Of a stretch of DNA of 64,000 nt, positions 1 through 64,000 are shown one piece after another. This stretch comes from an uncultured Pseudomonadales bacterium. GTDB taxonomy: Bacteria; Patescibacteriota; Microgenomatia; UBA1400; PJMF01. Within the stretch, counting starts at the first letter, position 1. Each line of letters starts with the position of its first letter. The translations under genes were made by a program, and so were the position numbers. The notes beneath the pieces were generated by a model. That model did not search any database, was not told the DNA's origin, and saw only the letters and a list, made by a program, of their open reading frames with translations. The stretch is taken from contig CAYOIJ010000004.1 in the NCBI GenBank assembly GCA_964404025.1, positions 782-64,781 of the forward strand, in the 5' to 3' direction.

Positions 1-116
1 ATTCAAGGCAAAGTGCTTGATCCCTTTATTTATATTTTGGTTTTGTTGTTTGGTTTAATACTTTTATTTTATCGTTCTGGTCGTTCTTTAAAGTCTAATA
101 AAAAAAGATCAATTAG

Positions 117-998
117 ATGAAGATTATTTTTGAGGATGCAAATTTACTAGTAATCAATAAGCCTGCTGGAGTAGTAGTTAACAGGGCTCAAACTCACCAT
201 GAAAATACCGTTCAAGATTGGTTTATAAAATATTTGGGTCAACAGAACTTGCTCCCTGAGTTTATTGCTAAAAATCGTAATCATTGGCAACAATTCATTC
301 CTCATGATTTTCGAGATGACTTCGGTTCTCCAGAAGAAATCTGGCTAAATCGCCAAGGTTTAGTTCACCGCTTAGATAAAGAGACCTCAGGAGCGCTGCT
401 CTTAGCCAAAAACCCAGGAGTTTTAGTTAATTTATTGGCCCAATTTAAACAGAAACAAGTACAGAAAACTTATTTAGCACTTTGTCATGGGCGCTTTGTA
501 CTGGATACTGGCAAAATTAATGCTCCTTTGGCTAGGGCGAGACGCAATCGTTTTCGCTTTGCCATTAGTGCTACAGGCAAGAGAGCTGAAACTAACTATC
601 AGGTTATTGAAAGATATCAAGACTTTGATTGGCAGACTTTGGAGAAACAAACATTAATCAATAATGAACTTTTTTCGAAAAAAAATATCAAAAAAATTTT
701 AAAGCGAGGTCCGCAGCTTTACCAGGCAGGTTTTACCCTAGTTAAGGCTAAGCCCCAAACTGGACGCACTCATCAAATTCGGGTTCACTTTGCCTCAATG
801 CAGCACCCCTTAGTTGCTGACAAAATTTACTCAGGAAGGAAGCGACAGGATTTAGATCATCTCTGGTGTCCAAGACACTTTTTACATGCTAGTAGTTTAG
901 AGTTTTATTTACCGACGGGCTCAGTGTGGGGAAAAAGACAATTGGTGAAAGTCCCATTAATTGATGATTTACAACAAGCATTGGCTTTGTTAGAATAA
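117..998 (+). CDS. RluA-family 23S rRNA pseudouridine synthase
   Basis: Catalytic motif HRLDKETSGALLLAK, plus the downstream motifs LCHG and HQIRVH typical of RluA/RluC/RluD. Confidence 0.8.
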   Translation: MKIIFEDANLLVINKPAGVVVNRAQTHHENTVQDWFIKYLGQQNLLPEFIAKNRNHWQQFIPHDFRDDFGSPEEIWLNRQGLVHRLDKETSGALLLAKNPGVLVNLLAQFKQKQVQKTYLALCHGRFVLDTGKINAPLARARRNRFRFAISATGKRAETNYQVIERYQDFDWQTLEKQTLINNELFSKKNIKKILKRGPQLYQAGFTLVKAKPQTGRTHQIRVHFASMQHPLVADKIYSGRKRQDLDHLWCPRHFLHASSLEFYLPTGSVWGKRQLVKVPLIDDLQQALALLE

Positions 999-1138
999 AT
1001 TTGTTAAGCAAAGAGTGCGAAAGAGCGTTAAGCTTTTCGTATTCCCAAGCAACGAATTTTGACTTTTTAGTCAAGAGGAAACCAAGTGAATAAGAAAAGT
1101 TCAGCGCTCTTTTTTTATTAAACATAGAAAGAGCAGCG

Positions 1139-1753
1139 ATGAAATTTAACAGCATTATATTTGAACAGGATCAGGCGCGATATATTGTGCCTAGTTGGCA
1201 AGACTTAGATCAGCTAAGCTTTGAATTAGCTCAAAAAATAATTGAATCAGGCAAAGAATTTGATTTGGTGGTGGCTTTAGCCAAGGGAGCCTGGCCCATG
1301 AGTCGCACTTTAGTTGACTATTTAGCCATTTCCACTCTAGTGAGCTTGGGTGTTAGATTCTATTCTGGAATTAATGAGCGTCTTAGTGAACCAGCAGTTT
1401 ATCAAGATTTGCCGGTAAGTGTAGTGGATAAGAAAATACTACTTTTTGACGAGGTGGCGGATACCGGTGAATCGCTAGTATTTGCTAGTGATTACCTGTT
1501 AGAGCAGGGGGCAAGTGAAGTAAAAACTGCTACTCTTTTTTTCAAAGAGCGCTCGGCTATTACTCCAGATTACTATGCTAGTACTACTAATTCTTGGATT
1601 ATTTTCCCTTTTGAAGTGAGAGAAATGATGGTCTTGTTGGCGAGTAATTGGCGAGAGCAGGGGATTGATGAGGAAGAAATTAGTAATAGGTTTAATCAGC
1701 TAAATTTTAAAAAACACATTAGTAGTTATTTTTTAAAAATAAATAATAAATAG
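1139..1753 (+). CDS. Phosphoribosyltransferase (type I PRTase) family protein
   Basis: PRPP-binding signature 'LLFDEVADTGESL' (hydrophobic-run-D-[DE]-x-x-x-T-G); ~200 aa like purine/xanthine PRTases. Confidence 0.55.
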   Translation: MKFNSIIFEQDQARYIVPSWQDLDQLSFELAQKIIESGKEFDLVVALAKGAWPMSRTLVDYLAISTLVSLGVRFYSGINERLSEPAVYQDLPVSVVDKKILLFDEVADTGESLVFASDYLLEQGASEVKTATLFFKERSAITPDYYASTTNSWIIFPFEVREMMVLLASNWREQGIDEEEISNRFNQLNFKKHISSYFLKINNK

Positions 1754-1766
1754 AAGGGGTCCGATT

Positions 1767-1985
1767 ATGGGTAAGGAATATTTAACCGACTTGAAAGCGA
1801 AAAAAGAAGCTGATTTAAGAGTTATGTTGAAAGAGGCAGAATCTGACAGAAATTACCAATTACAACTTGATATCTATCGCTTACTTTTGCCTTTTGAGGA
1901 GCGTCCTTGTTTAGCTTTGACCGCGATTAAAGAGTTGGAAGAGCTAATAAATAGGACAGTAAATCCAGAGGAAAACGCAATTTAA
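1767..1985 (+). CDS. Small hypothetical protein (72 aa)
   Basis: ORF with a compositionally normal product, tightly spaced ahead of the next gene; no motif recognised. Confidence 0.3.
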   Translation: MGKEYLTDLKAKKEADLRVMLKEAESDRNYQLQLDIYRLLLPFEERPCLALTAIKELEELINRTVNPEENAI

Positions 1986-1999
1986 ATGTTTGAGTCATT

Positions 2000-2875
2000 T
2001 TGATTATGCCAATTACTGTTTTTTCTAGCGAAAGACTTACTCAAGAAGAGAGAATTAGAGCGTCTAGAAAAGAACAGTTGCGTCAGTTAATGTATGATCT
2101 AAGTGCTCTGGTGATCAATACTGCTAACAAAAACAAAGCTTTAGCACTAGCAGAACTGATTAATCGTCTGACAAATCAGCAATTAGTTTCTAGAGAGGTA
2201 ATCTGTTTTGCCGATCCCAATCAAGAACAATGTGCTGTTCGAGCTGCTACAGTTGCTCAGAGTAAGGTAGAAAATCTAATTAAGGACTTAGAGTCTCATC
2301 CAGAACATTGTCGCTCTATTGATGGTGAGTGCAGCTTAGAGATGAATTTATTACTTAGTCAACTAGTTTTATTTGCAGGTTCAGATGTTAACGCTTTTAT
2401 TCAAGAGGCAGATCAAACCTGGCATCAAAATCACCAATTGTCCAGACTTCATGCAGAAAAACTGCCAGACGAAAAATTTTGGCAATTGCGTCAAGAACTG
2501 CGCCAACAATTTTGTTTTCCCGAAAACAAGCAAGTGGTATTGCGTTGGGACATAGCTAGTCATTTAGTGAATGGTCGAGATCATAGTTTTAGTGATTTAA
2601 TAGAGGTAGTAAGTCGGCCAGTCGATCCCGAATTATTGGATAAGTATTTATTCGCAGCTTTAGACAACGGTCTTATTTTAGAATCAAATCAACATTTTGC
2701 TGCTTTAGAGTGTTTAATTGATAATGGACAAATTATTAGCACCAGTCACTTGCCACGAGAACTAGAGGAGAGAGGCGCTAGTTTAGCCGATTTTAGCAGT
2801 TTTGAAGTATCTCCGGTGCTTTTATCAGCATTTTTATACTCCGTTGTTAATAATACACCTGTTTACATCCCATAA
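2000..2875 (+). CDS. Hypothetical protein (291 aa)
   Basis: Long ORF filling the space between flanking genes; no recognisable family. Confidence 0.35.
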   Translation: MIMPITVFSSERLTQEERIRASRKEQLRQLMYDLSALVINTANKNKALALAELINRLTNQQLVSREVICFADPNQEQCAVRAATVAQSKVENLIKDLESHPEHCRSIDGECSLEMNLLLSQLVLFAGSDVNAFIQEADQTWHQNHQLSRLHAEKLPDEKFWQLRQELRQQFCFPENKQVVLRWDIASHLVNGRDHSFSDLIEVVSRPVDPELLDKYLFAALDNGLILESNQHFAALECLIDNGQIISTSHLPRELEERGASLADFSSFEVSPVLLSAFLYSVVNNTPVYIP

Positions 2876-2938
2876 TTTTTATAAAAACTATCCCATAACA
2901 TTTATATTCTTTTGTTTGCTAGATTTAGCCAGAAAGCA

Positions 2939-2947
2939 TGTTATAAT
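2939..2947 (+). promoter_or_regulatory. Candidate extended -10 promoter element (TGtTATAAT) upstream of rpsB
   Basis: TGtTATAAT lies ~100 bp upstream of the rpsB start; there is no strong -35, as is common for extended -10 promoters. Confidence 0.3.
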
Positions 2948-3043
2948 TTAAACTCTAATTATTAAATTTGGTCTTAGTATCTTCTTTCCTGATTAAATAC
3001 TAAAACCCATTTCGGACGAGATCTGAAATAAACAAGGAACAAT

Positions 3044-4060
3044 ATGGCAGAAAGCAAAAAAGCTTCTAAAACTAAAAAAAGTGCTCCCAGCAAGAAAACT
3101 GCTGTTAAAAAAGTGGTTAAAAAAACGGCCAAGAAAGCGGTTAAGAAAGTAGAGAAGAGTAGTGCTAAAAAAGCCCCTACTTCAGTTAAAAAGACTTCTC
3201 CAAAAAAGCCTAGTGTTAAGAAAATAGATTCAAAAAAAGAAGAAGCAATTAAAACAAGTTCTGAAACAACTCCAGCTACAAAAACAAAAAAAACAGAGGA
3301 AAAATCTTCAGTAGAGGAAAAATCTTCAGTAGAAGAGAAATCTTCAGTAAAAAATCGAGAGATTGACGGCGAGTTGCCAGAAATTGATTTACAAGCTATG
3401 TTTGAGGCAGGTTGTCATCTGGGTCATAAAGTTTCTAAATGGCATCCTAAGATGGAGCCTTTTATCTATACTAGTGAAGGTGGCATACATATTTTTGATT
3501 TAGAGAAGACTGCGGAACAACTAGAATTAGCTTGTCAGCGTTTTTATAATTTGGCTAAAGAGGGAAAGAGTTTATTAATGTTGGGCACCAAACGCTCAGC
3601 TCGTGAAATAGTTAAAGAAGCAGCTGTTGAAATGGGTTGCTTTTATATTGTTTCTCGCTGGATGGGTGGTTTATTAACCAATTTTAACCAATTGCAAAAA
3701 TCTATTAAGAGGATGAGTGAGATTGAAACTGGTTTGGAATCTGGAAAATTTGATAAATATACCAAATATGAACGCCTACAATTAGATAAAGAAAAAACCC
3801 GTTTGGAAAGATTTTTTATGGGGCTGAAGGGTTTAAAGGGCAAGCCAGACTGTGTATTTGTGGTTGATTCAGAAAAAGAAAATATAGCTGTCAAAGAATC
3901 CATTAGTGAGAATGTTGAAGTGATTGCTATTGCTGATAGCAACGCTGATCCAAGAGAGATTAACATTGTCATTCCTGCAAATGATGATGCAGCAAAAAGC
4001 GTTGCTTATATTGTGAATTGTTTGAAGACTGCCTACAATGCTGGTAAAACAGCGCGTTAA
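3044..4060 (+). CDS. rpsB: 30S ribosomal protein S2 with a ~105-aa lysine-rich N-terminal extension
   Basis: Conserved S2 core starts at 'MFEAGCHLGHKVSKWHPKM...EGGIHIFDLEKT'. The N-terminal AKK/KKA-rich tail contains 3x EEKSSV encoded by 21-bp tandem repeats. RBS AAGGAA upstream. Confidence 0.9.
   Translation: MAESKKASKTKKSAPSKKTAVKKVVKKTAKKAVKKVEKSSAKKAPTSVKKTSPKKPSVKKIDSKKEEAIKTSSETTPATKTKKTEEKSSVEEKSSVEEKSSVKNREIDGELPEIDLQAMFEAGCHLGHKVSKWHPKMEPFIYTSEGGIHIFDLEKTAEQLELACQRFYNLAKEGKSLLMLGTKRSAREIVKEAAVEMGCFYIVSRWMGGLLTNFNQLQKSIKRMSEIETGLESGKFDKYTKYERLQLDKEKTRLERFFMGLKGLKGKPDCVFVVDSEKENIAVKESISENVEVIAIADSNADPREINIVIPANDDAAKSVAYIVNCLKTAYNAGKTAR
3296..3352 (+). repeat. Three tandem 21-bp repeats inside rpsB (encode EEKSSV x3)
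   Basis: gaggaaaaatcttcagta / gaggaaaaatcttcagta / gaagagaaatcttcagta read directly from the sequence. Confidence 0.8.
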
Positions 4061-4081
4061 TAGTCATTGAAAGGTTAAAAA

Positions 4082-4546
4082 ATGGCAATAACTATGGAAT
4101 CAATTAAGAAACTACGTCAAGAAACTGGAGCCCGAATTATGGATTGTAAGAAGGCTTTAGAGGAGGCGAAGGGTGATTTAAAATTAGCCAAAAAGTACGT
4201 TCAAGAAAAAGGTTTAGCTAGAGCAGAAAAGAGCACTGATCGTGAAGCGGGTGTTGGTTATATTGCTAGTTATACTCATGCTACAGGTCAAATTGCTAGT
4301 TTAGTAGAATTACTCTGTGAAACAGATTTTGTAGCGGCCAACGAAGAATTCCGTCAATTGGCTCAAAATTTAGCTATGCAAGTGGCAGCTATGAATCCTC
4401 AAGACAAAGAAGAATTATTAAAACAAGATTTTATTAGAGAGAGCGGTCAAACTGTAGACATGGTTATTAAAGCTTTGTCAGGAAAGATTGGTGAAAAAAT
4501 AGTTTTAGGTCGCTTCATACGTTTTGTGGTTGGTCAAGAGAACTAA
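4082..4546 (+). CDS. tsf: Elongation factor Ts, minimal 154-aa form
   Basis: N-terminal 'LRQETGARIMDCKKALEEAKGD' (UBA-like EF-Tu-binding domain), 'ETDFVAANEEF', and C-terminal 'GRFIRFVVG'. Located directly after rpsB, the conserved rpsB-tsf order. Confidence 0.85.
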   Translation: MAITMESIKKLRQETGARIMDCKKALEEAKGDLKLAKKYVQEKGLARAEKSTDREAGVGYIASYTHATGQIASLVELLCETDFVAANEEFRQLAQNLAMQVAAMNPQDKEELLKQDFIRESGQTVDMVIKALSGKIGEKIVLGRFIRFVVGQEN

Positions 4547-4587
4547 AAAAGTGTTAAACTAAAAACTAGAAGAAAATATTCTTTGCT

Positions 4588-5568
4588 ATGCGTGATTACT
4601 GCCCATCTCGCCAAGAACAAAAGAAACTTAAGGCTAAAAAAGTTAAAGCCAAAAAGTCACGACGATCAAAAAAAAAGAAAAGATCTATATCTTCTGCTTG
4701 GCAAAAATTTTTTTTAATCTTGTTTTCAATATTTTTGGTATTATTGTTAGCAATCTTTTTTATTTATTTGCTTCGTACCCAACAATCTAAAAAGAATCAA
4801 TTAAGTTGCACTCAACACTTGCTTATAACAGAAACGGGTCGACCACATGCTTGGGTAGTGTTGGCGCCCGCAGAACAAAAAGTAAAAGTATTAACTTTCA
4901 ATAAACTGAGTATTCAAAAATGGAATGAGCTGGGTCCAGATTCAGAGCTAAGTGTTGATGAAGAAATATTATTTTTTAGTTTATTGTTTGATGTTTTTGT
5001 TGATCAAGTTATAGAATATAAATCTCAAGAGATTAGTAAAAATAAGCAAAATCAATTTAAAGAATTTCTAATTAATGAATTAAAGGATAGGGGAGTCAAA
5101 AATTTGGCCTTTTATTTAGAAGGATTTCAACCCAATTGGGAATGGGTAGATGAAGAAAACTTTTCAGACATTGAAGCAGAACGCTTGAGATTGAAAAGTT
5201 TTTTGGACAGAAATACTGGAGCTAATTATGGAAAAGTTTTTGAGTGTCCAGTAGCGGTTATTAACAGTAGTGGAGAGGCTGGTTTAGCTACTACTTTTAC
5301 TGGGCTTTTGGAGAAGGATGGTTTTTCTGTAGTCAAAAGAGATAGTGGGCCTGAAATTTTGACAGAAACTACTTTACTTGTAGATCAGGAGGCGACAGCC
5401 TGCCAATTATTGATCAGTCGATTCAAACAATTGATGCCAGATAAAGCCATTAATCACAATCGAGAACTAGCGCAACAATATCGGGCTAGTGCAGTAATTT
5501 TTTTGGCTGAGGATTTATCGAAACTGAGAATCAGTAATTTTAACTTTTTGAATGATGATTCCCAGTAG
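4588..5568 (+). CDS. LytR_C-domain (LCP-associated) membrane-anchored protein with lysine-rich N-terminus
   Basis: N-terminal KKxK-rich tail, one TM helix, and a C-terminal 'VAVINSSGEAGLATTFTGLLEKDGFSVVKRDSGPE...TTLLVDQEA' matching the LytR C-terminal domain pattern. Confidence 0.5.
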   Translation: MRDYCPSRQEQKKLKAKKVKAKKSRRSKKKKRSISSAWQKFFLILFSIFLVLLLAIFFIYLLRTQQSKKNQLSCTQHLLITETGRPHAWVVLAPAEQKVKVLTFNKLSIQKWNELGPDSELSVDEEILFFSLLFDVFVDQVIEYKSQEISKNKQNQFKEFLINELKDRGVKNLAFYLEGFQPNWEWVDEENFSDIEAERLRLKSFLDRNTGANYGKVFECPVAVINSSGEAGLATTFTGLLEKDGFSVVKRDSGPEILTETTLLVDQEATACQLLISRFKQLMPDKAINHNRELAQQYRASAVIFLAEDLSKLRISNFNFLNDDSQ

Positions 5569-5600
5569 AATATTTTTTTCTTAGAAGCCATAATGCAGTA

Positions 5601-7070
5601 TTGATGAAAAAGATAAAACATCAAAATAAATTATTTGGTTTTAAGCTGAAACACATAATTCTCATATTAATAGTTTTATTACTTGTTACTGCATTAAGTT
5701 TTGACAAGTATGCAAAGTTTTCTTTCGATTTAGATGAAATTTTTACAGTTTACAATAGTAAAAACATTAACCCCTTCGATTACTGGACTGCTTTAAATTA
5801 TGATTTAGGAAATCCACAACTTTTTGTTGTTTTATTAAAACTTTTTGTACTAGTATCAGATTCGTCAGATATTTGGTTGAGAACTTTACCTTTGATTTTT
5901 TACTTATTATCAGTTTGGGTTTTTATTAAGATCTTGAATGAATTTAAAATATCAGAAAAATTACGTCTTTTGACTGTTATCATTTATCTAGGTTTGTCAC
6001 CATTCTGGTTTTTTAGATTTTATGTAAGAGCCTATTCACTTTTGTTACTTCTAATTTTATTGACAATTTATCAAAGTTTTAAAATAATCAAAAATCCTCG
6101 ATCAATTGAATTAAAAAGATTGATGATAATTATATTTTTTGGTTTTCATAGCCACTATATTTATTGGATTTTTAATGCAATTTGGATAGCAACACTGTTT
6201 TTTACTGGTGTATTAAAAAAAATTTTAACTAAGTTGGGCAGCAAGAAGTTTTTTAAAATTGTTGGCATAGGCGTCATTTCATTGTTTCCCATTGTAATCA
6301 ATTTAGTTTCGAGGGAACTGATAAATAGTGTTAACCGTTATTATTTTTTTCAGCTAGACTTAATTCATCCTTCTTCTTTAGAAATTCTTCAGTTCATTTT
6401 AAAAATGGATCTAAATTATAATTTTTTTAAATTAATTGATGTTTTTTTCTGGTTAATTCTGTTTGTTGGTGGTGTTTTGGCAATCAAGAAAAAGACAAAT
6501 AAAAATCAAGAGATATGGCTAGTTTTTTCAATTTTATTTTGGTCAGTTTATTTCCTAACTCCATTGAAGAATTTTTTAAGCGTATTTAAATATATATCTG
6601 TTTTTACATTATTTGTACCAATTAGTCTTGTTCTTATTTTAAATAAATTATTTAATTTAGAGCGTTCTTTAAAATCAAAAACAATCATGCTTGTAAGTAC
6701 TATGTTAGTAATTGTCTGGTCCTTACTGCCACCACTAAAAACAATCAGAGTCGACTATGGAGATGATTGGAAAACAGTGGTTAATAAGGTTTCTCGATCC
6801 TCAATTAACTCTGCAGTTGTTATTGATTGTATAGATAAACTAGGTTTTGATTATTATGCAATTAAAAGCTTGGAATTTTATGGGTTTAAGGGTTTTAGTT
6901 CGGGAAACCATTGTGGCTTGCCATCTATAATTGATAATGCGCAAGTTTTGGAAAATATTTTGGTAGTTGGAGATGGGGTGCTTCCTTTGCCGATAGAAGA
7001 CAGTCATAATTTGATTTTTTATTCAGAAAAATATTTTCCAATCAAGTTTTATTATTATCAAAGAAAATAA
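5601..7070 (+). CDS. Polytopic integral membrane protein (possible glycosyltransferase-39-like / hypothetical)
   Basis: 489 aa with more than 10 hydrophobic segments; no catalytic motif confidently seen. Confidence 0.4.
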   Translation: MMKKIKHQNKLFGFKLKHIILILIVLLLVTALSFDKYAKFSFDLDEIFTVYNSKNINPFDYWTALNYDLGNPQLFVVLLKLFVLVSDSSDIWLRTLPLIFYLLSVWVFIKILNEFKISEKLRLLTVIIYLGLSPFWFFRFYVRAYSLLLLLILLTIYQSFKIIKNPRSIELKRLMIIIFFGFHSHYIYWIFNAIWIATLFFTGVLKKILTKLGSKKFFKIVGIGVISLFPIVINLVSRELINSVNRYYFFQLDLIHPSSLEILQFILKMDLNYNFFKLIDVFFWLILFVGGVLAIKKKTNKNQEIWLVFSILFWSVYFLTPLKNFLSVFKYISVFTLFVPISLVLILNKLFNLERSLKSKTIMLVSTMLVIVWSLLPPLKTIRVDYGDDWKTVVNKVSRSSINSAVVIDCIDKLGFDYYAIKSLEFYGFKGFSSGNHCGLPSIIDNAQVLENILVVGDGVLPLPIEDSHNLIFYSEKYFPIKFYYYQRK

Positions 7071-7137
7071 TTAATAAGATAAAAACCTGATAGTCAAAAA
7101 ATTTTCGTTTAGCTAAGACTAGAGGAGAGTAGTCAAT

Positions 7138-7896
7138 TTAAGAATTGGAGCTTTGGATTTTTTTCATGACAGTTTCTAAACCATCGCTTTGATCGTCATC
7201 ATCTTCATCAGTGCTGATAATTCCTAGTGGAATATCCTTTTCCAGCACAATATCTTCTCCAAGATTAAATTGGTTGTTGATTTTTTTACTCGGGAAAGAC
7301 TGTAGTTGTGAGTTTTTTTTAGAACGCAGAACCTCCTTTAACTGTACACAACATTGTTTATCATCAATTTTGTAAATAACACAGCTATATTGATTGCCAC
7401 CAACAATTAGCTTACTCAAGCGAAAAGAAATGTCTTCGGGTAGTGCGCCTATATGTTTTTTCTTGTCATCTACGATACTGATGTAGCGATTTTTCGTTTG
7501 TAAAAAACATTGTTGACCAACCTTTAACTTATTTAATTGTGAGCTGCTAGTTAAGCGATGTAGGGAAATAATTTTACTTTTACCTGGTTCTTCAATAAAA
7601 TCAGCGTTATTATTAAAAATAATGTCGGGAGTTTTTTCTTTGTTTTTAATTTTTTTTAGGTGTTTATTGGCAATGATGTTAGAACGATCAATGGTTAAAA
7701 CATTTTTAAAAATTTTTTTTGCTTCTTTTTCTTTTTTGAGTTTGAGCAAAGCGAGGCCCAAGCGATTCATTGCTTCTAAGTTTTTTGGAGATTGTTCAAG
7801 TATTTCCTGATTAATGAGGACGGCATTGTTCCAATCAGCATCTTTGACTGCTTGAATGGCTTTAGCTCTTAGCAGGGAGCTATTTGGCATAGTCAT
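7138..7896 (-). CDS. TPR-repeat protein with acidic C-terminal tail
   Basis: N-terminal TPR-like repeats ('AIQAVKDADWNNAVLINQEILEQSPKNLEAMNRLGLALLKLKKEKEAKKIFKNVL') and a C-terminal DEDDDDQSD tail. Confidence 0.45.
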   Translation of the reverse strand: MTMPNSSLLRAKAIQAVKDADWNNAVLINQEILEQSPKNLEAMNRLGLALLKLKKEKEAKKIFKNVLTIDRSNIIANKHLKKIKNKEKTPDIIFNNNADFIEEPGKSKIISLHRLTSSSQLNKLKVGQQCFLQTKNRYISIVDDKKKHIGALPEDISFRLSKLIVGGNQYSCVIYKIDDKQCCVQLKEVLRSKKNSQLQSFPSKKINNQFNLGEDIVLEKDIPLGIISTDEDDDDQSDGLETVMKKIQSSNS

Positions 7897-7997
7897 AAGG
7901 TTTACACCTTTCTTCGGGGATGTTACAGCTTGTTGAGTAAATTGTCAACTCACAAAATTGATAATGAGGGTTTAGCAAGCTTTGTTATAATGTTCTT

Positions 7998-8555
7998 ATG
8001 TCAGGACATAGTAAATGGAGTAACATCAAGAATCGTAAAGACGCCCAAGATAAAGTGAGGGGTAAAATTTTTAGTCAGTTATCTAGACAAATTCGAGCCA
8101 GTGTTAAATCTGGTGGGTCTGGAGATCCAAATCTTAATTCAAATTTGAGATTGATACTAGATAAGGCCAGGGGGGCTAATATGCCTAAGGACAAGATTCA
8201 AAGAGCCATTGACGTGGCTTTAGGTAAAACTGGTGGAAACGAGGTTAAAGAAATAGTTTATGAAGCCTTTACTTCGGGAGGTGTAGCTCTGATGATTGTG
8301 GCTTTAACAGATAATAATAATCGTACAGCCAGTGAGCTTAGAACATTATTAAGTAAGCATGGTGGTTCTTTAGCTGGTCCTGGTAGTGCTGCCTATATGT
8401 TTGAGCGCGATAATGAAGGGGGATTTACAGCTAAGATCAAGATTACGGTAAGTGAAGAGCAAATTCCCTCAATACTTGAGCTAGTTGAATTATTGCTTCA
8501 AAATGAGGATGTAGAAGATGTTTTTGTGGCAACTGATTTGCCAGAAGAAGACTAA
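7998..8555 (+). CDS. YebC/PmpR-family transcriptional regulatory protein (short, 185 aa)
   Basis: N-terminal 'MSGHSKWSNIKNRKDAQDKVRGKIFSQLSRQI' is the YebC signature. Confidence 0.8.
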   Translation: MSGHSKWSNIKNRKDAQDKVRGKIFSQLSRQIRASVKSGGSGDPNLNSNLRLILDKARGANMPKDKIQRAIDVALGKTGGNEVKEIVYEAFTSGGVALMIVALTDNNNRTASELRTLLSKHGGSLAGPGSAAYMFERDNEGGFTAKIKITVSEEQIPSILELVELLLQNEDVEDVFVATDLPEED

Positions 8556-8560
8556 AAGCT

Positions 8561-9328
8561 ATGCGTCGTCGCGAAAAATTTATTATTGTTTCTATATTAC
8601 TATCTCTGGGTTTATTAGCCACACAGTATGTGCCAGCTGATTGGCGTTATGGAGCAATTGCTTTATTTACTGTAATTAGTTATTTTATGTCTGCTTGGGC
8701 TTTAAGTGACGACTTACAAGCTTATGAGTGGCTGACTATTTTACCTTTTCCTGCGCTTTATGCTTTGTCTGTTGGTCTATTTTATTTTCTATTACCAGAG
8801 GTGATATTATCTCGTTTGGCAATTTTAGCCATTTTTGGTGTTGGTATGTACGCCTTATTTTTGACGTCAAATATTTTCTCTGTAGCCAAAGGCAGGACTA
8901 TTCAGCTTTTGTATGCAGCTCATGCTATTGCTTTATTTTTTACGATGATTACTTCTTTATTATTGACCAATACTATTTTTTCATTACGCCTACCTTTTTA
9001 TTTTAATGCTTTGTTAATTGCTGCTGTTCATTTTATTCTGGTGTTGATGTCTTTGTGGTCAGTACAATTAGAACCACGTATTAATAAAGAAATTTTAAAT
9101 TACAGCCTGCTGTTTATTTTAATATTGGCTGAATTTGCTATCTGTTTTTCTTTCTTACCAATGCAGATTTGGCACATTTCTTTATTTATAATGTCTTTGG
9201 TGTATGTAGGTTTATCACTGTTTCAGAATCTATTGCAGGGGAGATTGTTTAAAAACACTGCCACCGAATACGGCTTAGTAGCAATTTTTATTATATTGGC
9301 TTTCATCATGGTTTTTCCAGGTAAATAA
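8561..9328 (+). CDS. Integral membrane protein (hypothetical)
   Basis: 255 aa with ~7 hydrophobic helices; starts 5 nt after the YebC-like gene. Confidence 0.4.
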   Translation: MRRREKFIIVSILLSLGLLATQYVPADWRYGAIALFTVISYFMSAWALSDDLQAYEWLTILPFPALYALSVGLFYFLLPEVILSRLAILAIFGVGMYALFLTSNIFSVAKGRTIQLLYAAHAIALFFTMITSLLLTNTIFSLRLPFYFNALLIAAVHFILVLMSLWSVQLEPRINKEILNYSLLFILILAEFAICFSFLPMQIWHISLFIMSLVYVGLSLFQNLLQGRLFKNTATEYGLVAIFIILAFIMVFPGK

Positions 9329-9330
9329 GT

Positions 9331-9358
9331 AATTTAGATTGATATATCAATCTAAATT
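9331..9358. repeat. dif-like site 1: perfect 28-bp palindrome AATTTAGATTG-ATATAT-CAATCTAAATT (11-6-11)
   Basis: Read directly from the sequence; the reverse complement is identical. The architecture matches Xer recombination sites (two 11-bp arms and a 6-bp AT core). Confidence 0.55.
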
Positions 9359-19835: not shown

Positions 19836-22268
19836 ATGTTAACTGCCCAAAATAATCAACCAGATGATGCGGGTCAGGTTCAGCCAGTGGTTGAACCGAC
19901 TGCTACTCAAGAACCGACACAAAATCAAGATGCAACTGATGTGGTGCAAATTGATCCTAATTTACAACAGACAATTGACAATTTAGCTCAGGATTTAGAC
20001 ACGAGTTCTCCTCCACTGGAGGATAATAGCCAAAGCTTGCCAGAAGAAAGTTCTCAAAACAATGTTTTGGATAATCAAAAATTAGAACCTGTAAATCAAA
20101 GCGCAGATTCCAGTCAGATAGAAGTTCCTCAATTAGATCCAGTCAATATCATCCCAGACCAAGGGGTTGAAGTACAAAATGACACTGCCCCAACGGCTGG
20201 CGTAGACATTGCAGAGCCGATTTTTTCTCAAGCACCTGTCGCGGAGGCCAATCTTTCACAAGCCAGTCCAGCTAATGTTGACGCCGAGCAAGGCGCCGCA
20301 GTTAATGATCTCAGCAATCAGGGCATGAATGAAACAATTGGGAATGAAGCAGTTACGGCCGAAACAACAACAACTGAAGCAGCCACAACTGAAACTAGTG
20401 ATCTTAGCTTACAAACTCCCGAGCCAACACTTACAGCTGCACCTAGCACAGATAATACAGTGCAGGTGGTAGCTCAACAGTCACCGCTTGATCACTCAGT
20501 AGCACAAAGTAATACTGGGGGTTTTAGTTTTTCTGTAACCAATTCTTTTTTTGATGTCTTGGTTAATAATGGAATTGTTTCGCCCAAACAGGCTGAGGAA
20601 TTAAGGCAGGAAAACTTGAGCACTGGCCATAGTTATGAAGAACTAGTATTGAACAAACAATTAGCAACTGAGTCGGATGTTGTTCAAGCTAAGGCAGAAT
20701 TTAATAATCTACCCTACATTAAATTGTCCGCAACTGGTGTTGACCCAGAGGCTTTAACTCTTCTTGACGAAGGCATTGCTAAACGCTATCAAGCCTTACC
20801 CTTTAGCTTAGACAAAGAAAAGAAAAGTCTGCAAGTGGCAATGGCCAATCCTTTAGATTTAGCAACTATTGAATTTTTAAAACAAAAAACAGGTTACAAA
20901 ATAGACGCTTATTACAGTGAGAGTAGCGAAATTGCCCGAATGATTGAGGAGCGTTATTCTCAGAGTTTATCTAGCGAAGTTACTGAGGCACTCAAAAGCA
21001 CTCATCAGTATAAAGAAAAGGGCAAAGCAGATATTCAACTTGATCAACAAGCTGGAGCTATTTTGCGAGATGCGCCAATTAGTCGAATTGTTGAAAATAT
21101 TTTAGATTTTGCTATTAAATCTTCAGCTTCTGACGTTCACATTGAGCCTCAAGTCAACCGTACTCGAGTCAGATATCGTATTGATGGTATTTTGGCTGAA
21201 AAATTAATTTTGCCGCAAAATGTCCATGAGGCGGTAGTTTCTCGGATAAAAATTATGGCCAATCTAAAAATCGATGAAAAAAGATTGCCACAAGACGGGC
21301 GTTTCAATTATAAGGCCAATAATGCCGAGGTTGATTTGCGTACTTCTACTCTACCGACGGTGCACGGTGAGAAGGTTGTGATGCGTCTCTTACAAAAAGA
21401 CATGGCTGTTCCTTCACTGGAAGATTTAGGCATGACTGGCTTAGGTTTACAGAGGGTTAAGGAAGCGATTAAAGTTCCTTATGGAATTATCTTAATCACT
21501 GGCCCTACTGGCTCAGGTAAAACTACTACTCTTTATTCGATTTTAAATATTATCAATAAGGTGGGGGTTAACATTATGACCCTCGAGGATCCAGTTGAGT
21601 ACCAAATTCCTGGAGTTAGCCAAGTACAAACCAATCCTAAAGCAGGCTTAACTTTTGCTTCGGGACTGCGTTCTTTCTTGCGTCAAGATCCAGACGTGAT
21701 TATGGTCGGAGAAATTCGTGATAATGAGACTGCTGATTTGGCGCTGCAGGCTTCTTTAACTGGTCACTTAGTTTTCTCTACCCTACACACTAATAGTGCT
21801 GCTGGTGCGCTACCCCGTTTGTTGGATATGGAAGCAGAACCATTTTTATTGGCTTCATCTATTACTTTAGCGATGGGACAGCGAGTGCTAAGAAAAATTA
21901 ACCCAGCTTACAAAGAAGAATATCAGCCTGAAGCAGTAGTAATTGAAGATATTAAAAAAGTTTTGGGGACGCATTTTGATCGTTGGTGTAAGGACAATGG
22001 TAAAGATCCTAATAAAATTACTCTTTTCCGGCCCAGTAATAAACGACCAGCGACTGAACCAGAATACAAAGGTAGAATTGGTATTTTTGAAGTAATGCCT
22101 ATTTCTCCAGACATAGCAAGCCTAATTCTTAATCGAAAAGCAGCTAGTGAGCTTGAAAAAATTGCTGTTCAGCAGGGAATGCTTTTGATGAAACAGGACG
22201 GTTATCTAAAAGCCTTAGACGGTATTACGACTATTGAAGAGGTTTTACGGATAGCCGAGGTTACTTAA
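19836..22268 (+). CDS. pilB: Type IV pilus assembly ATPase PilB (GspE family) with long disordered N-terminal extension
   Basis: Walker A 'ILITGPTGSGKTTTLYS', Asp box, Walker B 'DVIMVGEIRD', His box, tetracysteine-region equivalents, and a GSPII N-domain around aa 270-380. The first ~250 aa are Q/T/P/D/E-rich low complexity. RBS AAAGGAG. Confidence 0.9.
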   Translation: MLTAQNNQPDDAGQVQPVVEPTATQEPTQNQDATDVVQIDPNLQQTIDNLAQDLDTSSPPLEDNSQSLPEESSQNNVLDNQKLEPVNQSADSSQIEVPQLDPVNIIPDQGVEVQNDTAPTAGVDIAEPIFSQAPVAEANLSQASPANVDAEQGAAVNDLSNQGMNETIGNEAVTAETTTTEAATTETSDLSLQTPEPTLTAAPSTDNTVQVVAQQSPLDHSVAQSNTGGFSFSVTNSFFDVLVNNGIVSPKQAEELRQENLSTGHSYEELVLNKQLATESDVVQAKAEFNNLPYIKLSATGVDPEALTLLDEGIAKRYQALPFSLDKEKKSLQVAMANPLDLATIEFLKQKTGYKIDAYYSESSEIARMIEERYSQSLSSEVTEALKSTHQYKEKGKADIQLDQQAGAILRDAPISRIVENILDFAIKSSASDVHIEPQVNRTRVRYRIDGILAEKLILPQNVHEAVVSRIKIMANLKIDEKRLPQDGRFNYKANNAEVDLRTSTLPTVHGEKVVMRLLQKDMAVPSLEDLGMTGLGLQRVKEAIKVPYGIILITGPTGSGKTTTLYSILNIINKVGVNIMTLEDPVEYQIPGVSQVQTNPKAGLTFASGLRSFLRQDPDVIMVGEIRDNETADLALQASLTGHLVFSTLHTNSAAGALPRLLDMEAEPFLLASSITLAMGQRVLRKINPAYKEEYQPEAVVIEDIKKVLGTHFDRWCKDNGKDPNKITLFRPSNKRPATEPEYKGRIGIFEVMPISPDIASLILNRKAASELEKIAVQQGMLLMKQDGYLKALDGITTIEEVLRIAEVT

Positions 22269-22330
22269 AACAGATGGCTTGTGTAAGCTGTAACCGGGCA
22301 TATATAATGAATGAATAAGGAGTTTAGTGA

Positions 22331-23389
22331 ATGACTATTCAAGAAATATTACAATTTTTAATTGACAATCAGGGGTCTGATGTTCATATTATTCCTGCTT
22401 CCCCACTTGCCATTCGTGTCAATGGAGTTTTAAGTTTTCCTGCAGGACCTCAGGCTATTGGTCCAGAGCAAACTCAAGCTTGGATTTTTGAATTATTAAG
22501 TGAAGCGCAAAAGCAAAAATTGAAAGAAAACAAAGAAATTGATCTGGCTTACCAATTTGGTGACAATGCCCGTTTTCGTATTTGTGTTTATCAGCACTTG
22601 GGTAATTATGCAGCAGCTCTGCGCTTAATTCCTCAAGAAATCAAAAGCATCGATGAACTAGCTTTGCCAAAAATTTTCCATCAATTTACAACTTACAACC
22701 AGGGTTTAGTGCTCTTTACTGGTCCCACTGGTGAGGGTAAATCAACTTCTCTAGCTGCCATTATTGATGAAATTAATCGCACTCAGAGTCAACATATTAT
22801 TACTATTGAAGACCCAGTGGAATTTATTTATCGGCCAGATAAAAGTGTGGTCTCGCAGCGTGAAATTGGTAAAGATACTCACGAATGGCACTTGGCTTTG
22901 AAAAGTGCCCTGCGCTCAGACCCCGATGTAGTTTTGGTTGGTGAAATGCGTGATTTGGATACAATTGCGGCCACTTTAACTCTGGCAGAGACGGGTCATT
23001 TAGTTTTTGCTACTATTCATACCAACACAGCTGGCCAAACCATTGACCGTATTATCGATGTTTTTCCTGCCCATCAACAAGGTCAAATTCGTCAGCAACT
23101 AGCCAGTGTTTTGCGGGCAGTAGTTTCTCAGCGTCTAGTAGCAAAAATTCATGGCGGCAGAACAGCCGCAATTGAATTGTTATTTAACAATTCAGCTATA
23201 GCCAATTTGATTCGTGACTCTAAGGTGTTTCAAATCGACAGTGTGATTCAAACTAATCTGAATGCTGGCATGATGTTGATGGAAAATCACTTGTTTGACC
23301 TTTATATTCAAAAAATTATTAGCAAAGAAACAGCTATTCGTAGCTCTTTTCGTCCAGCAGATATGCTTCGCTTGTTAGAAAATAACTAA
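22331..23389 (+). CDS. pilT: Twitching-motility (retraction) ATPase PilT
   Basis: 'VLFTGPTGEGKSTSLAA', 'DVVLVGEMRDLDT' and 'ATIHTNTAGQTIDRI' typical of PilT; 352 aa. Confidence 0.9.
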   Translation: MTIQEILQFLIDNQGSDVHIIPASPLAIRVNGVLSFPAGPQAIGPEQTQAWIFELLSEAQKQKLKENKEIDLAYQFGDNARFRICVYQHLGNYAAALRLIPQEIKSIDELALPKIFHQFTTYNQGLVLFTGPTGEGKSTSLAAIIDEINRTQSQHIITIEDPVEFIYRPDKSVVSQREIGKDTHEWHLALKSALRSDPDVVLVGEMRDLDTIAATLTLAETGHLVFATIHTNTAGQTIDRIIDVFPAHQQGQIRQQLASVLRAVVSQRLVAKIHGGRTAAIELLFNNSAIANLIRDSKVFQIDSVIQTNLNAGMMLMENHLFDLYIQKIISKETAIRSSFRPADMLRLLENN

Positions 23390-23397
23390 GGCTTGTT

Positions 23398-24600
23398 GTG
23401 CCAATTTTTAAATATATAGCTAAAAATAAACGTGGTGAAAATATTAAAGGTAAGGTGGAAGCAGCCTCCAAAATGCAGGCAGTCTCTACCCTGTTTTCGA
23501 GAGATTTATTTGTCATTGATGTCAGTAGTCTTGGCCAGGAGACAGGTTTTTTTTCTAAAATTTTTAAACCAAAAGTTAAATTTACTGAACTAGTTAATTT
23601 TACTCGACAGCTAGCAACGATGATTAATGCTGGTTTGTCTTTGGCTAGTGCCCTATCGATTCTAGAGGAAGAGGGCGAAAACGAAATGGCTAAGTTAACT
23701 GGCAACTTGCTTAAAGATGTAGAAAGTGGCTTAAGTTTTTCAGATGCTCTGCAAAAATATCCAGATAATTTTTCAAGAATTTATGTGCAGTTAGTCAGAG
23801 CTGGAGAAGCCGGCGGTGTGCTAGATGAAGTATTGGAGCGCTTAGCAATTACTTTGGAAAAAGACAAAGATTTTAAGGCAAAAACCAAAAGTGCCATGAT
23901 TTATCCAGTCATTATTTTGATAGCGATGTTGGCAGTGGGAGCAGTGATGATGATTGCTGTAATTCCTAAATTGACAGAAATGTATGATGATTTTGGCGCA
24001 GAATTGCCTGGCATGACTAGATCTTTGATGGCAATTTCAGGTTTTATGGTTAAGTTTTGGTGGTTGATGTTGCTACTGGGTATAGCAGGAGGCGCGATTT
24101 TGCGCTCTTACAAAAAAACAAAAAAGGGCGAATTAGCTATTGATCGCTGGTTATTGAAATTGCCCATTTTTGGCAAAATGCGCCAAAAAATAATTTTGAC
24201 TGATTTTACTCGCACCCTTTCTTTATTGTTGGGCGCAGGAGTGTCTTTATTGGAATCAATTAATATAGTAGCTCATGCTATTGATAACGCAGTTTATCGC
24301 GAAGAATTAGCTGAAGCAGCCAAACAAGTAGAAAAAGGAACCTCACTGTCAATGGCAATATCTCGCTATCAGGATTTTCCTTCGATCCTGCATCAGATGA
24401 TGAGTGTTGGCGAAGAAACTGGCAAACTTGATGAGATTTTACAAAAATTGGCAGAATATTTTGAAAAAGAGAGCGAGTATGCAGTCAAAAACATGACTAC
24501 TGCTATGGAGCCGCTCATTATGATTGTTTTGGCAGTGGGGGTGGGTTTTATGGTGGTGGCGATTATTATGCCAATTTATAGCTTAACCAGTCAATTTTAA
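23398..24600 (+). CDS. pilC: Type IV pilus platform protein PilC (GspF family)
   Basis: Two T2SSF repeats, each followed by membrane helices; 400 aa; directly follows pilT. Confidence 0.85.
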   Translation: MPIFKYIAKNKRGENIKGKVEAASKMQAVSTLFSRDLFVIDVSSLGQETGFFSKIFKPKVKFTELVNFTRQLATMINAGLSLASALSILEEEGENEMAKLTGNLLKDVESGLSFSDALQKYPDNFSRIYVQLVRAGEAGGVLDEVLERLAITLEKDKDFKAKTKSAMIYPVIILIAMLAVGAVMMIAVIPKLTEMYDDFGAELPGMTRSLMAISGFMVKFWWLMLLLGIAGGAILRSYKKTKKGELAIDRWLLKLPIFGKMRQKIILTDFTRTLSLLLGAGVSLLESINIVAHAIDNAVYREELAEAAKQVEKGTSLSMAISRYQDFPSILHQMMSVGEETGKLDEILQKLAEYFEKESEYAVKNMTTAMEPLIMIVLAVGVGFMVVAIIMPIYSLTSQF

Positions 24601-24693
24601 ATTGCTACTTGAAAAGCTGTTAAAAAATAAGTTACACTGGATATACGAATAAGCAAGAATTACTTGCGATTAGTAGTTATCAAAAGACAAATT

Positions 24694-25332
24694 ATGCAAA
24701 TCAAATCTTTTTACCCAAGGTTAAAAAAACAATTAGGCTTCACCATGATCGAGTTACTAATTGTAATTGCCATTTTGGGTATTTTGGCAGTGGCTGTCTT
24801 ATCAGCAATTAATCCAATTGAACAGATTAACCGTGGCCGAGACACAGGTACTCGCTCCGATGCAGAGCAATTGGTTACAGCTATTGATCGTTATTATGCG
24901 ATGAAAGGAATTTATCCATGGATGGATGCAGCTTCTGATCCGGTCGCTTACCCCTGGACAATGGTGGGATTGACGGATAATTTAGGAGCTCCTACCTTTT
25001 TGAGTACTGGTGGCTGCCCAACGCTTTATCGACTAAGTGACATGCCAGCGACTCCGCCAGCTGAATGTGGAACTGAGGTTGGTACCCAAGAATTAAAAAT
25101 TGGTTTTGTCAACAAAGTTGATGCAGACACTTATAACAAGCTCTATGTGTTTCATGATGACCAAAACTATGATTCAACCTATGTTTGTTTTGAACCAAAA
25201 TCTAACTCTTTCCAACAAGAGGCAGATGATCGTATAACAGCTGGTGTCCCAGATGACTATCCAGCAGATGCTTATGCTCAACCTGCTGACGGACACTGTG
25301 GTCCAGGAGGAAACTGTATCTGCTTACCATAA
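24694..25332 (+). CDS. Major type IV pilin (prepilin)
   Basis: Canonical class III signal 'KKQLG|FTMIELLIVIAILGILA' (G at -1, E at +5). The ORF-track frame opens at 24664 (TTG); the ATG at 24694 gives a 15-aa leader. A strong intrinsic terminator follows the stop. Confidence 0.8.
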   Translation: MQIKSFYPRLKKQLGFTMIELLIVIAILGILAVAVLSAINPIEQINRGRDTGTRSDAEQLVTAIDRYYAMKGIYPWMDAASDPVAYPWTMVGLTDNLGAPTFLSTGGCPTLYRLSDMPATPPAECGTEVGTQELKIGFVNKVDADTYNKLYVFHDDQNYDSTYVCFEPKSNSFQQEADDRITAGVPDDYPADAYAQPADGHCGPGGNCICLP

Positions 25333-25350
25333 TGAATTAAGTTTAAAACT

Positions 25351-25381
25351 AAAACCCGAGTCCTAGCACTCGGGTTTTTTT
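25351..25381 (+). terminator. Rho-independent terminator after the major pilin gene
   Basis: AAAACCCGAGT-cctagc-ACTCGGG followed by TTTTTTT: a 7-bp GC-rich stem and a T-tract. Confidence 0.75.
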
Positions 25382-25392
25382 GTTATGATGAG

Positions 25393-26241
25393 GTGATGGT
25401 ATTATTTTTTACTTATTATCTTGTTTTTGCCTTACTCTTATTTTTATTTGCTGCTATTTTGGCTAGTTTTTTAAATGTAGTGATTTATCGAACTGCAGCT
25501 GAATGTGAACTGATCAAGGATCAAAAAGGAAAAGTGCTAAAATTAGCTCCTTTTTGGCGTGGGCGATCACTAACTGATTGTTGTCAGCGATCAATTCGAG
25601 CTGGTGACAATATTCCCCTTATTTCATTTTTATTATTAAAAGGTCGCTGTCGCTATTGTCAAAGTAAAATAGCCAAGCACCACTTTAGTAGTGAACTGTT
25701 ATCTGGACTTTATGCCTTGTTTTTTGCCTGTATTGTTTATTGGCAAATAAGTGCTGGACAATTATTAAACCCGATTACCCTAACCGCTCAATTTTTGTTT
25801 TTTTTACTTTTAATGTTTGTGGTAATTGCTGATTTTCGATACCTAATTATTCCTGATTTTTTTATCGTTTTATTGAGTATTTTAGCTATTTTTTTGGCTT
25901 GGCCAAATTATTTAAGTGCTTTGATTGGGACTGTGATTTCTTCAATCTTTTTTGTTCTCCTCTATTTTTTAGCCAGCTGGATTTTTAAAAAAGAAGCGAT
26001 GGGCTTGGGAGATATTAAGCTCATGCTACCTTTAAGTTTTGTTCTGGCATGGCCCAGGGTGTTGTTGGCAATTTTCCTTAGCTTTATTGTTGGGGGTATT
26101 TTTGCTACAATTTTATTGCTATTTAAACAGAAAAAAATTGGTCAAAGTCTGCCTTTTGGACCTTTTTTGGTTGTGGGTTTTATACTTAGTTATTTTTGGG
26201 CAGAGCCAATTTGGGCTTGGTATTTAGCTCTTTTTTTATGA
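25393..26241 (+). CDS. pilD: Prepilin peptidase PilD (A24 family)
   Basis: N-terminal tetracysteine zinc motif (CCQRS...CRYCQ), 8 TM helices, and the catalytic 'GLGDIKLM' aspartate motif. Confidence 0.85.
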   Translation: MMVLFFTYYLVFALLLFLFAAILASFLNVVIYRTAAECELIKDQKGKVLKLAPFWRGRSLTDCCQRSIRAGDNIPLISFLLLKGRCRYCQSKIAKHHFSSELLSGLYALFFACIVYWQISAGQLLNPITLTAQFLFFLLLMFVVIADFRYLIIPDFFIVLLSILAIFLAWPNYLSALIGTVISSIFFVLLYFLASWIFKKEAMGLGDIKLMLPLSFVLAWPRVLLAIFLSFIVGGIFATILLLFKQKKIGQSLPFGPFLVVGFILSYFWAEPIWAWYLALFL

Positions 26242-27254
26242 GAATTATTCGGATTTTTTTCTCAACTTTAGCTTTGATTTCGCTCTTTTTATTACTAGCT
26301 ATTTTTTTGGGTCGGGAAATTTTACTGATTATGGCAGTTAGTGATTTAAAAAGAGCTAGTGTTTTTCTCAGAGAAGAGCGACATTTAGCCAATTGTCAGG
26401 ATGGTTTTGCTATTTCTTCTACAGCTTGGGGTCAAATGCGCTTTGAAAATGAGCACGATTATCACTTAGAAAGTGTCTGTAGTAGTTTTGCAAGTAAACC
26501 AATTTTTCTTGAGGAGAGACAGCTACCTATTTTTGTTAAAAAGGTCGCTGGTGCTTCAGGCTTTATCTTTGATCATGAAAAAAACCCCAGTCAAATTACT
26601 CTGAGCAGTTTTGGTAAAGAAATAACTGTCTATAGTGAAGACAATCAGCTCGAGTCGGGTCAAGCTCCTGAGTTGAGCTATATAGTTGGCCCAGTTAGTT
26701 CTTGTCAGTCTTTTAATTATCGCTGTTGCCAAGAAGAAGTGGAAAAAGGTGTGGGAGAAGTGCAATCTTTGGCAAGTGACTGCCCCAAGGCTTGTTTTAA
26801 ATCTTGTTTAGCACGACCTTTAGTTTTATCTTTTAATGCCATGGGTTCAAATTTGGCCAATGATGGTGTCTTGTACACTAATTCAGGTAGGAAAAATACT
26901 TTTACTTTTGTAGTAAGTGACGGTAAGCAAGAGTTGTTTAGCGACCAAGTTTTAACTAAGCAAAAGCCAAGCGGCATTGCTGGCTTACAAGATCGTTTAG
27001 AAAATTTGATTGCAGTATTTAGTAAATTAGATAATAGTAGTATACAGCAAGCTAAAATGCCAATTACCACCACTATTTTTTTTGGTGATGGTCAAAACTA
27101 TAGCACTCAAGATTTGCAAGGAGCAGTTGATCACATATATACTTGCAGTGAGACAGTGTGTTATTTTGATGCTTGGATTGAAGCTCAGGATGCAAGATTA
27201 ACGCCATCACTTTTGACCGAACTAAATCGTTTGACAGTAATAGTAAACAATTAG
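26238..27254 (+). CDS. Cys-rich membrane-anchored hypothetical protein, translationally coupled to pilD
   Basis: ATG at 26238 overlaps the pilD TGA stop (ATGA). N-terminal TM 'IIRIFFSTLALISLFLLLAIFL'. Cys cluster 'CQSFNYRCCQEE...DCPKACFKSC'. Confidence 0.4.
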   Translation: MRIIRIFFSTLALISLFLLLAIFLGREILLIMAVSDLKRASVFLREERHLANCQDGFAISSTAWGQMRFENEHDYHLESVCSSFASKPIFLEERQLPIFVKKVAGASGFIFDHEKNPSQITLSSFGKEITVYSEDNQLESGQAPELSYIVGPVSSCQSFNYRCCQEEVEKGVGEVQSLASDCPKACFKSCLARPLVLSFNAMGSNLANDGVLYTNSGRKNTFTFVVSDGKQELFSDQVLTKQKPSGIAGLQDRLENLIAVFSKLDNSSIQQAKMPITTTIFFGDGQNYSTQDLQGAVDHIYTCSETVCYFDAWIEAQDARLTPSLLTELNRLTVIVNN

Positions 27255-27262
27255 AGGATTTT

Positions 27263-27715
27263 ATGAATAAACAAAAACAAAAAGCTTTTACCTTGTTAGA
27301 GTTACTAGTGGTAATAGCCATCATTGGCATCTTAATTTCTTTGGGTGTGGCTAGTTTCTCCAATGCTCAAAAAAAATCACGTGATTCGCGTCGTCGAGAA
27401 GATCTAAAGGCGATGCAAAATGGTTTAGAACAACATTATGCTGATTATACTAGTTATTCTAGTTCTTCAGGTCATGACGAACAAGGTTTAACAGGAATTT
27501 TATCTGGTTTAAATAGTGCCAGCGAGTATTTTCCAGCTGGAGCTCCAGTGGATCCGAGAAATCAAAATCCCTATATCTATCGAGCTAGTTACAACAATAG
27601 TTCTTATTGTTTGTGCGCTCTTTTAGAGAGCCCTGGTACAGGCAATTCTAATTCAAGAACCTGTGCTGGGTTTGTGGCAAACGGTAATTATTTTTGTGTT
27701 AGCAATTTACAGTAA
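27263..27715 (+). CDS. Minor type IV pilin / pseudopilin
   Basis: 'KQKA|FTLLELLVVIAIIGILISLGV' prepilin N-terminus with Ala at -1 and Glu at +5. RBS GAGGA. Confidence 0.75.
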   Translation: MNKQKQKAFTLLELLVVIAIIGILISLGVASFSNAQKKSRDSRRREDLKAMQNGLEQHYADYTSYSSSSGHDEQGLTGILSGLNSASEYFPAGAPVDPRNQNPYIYRASYNNSSYCLCALLESPGTGNSNSRTCAGFVANGNYFCVSNLQ

Positions 27716-27737
27716 ATTAAAATTCTGAAAGATATTT

Positions 27738-28157
27738 ATGAAAAAAAAAGAAAAAAAACAAAGTGCTTTTACCCTGATTGAAGTGTTGGTGGTGGCCACT
27801 ATTTTGGCAGTGCTATTATCTGTCGCAGTTGTTTCTTTTTCCAATGCTCAGAGAAAATCACGCGATGCCAGGCGTAAAGCAGATTTAGAAACGGTGCGAC
27901 AAGCTTTAATTCTTTACCGACAGGACAATGGTAGTTATGGCAGTATTGGTTCGGATAATACTGGTTTTAATAACTTAGTTACTACTCTTTATAATGAAGA
28001 GTATTTAACCACTCCCACAGTAGTTGATCCTAAGAATGACGTTAGTTATTTTTATAGCACTGCTTGTCCAAGCGCTGACAATCCCAATTGTAGCAAAGTT
28101 AGGTTAAGTACTACTCTTGAATCAGACGCTTCCACTTATGAAATTTTCACTCCATAA
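27738..28157 (+). CDS. Minor type IV pilin / pseudopilin
   Basis: 'KKQSA|FTLIEVLVVATILAVLLSVAV' prepilin N-terminus. Confidence 0.75.
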   Translation: MKKKEKKQSAFTLIEVLVVATILAVLLSVAVVSFSNAQRKSRDARRKADLETVRQALILYRQDNGSYGSIGSDNTGFNNLVTTLYNEEYLTTPTVVDPKNDVSYFYSTACPSADNPNCSKVRLSTTLESDASTYEIFTP

Positions 28158-28620
28158 ATCTTCAGCCTACTCTCTGATTGAGCTTTTGGTTTCGATATCA
28201 ATTGTCTTGATTTTAGTATCAAGTGCGCTGGCTGGTTATATTCGCTACAGTGATAAACAACGACTAGTGGCAGCAGCAGAAAAACTAGAAACTGGCTTAA
28301 AAGAAGCACAAAATATGGCAAGAATTGGTTATTTAGGGACTTGTGATGAGCTAGCGGGGGTTAATTTAATAACTAGCTCTTATGGAACTGCTGGTATCGC
28401 CTATCAAATTAGCATATTATGTGAACCATCTGGCTCGGACCTCATGCCAATTGTTAATTTAGATGAAGATTTACTAATTGATGCCCCAATTAATATTACT
28501 TTTAGACCTTACAATCACCTCGGTAATTCTACCAGCGTAAGATTAGACTCTGCTCGCAGTAATTACTATGCTGTTTTTGATATTGATCAGGGAGGCGGTA
28601 TTAAAGTTACTTATCATTAA
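28138..28620 (+). CDS. Minor type IV pilin-like protein
   Basis: 'MKFSLHKSSA|YSLIELLVSISIVLILVSSALAGY' with Tyr at +1 and Glu at +5. Start taken at the ATG at 28138, which overlaps the end of the previous pilin gene. Confidence 0.6.
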   Translation: MKFSLHKSSAYSLIELLVSISIVLILVSSALAGYIRYSDKQRLVAAAEKLETGLKEAQNMARIGYLGTCDELAGVNLITSSYGTAGIAYQISILCEPSGSDLMPIVNLDEDLLIDAPINITFRPYNHLGNSTSVRLDSARSNYYAVFDIDQGGGIKVTYH

Positions 28621-28627
28621 ATTAGCA

Positions 28628-29128
28628 ATGAAAAACATAAAAGATTTTTATAAAGATAGAAAGAAAAAGCAGACAGGCTCAACTTTTATTGAGGTTTTAG
28701 TAGCAATGGTAGTGGTGGCGACAGTGTTGACTGCTTTGGGCTCAATGATGGCTTTGTCAATGAGAGTGGCTGAAGCCAATGAAATGGAGCAATTAGCCCA
28801 GCTCAAAGCCCAACAAGTGCTAGAATTTTTTCGCAAGGAGCGTTTGGTTAGAGGTTGGATCACTTTTTTTAGTAGTCTAGATAATGGAGATTATTGTCTT
28901 AGTCCCTTGCCTGATAGTATTGATAATATTAGTCCTGCCCCCTGCCCCACACCTCTTACAGTACTCAATCATTTTTACTACAAAATTGAAACCAATGTTA
29001 GTAAGGATACTGCTGTCGATGAGGAAAGTGTTCAACTAGAAGTAAGTGTTTATCGCTATAGCAAGGGAGGAACGTTGTTGGGCAATGGAGCCTTTTTTAC
29101 CCTTAATCAGGTTTTTAAACAATATTAA
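28628..29128 (+). CDS. Minor pilin-like protein (PilV/PilW-like)
   Basis: 'MKNIKDFYKDRKKKQTG|STFIEVLVAMVVVATVLTAL' with Gly at -1 and Glu at +5. Confidence 0.55.
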   Translation: MKNIKDFYKDRKKKQTGSTFIEVLVAMVVVATVLTALGSMMALSMRVAEANEMEQLAQLKAQQVLEFFRKERLVRGWITFFSSLDNGDYCLSPLPDSIDNISPAPCPTPLTVLNHFYYKIETNVSKDTAVDEESVQLEVSVYRYSKGGTLLGNGAFFTLNQVFKQY

Positions 29129-29138
29129 ACAATGGTTT

Positions 29139-29651
29139 TCAATTACGTAGACTAACTCCTGAGCTAAAATCTAGTTGGCTGTGACTGGCGCTAGGATCAC
29201 TAGCAGCACTACTAGCTAGAGTAAAACTAATTTCAACATATTTTGCTCCAGAGTCAATGTTGTGACAAACAAACTCTAAATCTCTGAGTTGATTGCTGCC
29301 GGCACCCGGACTACTACTTAAGAAATAAGTGTTGGTATCAGAAACTAAAGCTATTTTGTCATCTATATTGCTAAAAACACTAATCACTTCATCTGCGCTA
29401 GTGAATTCTAAAGTGGGGCTAGGACTACCATCACAAGTAGAAGTAATACTTTTAGCGTTACGCAGTTCTTCAATCATTTTTTGCATAGCAGAACCACCAT
29501 TTTCTCGAATACTTTGACTGAGGCGGGCTTTTCCAGCCGAAACAATGAAGCTAATAAACAAGCTGGTCATACCCATCATTACCAAAACAGTAAGACTGGA
29601 AGTAACCAAGAGTTCAATTAGGGTAAAGGCGCTTTGCTTATTAGAGCTCAT
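29139..29651 (-). CDS. Type IV pilin-like protein (convergent operon)
   Basis: 'MSSNKQSA|FTLIELLVTSSLTVLVMMGMTSLF' prepilin N-terminus. Confidence 0.7.
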   Translation of the reverse strand: MSSNKQSAFTLIELLVTSSLTVLVMMGMTSLFISFIVSAGKARLSQSIRENGGSAMQKMIEELRNAKSITSTCDGSPSPTLEFTSADEVISVFSNIDDKIALVSDTNTYFLSSSPGAGSNQLRDLEFVCHNIDSGAKYVEISFTLASSAASDPSASHSQLDFSSGVSLRN

Positions 29652-29680
29652 TGTGCTGATTTCTTATTTTTAATAAGAGA

Positions 29681-31573
29681 TTAATTGTCAAAACTTCGAG
29701 GAGCAATTTCTCGCCAATTAATAATACTAACCTTAAGCTCGTCTGGCCAATTGATTAAAAGATCAGGTCGATAAAGAAAATTTTCCAAAGCCTGAATGTT
29801 GTTTATCTCTTTGTATGATTCTGTGGCGGGCGTGTTGTCATCAGTTTGGCGATTGAGCTCAATGCCTTCAAGACCAATAAAAGTGCCAGCAGCAATTAGT
29901 TTACGATCTGGATAACTGACAAGAGCAGAGTCTTGTTCTTGGCCGTTGACAACAATTTTTTGATTACTAAAGAAAACTCCCTCTAAGTGGGTATTATTAA
30001 AATTAACAGCTGGGTTGTTGAGACTGACTGGATCGAGAGTGGTGCCGACATTAGAGCGAATAATAATATCTTCGGTAGTGAAAAAAGCTAAGAAGCCACC
30101 AGTATTAGCACTGGTTTTTCTAGCGACACTGATGATTTTGGCGCCACTAGCACCGGTATTATCAATGGTTAGTGAACCATTGACAAAGACAACAACACTT
30201 TCCCCATGGTTGACTATAAAATTTTTACTTTGATCAATAGTTAAATTACCATTAACTTCGAAAAAATTTGTTTGGGAACTTGTTAACCAGCCATTATTAC
30301 GCCAATTAAGCAAATTGGTTTCAGCTGGGGTTAGCTGGTGCAAAGTTCCACCAATATTATTTGCCAGTTGTTTAAAGTAGTTATAACTCAATGCTTGAGG
30401 GTTAAAGCCTAAGGCGAATCCGTCTGAACTTTGACTACTAGTTCGTTGACTAGTTAAGTGAATATTAGCTAAGTGCTCATTGGAGTCAATATGAGTTTGT
30501 ATTGAATTAAGACTGGTGCTGGTAAGTAGTGGAAAACCACTGGATAAATTATCATTAGCGGGTTGAGGGACAAAAATGCCAGCCTGACAAGTAGGTAGTA
30601 AGCAGTTATTGGCATTGGGCCCAATTGATCTGAGTAGGTTTCGAGTAAAAGCGTTAGCTCCAAAAATTTGAAACCAGCTTTCTGAATAATTGTTAAAGTA
30701 AAAATTGCGAGTAAGTGTGTCACCTACCGGAACATTTAAGGCGTAGCTACAACCAACTGGACAAGTACAAGAATATGTAAAATCTTGGACATTGGCAGTT
30801 ATGGTCAAAGGATCTCCTTCAGCTATTTCATCAAGATTAAAGTTATAAGTATGGCTATCGATTAAACCATGATTAAAAACGGGATCACTTTTAAGTTGTG
30901 ATTGTAAAAACACTCCATCAGAGTAATTGTTAGCGTTAGTATGACTACAACTATTGCTAGCTGGATTATAGGTAGCACTACTTGATTGATAAAAATTAAC
31001 AGTCACCTCTAGTTGTTTGGTAGGTATGTTTGTCGGCGTTGGTGGTGGATTTGTCGGTGGAGGTCCACTTGTCGGTGTGGGGTTCCAAGGGTCATCATCT
31101 CCCCCTTCGTTTCTTGCGCAGCAGCTCCAGGTTCGGCTACCATATTTTAACTCACAGCCATAATTGGAAGAATTACAACCACAGACATCCCAAGGATAAG
31201 CCCCATCCCAGTCGTCCCGACACTCTTCGTTTCTGGTACATGTTCCACCACCCTGTTGACATCTGCATGTTTGTATTGGTGCTGAGGTTAAATCACATCT
31301 GATACCTCCATATATTGTGCAAGTGCATTCATCGTTGGTGCATGTACAACTATCACCTGTGTAGCCATTGCCAGCACAGTAATTACTCAAACCCCCAGCA
31401 GTACCACTGTAAGCAATAAATCTACAGCCGGTATACCACACCATGCTTGATTGTTGTGATCCATAACAATACCAACCATCTCCACAACGATCATCTGCTT
31501 GAATAGGTGACAGTTTAACCGCTATTGTGATTGCGATAAAGAAAGAGATGAGTAAAAAGATTTTTTTAGTCAT
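29681..31573 (-). CDS. Secreted Cys-rich / beta-rich large protein, putative pilus-associated adhesin
   Basis: Signal peptide 'MTKKIFLLISFFIAITIAVKLSPIQA'. ~140-aa domain with ~30 Cys (CTCTNDECTCT..., CRCQQGGGTC...). Pro/Thr linker 'PTPTSGPPPTNPPPTPTNIPT', then ~440 aa rich in N/S/T/G. Co-oriented with and immediately upstream of a pilin gene. Confidence 0.4.
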   Translation of the reverse strand: MTKKIFLLISFFIAITIAVKLSPIQADDRCGDGWYCYGSQQSSMVWYTGCRFIAYSGTAGGLSNYCAGNGYTGDSCTCTNDECTCTIYGGIRCDLTSAPIQTCRCQQGGGTCTRNEECRDDWDGAYPWDVCGCNSSNYGCELKYGSRTWSCCARNEGGDDDPWNPTPTSGPPPTNPPPTPTNIPTKQLEVTVNFYQSSSATYNPASNSCSHTNANNYSDGVFLQSQLKSDPVFNHGLIDSHTYNFNLDEIAEGDPLTITANVQDFTYSCTCPVGCSYALNVPVGDTLTRNFYFNNYSESWFQIFGANAFTRNLLRSIGPNANNCLLPTCQAGIFVPQPANDNLSSGFPLLTSTSLNSIQTHIDSNEHLANIHLTSQRTSSQSSDGFALGFNPQALSYNYFKQLANNIGGTLHQLTPAETNLLNWRNNGWLTSSQTNFFEVNGNLTIDQSKNFIVNHGESVVVFVNGSLTIDNTGASGAKIISVARKTSANTGGFLAFFTTEDIIIRSNVGTTLDPVSLNNPAVNFNNTHLEGVFFSNQKIVVNGQEQDSALVSYPDRKLIAAGTFIGLEGIELNRQTDDNTPATESYKEINNIQALENFLYRPDLLINWPDELKVSIINWREIAPRSFDN

Positions 31574-32282
31574 TGATAAGTTTGTAGCTTACTACTGGCC
31601 AAAAGTAGCGCTTACCACTTACTTCTGGTAAAAATTGTGTATCGCCAGTTTGATAGAAACTTGTTAAATCTTCCATGGTGTAGGGCGGATTGGATTCCAA
31701 CAATGTTTCAAAGGCAGCTCCTCTGGTTTTTTCAAGCCTTAGTTCGGCACTGGGATAATCAAGGTCAACTTTAATGCTTTTACCCACGGCCACACTTTCC
31801 CCCCAAAAAGTCTCAGTCATGGCCTCGTACCAAGTTAGAGAGGTAATCTCGGCAATTTGTCTGATTAAATCCTCATCTGGTTCGATTTGCATATCTGCTC
31901 CAACCAAGAGATACTCCATTTTTTCAGGATGATAAATGTGGAGTGGCAAATGGATTATTTCGACTTCTTGCAAAACATTCAAGTATGAACAGGCAATATC
32001 TGCCAAGACTTTCCACCCCCCAGGAACAACAGGAGCTCGTTGATAATTGCGATATTGATTGATATTTTCAATTTGACACTCTAAGCGATGAATCTGAAAA
32101 AATTCCCCTTGTTCTGGAACGATGGGAAACTGATTTGTTTTTTGTTCTTGACCTTGATAGTGAACGATCGGTTGAGGGTTCGAGTTTTGTTGTAGCCGCA
32201 TTTTGCGCCAAAAAAACAAAAAAATACTTGTAAAAAGAAGAAGAATCAATAGAGCTAACAGTAAGTAATTTTTTTTCTGCAC
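31566..32282 (-). CDS. Membrane-anchored hypothetical protein
   Basis: N-terminal TM 'YLLLALLILLLFTSIFLFFW'. Overlaps the start of the downstream adhesin-like gene by 8 nt. Confidence 0.35.
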   Translation of the reverse strand: MQKKNYLLLALLILLLFTSIFLFFWRKMRLQQNSNPQPIVHYQGQEQKTNQFPIVPEQGEFFQIHRLECQIENINQYRNYQRAPVVPGGWKVLADIACSYLNVLQEVEIIHLPLHIYHPEKMEYLLVGADMQIEPDEDLIRQIAEITSLTWYEAMTETFWGESVAVGKSIKVDLDYPSAELRLEKTRGAAFETLLESNPPYTMEDLTSFYQTGDTQFLPEVSGKRYFWPVVSYKLIND

Positions 32283-32340
32283 TAGCCATTAGTCTAAAGA
32301 TTTTTTTGCCAGCTGACAAGGCCTATTTTATTTATTCAGT

Positions 32341-33519
32341 CTATGGCAGTGCTTGCCAGTGTTGTGGGAATGGAGGTCCATCTGGATTGCGCCATTGTTG
32401 TGAATCATTTGCCCAACTTGCTACTTCCTCAATGAAGGTTTGGTTTTGGTAGTTGTCTGTCGTTGACAAAGTGGCGTAATTGACAAAGGGGTAGATAAAA
32501 GGGATTTCAATACCGGTTTTGCTATCAAGCATGAAGTAAGGAAAAAGATCAGTGTTACCTGTGTTTCTAAAATCAAGCATTTGCTCTTCGCTGTAGCTTG
32601 GGTCTTCTACCATTCCAGCGCCACCAATAAACTCTTCATTGCCTGGATATTCACTATCAAAATTGATAAAGGCACCCGGTCCCATCCAATAGCCTTGTTT
32701 TGCATAGTTCGTCATAAATGAGACCCTAAAATCATAATCTGGATTATAATTAAAATTAGGATTGCTGTAATTGCTTATTATATCTCTAAAATGATGTCCG
32801 CTATCTATTTGACTTGCATATCTAGGAGGAGAAAATATGGGGCTTTTGTCCCACATCAATTCTTTTTCAATTTCCCAAATGTCAATGGGTAGTAGCACCA
32901 TTTGGTATTGGCCGCTCGCATTTTTGTAAATGGCTTCGATCCAGGCCATGATTTTTTTGTTGGCAGCTGTGGTGGGTGCTTGGTCGTAGCGAGCTTGGCT
33001 ATTGAGAGAATCTACACCAACAACCAGCATGGTTTTAAAGACTCGATCATCACTAAAACTAGTTTCAAGAGCCTCCATAAAACCCTCTAAGTCTTGAATT
33101 TCACTAAACCAAAGGTTGTTTGAATTATCTATATTTTCTAGATCAATGCCTGCTTCTCTAGCTCGTTGAATACAGTATTCATGCATGTTTTCAGCTTCAG
33201 TTTTTTCTGGAGTAGCGGTATTTTCTGGGGTGGCAGTGTACTCTGGGGTGCTAGTTGCAGTTATTGTTTCAACAATTGTTTCTTCGCCCTCGCCAGGGAC
33301 ATCAAGCCCATCAATAGTTTGAGTGATGGCCGGTCTAGTTTCTTGGGCTTGTCCTTCTGGGGTACAAGAAGTGAGAATGAAGGTGGCCAAAGTGACAAAG
33401 CCCAGAGCTCTATAGACCTCCGCTTTTATCTTAGCCATCTTGATTGGCAAATTTTTTAAAGATTCAGGCAGTTCTTGTTTAGAGCTAATTTTTGCCTGTT
33501 TGTTTTCAATCTTGTTCAT
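32341..33519 (-). CDS. Putative lipoprotein / anchored secreted protein with Thr/Pro/Glu-rich linker
   Basis: 'MAKIKAEVYRALGFVTLATFILTSC' resembles a lipobox signal (an internal start at 33438 is possible). The repeat 'TATSTPEYTATPENTATPEKTE' is followed by a ~280-aa globular region. Confidence 0.35.
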   Translation of the reverse strand: MNKIENKQAKISSKQELPESLKNLPIKMAKIKAEVYRALGFVTLATFILTSCTPEGQAQETRPAITQTIDGLDVPGEGEETIVETITATSTPEYTATPENTATPEKTEAENMHEYCIQRAREAGIDLENIDNSNNLWFSEIQDLEGFMEALETSFSDDRVFKTMLVVGVDSLNSQARYDQAPTTAANKKIMAWIEAIYKNASGQYQMVLLPIDIWEIEKELMWDKSPIFSPPRYASQIDSGHHFRDIISNYSNPNFNYNPDYDFRVSFMTNYAKQGYWMGPGAFINFDSEYPGNEEFIGGAGMVEDPSYSEEQMLDFRNTGNTDLFPYFMLDSKTGIEIPFIYPFVNYATLSTTDNYQNQTFIEEVASWANDSQQWRNPDGPPFPQHWQALP

Positions 33520-33671
33520 TACCGCCTTCCTTTATGTATATTATATAAAGACTCAGTATCAGGTCATTATATCACAAACCCTCAGCTCTCCCCTTGCCTT
33601 TTAGCTCTTTTGCCCTTAGAATAAAGCCCTCATTTAGGATAAAATACGTAAAACAAATAAAAAGGAAACTC

Positions 33672-33830
33672 ATGGGAGCCCTACCAAAAAATAAAATTAC
33701 TAAAGTTGAGCGAGGCAAGCGTCGTGCTGGTAATAAACCCAGTCTCAAAAAAGATGCTAAACGCGCTTCTACCCCAGCCCACAAACAGGGTTTGGTAGCT
33801 AGTATTTTTAAAAAAATCGGCCTTAATTAA
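33672..33830 (+). CDS. rpmF: 50S ribosomal protein L32
   Basis: 'MGALPKNKITKVERGKRRAGNKPSL' matches the L32 N-terminal pattern (PK.K.SK..R.KRR). AAAGGAAA RBS 6 nt upstream of the ATG at 33672. The 5'-extended ORF-track version (from 33594) is rejected. Confidence 0.55.
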   Translation: MGALPKNKITKVERGKRRAGNKPSLKKDAKRASTPAHKQGLVASIFKKIGLN

Positions 33831-33911
33831 AGCTTTTTTGAGTTTTCTCTTGACTAAAAGGAGATTATTTTCCCTCTTGCAAGTTTAGCTTTTTTCCCCT
33901 AATCTACTGCT

Positions 33912-34364
33912 ATGGATAAACGTCACAGTCGGCGCCTTGAGCGCATGCAAATCTTATTCGCTAGGACTTTTTTAAAGCCCATGGAGCCAGAAATGGAGCC
34001 AATGATCTTACCTATGCCTGAACGCTTATGGTTTGCTGATTTGGTCAAAGAGTTAGCTGACATTGATCGAGAGTTGGCTATTTATGCTTCAGAAAGACCG
34101 CTGACAGACATTAACAAGGTGGATTTAGCAATTTTGCGCCTCATTGTTTTTGAGGGTCGCACTCAAGACACTCCCAAGAAAGTTTTAGTTGATGAAGCGA
34201 TCGAATTGGCTAAAGAGTTTGGTACAGAAAATTCACCTAAGTTTATTAATGGAGTGTTGGGTAAAATTTTATTTATGAAAAAGGCTAAGGATAAATCACC
34301 AGCTAAGAGCGAAACTCCAGATAAGAAGAAAAAAACTAAGCAAGCGAAAACAAAAAATGAATAA
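33912..34364 (+). CDS. nusB: Transcription antitermination factor NusB with lysine-rich C-terminal tail
   Basis: 'RHSRRLERMQILFA' start and 'INGVLGKIL', like NusB; C-terminal 'KSPAKSETPDKKKKTKQAKTKNE'. Confidence 0.65.
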   Translation: MDKRHSRRLERMQILFARTFLKPMEPEMEPMILPMPERLWFADLVKELADIDRELAIYASERPLTDINKVDLAILRLIVFEGRTQDTPKKVLVDEAIELAKEFGTENSPKFINGVLGKILFMKKAKDKSPAKSETPDKKKKTKQAKTKNE

Positions 34365-34629
34365 TCCTGATATACAGTTTTTCTCTCAAGTACAAGATCT
34401 TTTAGAGACAGTGACTGTTAATAGTTGCCAAGAAATTATTCCCGAAGCTAATTTAGAAGAAGATTTAGGCTTAAGCTTGGAAGAAGATTTACCAAGATTG
34501 GTGGCTACAATTAATCGTCATTTTGAGATTAATCTCGATCCAGAAATAGTGATTAAAGAATTGACTGAGGCTGGAGCAACGGTAGCTGAACTAGCGAAAC
34601 TTATTCACGACGAGTACGAATTGGGTTAG
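34357..34629 (+). CDS. Acyl-carrier-protein-like (phosphopantetheine-binding) small protein
   Basis: 'EEDLGLSLEEDLPRLVATINRHFEINLDPE' parallels the ACP motif '[27 protein letters not shown]'. Lies immediately upstream of rnc, as acpA does in Bacillus. Confidence 0.45.
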   Translation: MNNPDIQFFSQVQDLLETVTVNSCQEIIPEANLEEDLGLSLEEDLPRLVATINRHFEINLDPEIVIKELTEAGATVAELAKLIHDEYELG

Positions 34630-34638
34630 AATAGATAA

Positions 34639-35319
34639 GTGATGTTACCGACATTTAAGAATCAAGATCTATTAATTACTGCCCTCACCCACCGCAGTGC
34701 GCTTAATGAAAAAGAACAATCTGGCACAACTGCCAGTGAATCTAATGAGCGTCTTGAATTTTTGGGTGATGCGGTGTTAGAGCTGGCCAGCACCATTTTT
34801 CTTTATCGCGAGCGACCTAGTGATGCAGAAGGGATGTTGACTACTTATCGCAGTGCCCTAGTGCGCACTGAAACTTTAGCACAACTAGCCAAGGAATTGG
34901 GTTTAGATCAGCGCATGTATTTAAGCAGAGGTGAAGAGGTTGGTGGTGGACGAGATAATCCGGGATTGTTGGCTGATTTGCTAGAAGCAGTAGTTGGCGC
35001 TCTTTATTTAGACCAAGGATTTGAGATTGTTCAATCTTTTTTAGAAAAGGTTTTATTTCCCAAGTTTACCGAGATTTTAGCTAGCAAAGCTTATCGTGAT
35101 CAAAAAAGTGTTTTGCAAGAAGTGGTGCAAGCTCGTTCTCTCCCCACTCCTGTTTACCGAGTAGTTAAGGAAGAAGGTCCAGATCACGATAAACTATTTA
35201 CAGTTGAGGTCTTAATTGGGAAAGAAGTTTGGGGGCTTGGTAGAGGTCAAAGTAAGCAACGAGCTCAACAAGCTAGTGCTAGAATGGCTTTGAAAAAAAT
35301 TATTAAAAATGATGACTGA
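34639..35319 (+). CDS. rnc: Ribonuclease III
   Basis: RNase III signature 'ERLEFLGDAVLEL' and a C-terminal dsRBD. Confidence 0.9.
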   Translation: MMLPTFKNQDLLITALTHRSALNEKEQSGTTASESNERLEFLGDAVLELASTIFLYRERPSDAEGMLTTYRSALVRTETLAQLAKELGLDQRMYLSRGEEVGGGRDNPGLLADLLEAVVGALYLDQGFEIVQSFLEKVLFPKFTEILASKAYRDQKSVLQEVVQARSLPTPVYRVVKEEGPDHDKLFTVEVLIGKEVWGLGRGQSKQRAQQASARMALKKIIKNDD

Positions 35320-35392
35320 TGGAAACAAGCGAATTGATCAAATTTAAACTTGCCCTTGAGATATTTGTCTTTTTCTTGTAGAATTCTCCGAT

Positions 35393-35872
35393 ATGCTGAA
35401 AATTAAATTAGCCCGATTTGGTAAAAAAAATCAAGCCCATTATCGAATAGTGGTCAATGAAGCCCGGGATCGCCGAGACGGTCAATATGTGGCTCTCATA
35501 GGTCATTATTCTCCAAGTTATCAACCCAAAGTTTTGGAAATTGATGTTAAGGTTTATGACGAATGGATTGCCAAGGGCGCTCAACCCACCGATACCGTAG
35601 CCGCTCTTTATAAGCGTTTTAAATCTGGCAAGCCTTTTCCTGAAAGAAAAGCTAGACTGTCTAAAAAAGCCAAGGCTAAGCTGGAGGCTGCTAAAGAAGA
35701 AAAAAAGAAGCCTGTTGAGAAAGTGGCTGAGGAAAAACCAGCTAAGGTTGAAGAAAAGCCCACTAAAGTTGAAGAAAAGCCCACTGAAGTTGAAGAAAAA
35801 CCAGCCGAAGAAAAAGTCACTGAAGAAAAACCCACTGAAGAAAAACCAAACGAAAAGACTAAGGCTGAATAA
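35393..35872 (+). CDS. rpsP: 30S ribosomal protein S16 with repetitive C-terminal extension
   Basis: 'MLKIKLARFGKKNQAHYRIVV' is the S16 N-terminus. The ~70-aa tail carries EEKPTKVEEKPTEVEEKPAEEK repeats. Confidence 0.85.
   Translation: MLKIKLARFGKKNQAHYRIVVNEARDRRDGQYVALIGHYSPSYQPKVLEIDVKVYDEWIAKGAQPTDTVAALYKRFKSGKPFPERKARLSKKAKAKLEAAKEEKKKPVEKVAEEKPAKVEEKPTKVEEKPTEVEEKPAEEKVTEEKPTEEKPNEKTKAE
35735..35855 (+). repeat. Tandem ~24-bp repeats within the rpsP 3' region (encode VEEKPTK units)
   Basis: gttgaagaaaagcccactaaa / gttgaagaaaagcccactgaa / gttgaagaaaaaccagccgaa read from the sequence. Confidence 0.75.
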
Positions 35873-35894
35873 TTAATAACAATATAAAGCGAAC

Positions 35895-36134
35895 ATGAAA
35901 AGTTTATTGGAATTTGTTTTACTGCGTTTAATTAAATTTCCTGAAGATCTCAAGATTGATGAGATTGAGGAATTTGGCCACCACAAATATTTAATTAAGC
36001 TCAATGAAGAAGATTATGGTCGGGTGATTGGTAAGGGTGGTAAGGTAATTCGGGCTATTCGTAAGTTGGCTCAAACGCGAGCTATTAAAGATCAAGTCCG
36101 TGTCCGAGTTGATTTACTTGAAGATAATAACTAG
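35895..36134 (+). CDS. KH-domain RNA-binding protein (YlqC-like)
   Basis: 'RVIGKGGKVIRAIRKLA' GXXG KH motif; its position after rpsP is conserved. Confidence 0.75.
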   Translation: MKSLLEFVLLRLIKFPEDLKIDEIEEFGHHKYLIKLNEEDYGRVIGKGGKVIRAIRKLAQTRAIKDQVRVRVDLLEDNN

Positions 36135-36137
36135 TTA

Positions 36138-37007
36138 TCAATTGTCAACCGTTTCTTCTATAAGTTGTCCGTCTTCGTCATAAGTCTGCCACTCTACCTC
36201 GTCTAATTCAGTTTGACTAGCTTCCAGTTGCGCTTCTAATTCCTCAATACTCATTCCTTGTAAACCAAAGAGATTGCCTCGGTCATTTTTTAGGACTTCT
36301 TCTTGGATTGGCAAGTTGCCGGGAATCAACTTTTTAATTTCTTCCAGGATGATTAGTTGATCGTTAGCTATTGGTGGCAATGGTTCTGTAATGGTGACAC
36401 TAATAGGCTGAGTAAAATAAAAGGTTTTTAGTGTTAAGTTGGCAGTCGTGTTGACTGAGCCAAGTTCATTAACTTCTCGACTGAGAGAGATATTGGTAAT
36501 AGTGCTAATGGGAGTAACCTGCTCAATGAGTGTCATAAAGCTTTGTACATTTCTAAGTGTGCCTGAAACAGCAAATTCCAATTCTAGTTCGTCATAGTTT
36601 TTTTGTTTTTTAGTTTTGCTTAAAAGAGTGCTGTCGGTAGCGATCTCTCCTGGAGAGAGGGAAAAATTTTCAACTAGAGTTTCACTCTGAATAGATACAT
36701 TATTGAGGTTATCTAGCAACTCTAATAGGGGTTTGTGTGAAGGCAGGACCTCATCAATTTCACTCATTTTTTTAAACTCACTATCAAAGGCCATATTGGC
36801 TAGTTCGTCAGCTTTGGTTTGAAATTTATTTAATTCTTGATTGGTTTTATCTAGTTCAGCAAAAACCGCCTTGATGGGAGTGATTTGTCGCAGAATTACC
36901 ATGGTAAAAATTACAAATGATAAGGTAAAAAACAAGATTGCTAAAACTAGTTCTTTGCGAGTATTCCAAATGAGCTTGTAGTTAAATTCTTGTTTATTAA
37001 CTGACAT
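36138..37007 (-). CDS. pilO: PilO-like type IV pilus assembly protein
   Basis: N-terminal TM, then a coiled coil; lies directly downstream of the pilM-pilN genes. Confidence 0.45.
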   Translation of the reverse strand: MSVNKQEFNYKLIWNTRKELVLAILFFTLSFVIFTMVILRQITPIKAVFAELDKTNQELNKFQTKADELANMAFDSEFKKMSEIDEVLPSHKPLLELLDNLNNVSIQSETLVENFSLSPGEIATDSTLLSKTKKQKNYDELELEFAVSGTLRNVQSFMTLIEQVTPISTITNISLSREVNELGSVNTTANLTLKTFYFTQPISVTITEPLPPIANDQLIILEEIKKLIPGNLPIQEEVLKNDRGNLFGLQGMSIEELEAQLEASQTELDEVEWQTYDEDGQLIEETVDN

Positions 37008-37610
37008 TTAATTATCTTCTTCCTCAATTAAGTCACTATTTTCTGTACCCAATAAACCTAAGTCTTCAACAGTTTTGAGTTGAATTTTTAGACTAAGTTG
37101 GTAGTTTCCTTGGTCTTCTCTTTTCAAAGAAGTTTTTTCAACATTTTTATAAACATCTTTAACTAGAGAAGAATTAATAATTGCCATACTCTCTTCTAGT
37201 GGAAAAACACTGCTGTGATCTAATTGAAGAATTAAACCACCACTGCTTTCGTTGTAAGTCATGCCAGTGATTGTGGCAACATCAGTCATTAAATCAGCAA
37301 AATAATTCATGGCTGCTTGTTTATCACTTCGTGCGGAATAAATTTCACCAACTGATTGGAGTTTATTGACAAAGATTAGGTAAGATAATTCTATTTCTTC
37401 TTGATCAAGAATGGTCTTTTTTAATTTAGCGATTGTTTCTACTTTGTTTTTGATTCTTAAATTGACTAGTAGTCTGAGTCCCACAACAGCCAACAATAAA
37501 AAGACTACTGTTGACAGAACAATAACAGCTATTTTAAACAATTTTTTATCTTGTTGTTTTTCTTTTTGTTTATGTCTGGTCTGACTAGACAAAAAATTAA
37601 TTTCAATCAT
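37008..37610 (-). CDS. pilN: PilN-like type IV pilus assembly protein
   Basis: 'MIEINFL' N-terminus (the INLLP-like PilM-binding peptide), a single TM, and coiled coil; 4-nt overlap with pilM. Confidence 0.55.
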   Translation of the reverse strand: MIEINFLSSQTRHKQKEKQQDKKLFKIAVIVLSTVVFLLLAVVGLRLLVNLRIKNKVETIAKLKKTILDQEEIELSYLIFVNKLQSVGEIYSARSDKQAAMNYFADLMTDVATITGMTYNESSGGLILQLDHSSVFPLEESMAIINSSLVKDVYKNVEKTSLKREDQGNYQLSLKIQLKTVEDLGLLGTENSDLIEEEDN

Positions 37611-38620
37611 GATAATTTTCGCATCACCAAACCCATACAGACCGTATATTGAAGATGCCTATCTTTTGGAACTTGCCCTTTGGCTTTGGCAAAAGGAGCC
37701 ATTAAAAGAACTTCTACATTACTGAGCTGTTGGGATAAATATTGACTAAAGCCAATCATTTCCGCTGGGCCACCTGACAGCACGACTCTTTTAATAGTTT
37801 GACCAGGATGAAGTTGGCTAAAATAGCGGAGTGCTTTTTGAATTTCTATGACAACATTGTTGATCATGGGTAACATCAGTTGGACCAATTTACCCTCTAG
37901 TTGTTCAGAGTTTAGTCCATAAGTAATTTTGTAACTTTCTGCTTGCTTTAAGTCTAGGCCAAAAGTTTGAGCGATGGCATTTGTTATTAATTGAGAACCA
38001 TTTTTACTACTAAAGACAAAATCAAACATGCCGTTGGCTACTACAGCCAAATCAAGATTATTTGCGCCCAAGTGCACAATGAGAGTTTCTGGATCATCAC
38101 TTTGCAGGTCTAGAGCTCTAATGATAGAAAACATTTGAGTTTCTATGACTGTTGGTTCAATGCCAAAACCAAGAAAAATACTATTAAGTTTTTCAATAAA
38201 AGATTTTCGAGAAGCCACCAACAACACCTTCATTTTATTTTCTGGCGTTTTCTTTTCTGGACGAAGCAAGACTTGATATTCTAGTAATAAATCTTCTTTA
38301 GGAATGGGAATGTATTGTTCTGCTTGCCAGCCAATTGCGCTAGCTAATTCTGCATCGGTTAGGACTGGTATTTCAATAACTTTATTAGCAATTACTGATT
38401 CTGGTAAGCTGAGGCGAACATCACTGGCATCCAATTTATAATCATTCATTAGATTGGCAATCATTTCGCTAAATAGAGCTGTTTCTTGATCGCTTTGAGG
38501 AATTACTAAATTAGTAATATTCGGCACGTCGACGGCCTGAATGATATTGATTTCCTTAGCATTTTTGGCTGAGATAGCTTTGATACTATGAGTACCAATG
38601 TCTAGGGCAGTAATTGACAT
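37607..38620 (-). CDS. pilM: Type IV pilus assembly ATPase-fold protein PilM
   Basis: 'ALDIGTHSIKAISA' actin-like N-terminus, and 337 aa with the FtsA/PilM fold pattern. Confidence 0.8.
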   Translation of the reverse strand: MSITALDIGTHSIKAISAKNAKEINIIQAVDVPNITNLVIPQSDQETALFSEMIANLMNDYKLDASDVRLSLPESVIANKVIEIPVLTDAELASAIGWQAEQYIPIPKEDLLLEYQVLLRPEKKTPENKMKVLLVASRKSFIEKLNSIFLGFGIEPTVIETQMFSIIRALDLQSDDPETLIVHLGANNLDLAVVANGMFDFVFSSKNGSQLITNAIAQTFGLDLKQAESYKITYGLNSEQLEGKLVQLMLPMINNVVIEIQKALRYFSQLHPGQTIKRVVLSGGPAEMIGFSQYLSQQLSNVEVLLMAPFAKAKGQVPKDRHLQYTVCMGLVMRKLS

Positions 38621-38632
38621 AATTATTATTTT

Positions 38633-39460
38633 TTATTTTACGATAGTGCCTCCACTAAATAAAGCAAAAGTCATGAAACTTGGAGCGCTGGGTAGGCTTT
38701 TATTGGCCTCAATTGTTTTGTTGCTAATATCGCTCTCACTTTTAGCTAAAGACTCGATTTTATATTGGCTGGAGCTAATGAGGTTCGCGCTCGCGTTGAC
38801 TTGCAGATCTGTACCTGATCCAACAGCCTGTATGTACAAAGTAGCGTCATTGTTGTTGCTACTATCAATTGTCAAATTATGGGCATATTGAAAGGGTGAG
38901 TCAGCAGCAATAGGACTGATAAAATTTTGATTACTGCTGTAGAGACAGTCACCAGCTCCAACCAGATAGTAGTGATTTTGGTATTCACTGCCACTTAAAT
39001 GAACTAGGGTGAGCAGGACAGCTGTTTTATAAGTCGCGTTGCAAGCGTTTTTTGACCAATTAATTTTAATGGTGCCAGTTGTATTAGCAACATCAATTCT
39101 TAAGTTTTCACCTTGGTTAAGGTAACCCTCATATCCTTGGGTGGTGCTAATAGAAACCTGATTTAGGGCATTATTTGAGATATCTCCAGAGGGCAAGCTG
39201 GGTATTTGACCAGCTTCATATTGATAAATTTGGTTAAGAGCTTCATCAACGCCAGTTTCGGCGGTATTAAAAACTCTGGTGGCGTCGCTTTGATCTACAA
39301 CTAGTTTATTTTCTTGAACAACGCGGTTAGCTACAGACAGGCCAAAGATTAAAACGATAGCGGTAATTAACATCACCACCACCCCAATTTGACCACCAAC
39401 CTGGTGAGAAGAAACTTTAGGCATATATTTAATCATAAAGTAAAAAAGAAAGAAGAACAA
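38633..39460 (-). CDS. Membrane-anchored hypothetical protein upstream of pilM
   Basis: TM 'IGVVVMLITAIVLIFGLSV', then an N/S/T-rich region; it sits between recG and pilM in a tight co-oriented array. Confidence 0.3.
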   Translation of the reverse strand: MFFFLFYFMIKYMPKVSSHQVGGQIGVVVMLITAIVLIFGLSVANRVVQENKLVVDQSDATRVFNTAETGVDEALNQIYQYEAGQIPSLPSGDISNNALNQVSISTTQGYEGYLNQGENLRIDVANTTGTIKINWSKNACNATYKTAVLLTLVHLSGSEYQNHYYLVGAGDCLYSSNQNFISPIAADSPFQYAHNLTIDSSNNNDATLYIQAVGSGTDLQVNASANLISSSQYKIESLAKSESDISNKTIEANKSLPSAPSFMTFALFSGGTIVK

Positions 39461-39473
39461 GCGGTTTTGCTTG

Positions 39474-41564
39474 TTAATTGTTGTTAATTGTTTCTAAAAA
39501 TTCCCGTTTATCAAAGTAGGGAGTGAGCGGTGATTGATAATTTTCATTGTGATCGGTGATTATTTTAGCTTGTTCAATAATTTTTAAGTTTGCCCAAGAG
39601 GCAAATTGTAATTTATCAAAACCGCTTTGAATATTGCCAAAAATATCGCCAGCACCTCTTTGTTTAAGGTCCAATTGAGCTAATTTAAAACCATCTTTTT
39701 CTTGACAAAAAATCTTCAGTCTTTTTTGACTAGGACTCAAATTAAGCTTAGAGTTATTTTCTTCTTGAGTGGTGAATAAGAGACAAAAGCTTTCTTGACC
39801 GACTCGCCCTACTCTACCCCGCAGTTGATGCAAACTAGCTAGACCAAAGCGCTCTGCCGCTTGAATTAAAATGATATCAGCATTGGGTAAATCGACACCG
39901 ACTTCGACCATGGGCGTGCTAATTAAAATTTGTATTTGCTTGGCATAAAGTTGCTGAATAATTTCTGTTTGTTCTTTTTTCTTTAAGCGAGAGTGCAGGG
40001 TGGCTAGTTTTAGCTGCTTAGCTTTTGGGATATTGTTTTTTTGATAGTAGTCATCGAGCAGATCTGTCAGTTTTTTTAAACTATCTTTGACTGCAGCGAC
40101 ATTTTCCAAAGCACTATGTTGTGAGGGGTCAATAAAAGGACAGATGATTAGAGCTTGTCGATTATTTGATTCTAGTAATTGCTCAGCCAACCAAGCTATA
40201 GCCTTTGTTTCTTTATGCTTTGGTATTAGCCAAGTTTGAGCAATTTGTCTGTTGGCTGGCATTTCGTCTAAAATACTAGTTTTTAGGTGAGCAAAAATAG
40301 TTAGCATTAGGCTGCGAGGAATGGGAGTAGCAGTCATGCTTAAAAGGTGAGCTCCCAAACTTTGGCGCTGTTTGGTGCCAAAGCGATGTTGTTCATCGTA
40401 AATAATTAGGGCCGCCTTAATATCTTCTAGGCGATTGATGAGAGCATGAGTGCCAACATATAGAGTTTTTTTACTTAATTGAAAATTTTTGCTGGTTTGA
40501 GCAGTGACTAAAACTATTTTTTGCTGAGGTAGTAATGTTTTTAAGCTTTGATAATGTTGTTGAGCTAAGATTTGAGTGGGAGCAACCAAAGCAACATTGT
40601 GGCCAGCTAAGCAGGCATGCCAAGCTGCTATGGCAGCTACTACAGTTTTGCCGCTGCCAACATCGCCAATCAACAAGCGATTCATGGCACTGGATTTTCC
40701 CATATCACCGGTGATTTCTCTGACAGCTTTTCTTTGAGCCTTAGTCAAAGTAAAAGGCAGGGTGTTTGGGATTAGATTTTCTTTTTTAATATTGATAGCA
40801 GGAGCTAGGTTTTTTTCTTGCCAAGTTTTTTTTAGCTCTTTTGCCTTATTAATTAAATAAATGATTTCTTCTAGAGCTAGCTGTTCTCTAGCCCCAATGA
40901 TTTCTTCACTTGATTGAGGAAAATGTAGGGCTTGAAAAAAGAGCTTGGGGTTGGCAAAATTTTGCCAGTTTTTTGCCGCTGATTGATGACTGAGATTATC
41001 GATGATTTCTTTTTGCAACCGTCTCAAATTGCCCTGTTTAAAACTAGCGATTTTGCTATAAATTGGTACTAAGCGAGCGGTATGAGGGCTATCTGAACCA
41101 AGTGGTTCTAAATTTGCTTGCACCAAGCTATTATTTTTTAATTGACCAGAGGCATAATATTTTTGCCCTACTTTTATTTTATTTTTGAGAAATCTATTGT
41201 TAAACCAGATAGCTGGTAATTCACCACTATCATCAAAGAGGGTTGCTCTAGAAATTAACAAGCGACCTTTGTAATATTGGCGATAATCTTTGACTTGAAC
41301 AATTAAGGTAAAAAATTCTTGTTTAGATTGATAGTTATTTTCTTTATTTTCATTAGTTCTTGGGCTCTGGCTTTCGGGAATTAGTGTCGAGTTATCGAAG
41401 CGCTGTAGTTGAGCGATTGATAAAATTGTTGAACGGTCCTCATAGCGTAGTGGTAAGTTGAGCAATAAGTCTAAGACAGTATGGATATTTCTTTTAGCTA
41501 AGGCTCCTGTCCAACTGTCCCCGATGCCACGAACGGAGTTAAGAGCTTGTTGAAGTTGGTACAT
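39474..41564 (-). CDS. recG: ATP-dependent DNA helicase RecG
   Basis: Wedge/OB N-terminal region, helicase motifs 'GDVGSGKT', 'DEQHRFG' and 'TATPIPRS', and a C-terminal TRG region. Confidence 0.9.
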   Translation of the reverse strand: MYQLQQALNSVRGIGDSWTGALAKRNIHTVLDLLLNLPLRYEDRSTILSIAQLQRFDNSTLIPESQSPRTNENKENNYQSKQEFFTLIVQVKDYRQYYKGRLLISRATLFDDSGELPAIWFNNRFLKNKIKVGQKYYASGQLKNNSLVQANLEPLGSDSPHTARLVPIYSKIASFKQGNLRRLQKEIIDNLSHQSAAKNWQNFANPKLFFQALHFPQSSEEIIGAREQLALEEIIYLINKAKELKKTWQEKNLAPAINIKKENLIPNTLPFTLTKAQRKAVREITGDMGKSSAMNRLLIGDVGSGKTVVAAIAAWHACLAGHNVALVAPTQILAQQHYQSLKTLLPQQKIVLVTAQTSKNFQLSKKTLYVGTHALINRLEDIKAALIIYDEQHRFGTKQRQSLGAHLLSMTATPIPRSLMLTIFAHLKTSILDEMPANRQIAQTWLIPKHKETKAIAWLAEQLLESNNRQALIICPFIDPSQHSALENVAAVKDSLKKLTDLLDDYYQKNNIPKAKQLKLATLHSRLKKKEQTEIIQQLYAKQIQILISTPMVEVGVDLPNADIILIQAAERFGLASLHQLRGRVGRVGQESFCLLFTTQEENNSKLNLSPSQKRLKIFCQEKDGFKLAQLDLKQRGAGDIFGNIQSGFDKLQFASWANLKIIEQAKIITDHNENYQSPLTPYFDKREFLETINNN

Positions 41565-41705
41565 AGTTCAAGTGGTTTTTATAGTCATTAAAAAAAGACA
41601 AAGAGCAGGCTCGCTAGGCTACTAAAAACCATAATGATAATCGCAAAAATCACAAAAAAGCGAATAATTTTTTCTCGTTTACGACGACTCAGTGACATAA
41701 TTTTT

Positions 41706-42920
41706 CTATTGTTTAATTTTTAATTGATAGAATCGGTGTTTGCCAATTTTTAATTTGCTGTTGTTGCTCAGTGCCAATAATTCTTGCCAACTTTCAATAA
41801 CTTTTTGTTCAGGTAAAAGCTTAACAGCTCCCTGTTTTAAGAGCCGAGCTAATTGGCTGTTGCTGAAAACATTATTGTTTGAAGTTTTTTGGCCATTCTT
41901 TTCTTGGATTTCTAGAACCAAGTCAGAAAATTGTTCGTTTTCAGGCATGGCTTTATTTTGAATAGTTTTTTGGAAATGCTCACTGGCTTGTTGAGCCGCC
42001 TGCGAGTCATGCAAATTTTTAGTGATTTCTAGTGCCAGCTCTTTTTTAAACTGCATAGGATTATCACCAGCATCTAGCGCTTTTTTAATTTCTTCTAATT
42101 TAGTTAAATCAATTCTGGTTAGAATCTCAAAATATTTAATGATTAGATCATCACTAATACTCATGATTTTGCCATAAATATCCACAGCTTTATCTTCTAG
42201 GGCGATGTAGTTATTGTGAGATTTACCCATTTTACGGCCATCAGTTCCTTCAATTAAGGGGGTGGTGAGCACCCACTTTTCTTTTTGTTTATATATATTT
42301 AGTAAATGTCTACCCATCATCATGTTGAAGGTTTGGTCATTGCCACCAACTTCCAAATCAACATCCATCACCACTGAGTCATAACCCTGAATCAAAGGAT
42401 AAATAATTTCATGCCCATGAATTGGTAAACCCTTTGCCATTCGGTCTTGAAACATGTCCCGCTCTAGCAATTGTTGCACGGTGGTTTTGGCCATTAACTT
42501 TAACATTTCGCTGTAGCTTAATTTGTCTAGCCAATCAGCGTTGTAGCGCACTTCAATAATTGAAAAATCTAAAATTTTACCAGCCTGTCTTTGCCAATTA
42601 GCAAAGTTGGCACTAATTTCTTCGTCACTGAGCATTGGTCGGCTCTCATCACGACCACTTGGATCACCAATTTTAACGGTACCGTTGCCAACTAATAAAA
42701 TTACCTTGTGACCTAATTGGGCAAAATCCTGAAGCTTGCGCAGTGGGACACTGTGGCCCAGATGCAATTCATTGCCAGTCGGATCAATACCTAAATAAAG
42801 AGTGATTGCCTTTTCAGTCATGATTTTAGCCAAGGTCTCTTTTTTCGGTAAGATATTTTCTACGCCACGAGTAAGGACTTTATCAATATCTTTAGGATTA
42901 GTGTTTAAAATTGTTGACAT
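41706..42920 (-). CDS. tyrS: Tyrosyl-tRNA synthetase
   Basis: HIGH motif 'HLGH' and KMSKS motif 'KMGKS'; the ~400-aa length with a C-terminal S4-like domain favours TyrRS over TrpRS. Confidence 0.85.
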   Translation of the reverse strand: MSTILNTNPKDIDKVLTRGVENILPKKETLAKIMTEKAITLYLGIDPTGNELHLGHSVPLRKLQDFAQLGHKVILLVGNGTVKIGDPSGRDESRPMLSDEEISANFANWQRQAGKILDFSIIEVRYNADWLDKLSYSEMLKLMAKTTVQQLLERDMFQDRMAKGLPIHGHEIIYPLIQGYDSVVMDVDLEVGGNDQTFNMMMGRHLLNIYKQKEKWVLTTPLIEGTDGRKMGKSHNNYIALEDKAVDIYGKIMSISDDLIIKYFEILTRIDLTKLEEIKKALDAGDNPMQFKKELALEITKNLHDSQAAQQASEHFQKTIQNKAMPENEQFSDLVLEIQEKNGQKTSNNNVFSNSQLARLLKQGAVKLLPEQKVIESWQELLALSNNSKLKIGKHRFYQLKIKQ

Positions 42921-42967
42921 AAGATTGTTTTATTGTAGCATGAGGACAAGTTTGATAGAATGACGGC

Positions 42968-45781
42968 ATGCAGGATTTCTCTCAGCAACCGGTGATTGTT
43001 AGGGAAGTTAATCCAAATAAGAAGATTTCATTGTGGAGGCGTTTAAAATGGCTTGTAAGACGAGTTAAAGTTAAATTAAGTATTTTCTGGGAAAAAATAT
43101 TATATTCGATTATGCCAAAAAAATATCGTTCACGACGGCGACAATTAAGCCCTAGCGAAAAGAAACTACGAAGAATTAAGACTTGGCGAATTTTAGCCGT
43201 GGTTTTTTGTAGTTTAGTGGTTTTGGGAATAATTAGTTTTTTGTTGATGTTTGTTTGGTTTTCTAAAGACTTGCCAAAACCTGGTGAGGTCATTAGAAGA
43301 GAGGGTTTTAGCAGTAAGATTTATGATCGCGAGGGCGCGCTGCTTTATGATCTTTTTCAAGAGGAGCGTCGTCAACCCAGCAAAATTGAAGACATTCCAG
43401 AAGTGCTCAAAAATGCAACCATAGCTATTGAGGATAAAGATTTTTACAAGCATCGTGGTTTTGATTTTTTAACCATTGTTCGTATTCCTTATAATTTTAT
43501 TTTTAGAGGTCGGGTAATTGGTGGGTCTACTCTCACCCAGCAATTGGTGAAAAATGCTTTGTTGACCAATGAACGAACGCTTATTCGTAAATTTAAAGAA
43601 TTGGTTTTATCTATTCAAATTGAGCGTAAATTTAGCAAGGATGAGATTTTAACCATGTACCTTAATGAGGCGCCTTATGGGGGTAATCTTTGGGGAGTAG
43701 CGACTGCAGTTGAAACCTATTTTAATAAGCCAATGGGTGAATTGACTATTTTGGAAAGTGCTTTTTTAGCTGGCTTACCTCAACGCCCCAGTGTGTATTC
43801 TCCTTACTCAACTCGTTTAGATGAAGATGGCGAGCCTTATTGGAAAATGCGTACCAAAGCGGTACTAAAAGCTATGAAAGACAATAAATATATTAGTGAG
43901 GAAGAATATGATGAAGCGCTTGCTGGACTTGCTGATTTAAGTTTTGAGAGAACGATGGCTGAAATTAAAGCTCCACACTTTGTTTTTTATGTGCAAAAAG
44001 AACTTGAAGAAATGTTTGGTGAAGAATTATTGATGCGAGGTGGTTTAAATGTGACCACTACCCTAGATTGGGATTTACAAGAATTAGCCCAAACGGTGGT
44101 TGCCGAAGAAGTTGAAGCAGTAACTAGATACGAAATTACTAATGGTGCTGCAGTGGCTCTTGATCCCCAGACTGGAGAAATATTGGCTATGGTTGGTAGT
44201 AGAGATTACTTTAATGATGAGGTGGGTGGTCAATTTAATGTGGTGGTAGATGGTCTTAGACAGCCAGGATCAGCGATTAAGCCAATTACTTATCTTGGTA
44301 TGTTGCGACGCGGATTTACACCGGCAACGATGATTATGGATGTTCCAACTACTTTTGCGCGCAATGAAGCAGAAAAACCCTATACTCCTCGCAACTATGA
44401 TGGGCAATTTCGTGGGCCAGTAAGTTTGCGCCAATCTTTGGGTAGTTCTTTAAACATCCCAGCAGTTAAGTCTTTGGCCACCGTTGGTCTAGAGGAATTC
44501 CTAAGCTTAGCTTACGAGATGGGTTTAGAAACTTTAGAGCCAAGCAAAGCTAATTTACAGCGTTTTGGCCTAGCTCTTACTTTAGGTGGTGGCGAGGTTT
44601 ATATGCTAGATTTGGCTGGAGCCTACAGTGTTTTTGCCAATGGAGGGCAAAAAATAGATGCTGTAGCAGTTTTGAAAGTAGAAAATAGTGAAGGCAAGGT
44701 GCTCTATGAGCACAAACATACCCAGGGTAAGCAAATTATTGATGAAGCAGAAGCATTTTTAATTAATAATATTTTGTCTGACAACAATGCCCGTCTCTTA
44801 GCTTTTGGCGCTAATTCTTTATTGAATACCGGACGACCAATTGCTGTTAAAACTGGAACCACCAATGACATGAAGGATAACTGGACTATTGGTTGGAGTA
44901 GCGATATTTTAGTGGCGACTTGGGTGGGCAATAATGACAATAGCTCTATGAGTTATGTTGCCTCTGGTATTACTGGAGCCTCACCAATTTGGCGACGAAT
45001 CATTTTGGGAGCACTAAATTCTGGCTATGATGCGCCAGAATGGGAAGTGCTCAGCAATGTAGAAAGAGTTGAGCTTGATGCAATTTCTGGTTACCCCAGT
45101 CATGATGATTTCCCTAGTAAATCCGACTACACTATCAAAGGAACGTTGCCAGCTCTCCCCGACCCCATCCATCGTTTAGTTAAAGTTTGCAAAGGAGAAA
45201 ACGACAAGTTAGCTACTGAGGCAAAAATTGCTGCTGGTGACTATGATAAGCGCGAATTTATTTTTGCTCTAGAAGATGATCCTTTTAGCGAAGATGGTGT
45301 GAATAGATGGCAAATTGGTATTGATGCTTGGATTGAAACTCAAGACGATTCTCGCTATCGAGTGCCGACTGATTATTGTGGGGATTTTGGAGATGTTAGC
45401 GTGAGATTGAGAAAGCCAGGTGATAAACAAAATTTTGACAAAGAAGAAATTGAAGTTGAAATTAAAGCTGGCAGTGATGACGGTATTGAAAAGCTAGAGC
45501 TCTATGTAGATGGTAAACTTTTGGAAACCGTTCTTGGTCGTAGTGAGTATAAGGGAAAAATTAAATTAGATGCGGGTAAACACGAACTCTACGCTAAGGC
45601 TTATGCCAAAAGTGGTGAAAGCAGAACTAGCGATAAAGTGAAAATTGGTACAGGTGGTATTGACTGGGACTATGTAGAGCCAACTCCAACTCCAAAACCA
45701 AGTATTGCTCCGGTACCCACGACACCCCCAGTTGATTTAACTCCCACTCCCGCGCTTACTCCAACTGAAGAAGATGATTAA
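42968..45781 (+). CDS. Class A penicillin-binding protein (PBP1A: glycosyltransferase + transpeptidase) with C-terminal extension
   Basis: GT51 motifs 'EDKDFYKHRGFD' and 'GGSTLTQQ', transpeptidase 'SAIKP', 'SLN' and 'KTGT'. An extra ~230-aa C-terminus ends in a Pro/Thr-rich tail. Confidence 0.9.
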   Translation: MQDFSQQPVIVREVNPNKKISLWRRLKWLVRRVKVKLSIFWEKILYSIMPKKYRSRRRQLSPSEKKLRRIKTWRILAVVFCSLVVLGIISFLLMFVWFSKDLPKPGEVIRREGFSSKIYDREGALLYDLFQEERRQPSKIEDIPEVLKNATIAIEDKDFYKHRGFDFLTIVRIPYNFIFRGRVIGGSTLTQQLVKNALLTNERTLIRKFKELVLSIQIERKFSKDEILTMYLNEAPYGGNLWGVATAVETYFNKPMGELTILESAFLAGLPQRPSVYSPYSTRLDEDGEPYWKMRTKAVLKAMKDNKYISEEEYDEALAGLADLSFERTMAEIKAPHFVFYVQKELEEMFGEELLMRGGLNVTTTLDWDLQELAQTVVAEEVEAVTRYEITNGAAVALDPQTGEILAMVGSRDYFNDEVGGQFNVVVDGLRQPGSAIKPITYLGMLRRGFTPATMIMDVPTTFARNEAEKPYTPRNYDGQFRGPVSLRQSLGSSLNIPAVKSLATVGLEEFLSLAYEMGLETLEPSKANLQRFGLALTLGGGEVYMLDLAGAYSVFANGGQKIDAVAVLKVENSEGKVLYEHKHTQGKQIIDEAEAFLINNILSDNNARLLAFGANSLLNTGRPIAVKTGTTNDMKDNWTIGWSSDILVATWVGNNDNSSMSYVASGITGASPIWRRIILGALNSGYDAPEWEVLSNVERVELDAISGYPSHDDFPSKSDYTIKGTLPALPDPIHRLVKVCKGENDKLATEAKIAAGDYDKREFIFALEDDPFSEDGVNRWQIGIDAWIETQDDSRYRVPTDYCGDFGDVSVRLRKPGDKQNFDKEEIEVEIKAGSDDGIEKLELYVDGKLLETVLGRSEYKGKIKLDAGKHELYAKAYAKSGESRTSDKVKIGTGGIDWDYVEPTPTPKPSIAPVPTTPPVDLTPTPALTPTEEDD

Positions 45782-47050
45782 TAAGAGACTGCTTAGAGCT
45801 GCAACCTGGGTAATGAGGTAGTGATCCAAACTGGCGATAGGTGCTAAAATTAGTAGCTTTGACCAATCTATCTTTTTTCTTAATTTCCAAATGATCAGCA
45901 ATAATATTGTTAAGGCAAGTATTCCACCTTCACTTAAAATCAATAAGCCTAAGTGGTGAGCCGGCTGAACAAAACGCACTACTTCTTTATTTTGACTATA
46001 GTTTTCTAGTTGCTTGACAAAGTTATTAGAGCCGACACCCAAAATTGGTCGATCAAGTAGCATTTGCCAAGCCGCATCATTAAGCATTTGTCGTCGTGAG
46101 ATAGATAAATAATTTTTTTTCAGATGTAAATCTAACTGCTTAATAATTAAAGGAGAACTAATAAAAAATATAATAAGTAAAGAATTAAATAATTTTTGCC
46201 AAGATAAAATTTGTTTTTTAAATTGTTTATTTTTTGTTTTTAATTTTTTCAAAAATAAATAAATTAAAAATATTAAAAAAGTTAATAAAGCGGAAAAGGA
46301 CTGAGTTAAAATAATAATAACTAGACTGTTAAATAAAAGCAGGGTTTGGACGCCTTTTTTTAATTGATTGTTATCGATTAAAATAATACTAAACATTAAA
46401 ACTAAGCCTGCCAAAACATTGGGATGAGCAGTGCTACCATAAGGCAATATTTTTTCTGCATTTAAAAATTGGCCGCTAGTAATTGTTGCAAATTCTTGTA
46501 AGTTGCTCTCACCAAAATAGTGATAAGGAGCGAGTGATCTTTGATTAAAAAATTGATAATAAGCGAGAAAACTTTGCCAAACAAGACTGACTAAGAGAGC
46601 TTGATAGATAGTTTGTAAACGCAGCTTATCCAAGTGAATTGATAATATAAAAAAACCAAGCAAAATTAAGCGAAGGTAGAAAATTAAAGAGCTAAGGGTG
46701 AGGTTAAAAAAATGATTTATTATAAAAAGTATAATTAGAAATAATATTGCTATATCAATTTTATTTAATTTTATTTTAATTTTTTTGAAGATTTGGCGAT
46801 TTTTTTCTTGAAAGAAAAAAATCGCTACACTCAGTGTTAATAAACAATCAAATAAATAAATTTTAGCTATTAGATAATCAAGCAGTAAACCCCTAACATA
46901 AGCTTCTCCTAAGCCTAGTTTCAAAAAAAGGTTGCTGCTTAAACTCAGGATAGTAACAAATAGTAGTAGATGTTCAAATTTCACCCACCAATTGGGCTTG
47001 GAATTTTTTTTGGGCCAGGTCCACCACTTTTTGACGAATTGGTTCCACAT
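45737..47050 (-). CDS. O-antigen-ligase-like polytopic membrane protein
   Basis: More than 10 TM helices with a large loop, as in the Wzy_C/O-antigen ligase family. The 5' end overlaps pheT by 77 nt, so the true start may be internal. Confidence 0.35.
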   Translation of the reverse strand: MWNQFVKKWWTWPKKNSKPNWWVKFEHLLLFVTILSLSSNLFLKLGLGEAYVRGLLLDYLIAKIYLFDCLLTLSVAIFFFQEKNRQIFKKIKIKLNKIDIAILFLIILFIINHFFNLTLSSLIFYLRLILLGFFILSIHLDKLRLQTIYQALLVSLVWQSFLAYYQFFNQRSLAPYHYFGESNLQEFATITSGQFLNAEKILPYGSTAHPNVLAGLVLMFSIILIDNNQLKKGVQTLLLFNSLVIIILTQSFSALLTFLIFLIYLFLKKLKTKNKQFKKQILSWQKLFNSLLIIFFISSPLIIKQLDLHLKKNYLSISRRQMLNDAAWQMLLDRPILGVGSNNFVKQLENYSQNKEVVRFVQPAHHLGLLILSEGGILALTILLLIIWKLRKKIDWSKLLILAPIASLDHYLITQVAALSSLLLIIFFSWSKRGSGS

Positions 47051-49013
47051 CTTCTTTGCTCAAATTCTTCTTTAAATCTTGATAAATAATTTGAAAGGTA
47101 TAATTATTTTGGTAAATATTTAGCAAAGAAAATTCTTTAATTTTTTTACTTGTCTTTTCCAAGATTCTGATAAAGTCGCCAACAGCTATTTGTCTTGTTA
47201 AAGTAAAAGTCAATTGTTCGATGATGGCAGCTTGTTGCTTGGGTTTTTGGTAATTAGGATAGAAATTAGCCACTTTTAATAAGTTATTTAATTTGATTTC
47301 AATGCCAACTAATTGTTCGTCTAATAGATGTAGGTAGCCCAATAGCGTTCGTTTTTCTTGATTTTTAATTACTAATTTAGCGCTTTGTTGATAAATAGAA
47401 TGGTTTTTAGCCATAATTTCTTCTACCAAAAGTTCAACTTCATTTTTCTTAAGTACAAAAAACTTTTCTAGCAGCAATTCAAAGTCTCCCTTAACTTGCC
47501 TAAAATTTTTCTGACTAAGCATAGTTAGGTAGCTCTCTTGAAGAGGTAAATCATTTTTACGTGGCTGATAAAGACTAGCAATTTCAAACAGTTGCCAGTC
47601 ACTGCTTTGAGGATGATCTTTAATAATTGTTAATAGCGATGGCAGAATTGATCGGCGCAAATAAGTATTTTCTTCCTTGAGGGGGTTTTGCAACTTTAGG
47701 TGTTGGGTTAAGGAATAGCCAGACATTAGAGCCTCTTCTTCACTAACTAGTGAATAGCTATAAATTTCTTGCCAACCAACATCAGCCAAAAAATTTCTAA
47801 GGCGCTCTTCTAATATAAAAATATTTTGATTAGGTCGGTCCGTGGGAATAGCACTAGCCATTAGTTTACTGGGTAAATTGTGATAGCCATAAATTCGAGC
47901 AATTTCTTCGATGATGTCTGCTGGGATTTCTAAATCAGCTCGATAAGTAGGAGCGATGACCTCTAGTTTTTCTTGTTTACTTTGTTTGAGGGTTTTTACT
48001 TGGCAATCTAAATCTCGCAAAATACTAATAATTTCTGATTTAGGAATTTTTACCCCCAAATATCTTTCAATCATTTCAGTTTTAATAATAATTTTATTTC
48101 CTGTTTTTTTATCTGGAAAATAATCGTAAACTGGGCTAGCCACTTTAATTTTAGCTAATTTTTCTAGCAAGTGAATCGCATACTTGAGGGTTTTTTGAGC
48201 TAAATGCGGATCAACTTTTTTCTCATTTAGCTGTGCAGCCATGGTGCGAATGGCATGGGCCATTGATGCATGACGAACTTTTTGAGGATTGAGTGATTCT
48301 ATCCAAAACAAAATATTTTTAGTATTTTGATCGATGCCAGTATTGAGGGTGCCCTTCACTGCTGGTAAATCAATAATTTCGCCAGCACTATTTTCGAAGA
48401 TAATTTCTCCACCCACTGTTTCATGCATTTCTTTATCTAAGGTAGTAAATTTTTTGCCTGGATGCGCTTCTTTGATAATAATCTTGCCACCCATTGTCAT
48501 AATTTTATCGTAGTCAAAAACATGGCAAGGATGTCCGAGTTCGTGAGTTACATAGTTGCTAACGTCAACCACTACATCGTGGATGTTAATATCTACCGCT
48601 TGTAAGCGATTTTGTATATATTGAGGACTAGCTTGCTGTTTAAAGTCAGTTAAGACGACAGCCATCACTCTTCTTATATGATCTGTTTCATAAATGATTT
48701 CTGGTAGGGGCAAATTATGTTGAGGATGCTTTTTAATTTCTGGATAGTTTTTTTTGATAGAGCGAGCATTAAAACCGGCTCTTTTTAAAATAGTAAGTGC
48801 TTCGCGAGCGATGCCTTCTACTGACATCATGTCTACTCGGTTGCTGGTTACTTCGATATCATAAACGACATCTTTGCTGCCATCAGCAAGCTTGACCGTT
48901 GTGAGGTGTTCCACAGAAGGGCCGCTGAGAGAGATATATTTTTGGATATCTTTGGGTTTAGCTTTGCTGCTTAGGTGTTCATTTAACCAGCTATGTGGGA
49001 TTAATATATTCAT
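46974..49013 (-). CDS. pheT: Phenylalanyl-tRNA synthetase beta subunit (short form)
   Basis: B3/B4 and B5 regions and a C-terminal anticodon-binding-like domain; immediately downstream of pheS. Confidence 0.85.
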   Translation of the reverse strand: MNILIPHSWLNEHLSSKAKPKDIQKYISLSGPSVEHLTTVKLADGSKDVVYDIEVTSNRVDMMSVEGIAREALTILKRAGFNARSIKKNYPEIKKHPQHNLPLPEIIYETDHIRRVMAVVLTDFKQQASPQYIQNRLQAVDINIHDVVVDVSNYVTHELGHPCHVFDYDKIMTMGGKIIIKEAHPGKKFTTLDKEMHETVGGEIIFENSAGEIIDLPAVKGTLNTGIDQNTKNILFWIESLNPQKVRHASMAHAIRTMAAQLNEKKVDPHLAQKTLKYAIHLLEKLAKIKVASPVYDYFPDKKTGNKIIIKTEMIERYLGVKIPKSEIISILRDLDCQVKTLKQSKQEKLEVIAPTYRADLEIPADIIEEIARIYGYHNLPSKLMASAIPTDRPNQNIFILEERLRNFLADVGWQEIYSYSLVSEEEALMSGYSLTQHLKLQNPLKEENTYLRRSILPSLLTIIKDHPQSSDWQLFEIASLYQPRKNDLPLQESYLTMLSQKNFRQVKGDFELLLEKFFVLKKNEVELLVEEIMAKNHSIYQQSAKLVIKNQEKRTLLGYLHLLDEQLVGIEIKLNNLLKVANFYPNYQKPKQQAAIIEQLTFTLTRQIAVGDFIRILEKTSKKIKEFSLLNIYQNNYTFQIIYQDLKKNLSKEDVEPIRQKVVDLAQKKFQAQLVGEI

Positions 49014-49043
49014 TGTTTCTTTATTTTTTCAATATTTTTATTT

Positions 49044-50108
49044 TTAAAACTGTTCTAAAAATTCTTTGTTGGCTGAATAAAAAAGGCGGATATCATCAAT
49101 ATTTAAACCTTGTTTGAGTGTGTAGCTTCTCTCTACTCCCCAACCAAAAGCAAAACCCTGATATTGTTCGCTATCGATACCACCTGCTTTTAAAACGTTG
49201 GGATGAACCATGCCTGCCCCACCAACCTCATGCCAACCAGATTTGCAAAAGCGACACTTAACTTTTTTATTATTTTCGTCTTTGATGTAACCACTGCCAG
49301 CACAAATCTGACAACTAAAATCAACTTCAAAAGAAGGTTCGGTAAATTGAAAGTGAAAAGGACGAATGCGACTTTTAGTTTTGGGTCCAAAAAATTCTTT
49401 AGCAAAGTAATCAATGGTGCCTTTGAGGTGTTGAATATTGATGTTTTTATCAACCACTAGACCTTCAAATTGATGAAACATTTGGGTGTGGGTGTTGTCA
49501 CTCTGTCGTCTGTAGCAGCGACTAATATTGATCATGCGAATGGGTGGCTTGCCTTTTACTCTCTCCATTTCTCTAACTTGACCATTGGAGGTGTGAGTAG
49601 TCAACACCATTTTTCCTAATTTAGGATGAGCAGGAGTGTCAACAAAAAAAGTTTCCCACCCATCTCTGGCAGGATGATTAGCTGGCATGTTTAATGCAGC
49701 AAAAACATAGTGGTCCCAGTCAACTTCGGGGTAGCGACCGCGAATAAATCCAATATTTTCGAAAATTCGACTAATTTCTTCAATGGCTTGTGAAACTGGA
49801 TGTACGTGACCCAGTTTTTGTTTAATACCAGGCAGACTAAGATCAAGATGCTCTTGAGAGACAGTTTGGGTTTGCTGGCGATTGTGCAGCTCTTTTTCCA
49901 AATCCTTTTTTAATTGATTGAGGGTTTGACCAAAATCCTTTTTTTCTTGATTTTTGAGGATTTTAATTTGGCCAGCCAGTTGTTTGAAAAGTCCCTTTTT
50001 TCCAAGATATTTAATATTTAGTTGTTCAAGATCAACAGTATTTTTTTCTTTAGTCAATTGGACTAGAAGTTCTTGGCTTTGTTTAACTAAATCTTGGTAT
50101 TTAGACAT
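49044..50108 (-). CDS. pheS: Phenylalanyl-tRNA synthetase alpha subunit
   Basis: Class II motifs; 'FQFTEPSFEVD...GGAGMVHPNVL...GFAFGWGVER' with a CxxC...CxxC zinc-ribbon insertion. Confidence 0.9.
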   Translation of the reverse strand: MSKYQDLVKQSQELLVQLTKEKNTVDLEQLNIKYLGKKGLFKQLAGQIKILKNQEKKDFGQTLNQLKKDLEKELHNRQQTQTVSQEHLDLSLPGIKQKLGHVHPVSQAIEEISRIFENIGFIRGRYPEVDWDHYVFAALNMPANHPARDGWETFFVDTPAHPKLGKMVLTTHTSNGQVREMERVKGKPPIRMINISRCYRRQSDNTHTQMFHQFEGLVVDKNINIQHLKGTIDYFAKEFFGPKTKSRIRPFHFQFTEPSFEVDFSCQICAGSGYIKDENNKKVKCRFCKSGWHEVGGAGMVHPNVLKAGGIDSEQYQGFAFGWGVERSYTLKQGLNIDDIRLFYSANKEFLEQF

Positions 50109-50163
50109 GTTTCTTAAACTTTCTGCATCTGTATTTTAACAGTTTTCATAAAAATTGACCAAA

Positions 50164-50352
50164 CTACTTAAAATTACACAGACCGAGGCGACAGATTTTT
50201 GCCAGGCGATGGAGTTTGGGGCCACTTTGTTGCAGTAAAGGATCGTACTGATTTGGCAGATCTAAATTTAGTAATTTAGCTTCAAGTAAATTAAGAGTTA
50301 ATGTATCGCTCTCAATTTTTTTTTGTCTTTCTTTATTTTTTTCTTTCATCAT
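50164..50352 (-). CDS. Questionable small ORF in the rplT-pheS leader region
   Basis: 62-aa ORF downstream of a terminator hairpin; no homology recognised; may be a non-coding leader. Confidence 0.15.
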   Translation of the reverse strand: MMKEKNKERQKKIESDTLTLNLLEAKLLNLDLPNQYDPLLQQSGPKLHRLAKICRLGLCNFK

Positions 50353-50367
50353 TTTTCATTTTTCAAT

Positions 50368-50402
50368 TAAAAAACCCCGCTGAGTGGCGGGGTTTTGTTT
50401 TT
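50368..50402 (-). terminator. GC-rich intrinsic terminator/attenuator hairpin between rplT and pheS
   Basis: CCCCGC-tgagtg-GCGGGG with T/A tracts on both sides; on the minus strand it is followed by TTTTTT. Confidence 0.6.
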
Positions 50403-50486
50403 ATATATAATTACAAGAACATTACCCCGCTCTTCGTTTAAAGAACTTTTGCATTAAGCAATGATAAGGTAATATCTGTGACAAAT

Positions 50487-50861
50487 TCATGGACATTTAT
50501 TTATATACTTATTTTGTGTTTTGACAACAATTTCTTTAAAGGTATCAAAATCACGAATAGCCAATTCACTCAACATTTTTCGATTAAGAGCAATTTTGGC
50601 AGTTTTTAAATTATTGATAAAGCGAGAATAATTAAATTGTTGGTTGATTTTTTTTAGTCCAGCATTAATCCGAATAATCCAAAGCTTGCGCATATCACGC
50701 TTACGCAGTTTACGCCCAATATAGGCATATTGGCCAGCATGCAGTGAAGCTTCTTTGGCTCTTTTATATAAACGACTATTAGTGCCACGAAAACCTTTAG
50801 TTAATTTAAGGACTTTTTTATGGCGACGACGTCTAATAACGCCTGTTCTTGTTCTTGACAT
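50487..50861 (-). CDS. rplT: 50S ribosomal protein L20
   Basis: 'MSRTRTGVIRRRRHKKVLKLTKGFRG' is the L20 N-terminus. Confidence 0.9.
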   Translation of the reverse strand: MSRTRTGVIRRRRHKKVLKLTKGFRGTNSRLYKRAKEASLHAGQYAYIGRKLRKRDMRKLWIIRINAGLKKINQQFNYSRFINNLKTAKIALNRKMLSELAIRDFDTFKEIVVKTQNKYINKCP

Positions 50862-50878
50862 AATAACTTTCTAAGAAT

Positions 50879-51082
50879 TTATTCGAGACCCAACATTCTT
50901 TTAATTTTTTTAGCGTAAGGTGCTTTAACTTCAACTGGAATACGATAATTACGAATGGCTTTTTTGCTCTTGTTACGGCGCAGATGGCGACGGTTTTGAA
51001 TTCGACGCATTACTTTTCCGGTACCAGTAATATGAAAACGACGAGACACACCCTTTCTGGTTTTAACCTTGATTTTTTTCAT
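50879..51082 (-). CDS. rpmI: 50S ribosomal protein L35
   Basis: 'MKKIKVKTRKGVSRRFHITGTGKVMRR' is the L35 signature. Confidence 0.9.
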   Translation of the reverse strand: MKKIKVKTRKGVSRRFHITGTGKVMRRIQNRRHLRRNKSKKAIRNYRIPVEVKAPYAKKIKRMLGLE

Positions 51083-51084
51083 AA

Positions 51085-51648
51085 TTATCCTTGTTTTTTA
51101 CTTTCTTTGCCCAGTGGGGCAAGTTGAGCCTGAAGCTTTTTGCCTAGCAATCTGGCTTCAACTTCAACTTTTGCGAGATCTTCTGTGTCCTTAAAGATTT
51201 TGGCAAAAATTTCATAGCCAGCCTCCTTATAGGCAATTTGTCGTCCTTTAAAGAAGAGAGTGATTTTAACCTTATGACCTTTACTCAAAAAATCTCGCAA
51301 TTGTTTGAGTCTGGTTTGGTAGTCACCTTCTCCCATAACCGGTGAGAAACGCAATTCTTTAAGATCTTGAACTTTTGACCTCTTTCGATTATCAGCCTCT
51401 TTTTTCTTGAGTTGATACTTGAATTTTGATAATTCAATAATCTTAACGATTGGTGGTTTAGCTTTGTCTGTGATTAAGACTAAGTCTTTATCTGCGTCCA
51501 TTGCTTTTTGAAAAGCTTCTCTGGACGACATGATTCCCACCATTTCTCCATGTTCTGTTAAAACGCGCACTTCGGGAAAACGAATGTTAGTATTCGCTTT
51601 CACAAATAAGTTGTCTTTTTTATGTTTGTTGTATTTTCTTCTGATCAC
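51085..51648 (-). CDS. infC: Translation initiation factor IF-3
   Basis: 'IRFPEVRVLTEHGEMVGIMSSREAFQKAMDADKDLVLI' aligns with the IF3 N-domain. The start codon at 51648 is GTG (followed by ATC), with no ATG. Confidence 0.85.
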   Translation of the reverse strand: MIRRKYNKHKKDNLFVKANTNIRFPEVRVLTEHGEMVGIMSSREAFQKAMDADKDLVLITDKAKPPIVKIIELSKFKYQLKKKEADNRKRSKVQDLKELRFSPVMGEGDYQTRLKQLRDFLSKGHKVKITLFFKGRQIAYKEAGYEIFAKIFKDTEDLAKVEVEARLLGKKLQAQLAPLGKESKKQG

Positions 51649-51825
51649 CTGAGGTCTAGAATTATACTATAAATTAAACAAAAAACCAGTAAGCAATCTC
51701 TGGAAAAGATTACTAACTTTAGTTACTATTGTAAACTCTAGAACTTATTATAACATGACTTGCTAGACAGAAAGCAGATTGATTTGCAGGTGTGCATCGA
51801 GTATAATTCAAAACGTTTGCTGATC

Positions 51826-51899
51826 GAGCTTGTAGCTCAGTTGGTTAGAGCGCTTCGTTGACATCGAAGAGGTCAGAGGTTCGAGTCCTCTCAAGCTCA
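51826..51899 (+). tRNA. tRNA-Val (anticodon GAC)
   Basis: Manual cloverleaf: acceptor GAGCTTG/CAAGCTC, D-arm GCTC-AGTTGGTTA-GAGC, anticodon stem CTTCG/CGAAG with loop TTGACAT, T-arm AGAGG-TTCGAGT-CCTCT, discriminator A. Confidence 0.85.
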
Positions 51900-51926
51900 C
51901 TTTTTATTTATTAATAAAGTGACTTT

Positions 51927-52499
51927 ATGAGTGAAGAAAACAATTTAATTATCAAAGAGTTGCCTAGCAATTACTATTACAATGGCAACCCAGAAATAGT
52001 TATTAATCGAGTAGCTGATTTAGCAAGGCTAAATGGTAACCCAGAATTAAGTGAGAAAAAAGCCTTAATGGTTAGAGAAGTGCTAACTTTTTGTCCTGTC
52101 CCTTTTTTAAACGAATTGATAGAGGCGCTAGAAACCCCCAGCGATGCGACTGTAGAGCTTTTAATCGATAGGGCCAGTCATGGTGAAATTAATTTAAAAA
52201 CTAATAATACTTTAAGTGCAGAACAAAAAAATCAAATTAGCACTTTAGCTTTTAATTTATTGACCGAGAAAATAAATAACTCTAGTGCGGAGGAACTTTT
52301 ACCGATTTTATATTTTATCAGGGAATACATCTCGGTTCAAAAAGCAAGAGAAAACGAAACTAATCAAAAAATCATGAAAATCGAAGAACAAGTGGGACAT
52401 TTACGAAAAGAAGTTGAGTTTGAGAAAGATAATTTAAAACAAGATCAAGAAAATTTGTTTTTGCTTTTTATTCAAAAACTCAACAACTCTAATTTTTAA
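51927..52499 (+). CDS. Hypothetical protein (190 aa)
   Basis: ORF with an N/E/L-rich alpha-helical product; no family recognised. Confidence 0.35.
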   Translation: MSEENNLIIKELPSNYYYNGNPEIVINRVADLARLNGNPELSEKKALMVREVLTFCPVPFLNELIEALETPSDATVELLIDRASHGEINLKTNNTLSAEQKNQISTLAFNLLTEKINNSSAEELLPILYFIREYISVQKARENETNQKIMKIEEQVGHLRKEVEFEKDNLKQDQENLFLLFIQKLNNSNF

Positions 52500-53191
52500 G
52501 CACCCATATTCATGCCGAAGTTTTTCTCACTACCCATCGCGTCATGAACATTTTTACTATTTTTAAAGTTAAAAGCGCTGCCTCGCCCTCGCTTACCTTT
52601 GCCAGAAACTTGTGACATCCAAGTCTGGGCACTATGAACCTGCTTGCGCAGGAGCATAATCCATTCGCGTAATTTATGAAAAAAGTTGAAGAAACCAATG
52701 CCACTGGTACCTGGATCAACCACTTCTCTAGTTAGTGCTAAATCAATTTCTTTATCTAAATTTTTAATGTCTTGAGCCAACATTTTTAATTCTTCTCTGG
52801 TGGCTTGTAATTCTTCTAGATTTTTTTCAGCTTGAGCCGAAAAAACCTCATGGGTTTCAACGGGGTTGATTTGATCATGGAGTTTTTGACGCAAACTATC
52901 TTTTTTTTGCTGAGCAAGCATTTCTGCCTGTTTTTTTAGAGAGAGTTCTTCTTCTAATTGATTGGGAAACTTTCCTCCGGCCTGACTTAGGGCTTGAGCA
53001 AAAGGATTTAGTTTTTGTTTTTTTGCTTCTTCAGTTTGGGGACTGGGTGAACTAGTAAGGTTTTTTTCGCTTTCCAAAAGAGCTCGAGCGAGAGATTGGT
53101 TTCGCTGAGCTGTTGCTTTGCTGCCAGCGGAGTTAGTATTATTTTGATTCAAGTTATTCATGATTGTAGCGTGATTAAAAAAAAAGGACAA
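52496..53191 (-). CDS. Hypothetical coiled-coil protein (231 aa)
   Basis: Q/N-rich N-terminus, a central coiled coil (LEELQATREELKMLAQDIKNLDKEIDL), and a C-terminal 'GFFNFFHKLREWIMLLRK' segment. Confidence 0.35.
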   Translation of the reverse strand: MSFFFNHATIMNNLNQNNTNSAGSKATAQRNQSLARALLESEKNLTSSPSPQTEEAKKQKLNPFAQALSQAGGKFPNQLEEELSLKKQAEMLAQQKKDSLRQKLHDQINPVETHEVFSAQAEKNLEELQATREELKMLAQDIKNLDKEIDLALTREVVDPGTSGIGFFNFFHKLREWIMLLRKQVHSAQTWMSQVSGKGKRGRGSAFNFKNSKNVHDAMGSEKNFGMNMGA

Positions 53192-53285
53192 GAAAGACTA
53201 GGTTTTAATCAAACTTCGAATATATATTATAAGATCAAAGTAGTGCAAAGTCAAACTTTACCTCTGGTGAAAAGAAGTAAAAAAC

Positions 53286-54305
53286 TTATTTCTTTAATAA
53301 GCTTTCAATTGTTTGTCGGCGCAGCAATTGAGCTTTAAAGCTGTTGAGATATTGCTCATGACTGCTAATTTGTTTTCGTAGTTTTTCATCTTCGATGGCA
53401 TCTAGAGCTGTTTTGAGAGCACTATCTTCCACCTTGATTTTTCGCTCTTTAGCGATAGCTGCCAAAATGAAATCAATTTGTAAGCGATTAAGTACGGTGC
53501 CAGCCAATTCATTGCTTAGCTCTTCAAGACTAACCTGCCTCTTTTTTAAGTAGTCCTCAATAGAAATTTTGTAAGAACTTAACTGTTCTTTGAGTTTTTC
53601 AAATTCTGCTTGAGTTTCACGGCGCAGTAACAGCTCACCGATACTTGGACGGATATTGACCACTAATTCGCGTAAAATATGTTGGTAATAAATTTCTTTT
53701 TCCTGATCTGGAGAAAGCTTTTGAGCTTGGGGTGTTTCTTTTTTATCTTTAGCTTGAATTTTTGTATCTTTTTTTACAGTTTCTTTTTTGATTTTATCAT
53801 TGTGTTCTTTGATAAATTTAGCAGCAGCTTTTTTGCCGCTAGCCAGATATTTTTCATAATCTTTTAGCTCAATGGCGGGGGCTTCACAAAAATGAGCTTC
53901 TAAAACCCAATCTTCTCCCTTTTTTATCGATGCTAAATGATATTCTGGAGCAGTAATGGGCTGTTTTTTTGTTGCTTTTAGGGCTGCTATATATTTTTTT
54001 GGTAAAAGTTCTCGTAAAACTGTTTCAGCGATTTTTTCTAAGGAAACTTGTTTTTCTACAATATCTAAAGGTGCTTTTCCTTGGCGAAACCCCTCAATCT
54101 TCATGCTTTTTGCCAAATTGGCCACAGCTGAGCGATAAGGTTTTTCTAATTCTGACCAAGGAATAGTAACGCGCAAACTATCATTACTGGCAATTAAAGA
54201 TTTTTTTTCTGGTTCTTGTTTAACCTTTGTTTTGGAAGCAGATTTAGTTTTGTCTGCACTTGCTTTTTTAGCACTGGGTTTTTTTTTGGTTTGTGTTTTA
54301 GCCAT
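53286..54305 (-). CDS. tig: Trigger factor (short form, lysine-rich N-terminal tail, apparently no PPIase domain)
   Basis: 'RVTIPWSELEKPYRSAVANLAKSMKIEGFRQGKAPLDIVEKQ' aligns with the TF ribosome-binding N-domain, including the GFRxGxxP signature. 339 aa, with a ~35-aa K-rich leader. Confidence 0.6.
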   Translation of the reverse strand: MAKTQTKKKPSAKKASADKTKSASKTKVKQEPEKKSLIASNDSLRVTIPWSELEKPYRSAVANLAKSMKIEGFRQGKAPLDIVEKQVSLEKIAETVLRELLPKKYIAALKATKKQPITAPEYHLASIKKGEDWVLEAHFCEAPAIELKDYEKYLASGKKAAAKFIKEHNDKIKKETVKKDTKIQAKDKKETPQAQKLSPDQEKEIYYQHILRELVVNIRPSIGELLLRRETQAEFEKLKEQLSSYKISIEDYLKKRQVSLEELSNELAGTVLNRLQIDFILAAIAKERKIKVEDSALKTALDAIEDEKLRKQISSHEQYLNSFKAQLLRRQTIESLLKK

Positions 54306-54525
54306 AGGTGTGCATTATACCTTATGACTCAAGCCCTGATTAGGGTCGTTATTTCTCGGAAATCTAAAAAAGCATGTAAACAAAAGGACTAACTGGAGAG
54401 GTAGTTGAAAAGATGACTAAAAAGCCAAAAATAATAAAAATAATGACTGGAGGAATTAACCACCAATTGCGTTTTTGCCAAAGATATTCAAGTAGTTCTT
54501 TAAACATAATAACTATTTTCTTAAT

Positions 54526-56229
54526 TTATTTACTTACAATATATTGGTCAATCACCAAATGATCAATATCAGTTTGCAGAAAACAACTAATGGCATCTTG
54601 TGGAGTGCAAACTATTGGCTCGCCGCGCACATTAAAAGAAGTATTAATAAAAATGGGAATACCAGTTTTTTTAAAATAAGCTTCTAGAAGATCATAATAA
54701 AGAGGATTGTCACCGCGAGCGAGTGTTTCGGGACGGCCACTGCCGTCCACATGAACAACTGCAGGCACTAATTTTTTGGCTTTTTCCCTGAAAGGATGAA
54801 CGGTTAGCATCCATTTTAGTGAGGGGGAAAAATACTTGTCCATATGAAAGTATTTATTAGCTTCAGACTCAATAACGACAGGTGCAAAGGGCCTAAATAA
54901 CTCTCGCTTCTTGACCTTTGCATTAATAATATCTCGCATTTCTTCAGTTTTGGCGCTAGCCAAAATACTTCGATTACCAAGCGCACGCGGTCCCCATTCT
55001 ACCCGGCCCTGAAACCAGCCGATGACTTTTTGCTGAACAATTAAATCACTGACTTGCTTGATTAATTGCTGTTTGTTGCTGATCAATTGATATTTCAATC
55101 CCGCTTCTTTTAGAGCATGCCCAACTTGATACCAAGAATAAGCAGGACCGAGGTAGGGGTGAAAATCGTGATTATTTTTAGCGACTTGTTCGCCCAAACT
55201 AGCTGCCAACTCTAAAGCTGCTCCCATAGCCCCACCACCATCACCTGGATCTGGTGGGATAAAGAATTTTTTAAAACTAGTATTTTGTAAAATTTTACCA
55301 TTCATAACGGAGTTGAGTGCAACACCGCCAGCTAAACATAAATTTTCAGTTTGGTATTTTTTTTGCACTTGACTGAGTAAATTAAAAACGACTTCTTCTA
55401 ATTTGCTTTGTAGTGCCGCTGCAATATCTTTATGATGCTGAAGAATTTTTGCCTCTTTTTGACGAATTGGATGTCCAAACAAATCAATTAATTTTTTACT
55501 AGGCATTTGTTCTCGCCAAACGAAGTCAAAAAACTCCATGTTTAGTTTGAAACTACCGTCAGCAAAAATTTCAATAATTTGGTCAAAATGTTTTTTAAAA
55601 GGTTTTGCATTGCCATAAGAAGCCAGGCCCATGACCTTATATTCAGCGTCGTTAGCCTCAAAACCTAAATAGGTGGTAAAGGTGCTGTAAAGCAAACCAA
55701 GTGAATCGGGAAAATGTATTTCTTTGTCTAGTCTAATTTTGTCATTTTTTCCCAGTCCAATGCTAGTAGTAGTCCACTCACCTACTCCGTCAATGTTGAC
55801 GATGGCTGCTTTTTTAAAGCCTGATAAGTAATAAGAACTAGCGGCATGAGAAAGATGATGCTTGATGTAGCGAATTGGTCCATGATAGTGAAGTTCTTCT
55901 TTAAAAGTTTTACTCAAATTAAGTTTTTCATTAAACCAGGGGGCCATATATCTAATGAATTGACCCAGACTTTTGGGGAAATACTCAAGGTGTTGGCTAA
56001 TAACTCTTTCAAATTTAACCAGGGGTTTCTCATAAAAAGCCACATAATCAATTTCTTTAGCTGCTATACCCAGTTCTTTTAAACAAAAATCTATAGCTAA
56101 TTTTGGAAAACGATTGTCGTGTTTTACTCGAGAAAAACGCTCTTCTGCAGCTGCAGCAATGATTTTTCCATCTTTAATCAAGCAAGCTGCGCTATCATGA
56201 TAGTAGCAAGAGATGCCTAAAATAATCAT
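54526..56229 (-). CDS. Carbamoyltransferase (NodU/CmcH family)
   Basis: 'ILGISCYYHDSAACLIKDGKIIAAAAEERFSRVKHD' Kae1/YgjD-like N-domain and a carbamoyltransferase C-domain; 567 aa. Confidence 0.8.
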   Translation of the reverse strand: MIILGISCYYHDSAACLIKDGKIIAAAAEERFSRVKHDNRFPKLAIDFCLKELGIAAKEIDYVAFYEKPLVKFERVISQHLEYFPKSLGQFIRYMAPWFNEKLNLSKTFKEELHYHGPIRYIKHHLSHAASSYYLSGFKKAAIVNIDGVGEWTTTSIGLGKNDKIRLDKEIHFPDSLGLLYSTFTTYLGFEANDAEYKVMGLASYGNAKPFKKHFDQIIEIFADGSFKLNMEFFDFVWREQMPSKKLIDLFGHPIRQKEAKILQHHKDIAAALQSKLEEVVFNLLSQVQKKYQTENLCLAGGVALNSVMNGKILQNTSFKKFFIPPDPGDGGGAMGAALELAASLGEQVAKNNHDFHPYLGPAYSWYQVGHALKEAGLKYQLISNKQQLIKQVSDLIVQQKVIGWFQGRVEWGPRALGNRSILASAKTEEMRDIINAKVKKRELFRPFAPVVIESEANKYFHMDKYFSPSLKWMLTVHPFREKAKKLVPAVVHVDGSGRPETLARGDNPLYYDLLEAYFKKTGIPIFINTSFNVRGEPIVCTPQDAISCFLQTDIDHLVIDQYIVSK

Positions 56230-56453
56230 TAATACATTTTTTCTAAACTGACACTGGAGTGTTTTTGGAGATCAATTTTTTGCCAGTTACTATTTTTATG
56301 CTTTTTATTTAAAAATTTTTTACCAACAATCTTAGCCACCACAGCACTTAAGCCAACGCCAAAGAAATAAATAACGATCAGAGTGAATTGAGTGAATTTT
56401 TTTTCAGCAAATTTTCGCCAATTTACAAAAAAATCACTAATAGCCTTTTTCAT
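56229..56453 (-). CDS. Small membrane protein (74 aa)
   Basis: Single TM helix 'LIVIYFFGVGLSAVVAKIV'; its stop abuts the carbamoyltransferase start. Confidence 0.3.
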   Translation of the reverse strand: MKKAISDFFVNWRKFAEKKFTQFTLIVIYFFGVGLSAVVAKIVGKKFLNKKHKNSNWQKIDLQKHSSVSLEKMY

Positions 56454-56465
56454 AAATTTTGCAAA

Positions 56466-57515
56466 CTAAATTAGAACTAGTTGCTCCATCAAGCGACAAG
56501 TATAACCCCACTCATTGTCATACCAAGCTATAATTTTTAGAAGGTTGCCATCAATTAGTTGAATGAGTGGTAAATCTACGACAGCGCTGTACTCGCAGCC
56601 AATAAAATCACTGGAAACCAATGGCTCAGTGCTTACTGCCAAGATGTTTTTATATTCTCCCTGGGCAGCCTCAATAAAGCTTTGTTTGATTTCTTCAGTT
56701 GTAGTATTTTTGCCAAGGATAAAAGTAATGTCAGCAAGGGAAACCGTTGGAGTTGGGACACGAATAGCCAGACCATCAAATTTATTTTTCAAAACAGGAA
56801 TAATGCTGGCAGTTGCTTTAGCGGCGCCAGTTGAAGTAGGCACCAGATTTAGTGCAGCTGCTCGGGCTCGACGGAGATCTTTTTTATGAGAATTATCATG
56901 TAAGTTTTGATCACTGGTGTAGGAGTGGATGGTGCTTAAAATGGCTTTTTCAATACCAAAATTATCTTGGACAATTTTAACAATTGGAGCAACACAGTTG
57001 GTGGTACAAGACGCATTAGAAAAAATATTTTTACTTAAATCGAGTTGGTTGACACTAATTACCCCAGTGCTAATCAATTTATCCGGATCATCCTTTCCGG
57101 GAGCTGATAATAAAACTTTTTTAGCCCCAGCCTGTAAATGTAAACTAGCTTTTTTGGCTTTATTAAAAGCACCGGTAGCTTCAAGAACACTATATACCCC
57201 ATACTTTTCCCAAGGGATTTTGGCGGGATCGCGTTCAGCAGTAAGAAGAATTTTATGCCCATCCACTATGATGTATCCTAGCTCAATTTCCCCTTCAGCC
57301 AGTTCTTTAACTTTTTTTAGTTCTTCAAAAGCAATACTTTCTTTAAAAGTGCCATAAACACTATCATATTTAAGAAGTTTCACCCAGCCCTCCAAATCCA
57401 TAGAGCCAGAGGTATTAATCACTTTTAAGTCTAAGCTTTGGCGATGTTTGTCAAACCATACTCGAAAAGCTAGGCGAGCAATACGACCGAAGCCATTAAT
57501 GGCAAAGTTTTTCAT
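56466..57515 (-). CDS. gap: Glyceraldehyde-3-phosphate dehydrogenase
   Basis: 'INGFGRIAR' Rossmann start and the active site 'ASCTTNCVAPIVK'. Confidence 0.9.
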   Translation of the reverse strand: MKNFAINGFGRIARLAFRVWFDKHRQSLDLKVINTSGSMDLEGWVKLLKYDSVYGTFKESIAFEELKKVKELAEGEIELGYIIVDGHKILLTAERDPAKIPWEKYGVYSVLEATGAFNKAKKASLHLQAGAKKVLLSAPGKDDPDKLISTGVISVNQLDLSKNIFSNASCTTNCVAPIVKIVQDNFGIEKAILSTIHSYTSDQNLHDNSHKKDLRRARAAALNLVPTSTGAAKATASIIPVLKNKFDGLAIRVPTPTVSLADITFILGKNTTTEEIKQSFIEAAQGEYKNILAVSTEPLVSSDFIGCEYSAVVDLPLIQLIDGNLLKIIAWYDNEWGYTCRLMEQLVLI

Positions 57516-57554
57516 AGGCAGTTTTCCTTTTAATACTTCACAGGTTCAAATTAA

Positions 57555-58295
57555 TTAAGCTAGTTTTGTTTCCACGTCATTAGATACATAAGTACCAATG
57601 TCTTCTCCACTGACTGCTTTTTTGAGATTATTTTCCTTAAAGAGATTAAAGACCATAATTGGCATGTCGTTTTCTTTGCACATTGCTAAAGCACCAGTGT
57701 CCATAACTTGTATTTCTTCTTTTTCGATAGCATCTTTAAAGGTCATAGTTTTTAATCTTTTGGCATCTGGAAATTTCATTGGATCGCGCTCATAAATGCC
57801 ATCAACTTTGGTAGCCTTCATCAAAACATCACAGTGTAGTTCTAGAGCATGTAGGGCCGCACCAGAATCAGTGGTGACATAAGGCATGCCTGTGCCAGCC
57901 ACTAAAATTAAAATTCTTCCCTTCTCTAGGTGACGAATAGCTTTATTACGAATAAAGCTTTCACTTACAGCTGGCATAGTAAGTGCTGATTGAGTTCTCA
58001 CAGCTAAACCAACCTTTTTTAAGGCATCTTGGAGAGCTAAGCCATTCATCACGGTTGCCAACATTCCCATATAATCAGCTGTTGCTCGATCAATGCCATT
58101 TTTTGAAGCAGCTAAACCACGAAAAATATTACCACCACCAATCACGATGACAATTTCAATTTTTCCATCAACAATGGTTTTAATTTTTTTTGCCATGACA
58201 AGCACAGCTTTGGGATCAATACCAAACTCTCTGTCTCCAAGTAGTGATTCACCGCCAATTTTGAGCATGATTCGCTTAAATCGTTTTTCTGCCAT
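57555..58295 (-). CDS. pyrH: UMP kinase
   Basis: 'KRIMLKIGGESL', 'VIGGGNIFRG' and 'DVLMKATKVDGIY' typical of PyrH; 246 aa. Confidence 0.9.
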   Translation of the reverse strand: MAEKRFKRIMLKIGGESLLGDREFGIDPKAVLVMAKKIKTIVDGKIEIVIVIGGGNIFRGLAASKNGIDRATADYMGMLATVMNGLALQDALKKVGLAVRTQSALTMPAVSESFIRNKAIRHLEKGRILILVAGTGMPYVTTDSGAALHALELHCDVLMKATKVDGIYERDPMKFPDAKRLKTMTFKDAIEKEEIQVMDTGALAMCKENDMPIMVFNLFKENNLKKAVSGEDIGTYVSNDVETKLA

Positions 58296-58316
58296 AGTTT
58301 TTCCTTTTTCTTCTAT

Positions 58317-59351
58317 TTATAGCTTAATAAATTTTTTCTTCAAACGCAAGAATTTCCATCGCCAATCTTCAGCCAAAGTATAGAGCTTATAAGTCGGATA
58401 GTTATAGACGAGATCGTAGGTGCCAATATGCTCAATTAGTTGTCCGCCATAACTTCTTTTAAAACGATGAAAGCCAAACCAAGGATCTTTAGGATCAGGA
58501 TTTGGTCCGAGTGCTCCCCATAAATCAAATAATTGACAATTATGTTTTTGGCCAAAACGAATAGCTTCCCACATCATGAGATTGCTAGCCATGACTTCTC
58601 GATGTTGACTGCTGGAGGCCCCATAGGGATAGTAAAGGACATTGTTAAAAGTAAAAAGGATCCAAGTAACAATGACTTTGTTTTCATAAGTGGCTTTTAG
58701 AATATGCATGATGTTGCTATCTTTGAAAATCTGCCACATTTGGCGAAAATAATCTGGTGTATGAGCATAAAATTCTTGTCGACTGGTGGTTTCATTTAAA
58801 ACTTTTAAGTAATCTTCTAAACCCTTCTCGCTACTATCTTCAAAAACTTTAACTCCCTTTTTAATTGCTAAACGCGTGTTATAGCGAGTTTTACTAGTCA
58901 TTTTACTCATTAATTCTTCTTCAGACAGGCTGAGATCAATTTGAAAAGTATAGGGAGTAAAAAGAGAACGACCCTCTTCTACTTGGTAGTTTTTTAAAAA
59001 ATTAACACTTTTGTGCTGATCGTGATTTTGATCAAGATCTTTAAGTACAGCTGGCTCAAGCTTAATACAAACAGCCTTGTGCTTATTAGCTAATTGCTCT
59101 AGAGTAGCAATTTGATCTTTATCAGGGTCAAAGCCTTTGGGGAAATAGCCAATTGTTTTTCCTAATATGGGTAAATCATGAAAGGTAACAGTCATTGCTT
59201 TTTTAAGCTGACCATCTTTAAAAAATCCAATTCTTTCAACTTTTTGGCCAGTTTTTTTACGGAATTCTCCCCACTCATAGGATTGAATGGGATGATGAAC
59301 GGATCGATTATATATTTCTTTTTCTTCTGGACGAATATCGCGAATTAGCAT
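58317..59351 (-). CDS. FemAB-family peptidoglycan aminoacyltransferase (FemX-like)
   Basis: ~340 aa; C-terminal 'LYYPYGASSSQHREVMASNLMMWEAIRFGQKHNCQLFDLWG' parallels the FemX 'WYMYAGS...YAPYAVQSEMIQWA...LYDLGG'. Confidence 0.65.
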   Translation of the reverse strand: MLIRDIRPEEKEIYNRSVHHPIQSYEWGEFRKKTGQKVERIGFFKDGQLKKAMTVTFHDLPILGKTIGYFPKGFDPDKDQIATLEQLANKHKAVCIKLEPAVLKDLDQNHDQHKSVNFLKNYQVEEGRSLFTPYTFQIDLSLSEEELMSKMTSKTRYNTRLAIKKGVKVFEDSSEKGLEDYLKVLNETTSRQEFYAHTPDYFRQMWQIFKDSNIMHILKATYENKVIVTWILFTFNNVLYYPYGASSSQHREVMASNLMMWEAIRFGQKHNCQLFDLWGALGPNPDPKDPWFGFHRFKRSYGGQLIEHIGTYDLVYNYPTYKLYTLAEDWRWKFLRLKKKFIKL

Positions 59352-59403
59352 ATTTTATATTCCTTTATTATATGAGAAAAAGTCGATCTTGTCAGCCGAG
59401 TCT

Positions 59404-61428
59404 TTACTTCTTCAAAAATTCTTTGACATCGATGTCATCTCTCAGCAGTGCATCTAGTTGATCTTCATCAATGATGAGGCGTCTTTTATTTGATTTAACT
59501 TGATTAGATTTTTTCCTAGCTCTTCTAGCATAAAAACCTTGATGGCTACTAATAGCCTCATCAAAATGTCGATTAACACTTACTAAATTAGTATTAATTT
59601 CACTTAAAAAACGGCTGGGCAGATTTTGTTGTTGATTGCCAAAGGCGTAGCGATTGCGCGCATAACTAAAAAACAACTCTTGTTTGGCTCTAGTAATCCC
59701 AACGTAGCAAAGGCGGCGCTCTTCTTCCAATTCTTCTTCATTGAGCATTGAGCGGTTGTGGGGCAGCAAGCCCTCTTCCATGCCAACCATAAAAACAGTT
59801 TTAAATTCCAAACCCTTGGCAGAATGCAAGCTCATCAGTTTAATACCACTAGACTTTGTTCCAGCCTTTTGTTCTAGTAGATAACCATCTTGGACAAGAG
59901 CTACATTTTCCAAAAAATTTTGACTATTTTCAAATTGACTGGCAACACTCAGCAATTCTTCAATATTATCTAATCGACTTTGATCTTCTGGATCTTTTTT
60001 ATTAAATTTATCTAAGTAATGAGTGGCTTGTAAAATGCCTTGCAGAGCTAGGGCGGGGTTATCCAATACCTGATCGTCTATTTCTTTTAACCAGGTTTGG
60101 AAATTTTTAAAACGCCTTTTACCAAGTTTAATAGTGCGAGTTAGGCTAGGACTATCAAGATCATTAAAGCATAATCGCAAATAAGCCAAAAGATCTTTGA
60201 TTTCTTTTCGCTGGTAGAATTTTGTGCCGCCAATAATTTGATAAGGGAGTCGACGATGAATGAAGCTTTCCTCAAAAGCTCTAGACTGGGCATTGGTGCG
60301 ATATAGAATTGCTACCTGATTTAGTGAATCAAGAAATCTTTCAGTAATAATTTGAGCGATTTTTTCTGCCTCCAGTTCAGCGTTGTTTAATTCATAAAGT
60401 TGGATTTTTTGATCTTTTTCATTTTTTTGATCAGTCCACAGTTCTAGAATGGGATGAAGGTGATTTTGTTGAATGATTTGAGTGGCCGCATCTAAAATGT
60501 TTTGCGTGGATCGATAATTGCGCTCTAAACGATATTCAGTAATGTCAGGAAAATCTAAACTTAGTTGTTTGAGATTTTTATAATCTGCCCCTCTCCAAGC
60601 ATAAATACTTTGAGAAAAATCACCCACCACAAAAAGATTGTTCTGAGGTTTACTTAATATTTTACTTAATAAATACTGTACTTTATTGGTATCTTGATAT
60701 TCGTCTATCAAAACATGTTTAAATTGTTCTTGATATTTTTGGCGGATGTGTTGGTCTTTTTTTAGCAATTGATAAGTGAGAATTAGTAAGTCATCAAAGT
60801 CAAGGGCGTCTTCTGTTTTTAAGCGTTGTTCATAATTTTTATAAACCTTAGCAATGGTTTGGGTAAAAGAGTTATTTGCACTTGCTGCATAGTTGCTGGG
60901 GCTAATTAATTTATTTTTAATTTGGCTAATAATCGCTCTCGTAGTTGTAATTTTAAACTCTTGACGATCAATGGTATGGTTTTTATAAATATTTTTAAGT
61001 AGATTAATTTGATCCTGATCGTCATAAATAGTGAATTGAGAACTTAGAGACCGTCCAGCTATTTGCAGGTAACTATTCTTTTGTGCTTGGCTATTAGTTT
61101 CTAGGCGCAATATTTTGACCCCCAAGCTGTGGAAGGTCCCTGAGAAAAGTAATTGCTGACCTGTATAGTTAAGAACCCGTCTTTTCATTTCAGCAGCTGC
61201 TTTATTGGTAAAAGTTAACAGTAATATTTCTCTGGGGCTAGCGATCTTTTCTTGAATTAAATAGGCAGTACGGCTAGTTAGTACTCTGGTTTTGCCACTG
61301 CCAGCTCCTGCCAAAACAATTGCTGGTCCTTTTTGGTGTAAAACAGCTTGGCGTTGTTCTGGATTTAATTGGTCAAGGAGTGCTTGGCTCTCGAACATAA
61401 GTCCAATCATATTAGCATAAAACCTCAT
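59404..61428 (-). CDS. ATP-dependent DNA helicase UvrD/PcrA family
   Basis: 'AGAGSGKT' Walker A, 'VDEYQDTN' and 'VGDFSQSIY' SF1 motifs. The first ATG-like start may be 10 codons downstream (MFESQ...). Confidence 0.9.
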   Translation of the reverse strand: MRFYANMIGLMFESQALLDQLNPEQRQAVLHQKGPAIVLAGAGSGKTRVLTSRTAYLIQEKIASPREILLLTFTNKAAAEMKRRVLNYTGQQLLFSGTFHSLGVKILRLETNSQAQKNSYLQIAGRSLSSQFTIYDDQDQINLLKNIYKNHTIDRQEFKITTTRAIISQIKNKLISPSNYAASANNSFTQTIAKVYKNYEQRLKTEDALDFDDLLILTYQLLKKDQHIRQKYQEQFKHVLIDEYQDTNKVQYLLSKILSKPQNNLFVVGDFSQSIYAWRGADYKNLKQLSLDFPDITEYRLERNYRSTQNILDAATQIIQQNHLHPILELWTDQKNEKDQKIQLYELNNAELEAEKIAQIITERFLDSLNQVAILYRTNAQSRAFEESFIHRRLPYQIIGGTKFYQRKEIKDLLAYLRLCFNDLDSPSLTRTIKLGKRRFKNFQTWLKEIDDQVLDNPALALQGILQATHYLDKFNKKDPEDQSRLDNIEELLSVASQFENSQNFLENVALVQDGYLLEQKAGTKSSGIKLMSLHSAKGLEFKTVFMVGMEEGLLPHNRSMLNEEELEEERRLCYVGITRAKQELFFSYARNRYAFGNQQQNLPSRFLSEINTNLVSVNRHFDEAISSHQGFYARRARKKSNQVKSNKRRLIIDEDQLDALLRDDIDVKEFLKK

Positions 61429-61464
61429 AAAATTGCTTTGTTACTGGGTTTTGGCTAAAATAAA

Positions 61465-62154
61465 ATGATGCAAAAAACTATTTTGCTTAATTGGAAGTCT
61501 AATAAGAACATTATTGAGGCTGAATATTGGGTTAATAATTTTCCCAAAGATTTATTATTAAAACATCCAGGCATTAAACTCTTAATTGCTCCACCCTATC
61601 CTTTTTTAAGTCAAATGAAGCGTTTAATCGATCATCAGCATTTGCCAATTTCCCTAGCAGTTCAGGACATAAGTGCCTATGGTTCTGGAGCTTATACGGG
61701 TGAAGTTTCAGTAAAAAACTTAGAATTTTTAGGTGTAGAAGCAGCAATCATTGGTCATAGTGAAAGGCGGCGACTTTTTCACGAAAACTCTCAGTTAATA
61801 GCGGGAAAAGTGCAAAAAGCAATCGAAGCTAATCTAGATGTAGTTTTATGTTTAGATGAAACGGATTTTCCAGAGCAAGCCAAACTGCTGACTAATAGTG
61901 AAAAAGCTAAAATCAGCATTGCTTATGAACCAATAGCTGCCATTGGCAGTGGTCAAGCGGTTAAAACAATTTTGGTAGAAAAATTCTTTACAAAACTGCG
62001 CCAACATTTTCCTCATAATCCTCTGATTTATGGAGGCAGTGTTAATGCTAATAATATTAATGATTTTCTAGCCATTAGCGATGGAGTGTTAGTTTCTAGC
62101 GCAGCTTTAGAATTAGCTGACCTCCTCATTTTAATTCAAGCTATTGCTGATTAG
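61465..62154 (+). CDS. tpiA: Triosephosphate isomerase (short, 229 aa)
   Basis: 'LNWKSN', 'IGHSERR', 'AYEPIAAIGSGQ' and 'YGGSV' TIM motifs. Confidence 0.8.
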   Translation: MMQKTILLNWKSNKNIIEAEYWVNNFPKDLLLKHPGIKLLIAPPYPFLSQMKRLIDHQHLPISLAVQDISAYGSGAYTGEVSVKNLEFLGVEAAIIGHSERRRLFHENSQLIAGKVQKAIEANLDVVLCLDETDFPEQAKLLTNSEKAKISIAYEPIAAIGSGQAVKTILVEKFFTKLRQHFPHNPLIYGGSVNANNINDFLAISDGVLVSSAALELADLLILIQAIAD

Positions 62155-62194
62155 ACTTGCAAATTTGTACTATTTATATATATTCTGATAGATA

Positions 62195-63562
62195 GTGAAG
62201 ATTAAAGAATTAATTTATTTAGGCTTGATTTTGTTGTTTTCTTTGCTTGTGCGCTTATGGCGCTTAGATTTTCCATCAGAGATGTACTTTGACGAAAGCT
62301 ATCATGTGCCAGCGATAAGAATGTTGGCTCGGGGAGATTTTCAAACACCTTTTGAATGGTGGCATCGATCCGAGTGGCCGGTTTATTATGATTGGTTACA
62401 CCCTCCTTTGGCAAAATATATTCAAGCACTGTCAGTACGCTATTTAACTTTTTGGCCGACTGTGGTGGCTTGGCGCCTACCCTCAGTTATATTTGCTTTG
62501 GCTAGCTTGTTAGTTTTTTATTTTTTGGCTAAGACAGTGGGCCTTGCTTTGTTGGATAATAAAAAGCTGAAAAAGCTTTTTTTAAAAGGCAAGAGCATTG
62601 AAGATGGGGCCATCAATTTTGCTTTAATTGCTACTGTGCTGTTGGCTAGTGATGGTTTATTTTTAGTGCAAAGTCGCATAGCCATGAATGATATCTTTTA
62701 TTTGTTTTTTGCCTTAAGTGCTGCTTATTCTTATTTTTTATATCTTCGACAAAAAAATCTGCTCTTATTTTTTATTAGTGCATTAAGCTTATCTTTCGCC
62801 TTGCTGACTAAATGGACTGCCTTATGGTTGATTCTTTTCTTCTTTATTTTAGAGCTTGGAAAAACTATCAAAAGCAAAAGTTACCAAAAAATCCCTTTTT
62901 TATTATTTTGCTTAGTTTTAACGCCAGTTGTAGTCTATTTTCTAGCCTTTATTCCCTATTTTTTAAGTGGTAAAAGCATTGATGATTTCTTTGCGCTGCA
63001 GAGACAAATTGTTAATTTCCAGTTTAATTCAGCTAATTCACACGCCTATCAGTCAAAACCTCTGGCTTGGATATTTAATTGGCGACCAGTTTGGTATTTT
63101 GCAGATTTTTCTCAAACAAATTGGAGAAGCGATATTTATGCTCAGGGAAATCCAGCTATCTTTTTATATTTTTTCTTATTGCCAATTTTTCTGTGGAGAT
63201 GGTTCAAAGGTTTAAAAAACCATCGATTAGTAAAAAAATATCAAGAGACGATTTTTCAAACGCCTTATTATTTTTTAACTGCTATTTTTTGTTTTTCTTT
63301 TTTGCCTTGGCAGCTTGTCAGCCGACCTTTATTTTTTTACCATTTTCTGCCAGCTCTACCCTATTTGCTTCTATTAGTAGTTTGGCCAATATATTTATAT
63401 TCACTAAGTTTAAAATCTCTGAGTAAGAAAAGAGCTCTAATTTTTAATTTTTTATTCTGGCCAATCTTAGTAGCAATAATTTTTTATCCTCACTGGACTG
63501 GTCTGTCTGTACCAGAATCAGCCGCCTCAGTTCTGTACTTTTTTTTGCCAAGTTGGCGATAA
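62195..63562 (+). CDS. Glycosyltransferase family 39-like (PMT/ArnT-type) integral membrane protein
   Basis: N-terminal 'YFDESYHV' DE motif in the first loop, ~11 TM helices, 455 aa. Confidence 0.5.
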   Translation: MKIKELIYLGLILLFSLLVRLWRLDFPSEMYFDESYHVPAIRMLARGDFQTPFEWWHRSEWPVYYDWLHPPLAKYIQALSVRYLTFWPTVVAWRLPSVIFALASLLVFYFLAKTVGLALLDNKKLKKLFLKGKSIEDGAINFALIATVLLASDGLFLVQSRIAMNDIFYLFFALSAAYSYFLYLRQKNLLLFFISALSLSFALLTKWTALWLILFFFILELGKTIKSKSYQKIPFLLFCLVLTPVVVYFLAFIPYFLSGKSIDDFFALQRQIVNFQFNSANSHAYQSKPLAWIFNWRPVWYFADFSQTNWRSDIYAQGNPAIFLYFFLLPIFLWRWFKGLKNHRLVKKYQETIFQTPYYFLTAIFCFSFLPWQLVSRPLFFYHFLPALPYLLLLVVWPIYLYSLSLKSLSKKRALIFNFLFWPILVAIIFYPHWTGLSVPESAASVLYFFLPSWR

Positions 63563-63612
63563 TGTATAATTCAAAGAGTTTAATAGAATTGAATTAGATT
63601 GCTGAAAATTTT

Positions 63613-64000
63613 ATGAAAAAAATAGCAATTATTGGTGGTGGCTTCAGTGCTCTGAATTTAGCTTGGCAGCTGAGCAATTCTTGTCTTGGGGAAAATTTGG
63701 ATATAAGTATTTTTGAAAAAGAAAATCGTTTGGGTGGAATGGCAGCTGGTTTTAAAAATAAAGATTGGGATTGGACTTTAGAAAATCACTATCATCATTT
63801 GTTTGCCAAAGACAGGGCTTTTAAAAGTTTTTTAAAAAGTCTTGGCTTGCAAGATCAGCTTTTTTATAAAAAGACAGTTTGTCGTACTCGTTTAAAGGGT
63901 GAAAACCATCAGTTAGACTCTGTTTTCAGTTTACTAAGTTTTAAGCAACTATCTTTTGTTGAGCGTTTGCGCACTGGTCTAGTTTTAGCCTTTTTAAAAA
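63613..64000 (+). CDS. FAD/NAD(P)-binding oxidoreductase (amine-oxidase/desaturase-like), 5' partial at window edge
   Basis: 'KKIAIIGGGFSALNLAWQL' GxGxxG dinucleotide-binding motif, plus the 'RLGG' element; the ORF runs off the window end. Confidence 0.55.
   Translation, partial: MKKIAIIGGGFSALNLAWQLSNSCLGENLDISIFEKENRLGGMAAGFKNKDWDWTLENHYHHLFAKDRAFKSFLKSLGLQDQLFYKKTVCRTRLKGENHQLDSVFSLLSFKQLSFVERLRTGLVLAFLK

Follow-up and report, generated by a model that had tools for sequence, protein, structure and literature searches.

A secretin-less type IV pilus locus of a Microgenomatia bacterium and a candidate tip adhesin encoded within it

PilC/PilY1 of the T4a pili of Neisseria, Pseudomonas and Myxococcus, together with MshQ and CpaL, complement a PilK-type pilin with a C-terminal strand, for which PilC/PilY1 use approximately 10 extreme C-terminal residues (doi 10.64898/2026.02.14.705861). 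In Saccharibacteria, the large accessory proteins named "PilX" have been put forward as possible tip adhesins (PMC11623550). For CPR bacteria, Meheust et al. 2019 (PMC6744442) describe PilB, PilT, PilC, PilD, PilM, PilN, PilO and pilins as CPR-enriched and co-localised, with PilQ absent. We analyzed a stretch of 64,000 nucleotides (the window) whose pilus gene set is an exact match to this generic set; the passages of that paper searched here make no mention of a pilin-linked C-terminal-domain family, a PilD-coupled PKD membrane protein or a swappable cassette.

The 630-aa protein described here (sec630) is, like PilC/PilY1, MshQ and CpaL, a large non-pilin with a Sec-type signal encoded inside a minor-pilin cluster. 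It also resembles PilC/PilY1 in its conserved C-terminal and variable N-terminal parts, in a conserved element extending to the extreme C-terminus, and in the company of five minor pilins and a PilX_N-like protein. In contrast, no sequence similarity to PilY1/PilC was detected, either by Pfam in 54 family members or among PDB sequences, and the C-terminal domain, of approximately 330 aa, shows a strand-rich, repeat-like pattern and no demonstrated beta-propeller. Furthermore, the sec630 gene lies ahead of a pilin gene, not behind pilX; PilY1 operons have no counterpart of the two paralogous membrane proteins preceding sec630, and the envelope here is monoderm, with no secretin in the locus. 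We read sec630 as a functional analogue of the PilY1/PilC tip adhesins, not a homologue.

The T4P-1 and T4P-2 pili of Nanosynbacter lyticus TM7x (Saccharibacteria) likewise belong to a CPR bacterium, have T4a-like machinery without a secretin, and include several divergent minor pilins, as here. Their largest accessory protein has no PilD signal and was proposed to be a host-binding tip adhesin (PMC11623550), as we propose for sec630. However, TM7x PilX1 and PilX2 are pilin-like "lollipops" with a jelly-roll or RCC1 propeller domain (PMC11623550). Going by that description, sec630 differs in lacking a pilin-like N-terminal domain and in its C-terminal domain, which is of another, unannotated type, and the PilX_N-like protein of our locus (x275) may be the closer counterpart of PilX1. 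Similarly to sec630, ComZ of the Thermus thermophilus competence-pilus tip is large, beta-rich, accessory and tied to a minor pilin. ComZ itself is a pilin-fold protein, whereas sec630 has no prepilin signal and matched no PDB sequence at E<=10 (the chains searched may not include ComZ).

Gene content and conservation of the pilus locus

The initial annotation had placed pilB, pilT, pilC, a major pilin with a strong terminator and pilD in that order, and all these ORFs were found at their positions. The ATGA-coupled Cys-rich membrane protein and the four prepilins after it (27263-29128, N_methyl in all four) were also recovered, as was the convergent operon of a lipoprotein, a membrane protein, a 630-aa secreted protein and a fifth prepilin (an N_methyl-positive 170-aa ORF on the minus strand). 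The locus had been called complete at 19836-33519, which was wrong: another 2.6 kb along, on the far side of six housekeeping genes, are pilM, pilN, pilO and a PilX_N-like gene (36138-39460). The features are as follows.

19836-22268, plus strand: pilB, extension ATPase, 810 aa (Pfam T2SSE 1e-122, MshEN 2e-18)
22331-23389, plus strand: pilT, retraction ATPase, 352 aa (Pfam T2SSE 1.2e-42)
23398-24600, plus strand: pilC, platform protein, 400 aa (Pfam T2SSF 3e-67, two stretches)
24694-25332, plus strand: major pilin, approximately 212 aa, 6 Cys, leader ...KKQLG/FTMIELL (Pfam N_methyl 3e-8; NCBIfam IV_pilin_GFxxxE)
25351-25384, plus strand: intrinsic terminator 3' of the major pilin gene (11-pair stem, 5 G-C pairs, T-run)
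25393-26241, plus strand: pilD, prepilin peptidase, 282 aa (Pfam A24_N_bact 3e-20, Peptidase_A24 2e-13)
26238-27254, plus strand: cys338, single-pass membrane protein, 10 Cys, ATGA-coupled to pilD
27263-27715, plus strand: mp1, minor pilin, 150 aa, A/FTLLE, GspG-like (Pfam N_methyl 9e-9)
27738-28157, plus strand: mp2, minor pilin, 139 aa, A/FTLIE, GspG-like (Pfam N_methyl 5e-8, T2SSG 0.007)
28117-28620, plus strand: mp3, minor pilin, 167 aa, A/YSLIE (Pfam N_methyl 5e-5)
28568-29128, plus strand: mp4, minor pilin, 186-aa ORF, G/STFIE (Pfam N_methyl 1e-5)
29139-29651, minus strand: mp5, minor pilin, 170 aa, A/FTLIE (Pfam N_methyl 1e-4)
29681-31573, minus strand: sec630, secreted protein, 630 aa, signal peptide (family assigned by C-terminal domain)
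31566-32282, minus strand: tm238, membrane protein anchored N-terminally; 8-nt overlap between its stop and the start of sec630
32341-33519, minus strand: lipoprotein with LTSC lipobox and Pro/Thr/Glu linker, 392 aa from 33519 or 365 aa from 33438
31008-33310, no strand: hypervariable cassette of the sec630 N-terminal domain, tm238 and the mature lipoprotein (blastn against L013)
36138-37007, minus strand: pilO, 289 aa (Pfam PilO 1.1e-4, 22.8 bits against a cut-off of 22)
37008-37610, minus strand: pilN-like, 200 aa, N-terminus MIEINFL..., one TM helix (by position and topology)
37607-38620, minus strand: pilM, 337 aa (Pfam PilM_2 3.8e-41)
38633-39460, minus strand: x275, PilX_N-like pseudopilin candidate without Glu5 (Pfam PilX_N 4.9e-4, 20.5 bits against a cut-off of 25.5)

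The core pil genes gave strong family matches (Pfam, NCBIfam), and homologues carry the labels Candidatus Woesebacteria or Candidatus Microgenomatus. As had been claimed, neither a secretin nor PilP occurs among the ORFs within the window, the remaining ones of which (at least 100-120 aa) are housekeeping or belong to other Pfam families. These results support a type IV pilus, with a minor-pilin array and an adhesin-like operon of proteins outside recognised families, in a bacterium that is monoderm and reduced in genome; the secretin-less locus of this CPR Microgenomates-type ultrasmall bacterium is genuine.

PilB, which has a low-complexity N-terminal extension of approximately 230 aa, is 64-79% identical across syntenic loci. 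PilT, carrying the AIANLIRD motif, is 80-93% identical in relatives, and PilC 84-98% in close relatives and 60-73% in distant loci. The pilO gene is syntenic in all loci compared, and the pilN-like ORF, without a Pfam match, was assigned because of its topology and its place between pilM and pilO. The x275 gene, which likely starts at 39424 (263 aa), is always directly upstream of pilM, with 43-86% identity in relatives. The major pilin likely starts at ATG 24694 rather than at TTG 24664 of the listed ORF and is allelic, being 89% identical to that of L005 versus 64% to those of L071 and L006; its terminator, with stem and T-run at 25351-25378, ranked first among terminator-like sites in 20 kb in a terminator scan. 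As for the minor pilins, mp1 matched NCBIfam GspG at 1e-12, under the cut-off, and has an orthologue at an equal position in all loci, while mp2 and mp3 keep their order across loci. Weak NCBIfam matches were of GspH/Ppd type for mp3, to PilV/GspI for mp4 and to ComGF/HpsC for mp5. Because its homologues are of 165-168 aa, mp4 probably starts at 28628 (166 aa). The mp5 gene sits immediately downstream of sec630 in one operon, and its orthologues show 28-92% identity.

In close relatives, the convergent half of this super-locus runs x275-pilM-pilN-pilO, six housekeeping genes, and lipoprotein-TM protein-sec630-mp5; the half facing mp5, mp4-mp3-mp2-mp1-cys338-pilD-pilA-pilC-pilT-pilB, is likewise kept. 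With its accessory genes, this arrangement is found again in Microgenomatia/Woesebacteria-type contigs whose PilC identity is as low as 60-73%; there, synteny was seen over the DNA covered, which ran from the housekeeping genes, or pilO where it was reached, up to and including pilC.

The accessory proteins had been described as lacking a recognized family. This held for cys338, tm238 and the lipoprotein in Pfam and NCBIfam; however, the C-terminus of cys338, behind a beta domain, is a PKD-like Ig domain. Its AF2 model (pLDDT 69) matched the ColG PKD domain 2y72_A with a Foldseek probability of 1.0 and a TMt of 0.72, and it carries an FGDGQ...HxY motif. The cys338 ATG (26238-26240) overlaps the pilD TGA (26239-26241). 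The cys338 protein has 24 homologues, some labelled Ca. Woesebacteria; in the loci compared, its gene always lies between pilD and the pilin array, with 26-37% identity in the distant ones.

The sec630 family and the replaced cassette

The sec630 protein consists of an ordinary Sec-type signal peptide (residues 1-26), a Cys-rich N-domain (27-160, 18 Cys), a Pro/Thr linker, a CnaB/transthyretin-like sandwich (186-295) and a conserved C-terminal domain (296-630), ending in ...NWREIAPRSFDN. A prepilin motif is absent. No match was found for sec630 in Pfam, NCBIfam or PDB sequences, nor for its family profile among PDB sequences at E<=10, and the middle domain gave weak Foldseek matches alone, to CnaB and Gram-positive pilin domains. 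The AF2 model was poor (pLDDT 46.8); the short paired strands that it places every 25-35 residues in the C-terminal domain suggest, with low confidence, a solenoid. Compared with the closest relative, conservation climbs from 28% in the N-domain to 82% in the last 200 aa.

Judged from sequence, the C-terminal ~330 aa define a large, hitherto undescribed and unannotated family, with 737 representative clusters and without a stable match in Pfam or NCBIfam. In approximately 100 of 109 representatives the domain lies at the extreme C-terminus, and a terminal W-[QR]-E motif (W-x-E) is 97% conserved, approximately 10 residues or less from the protein end. The N-terminal regions vary (Cys-rich, Ig-like, lectin-like) and include Ig, fn3, Big_2, SdrD_B and F5/8-type-C lectin domains, with lectin and Ig arrays spanning 400-1600 aa; tandem paralogues with differing N-termini occur in L035, L042 and L046.

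The accessory ORFs are conserved outside this genome, with their position kept across many genomes. In 31 of 39 family loci, many from related lineages and hence not independent, the next same-strand gene encodes a prepilin of 165-210 aa, identified by a motif that matches no ORF outside the pilus cluster in the window. This gene mostly overlaps the family gene or begins no more than 40 bp from its stop, never >~105 bp away, and is usually met by 3-4 convergent prepilins; the linkage holds down to 25-30% identity. The eight loci without a downstream pilin are L004, L009, L021, L039, L055, L056, L060 and L067; one of these is in a chromosome labelled Anaerolineales, where no pilus genes lie close by.

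Blastn against the closest relative, L013, gave 79% identity up to 31007, 90-92% from 33311 and no alignment in the interval; a 2.3-kb cassette is replaced between flanks that are 79-92% identical. L005 and L013 carry unrelated sequences of matching architecture at this position, and alleles are mosaic among three close genomes. Within the cassette, tm238 is a paralogue of the C-terminal domain of the lipoprotein (hhalign probability 96.8%, E 2.8e-10); it shows 88% identity to its counterpart in L071, and L005/L013 either lack it or have other sequence in its place. Close homologues of the lipoprotein measure 359-365 aa, so that its start may be at 33438 (MAKIK...LTSC lipobox); a promoter-like site lies ahead of the gene at 33567-33540. 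The lipoprotein has 52 homologues in two subfamilies, and genes of this family are also found standing alone in Anaerolineaceae-labelled genomes.

A proposed tip adhesin and its alternatives

At a probability of roughly 60%, our preferred reading is that the locus encodes a retractile, secretin-less pilus of the T4a kind and that sec630, because its family is almost always encoded beside a minor-pilin gene, is the best candidate for a tip adhesin choosing what the cell sticks to. PilB, PilT, PilC, PilD, PilM, PilN and PilO would assemble the filament from the 212-aa major pilin and retract it, with the five minor pilins and the PilX_N-like protein as priming and tip complex. After leaving the cell by the Sec pathway, sec630 would be captured by the minor-pilin complex via its conserved C-terminal domain and terminal W-x-E peptide, its extreme C-terminus supplying a minor pilin with an extra beta-strand, much as in PilC/PilY1, MshQ and CpaL. 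It would therefore ride at the pilus tip, with the variable Cys-rich N-terminal domain as binding surface, and PilT retraction would then draw the cell onto its target. The membrane-anchored, paralogous lipoprotein and tm238 would travel with that N-terminal domain as a swappable specificity cassette and may serve as chaperones, docking partners or short-range adhesins. The PilD-coupled cys338 with its PKD domain would be a conserved envelope component of the machine.

It is unlikely that the convergent operon is a pilus-independent surface module, such as an enzyme and its two membrane partners or an adhesin associated with the wall, merely neighbouring pilus genes in a small, gene-dense genome. 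Such a module would fit the ordinary Sec signal of sec630 without a prepilin motif, the members without an adjacent pilin (L004, L009, L021, L039, L055, L060), the stand-alone lipoprotein-family genes in Anaerolineaceae-labelled genomes, and the six housekeeping genes that are equally syntenic inside the super-locus. However, what comes directly after the family gene is specifically a prepilin gene, mostly no more than 40 bp away or overlapping, and this close linkage in 31 of 39 loci points to an operon, more than neighbourhood. Moreover, the conserved part is the extreme C-terminus, not a catalytic-looking core, and no enzyme family matched sec630. Similarly improbable is that, in place of the secretin, sec630 and/or cys338 give this monoderm lineage a conduit or collar across the wall or S-layer and are structural parts of the envelope-spanning machine, instead of a tip adhesin. 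The lack of a secretin in the window and the highly conserved C-terminal domain of sec630 would agree with this, as would cys338 being translationally coupled to PilD, membrane-anchored, Ig/PKD-like and kept in position in distant loci; for cys338 itself, such a role is quite plausible. In contrast, a hypervariable, cassette-swapped N-terminal domain or lectin/Ig arrays of 400-1600 aa would not be expected of a conduit, and tandem paralogues with differing N-termini fit alternative tips better than a fixed channel.

A system chiefly for competence, with sec630 as a tip DNA receptor like Thermus ComZ instead of a cell-cell adhesin, appears very unlikely. PMC6744442 describes CPR bacteria as reliant on scavenged nucleotides and reports that type IV pili, together with competence genes, are widespread among them. 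Retraction by PilT would also suit DNA uptake. Ala occupies position -1 in minor pilins here, as it does in streptococcal ComG pilins. However, PilM, PilN, PilO and PilT are present, and to our knowledge ComG-type competence systems have none of these. Every ComG NCBIfam match was far under the cut-off, sec630 is not a pilin, its profile matched no PDB chain (among chains that may not include ComZ), and neither comEC nor comEA was found within the window. Furthermore, strain-level replacement of an N-terminal domain is easier to explain via variable cell-surface ligands than via DNA.

We infer adhesion or DNA uptake as the function of the locus, and one does not exclude the other. The pilus is of an already-known kind, and the putative adhesin module represented by sec630 is its new part.

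Gene content and type of the pilus locus

We analyzed the open reading frames of the 64-kb window with Pfam and NCBIfam profiles. The features of the pilus region are as follows.

Pilus genes and associated features of the window
19836-22268: pilB, extension ATPase with an MshEN-type N-domain (Pfam T2SSE 1e-122, MshEN 2e-18)
22331-23389: pilT, 352 aa, separate retraction ATPase (Pfam T2SSE 1.2e-42)
23398-24600: pilC, platform protein (Pfam T2SSF 3e-67, two stretches)
ends at 25332: major pilin (Pfam N_methyl; leader KKQLG/FTMIELL)
25351-25378: terminator-like hairpin followed by a T-run, the top-ranked such site in 20 kb
25393-26241: pilD, prepilin peptidase (Pfam A24_N_bact 3e-20, Peptidase_A24 2e-13)
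26238-27254, plus: cys338, Cys-rich membrane protein
27263-29128, plus: four minor-pilin ORFs (mp1-mp4), each N_methyl-positive (Pfam)
minus, just downstream of sec630: 170-aa minor-pilin ORF (mp5), N_methyl-positive (Pfam)
29681-31573, minus: sec630, 630-aa secreted protein
31566-32282, minus: tm238, TM protein
32341-33519, minus: lipoprotein
33594-36134: six housekeeping genes (bL32-like, nusB, ACP-like, rnc, rpsP, KH-domain gene), between the two pilus blocks
36138-37007, minus: pilO (Pfam PilO 22.8 bits, cut-off 22)
37008-37610, minus: pilN-like, without Pfam match
37607-38620, minus: pilM (Pfam PilM_2 3.8e-41)
38633-39460, minus: x275, 275 aa (sub-threshold Pfam PilX_N match, E 4.9e-4)

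The ORF map agreed with the gene order claimed in the initial annotation, and Pfam supported each core gene. The AIANLIRD motif was visible in the PilT translation, and ATG 24694 was the likeliest start of the major pilin. The strong terminator reported after the major pilin was recovered as the hairpin and T-run, and the ATGA coupling of the Cys-rich membrane protein to pilD was seen at 26238-26241, where the pilD stop overlaps the ATG of the next ORF. A class III signal (Gly or Ala at −1, Glu at +5) was present in the six N_methyl-positive ORFs of the window, with Gly at −1 in the major pilin and Ala in the minor pilins (A/FTLIE). Ala at −1 is typical of minor pilins in the clade of the window; the more distant loci L035-L054 have Gly in all pilins. 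Furthermore, in PilB the MshEN domain is preceded by ~230 extra N-terminal residues in which Q, T, P, E, and A abound (19836-20530). Long PilB proteins also occur in relatives, with 776 aa in L001 and end-to-end alignment of the 810 aa of the window protein in L005 and L006.

Thus described, the genes encode extension, retraction, platform, peptidase, and alignment functions, with one major pilin, five minor pilins, and a PilX_N-like protein. The PilM-PilN-PilO alignment complex is encoded in the window, PilN being assigned by position and topology only. The locus had been called complete, which stands if the 36138-39460 block is counted but not for the range initially proposed, which omits pilO, the pilN-like gene, pilM, and x275; since these four genes lie beyond six housekeeping genes, the pilus system is complete only with this second block. 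The housekeeping genes keep their slot between the pilus blocks in all syntenic loci, down to 45-67% identity. The two blocks and the genes wedged between them form an unusually stable super-locus.

The reported absence of the secretin PilQ and of PilP was borne out, as neither was found among the remaining ORFs of the 64-kb window, so that the PilQ-with-PilP pair defining a diderm T4aP was not present there. A ComG pilus is defined by ComGA/ComGB and ComGC-GG pilins without PilT or PilMNO. This identity was ruled out because PilT and PilM, PilN, and PilO are present, and all NCBIfam ComG matches were far under their cut-offs. Tad-type or Flp families were not found among the Pfam and NCBIfam matches of the core genes and pilins. 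The machine belongs to the T4a-like, secretin-less pili already described for CPR, and as a locus it is unremarkable in a CPR genome; PilB, PilT, PilC, PilD, PilM, PilN, and PilO without PilQ are a known gene set in CPR bacteria (PMC6744442). The G+C content is 37%, cys338 orthologues carry the label Candidatus Woesebacteria, and one syntenic locus is labeled Candidatus Microgenomatus; the source genome is of the Microgenomatia type of CPR. Four 'uncultured Pseudomonadales bacterium' MAGs, L005-L008 (CAYMSV01, CAYXJQ01, CAYSMC01, and CAZBEW01), contain a CPR-type locus at 35-88% identity, and the 'Pseudomonadales' label of these four syntenic contigs is almost certainly wrong.

Conserved accessory genes and the sec630 family

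In every close relative fetched, the same order was kept: recG, x275, pilM, pilN, pilO, the housekeeping genes, and then lipoprotein, TM protein, sec630, and mp5, converging on mp4, mp3, mp2, mp1, cys338, pilD, pilA, pilC, pilT, and pilB, with holB beyond. Loci whose PilC is 60-73% identical showed this order across the DNA fetched (from the housekeeping genes, or pilO where reached, to pilC), and the five minor pilins and cys338 (26-37% identical) were each recognizable in their own slot. The initial annotation had named accessory ORFs unconserved outside this genome as one objection to its pilus-locus reading. This objection fails because gene order and slots are kept even at that distance, and the reading survives. 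The four accessory proteins (cys338, sec630, tm238, and the lipoprotein) had been described as belonging to no recognized family, and HMM searches of the four likewise returned no Pfam or NCBIfam match.

The cys338 protein starts with a membrane helix, continues with a beta domain and a disordered Cys-rich stretch, and ends in an Ig domain bearing the signature FGDGQ...HxY, a PKD-type motif (xFGDG...HxY). Foldseek returned generic Ig/PKD folds only; the best domain match was the ColG PKD domain 2y72_A, with a probability of 1.0 and TMt of 0.72 but an E-value of 5.5e-3. A distant homologue, P0036, has precomputed PF00801/PF18911 matches, the window protein itself having none in Pfam, and the cys338 profile gave a single chance match among PDB sequences (E 0.22). 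The unvarying position of cys338 and its conserved coupling to pilD make it a probable machine component rather than an adhesin.

The secreted protein sec630 was divided as follows.

Domains of sec630
residues 1-26: Sec-type signal
residues 27-160: 18-Cys domain, with a Pro/Thr linker after it
residues 186-295: beta-sandwich with four Cys (Foldseek: weak CnaB/transthyretin-like matches)
residues 296-630: well-conserved C-terminal domain

No more than nine full-length homologues were recovered by word-indexed search. When 1.84 billion representatives were searched with a profile, 737 clusters matched at E<=1e-3, of which 383 reached E<=1e-10. The matching proteins are 300-1600 aa long, and the match covers their last ~330-380 residues. 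In ~100 of 109 full-domain representatives, the domain ends a few residues from the protein C-terminus. The last conserved element is ExF[IV][YF]RPD..N.P..[ML]K.....W[QR]E[VI].P., whose terminal W and E show 97% conservation in 118 sequences; no more than ~10 residues follow the near-invariant W-x-E. The AF2 model of sec630, built on a nine-sequence alignment, had a pLDDT of 46.8, too poor to judge the fold; with this model, Foldseek against PDB gave the CnaB/transthyretin-like matches at residues ~185-295 only and none for the C-terminal domain. No PDB sequence matched the family profile at E<=10.

Several identities were considered for this family. DUF7305 (Pfam PF23981) matched 4 of 44 members at E<=1, with a best value of 1.8e-6, non-reproducibly, and the two scored matches, at 10.9 and 14.9 bits, fell short of the cut-off of 27. 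This lead was dropped because neither the window sec630 nor the family consensus matched and a literature search found no mention of DUF7305. Besides these weak matches, 54 members showed only scattered N-terminal Ig, fn3, Big_2, SdrD_B, and F5/8-type-C domains. The PilY1/PilC C-terminal beta-propeller domain (Pfam) was absent from 44+10 members at E<=1 and from the consensus at E<=10. Sortase anchoring was rejected because sec630 and cys338 contain no LPXTG, and a ComZ-like or modular pilin identity was rejected for sec630 because it has no prepilin signal.

The linkage of the family to pilin genes was analyzed in a metagenome scan with alignment A4, used because the broad alignment A3 was too diverse. 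The scan gave 58 loci. Among the 39 with a complete host ORF, a same-strand prepilin gene of 165-210 aa follows the sec630-family gene in 31, which are phylogenetically related and, because of this kinship, do not represent 31 independent events. The prepilin motif used for the count marks 5 of 66 window ORFs, all pilins, and none outside the pilus cluster. The prepilin mostly starts within 40 bp of the sec630-family stop or overlaps it (largest gap ~105 bp), and three or four convergent prepilins usually come next. This linkage persists to 25-30% identity and was seen on contigs of 0.4-1.2 Mb. The eight exceptions were L004, L009, L021, L039, L055, L056, L060, and L067, the last with prepilins nearby but convergent.

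In the more distant lineages L035 (4870-8282), L042 (5452-8687), and L046 (5146-8359), two sec630-family genes with different N-termini lie in tandem. One copy, of ~615-680 aa, has an N-domain that is Cys-rich, the second copy measures ~445-470 aa, and a single pilin comes after both. In L009 (8203-11545 of OY760067.1, labeled Anaerolineales, 2.37 Mb), a 579-aa family gene without a pilin nearby is preceded by genes for 367-aa and 161-aa membrane proteins, which have no pairwise similarity to the window lipoprotein or tm238. This trio lies in a 33% G+C stretch and adjoins genes for ParA, Fic, and restriction-modification, a context suggestive of a mobile island or of mis-assembly.

Variation within the convergent operon

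We compared the operon with those of three genomes that are about equally close to the window by housekeeping genes (86-97%).

Identity to the window proteins in close relatives
sec630: 87% in L071; 72% in L005/L013 (residues 186-630 only)
tm238: 88% in L071; none in L005/L013
lipoprotein: 77% in L071; none beyond signal/linker in L005/L013
major pilin: 64% in L071; 89% in L005/L013

Cassette affinity is thus opposite to major-pilin affinity, indicating that the locus is a recombinant mosaic. DNA identity to L013 was 79% up to 31007 and 90-92% from 33311, with no alignment across the cassette in between (31008-33310). At this position, L005/L013 carry a different lipoprotein, TM protein, and Cys-rich N-domain in the same architecture. 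Along sec630, identity to the closest relative climbs from 28% in the N-domain to 82% in the last 200 aa. The major pilin (24694-25332) is also allelic among near-identical genomes, at 89% identity to L005 versus 64% to L006 and L071.

A domain of the lipoprotein is paralogous to one in tm238 (hhalign probability 96.8%, E 2.8e-10), and a similar lipoprotein/TM pair recurs upstream of the sec630-family gene in distant loci; no PDB sequence matched the profile of this lipoprotein/TM family. The lipoproteins form two subfamilies (window 32341-33519; L072 8001-9143; L011 10001-12484). The window type shares 52-59% identity with genes that stand alone in genomes labeled Anaerolineaceae or Brevefilum, on contigs of 100-654 kb with sugar ABC transporters and a 2-oxoacid dehydrogenase, and only 25-37% with the proteins found at this position in other Microgenomatia pilus loci. 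In L072, the lipoprotein gene lies in a G+C trough (39-40% versus ~50% in the flanks), near the CPR value of 40.9%. From sequence comparison, the history of this gene looks like inter-phylum transfer, which hints at a possible host. The window further encodes a PMT-family protein O-mannosyltransferase (62195-63562) and a Wzy_C-type ligase (45737-47050); the Pro/Thr-rich linkers of sec630 and the lipoprotein would be plausible substrates for O-glycosylation.

Proposed role of sec630 at the pilus tip

In PilC/PilY1, the ~10 residues at the C-terminal end contribute a strand to a PilK-type pilin, which licenses assembly and holds the adhesin at the tip, and non-homologous large proteins do likewise, MshQ by modeling and CpaL by genetics (doi 10.64898/2026.02.14.705861). 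In Saccharibacteria, large accessory 'PilX' proteins without a PilD signal have been proposed as tip adhesins needed for host binding (PMC11623550). Like PilC/PilY1, sec630 is a non-pilin protein encoded in a minor-pilin cluster, conserved toward its C-terminus and variable toward its N-terminus; its conserved end is the very C-terminus, and its gene stands in an operon with a minor pilin. However, the Pfam domain that defines PilC/PilY1 was looked for in the sec630 family and is absent; sec630 may work like PilY1/PilC by analogy, while standing outside that family. By analogy with PilC/PilY1, MshQ, and CpaL, sec630 would be captured through its terminal peptide and C-terminal domain and would sit at the pilus tip, presenting its variable domain; PilT retraction would then draw the cell toward its partner.

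A more far-reaching and less likely reading, at a probability of roughly 0.3, is that sec630 stands for a class of pilus-tip proteins that is CPR-wide and has not been described before. Such proteins would have no sequence relation to PilY1/PilC, MshQ, or CpaL but would use the same terminal-peptide attachment. Its N-domain and the two membrane proteins would form a host-specificity cassette exchanged between strains, one gene of which would have crossed between a Microgenomatia lineage and Anaerolineaceae, pointing to these filamentous Chloroflexi as physical hosts.

What is new here is a large pilin-linked family that lacks annotation and carries an anchor motif at its end, together with its cassette-like variation and a conserved membrane protein with a PKD-like domain. 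To our knowledge, oral Saccharibacteria are nearly the only CPR lineage for which the host and the means of attachment are known. A family that is linked to pilins, keeps its anchor domain, and exchanges its binding end would be a concrete candidate for a host-recognition determinant, and would serve as a marker for metagenome mining, in which cassette alleles are compared with co-occurring hosts. The family would also test the C-terminal strand-complementation rule with a non-homologous tip protein in a deep-branching, secretin-less lineage, and the apparent gene exchange with Anaerolineaceae leads to a testable host hypothesis.

Follow-up and report, generated by a model that had tools for sequence, protein, structure and literature searches.

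The window, the whole 64,000-nt stretch of DNA that was analysed, carries a type IV pilus (T4P) locus. Convergent with its minor pilin genes is a four-gene unit that encodes a 392-aa protein, a 238-aa protein, a 630-aa secreted protein (here called the FAM630 protein) and a pilin. The genes relevant to this work are:

19836..27254, forward strand: T4P machinery, with PilB, PilT, PilC, the major pilin, PilD and a Cys-rich 352-aa membrane protein
27263..29128, forward strand: four convergent prepilin genes, two GspG-like, one GspH/ComGD-like and one PilV/GspI-like (Pfam N_methyl, NCBIfam)
29139..29651, reverse strand: pil170, a 170-aa minor prepilin, weakly ComGF/GspJ-like, the conserved partner (PF07963 N_methyl, E 1e-4)
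29681..31573, reverse strand: the FAM630 gene, an ORF for a 630-aa secreted modular protein (stop codon 29681-29683)
31566..32282, reverse strand: 238-aa protein, membrane-anchored at its N-terminus, with a gene that overlaps the FAM630 start by 8 nt
32341..33519, reverse strand: 392-aa lipoprotein-like protein (lipobox LTSC), first of the four-gene unit
36138..38620, reverse strand: PilM, PilN and PilO
62195..63562: PMT-family O-mannosyltransferase

The FAM630 protein itself is divided as follows:

31496..31573, reverse strand: signal peptide, residues 1-26 (KK, hydrophobic core, IQA↓DD)
31079..31495, reverse strand: fast-evolving Cys-rich head, residues 27-165 (18 Cys, 12.9%)
31022..31078, reverse strand: Pro/Thr linker, residues 166-184 (74% P+T)
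30689..31021, reverse strand: middle beta-rich domain, residues 185-295 (all-beta in a low-confidence full-length model)
29684..30688, reverse strand: conserved C-terminal module, residues 296-630 (WFQ..G region, short beta-helix and helix)
29684..29731, reverse strand: extreme C-terminal tail, residues 615-630 (KVSIINWREIAPRSFDN), a putative docking strand

A preliminary description of this DNA had reported the 630-aa ORF, its 8-nt overlap with the upstream gene and a prepilin gene directly downstream on the same strand, all of which were borne out; the prepilin gene begins 29 nt on. The ORF is not a product of chance: nine full-length orthologues were found at 35-72% identity, along with a sizeable family of remote relatives that share its C-terminal part. 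Searches of the 630-aa protein against Pfam and NCBIfam gave no match. No terminator-like site was found between the FAM630 and prepilin genes, and promoter and terminator scans gave counts equal to the shuffled-sequence level. The signal peptide, also reported before, appears Sec-type when read from the sequence (MTKKIFLLISFFIAITIAVKLSPIQA↓DD), and the N-termini of the orthologues can be aligned and finish in A-x-A-like sites. The 630-aa protein and 165/165 family members lack a class III signal peptide (G/A↓F-T-L-x-E) with a hydrophobic alpha-1 helix behind it; the product of the adjoining 170-aa gene has this prepilin motif.

The head contains the Cys motifs that had been described (CTCTNDECTCT, CRCQQGGGTCTRNEEC and CGCNSSNYGCELKYGSRTWSCC), but their number had been overestimated at about 30, as the module holds 18 Cys and the whole protein 24. 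Sixteen of the 18 are conserved in at least eight of nine orthologues. The Cys scaffold is retained in a hypervariable sequence, the head being 27-36% identical to its orthologues whereas the C-terminal part reaches 52-74%. With that of the closest relative, L009, the head could not be aligned, though the pilus machinery is 79-96% and pil170 92% identical. The head was modelled by AF2 with a pLDDT of only 21-36. Such a Cys-dense extracellular module had been called unusual in bacteria; in this family it is the norm, with at least 10 Cys within a 120-aa window in 114/144 full-length members, and Cys-dense modules have also been reported in CPR surface proteins (PMC4736985). We consider the Cys-rich module likely to be a binding head. 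The division of labour implied by the preliminary description is probably reversed, since the conserved part is the C-terminal region and the Cys module evolves fast. The Pro/Thr linker was found where it had been described (PTPTSGPPPTNPPPTPT). It is a possible site of O-glycosylation, on which the PMT-family O-mannosyltransferase encoded at 62195..63562 may act.

The large remainder beyond the linker is, as described, rich in N/S/T/G (36-38%). Its middle domain contains a motif, CxCP..C.Y (C269, C271, P272, C275, Y277), that does not vary among orthologues and is found again in distant members. The full-length AF2 model, built from 12 sequences, was left out of the fold search because its pLDDT was 46 and the Cys module and region 295-394 were unmodelled. 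An AF2 model of residues ~295-630 (73 sequences) predicted a short beta-helix with a pLDDT of 91.2 and a pTM of 0.90, its rungs being VVVFVNGSLTI, GGFLAFFTTEDIII, LEGVFFSNQKIVV and KLIAAGTFIGLEGIELNR. A fold search with this model returned no match at E<=1e-3 in PDB or BFVD, and nothing meaningful came out of PDB sequence-profile searches, whether started from the orthologue or from the C-terminal alignment. The best Foldseek matches, the ice-binding-protein beta-helices (DUF3494/IBP-1), share a right-handed beta-helix flanked by a helix and are non-significant (E 0.09-0.6, TM 0.2-0.4, 8-10% identity). The C-terminal beta-rich region is the module that is conserved and defines the family, and it likely serves as a stalk or docking part.

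A profile search with this module matched 1,862 cluster representatives, which puts the family at no fewer than 1,862 clusters (50% identity). In every representative the module lies at the extreme C-terminus, preceded by variable N-terminal parts that include Cys-rich modules, Ig-like domains and, as modules for binding or spacing, CBM_4_9, F5/8-C (discoidin), PA14, TSP1, VWA, fn3 and Big_2. The beta-helix rungs of 19/116 relatives match DUF7305 (PF23981; E 2e-8 to 1e-3), which has no known function and no mention in the literature searched. The window protein has no match to it even at E<=10, and the gathering score (27 bits) was not reached. Because only relatives match, and weakly, kinship with DUF7305 would be at superfamily level at most. 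As a side observation, bAvd genes adjoin two distant family members, hinting at a DGR link. Altogether this is a large unannotated family with a confidently modelled module whose predicted fold was not found in the PDB.

The family is further defined by its C-terminus, with the motif F.YRPD..N.P....W.E.AP. Residues S616, I618, W620, E622 and A624 are invariant and stand at alternate positions, and a W.E motif falls inside the last 30 residues of 168/177 family members, with the chain ending 2-3 residues past it in 103. The pLDDT of the tail is just 69 in the monomer model. These features are indirect signs of a strand donated to a pilin, but the terminal peptide could instead just cap the protein's own beta-helix. 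Besides E622, the conserved residues include R575, R602 and D604, as well as Y and W.

Right-handed beta-helices are a frequent scaffold among glycan-active enzymes. The FAM630 protein might accordingly be an enzyme, secreted or on the surface, that degrades polysaccharides or acts on the cell wall, its beta-helix being catalytic in the manner of pectate lyases or tailspikes and serving to breach a host envelope; the CBM_4_9 modules of some relatives and the conserved residues just named would fit. We consider this very unlikely, as the helix is short, at about 4-5 rungs, the conserved polar residues gather in the terminal peptide instead of lining a groove, and no enzyme family match was found among 116 members in Pfam, NCBIfam or PDB profiles (catalytic domains by Pfam/NCBIfam, 0/116). 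The top Foldseek matches are the non-enzymatic ice-binding beta-helices at E ~0.1, a pectin methylesterase matches at E 9.3, and no enzyme match was significant. Neither domain nor fold searches thus uncovered the degradative enzyme that the preliminary description had set against its adhesin.

The gene neighbourhood connects the family to pili. In all close relatives the four-gene unit is convergent with the minor pilin, PilD, PilC, PilT and PilB genes, and in most of the window lineage and seven distant loci the family gene faces a minor-pilin/PilD cluster. A pil170-type pilin follows the family gene in seven distant loci (L008, L022, L025, L031, L033, L034 and L035; 25-39% identity); in L034 it comes after a tandem paralogue. 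In L035 the pair sits apart from the T4P machinery, which argues that family gene and pilin move as a unit. This pilin is assigned on weak scores: pil170 matches ComGF at E 0.0036, and a PDB profile search with it returned matches limited to pilin N-terminal helices. By position, the FAM630 gene comes next to the H-, I- and J-like pilin genes, following them where other systems have pilK/pilY1. The expectation that the protein would be linked to pilus genes in relatives held for all close relatives and the seven distant loci and failed for ten distant family genes in nine loci without a pilin gene nearby (L006, with two genes, L007, L013, L019, L021, L026, L029, L030 and L036).

These ten genes favour another explanation, namely that the protein is an adhesin of the cell surface rather than the pilus. 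The C-terminal module would then be an envelope anchoring or sorting domain held by the 392-aa lipoprotein and the 238-aa protein, and T4P adjacency would stem from co-regulation. Known anchoring domains, like this module, sit at the very C-terminus behind variable "passenger" parts, and a large lipoprotein or TM protein together with a TM-anchored protein of ~200 aa lies upstream even in the pilin-less L006, L007, L013 and L036. We regard this explanation as unlikely, though deserving of weight, since the specific pil170-type pilin follows the family gene across deep divergence, and does so in L035 away from the machinery. Inspection of the residues also revealed no hydrophobic segment or known sorting motif in the module. 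Nor do the short upstream proteins make good candidates for a conserved anchor, having no detectable homology between lineages. The 238-aa gene is conserved only among close relatives. The 392-aa protein is fast-evolving (46% identity across 21% of its length versus L009), and its homology to positional analogues could not be demonstrated past close relatives. Two candidate relationships of the 238-aa gene were rejected. Its fusion to the adhesin in P0013 (L008) was unsupported (hhalign probabilities 0.4-2.4%), and with the short upstream genes for TM-anchored proteins in distant loci it has position and topology alone in common (hhalign 0.4-2.4%).

The organism appears monoderm because FemAB and PBP1 are present and a secretin is absent from the T4P cluster, and it is probably an ultrasmall, small-genome bacterium of the CPR/Patescibacteria type. 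This assignment draws on indirect signs: besides the monoderm markers and the secretin-free T4P cluster, a GC content of about 37%, a 154-aa EF-Ts that is encoded in related loci too, and published CPR features (10.1101/335083). The cell type bears on whether the FAM630 protein is the cargo of a T2SS-like pseudopilus, released to the medium instead of being retained on a filament, as its Sec signal and the position of its gene among pseudopilin-like genes with GspG/H/I-like scores might suggest. We judge this highly improbable: a piston-type T2SS would have no outer membrane to cross in an apparent monoderm, the presence of the retraction ATPase PilT and of PilMNO points to a true T4P, and tight one-to-one pairing with a pilin would be unusual in cargo.

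We therefore lean towards the FAM630 protein being a Sec-exported, non-pilin T4P accessory with a role like that of PilY1/PilC or MshQ on an unrelated fold, and read it as a probable pilus-tip adhesin because its gene pairs with one particular minor pilin type. The tip location we infer from gene context. The C-terminal module (middle domain, short beta-helix and the invariant ...S.I.W.E.AP peptide) would dock onto the minor-pilin initiation complex, most likely by donating its last ~10-15 residues as a beta-strand to the GspJ/ComGF-like pil170, and the docked protein would consequently be borne outward at the pilus tip. There the Pro/Thr linker, possibly O-glycosylated, would extend the disulfide-rich N-terminal head, and this fast-evolving head may bind a ligand for attachment to a host cell or surface.

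Like PilY1/PilC (PF05567), the FAM630 protein is a non-pilin with a Sec signal whose gene lies among minor pilin genes, and it combines a variable, putatively adhesive N-terminal part with a conserved C-terminal module and extreme C-terminal peptide. No similarity to PilY1/PilC was found by Pfam, NCBIfam or PDB profiles, and Foldseek against the PDB returned no PilY1. The C-terminal domain is a 7-bladed beta-propeller there and a short beta-helix, as modelled, here. The pilus-associated adhesin of the preliminary description, analogous in role to PilY1/PilC, survives in its pilus linkage and in the lack of any sign of a degradative enzyme. The extreme C-terminal peptide of PilC/PilY1 is a beta-strand added to PilK, and anchoring by C-terminal beta-strand addition has been predicted or shown for PilC/PilY1, MshQ and CpaL (PMC13533445). 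The PilK scheme cannot be mapped one-to-one onto this locus because the partner pilin is, on weak scores, J-like rather than K-like; the organism here is, moreover, monoderm. MshQ of the MSHA pilus and CpaL/TadG of the Tad pilus are likewise large accessory proteins beside tip minor pilins and unrelated to PilY1, and set a precedent for tip proteins that are analogous without being homologous. CpaL differs in having a pilin-like N-terminal domain, which the FAM630 protein lacks.

Within the CPR, PilX1 and PilX2 of Saccharibacteria are large T4P-locus proteins without a PilD signal, and PilX2 is needed in host binding (PMC11623550). Those of Nanosynbacter lyticus TM7x resemble the FAM630 protein in being large and in the lack of a PilD-type signal; their lectin-like accessory domains are described as jelly-roll and RCC1 beta-propeller domains (PMC11623550), in place of a Cys-rich head with a beta-helix. 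PilB/PilC of Streptococcus sanguinis similarly have an adhesive module grafted to a T4P component in a monoderm (PMC8179133); unlike the FAM630 protein, both are genuine pilins that bear a class III signal peptide.

A broader proposal, which we advance tentatively and as less than probable, is that beta-helix and terminal strand form a universal docking cassette of CPR-type monoderm T4P, replacing PilK and PilY1, for interchangeable heads. Were this so, Cys-knot-like, lectin, discoidin and TSP1 heads would load on one tip via a pil170-type pilin, paralogues encoded far from the pilus locus would also supply heads, and ultrasmall episymbionts would have swappable host recognition.

By what means ultrasmall CPR/Patescibacteria recognise their hosts and stay attached to them is a central question still to be answered, and type IV pili are the main suspects. 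To our knowledge, only one cultivated Saccharibacterium has so far offered a tip adhesin candidate. The work presented here defines a large unannotated family that is linked genetically to a single type of minor pilin. Should the docking model prove right, the family's C-terminal signature would allow pilus-tip adhesins to be found among uncultivated bacteria, the hypervariable heads would be likely determinants of host specificity, and the recently proposed rule of C-terminal strand addition would extend to another fold and to a further region of the bacterial tree.

The open reading frame at 29681..31573 (minus strand) encodes a 630-aa protein that begins with a Sec-type signal peptide (residues 1–26, MTKKIFLLISFFIAITIAVKLSPIQA/DD). 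Its N-terminus contains no prepilin motif, and the protein is not itself a pilin. The head that follows (residues 27–165) contains 18 cysteines (12.9%) and the whole protein 24, fewer than the approximately 30 estimated in a preliminary description. Residues 166–184 are 74% Pro and Thr, and beyond this stretch N, S, T and G account for 36–38% of residues. As the window also carries a PMT-family protein O-mannosyltransferase gene (62195..63562, plus strand), which could glycosylate Pro/Thr linkers in secreted proteins, this one included, the Pro/Thr stalk may be O-mannosylated. The ORF coordinates bore out the 8-nt overlap described with the upstream gene, and the prepilin gene described directly downstream on the same strand was also found: it encodes 170 aa (pil170), matches PF07963 and has weak ComGF/GspJ-type scores. 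The gap is 29 nt, with no terminator-like site between the two genes. Together these genes form a four-gene unit, convergent with a plus-strand T4P cluster; the other located features of unit, cluster and neighbourhood are:

32341..33519, minus strand, 392-aa lipoprotein-like gene with lipobox LTSC, first in the unit
31566..32282, minus strand, 238-aa gene, second in the unit
29139..29651, minus strand, pil170, last in the unit
26196..27254, plus strand, 352-aa Cys-rich membrane protein with an N-terminal TM segment and 10 Cys, overlapping the end of pilD
24664..25332, putative major pilin
36138..38620, minus strand, PilMNO, outside the plus-strand cluster

The cluster encodes PilB, PilT, PilC, the major pilin and PilD, along with two GspG-like pilins, one GspH/ComGD-like and one PilV/GspI-like. 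A Pfam search with the 352-aa protein gave no match; a homologue adjoins PilD or the minor pilins in all the T4P loci examined, among them the distant L008, L022, L031, L033 and L034. The protein may be part of the T4P of these bacteria that has so far gone unrecognised. Position −1 of the prepilin cleavage site is Ala, not Gly, in most minor pilins of the window (27263..29651; A/FTLIE); the putative major pilin has the canonical G/FTMIE, and Gly is found throughout the more distant relatives L022 and L031.

Outside the T4P region the window holds housekeeping genes (gyrase, ribosomal proteins, aminoacyl-tRNA synthetases, PBP1, FemAB). Since this set includes PBP1 and FemAB, no secretin gene was seen in the window, GC is ~37% and EF-Ts (4082..4546, following ribosomal protein S2 at 3044..4060) has only 154 aa, the source is read as a small-genome monoderm, probably a member of the CPR/Patescibacteria. 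EF-Ts is similarly short in the related locus L006, and one relative is titled Candidatus Microgenomatus. The MAGs of the closest relatives (L009–L012) are titled 'uncultured Pseudomonadales bacterium', probably a mislabelling, because the genes they carry, with a monoderm-type T4P and synteny with the window, are at odds with that name. The window's S2 has an N-terminal extension of ~118 aa. A tyrosine recombinase (Phage_integrase) gene (11188..12186) lies ~0.5 kb from a tRNA gene (12698..12771), and GC falls to 0.30 at 6001–8000 and 46001–48000; these features may mark an integration site or foreign DNA. We consider it scarcely probable that the 630-aa protein is cargo of a T2SS-like system.

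A full-length model of the 630-aa protein from 12 sequences was poor (pLDDT 46); residues 295–630, modelled from a 73-sequence alignment, reached a pLDDT of 91.2 and a pTM of 0.90. In this model, an N-terminal sub-region with a WFQ..G motif and the conserved Cys pair C324/C329 leads into a short beta-helix, with rungs VVVFVNGSLTI, GGFLAFFTTEDIII, LEGVFFSNQKIVV and KLIAAGTFIGLEGIELNR, and then a helix. The protein has no Pfam match even at E<=10. DUF7305 (PF23981), not mentioned in the literature searched, matches 19 of 116 relatives on the beta-helix rungs (best E-value 2e-8), and the protein is at most a remote relative of this uncharacterised family. A word-indexed search found nine full-length orthologues (35–72% identity, all unannotated) and a few distant proteins with the C-terminal part in common. 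An exhaustive profile search was far more productive: 1,862 cluster representatives passed E<=1e-3, 1,085 passed E<=1e-10 and 303 passed E<=1e-30. In these the matched region reaches the very C-terminal end and the N-terminal parts vary. Domains in relatives (CBM_4_9, F5/8 type C, PA14, TSP1, VWA, fn3, Big_2, SdrD_B) all serve binding or spacing, with none that is catalytic; we consider a beta-helix enzyme highly unlikely. At least 10 Cys per 120 aa were counted in 114 of 144 full-length members, which makes a Cys-rich head typical of the family; none of the 144 has a prepilin N-terminus. Extracellular Cys-rich proteins of CPR have been reported earlier (PMC4736985).

The family C-terminal end reads F.[YF]RPD....P..M......W.E[VT][AN]P. 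The W.E motif lies at most 30 residues from the end in 168 of 177 members, and in 103 of those 168 the chain stops two or three residues past it. In the orthologues S616, I618, W620, E622 and A624 are invariant; conservation at every second residue is the spacing of a beta-strand that is conserved on one side. The pLDDT of S616–A624 is only 69 in the monomer model, versus mostly >90 for the preceding 300 residues. A peptide that completes a partner's fold would be expected to show this combination, strong conservation with low confidence in the monomer at a chain end of fixed position, although the combination is not proof of such a role.

In all close relatives the 392-aa gene is followed by the 238-aa gene, the candidate adhesin gene and the pilin gene, and this unit converges on the T4P cluster and adjoins NusB, RNase III and S16. 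Distant loci also pair a family gene with a pilin, as follows (identities are for the conserved C-terminal module, residues 296–630, only):

L008, 1,435 aa with CBM_4_9, 30%, then a pil170-type pilin
L022, 706 aa, 27%, then a pil170-type pilin
L025, fragment, about 33%, then a pil170-type pilin
L031, 1,282 aa (2392..6240), 29%, with N-terminal TSP1-like Cys repeats and two discoidin-like repeats inserted between C-terminal beta-helix rungs, then a pil170-type pilin
L033, 593 aa, 39%, then a pil170-type pilin
L034, two tandem paralogues (3816..6990), 32%, pilin 3' of the second
L035, 680 aa, 33%, family–pilin pair away from the T4P machinery

The insertions in L031 indicate that the beta-helix tolerates large insertions. 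In L008, L022, L031, L033 and L034 the unit faces minor pilins and the 352-aa homologue, and also PilD where the retrieved DNA extends that far. L035 (1475..4106 and 9647..10009) has an operon of a large-protein gene, a short-TM-protein gene, the family gene and the pilin, among six small PF18895 (T4SS_pilin) genes. Paralogues also occur in L006 (6252..7928 and 10001..12871). A bAvd/23S_rRNA_IVP four-helix-bundle gene directly follows two distant members, in L036 (7538..7912), where the family gene is split into ORFs of 456 and 84 aa, and at the locus of protein P0012; a connection with diversity-generating retroelements is possible, as is coincidence.

No pilin gene was found within the retrieved flanks of ten distant family genes at nine loci (two genes in L006; L007, L013, L019, L021, L026, L029, L030, L036). 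These members keep the same terminal motif and are therefore compatible with alternative heads for one docking site, and equally so with a pilus-independent role. A surface adhesin of that kind, anchored by co-encoded membrane proteins, is the likeliest of the alternatives, if still an unlikely one. The L013 member (8203..11545) lies with two upstream membrane-protein genes on a 2.37-Mb 'Anaerolineales' chromosome, near ParA, restriction-modification and Fic-like genes and with no pilin nearby, and may reflect horizontal transfer outside CPR.

We lean towards the 630-aa protein being a non-pilin pilus-tip protein that would dock through its C-terminal module onto the pil170 complex. Along the DNA its gene comes after H-, I- and J-like pilins, the slot of pilK/pilY1 in other systems. 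PilC/PilY1 is anchored at the tip by its last ~10 residues, added to PilK as a beta-strand; C-terminal strand addition is also predicted for MshQ, which is unrelated to PilC/PilY1, and shown for CpaL (PMC13533445). In Saccharibacteria, T4P loci encode large proteins without PilD signals, and attachment to the host depends on one named PilX2 (PMC11623550). On these precedents we propose a Sec-exported functional analogue of PilC/PilY1 that would work in the same way, docking onto the pil170-containing minor-pilin complex via the beta-helix module and terminal strand, and presenting the disulfide-rich head on a perhaps O-mannosylated Pro/Thr stalk. The defining feature of PilY1/PilC is a beta-propeller, whereas the 630-aa protein has none.

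Relative to L009, the closest relative, the machinery is 79–96% and pil170 92% identical. The adhesin is 72% identical over only 71% of its length, with a head that could not be aligned; the 238-aa gene is undetectable, and just 21% of the length of the 392-aa gene could be aligned. Among orthologues the head has 27–36% identity, yet retains 16 of the 18 Cys, and the C-terminal module has 52–74%. Where a disulfide scaffold stays conserved while its loops vary, and the stalk beneath is conserved too, one usually has a recognition surface under diversifying pressure, and we infer that the head is such a surface. Non-pilin T4P tip adhesins are already known as a kind; the proposed docking fold, the head types and the lineage are new here.
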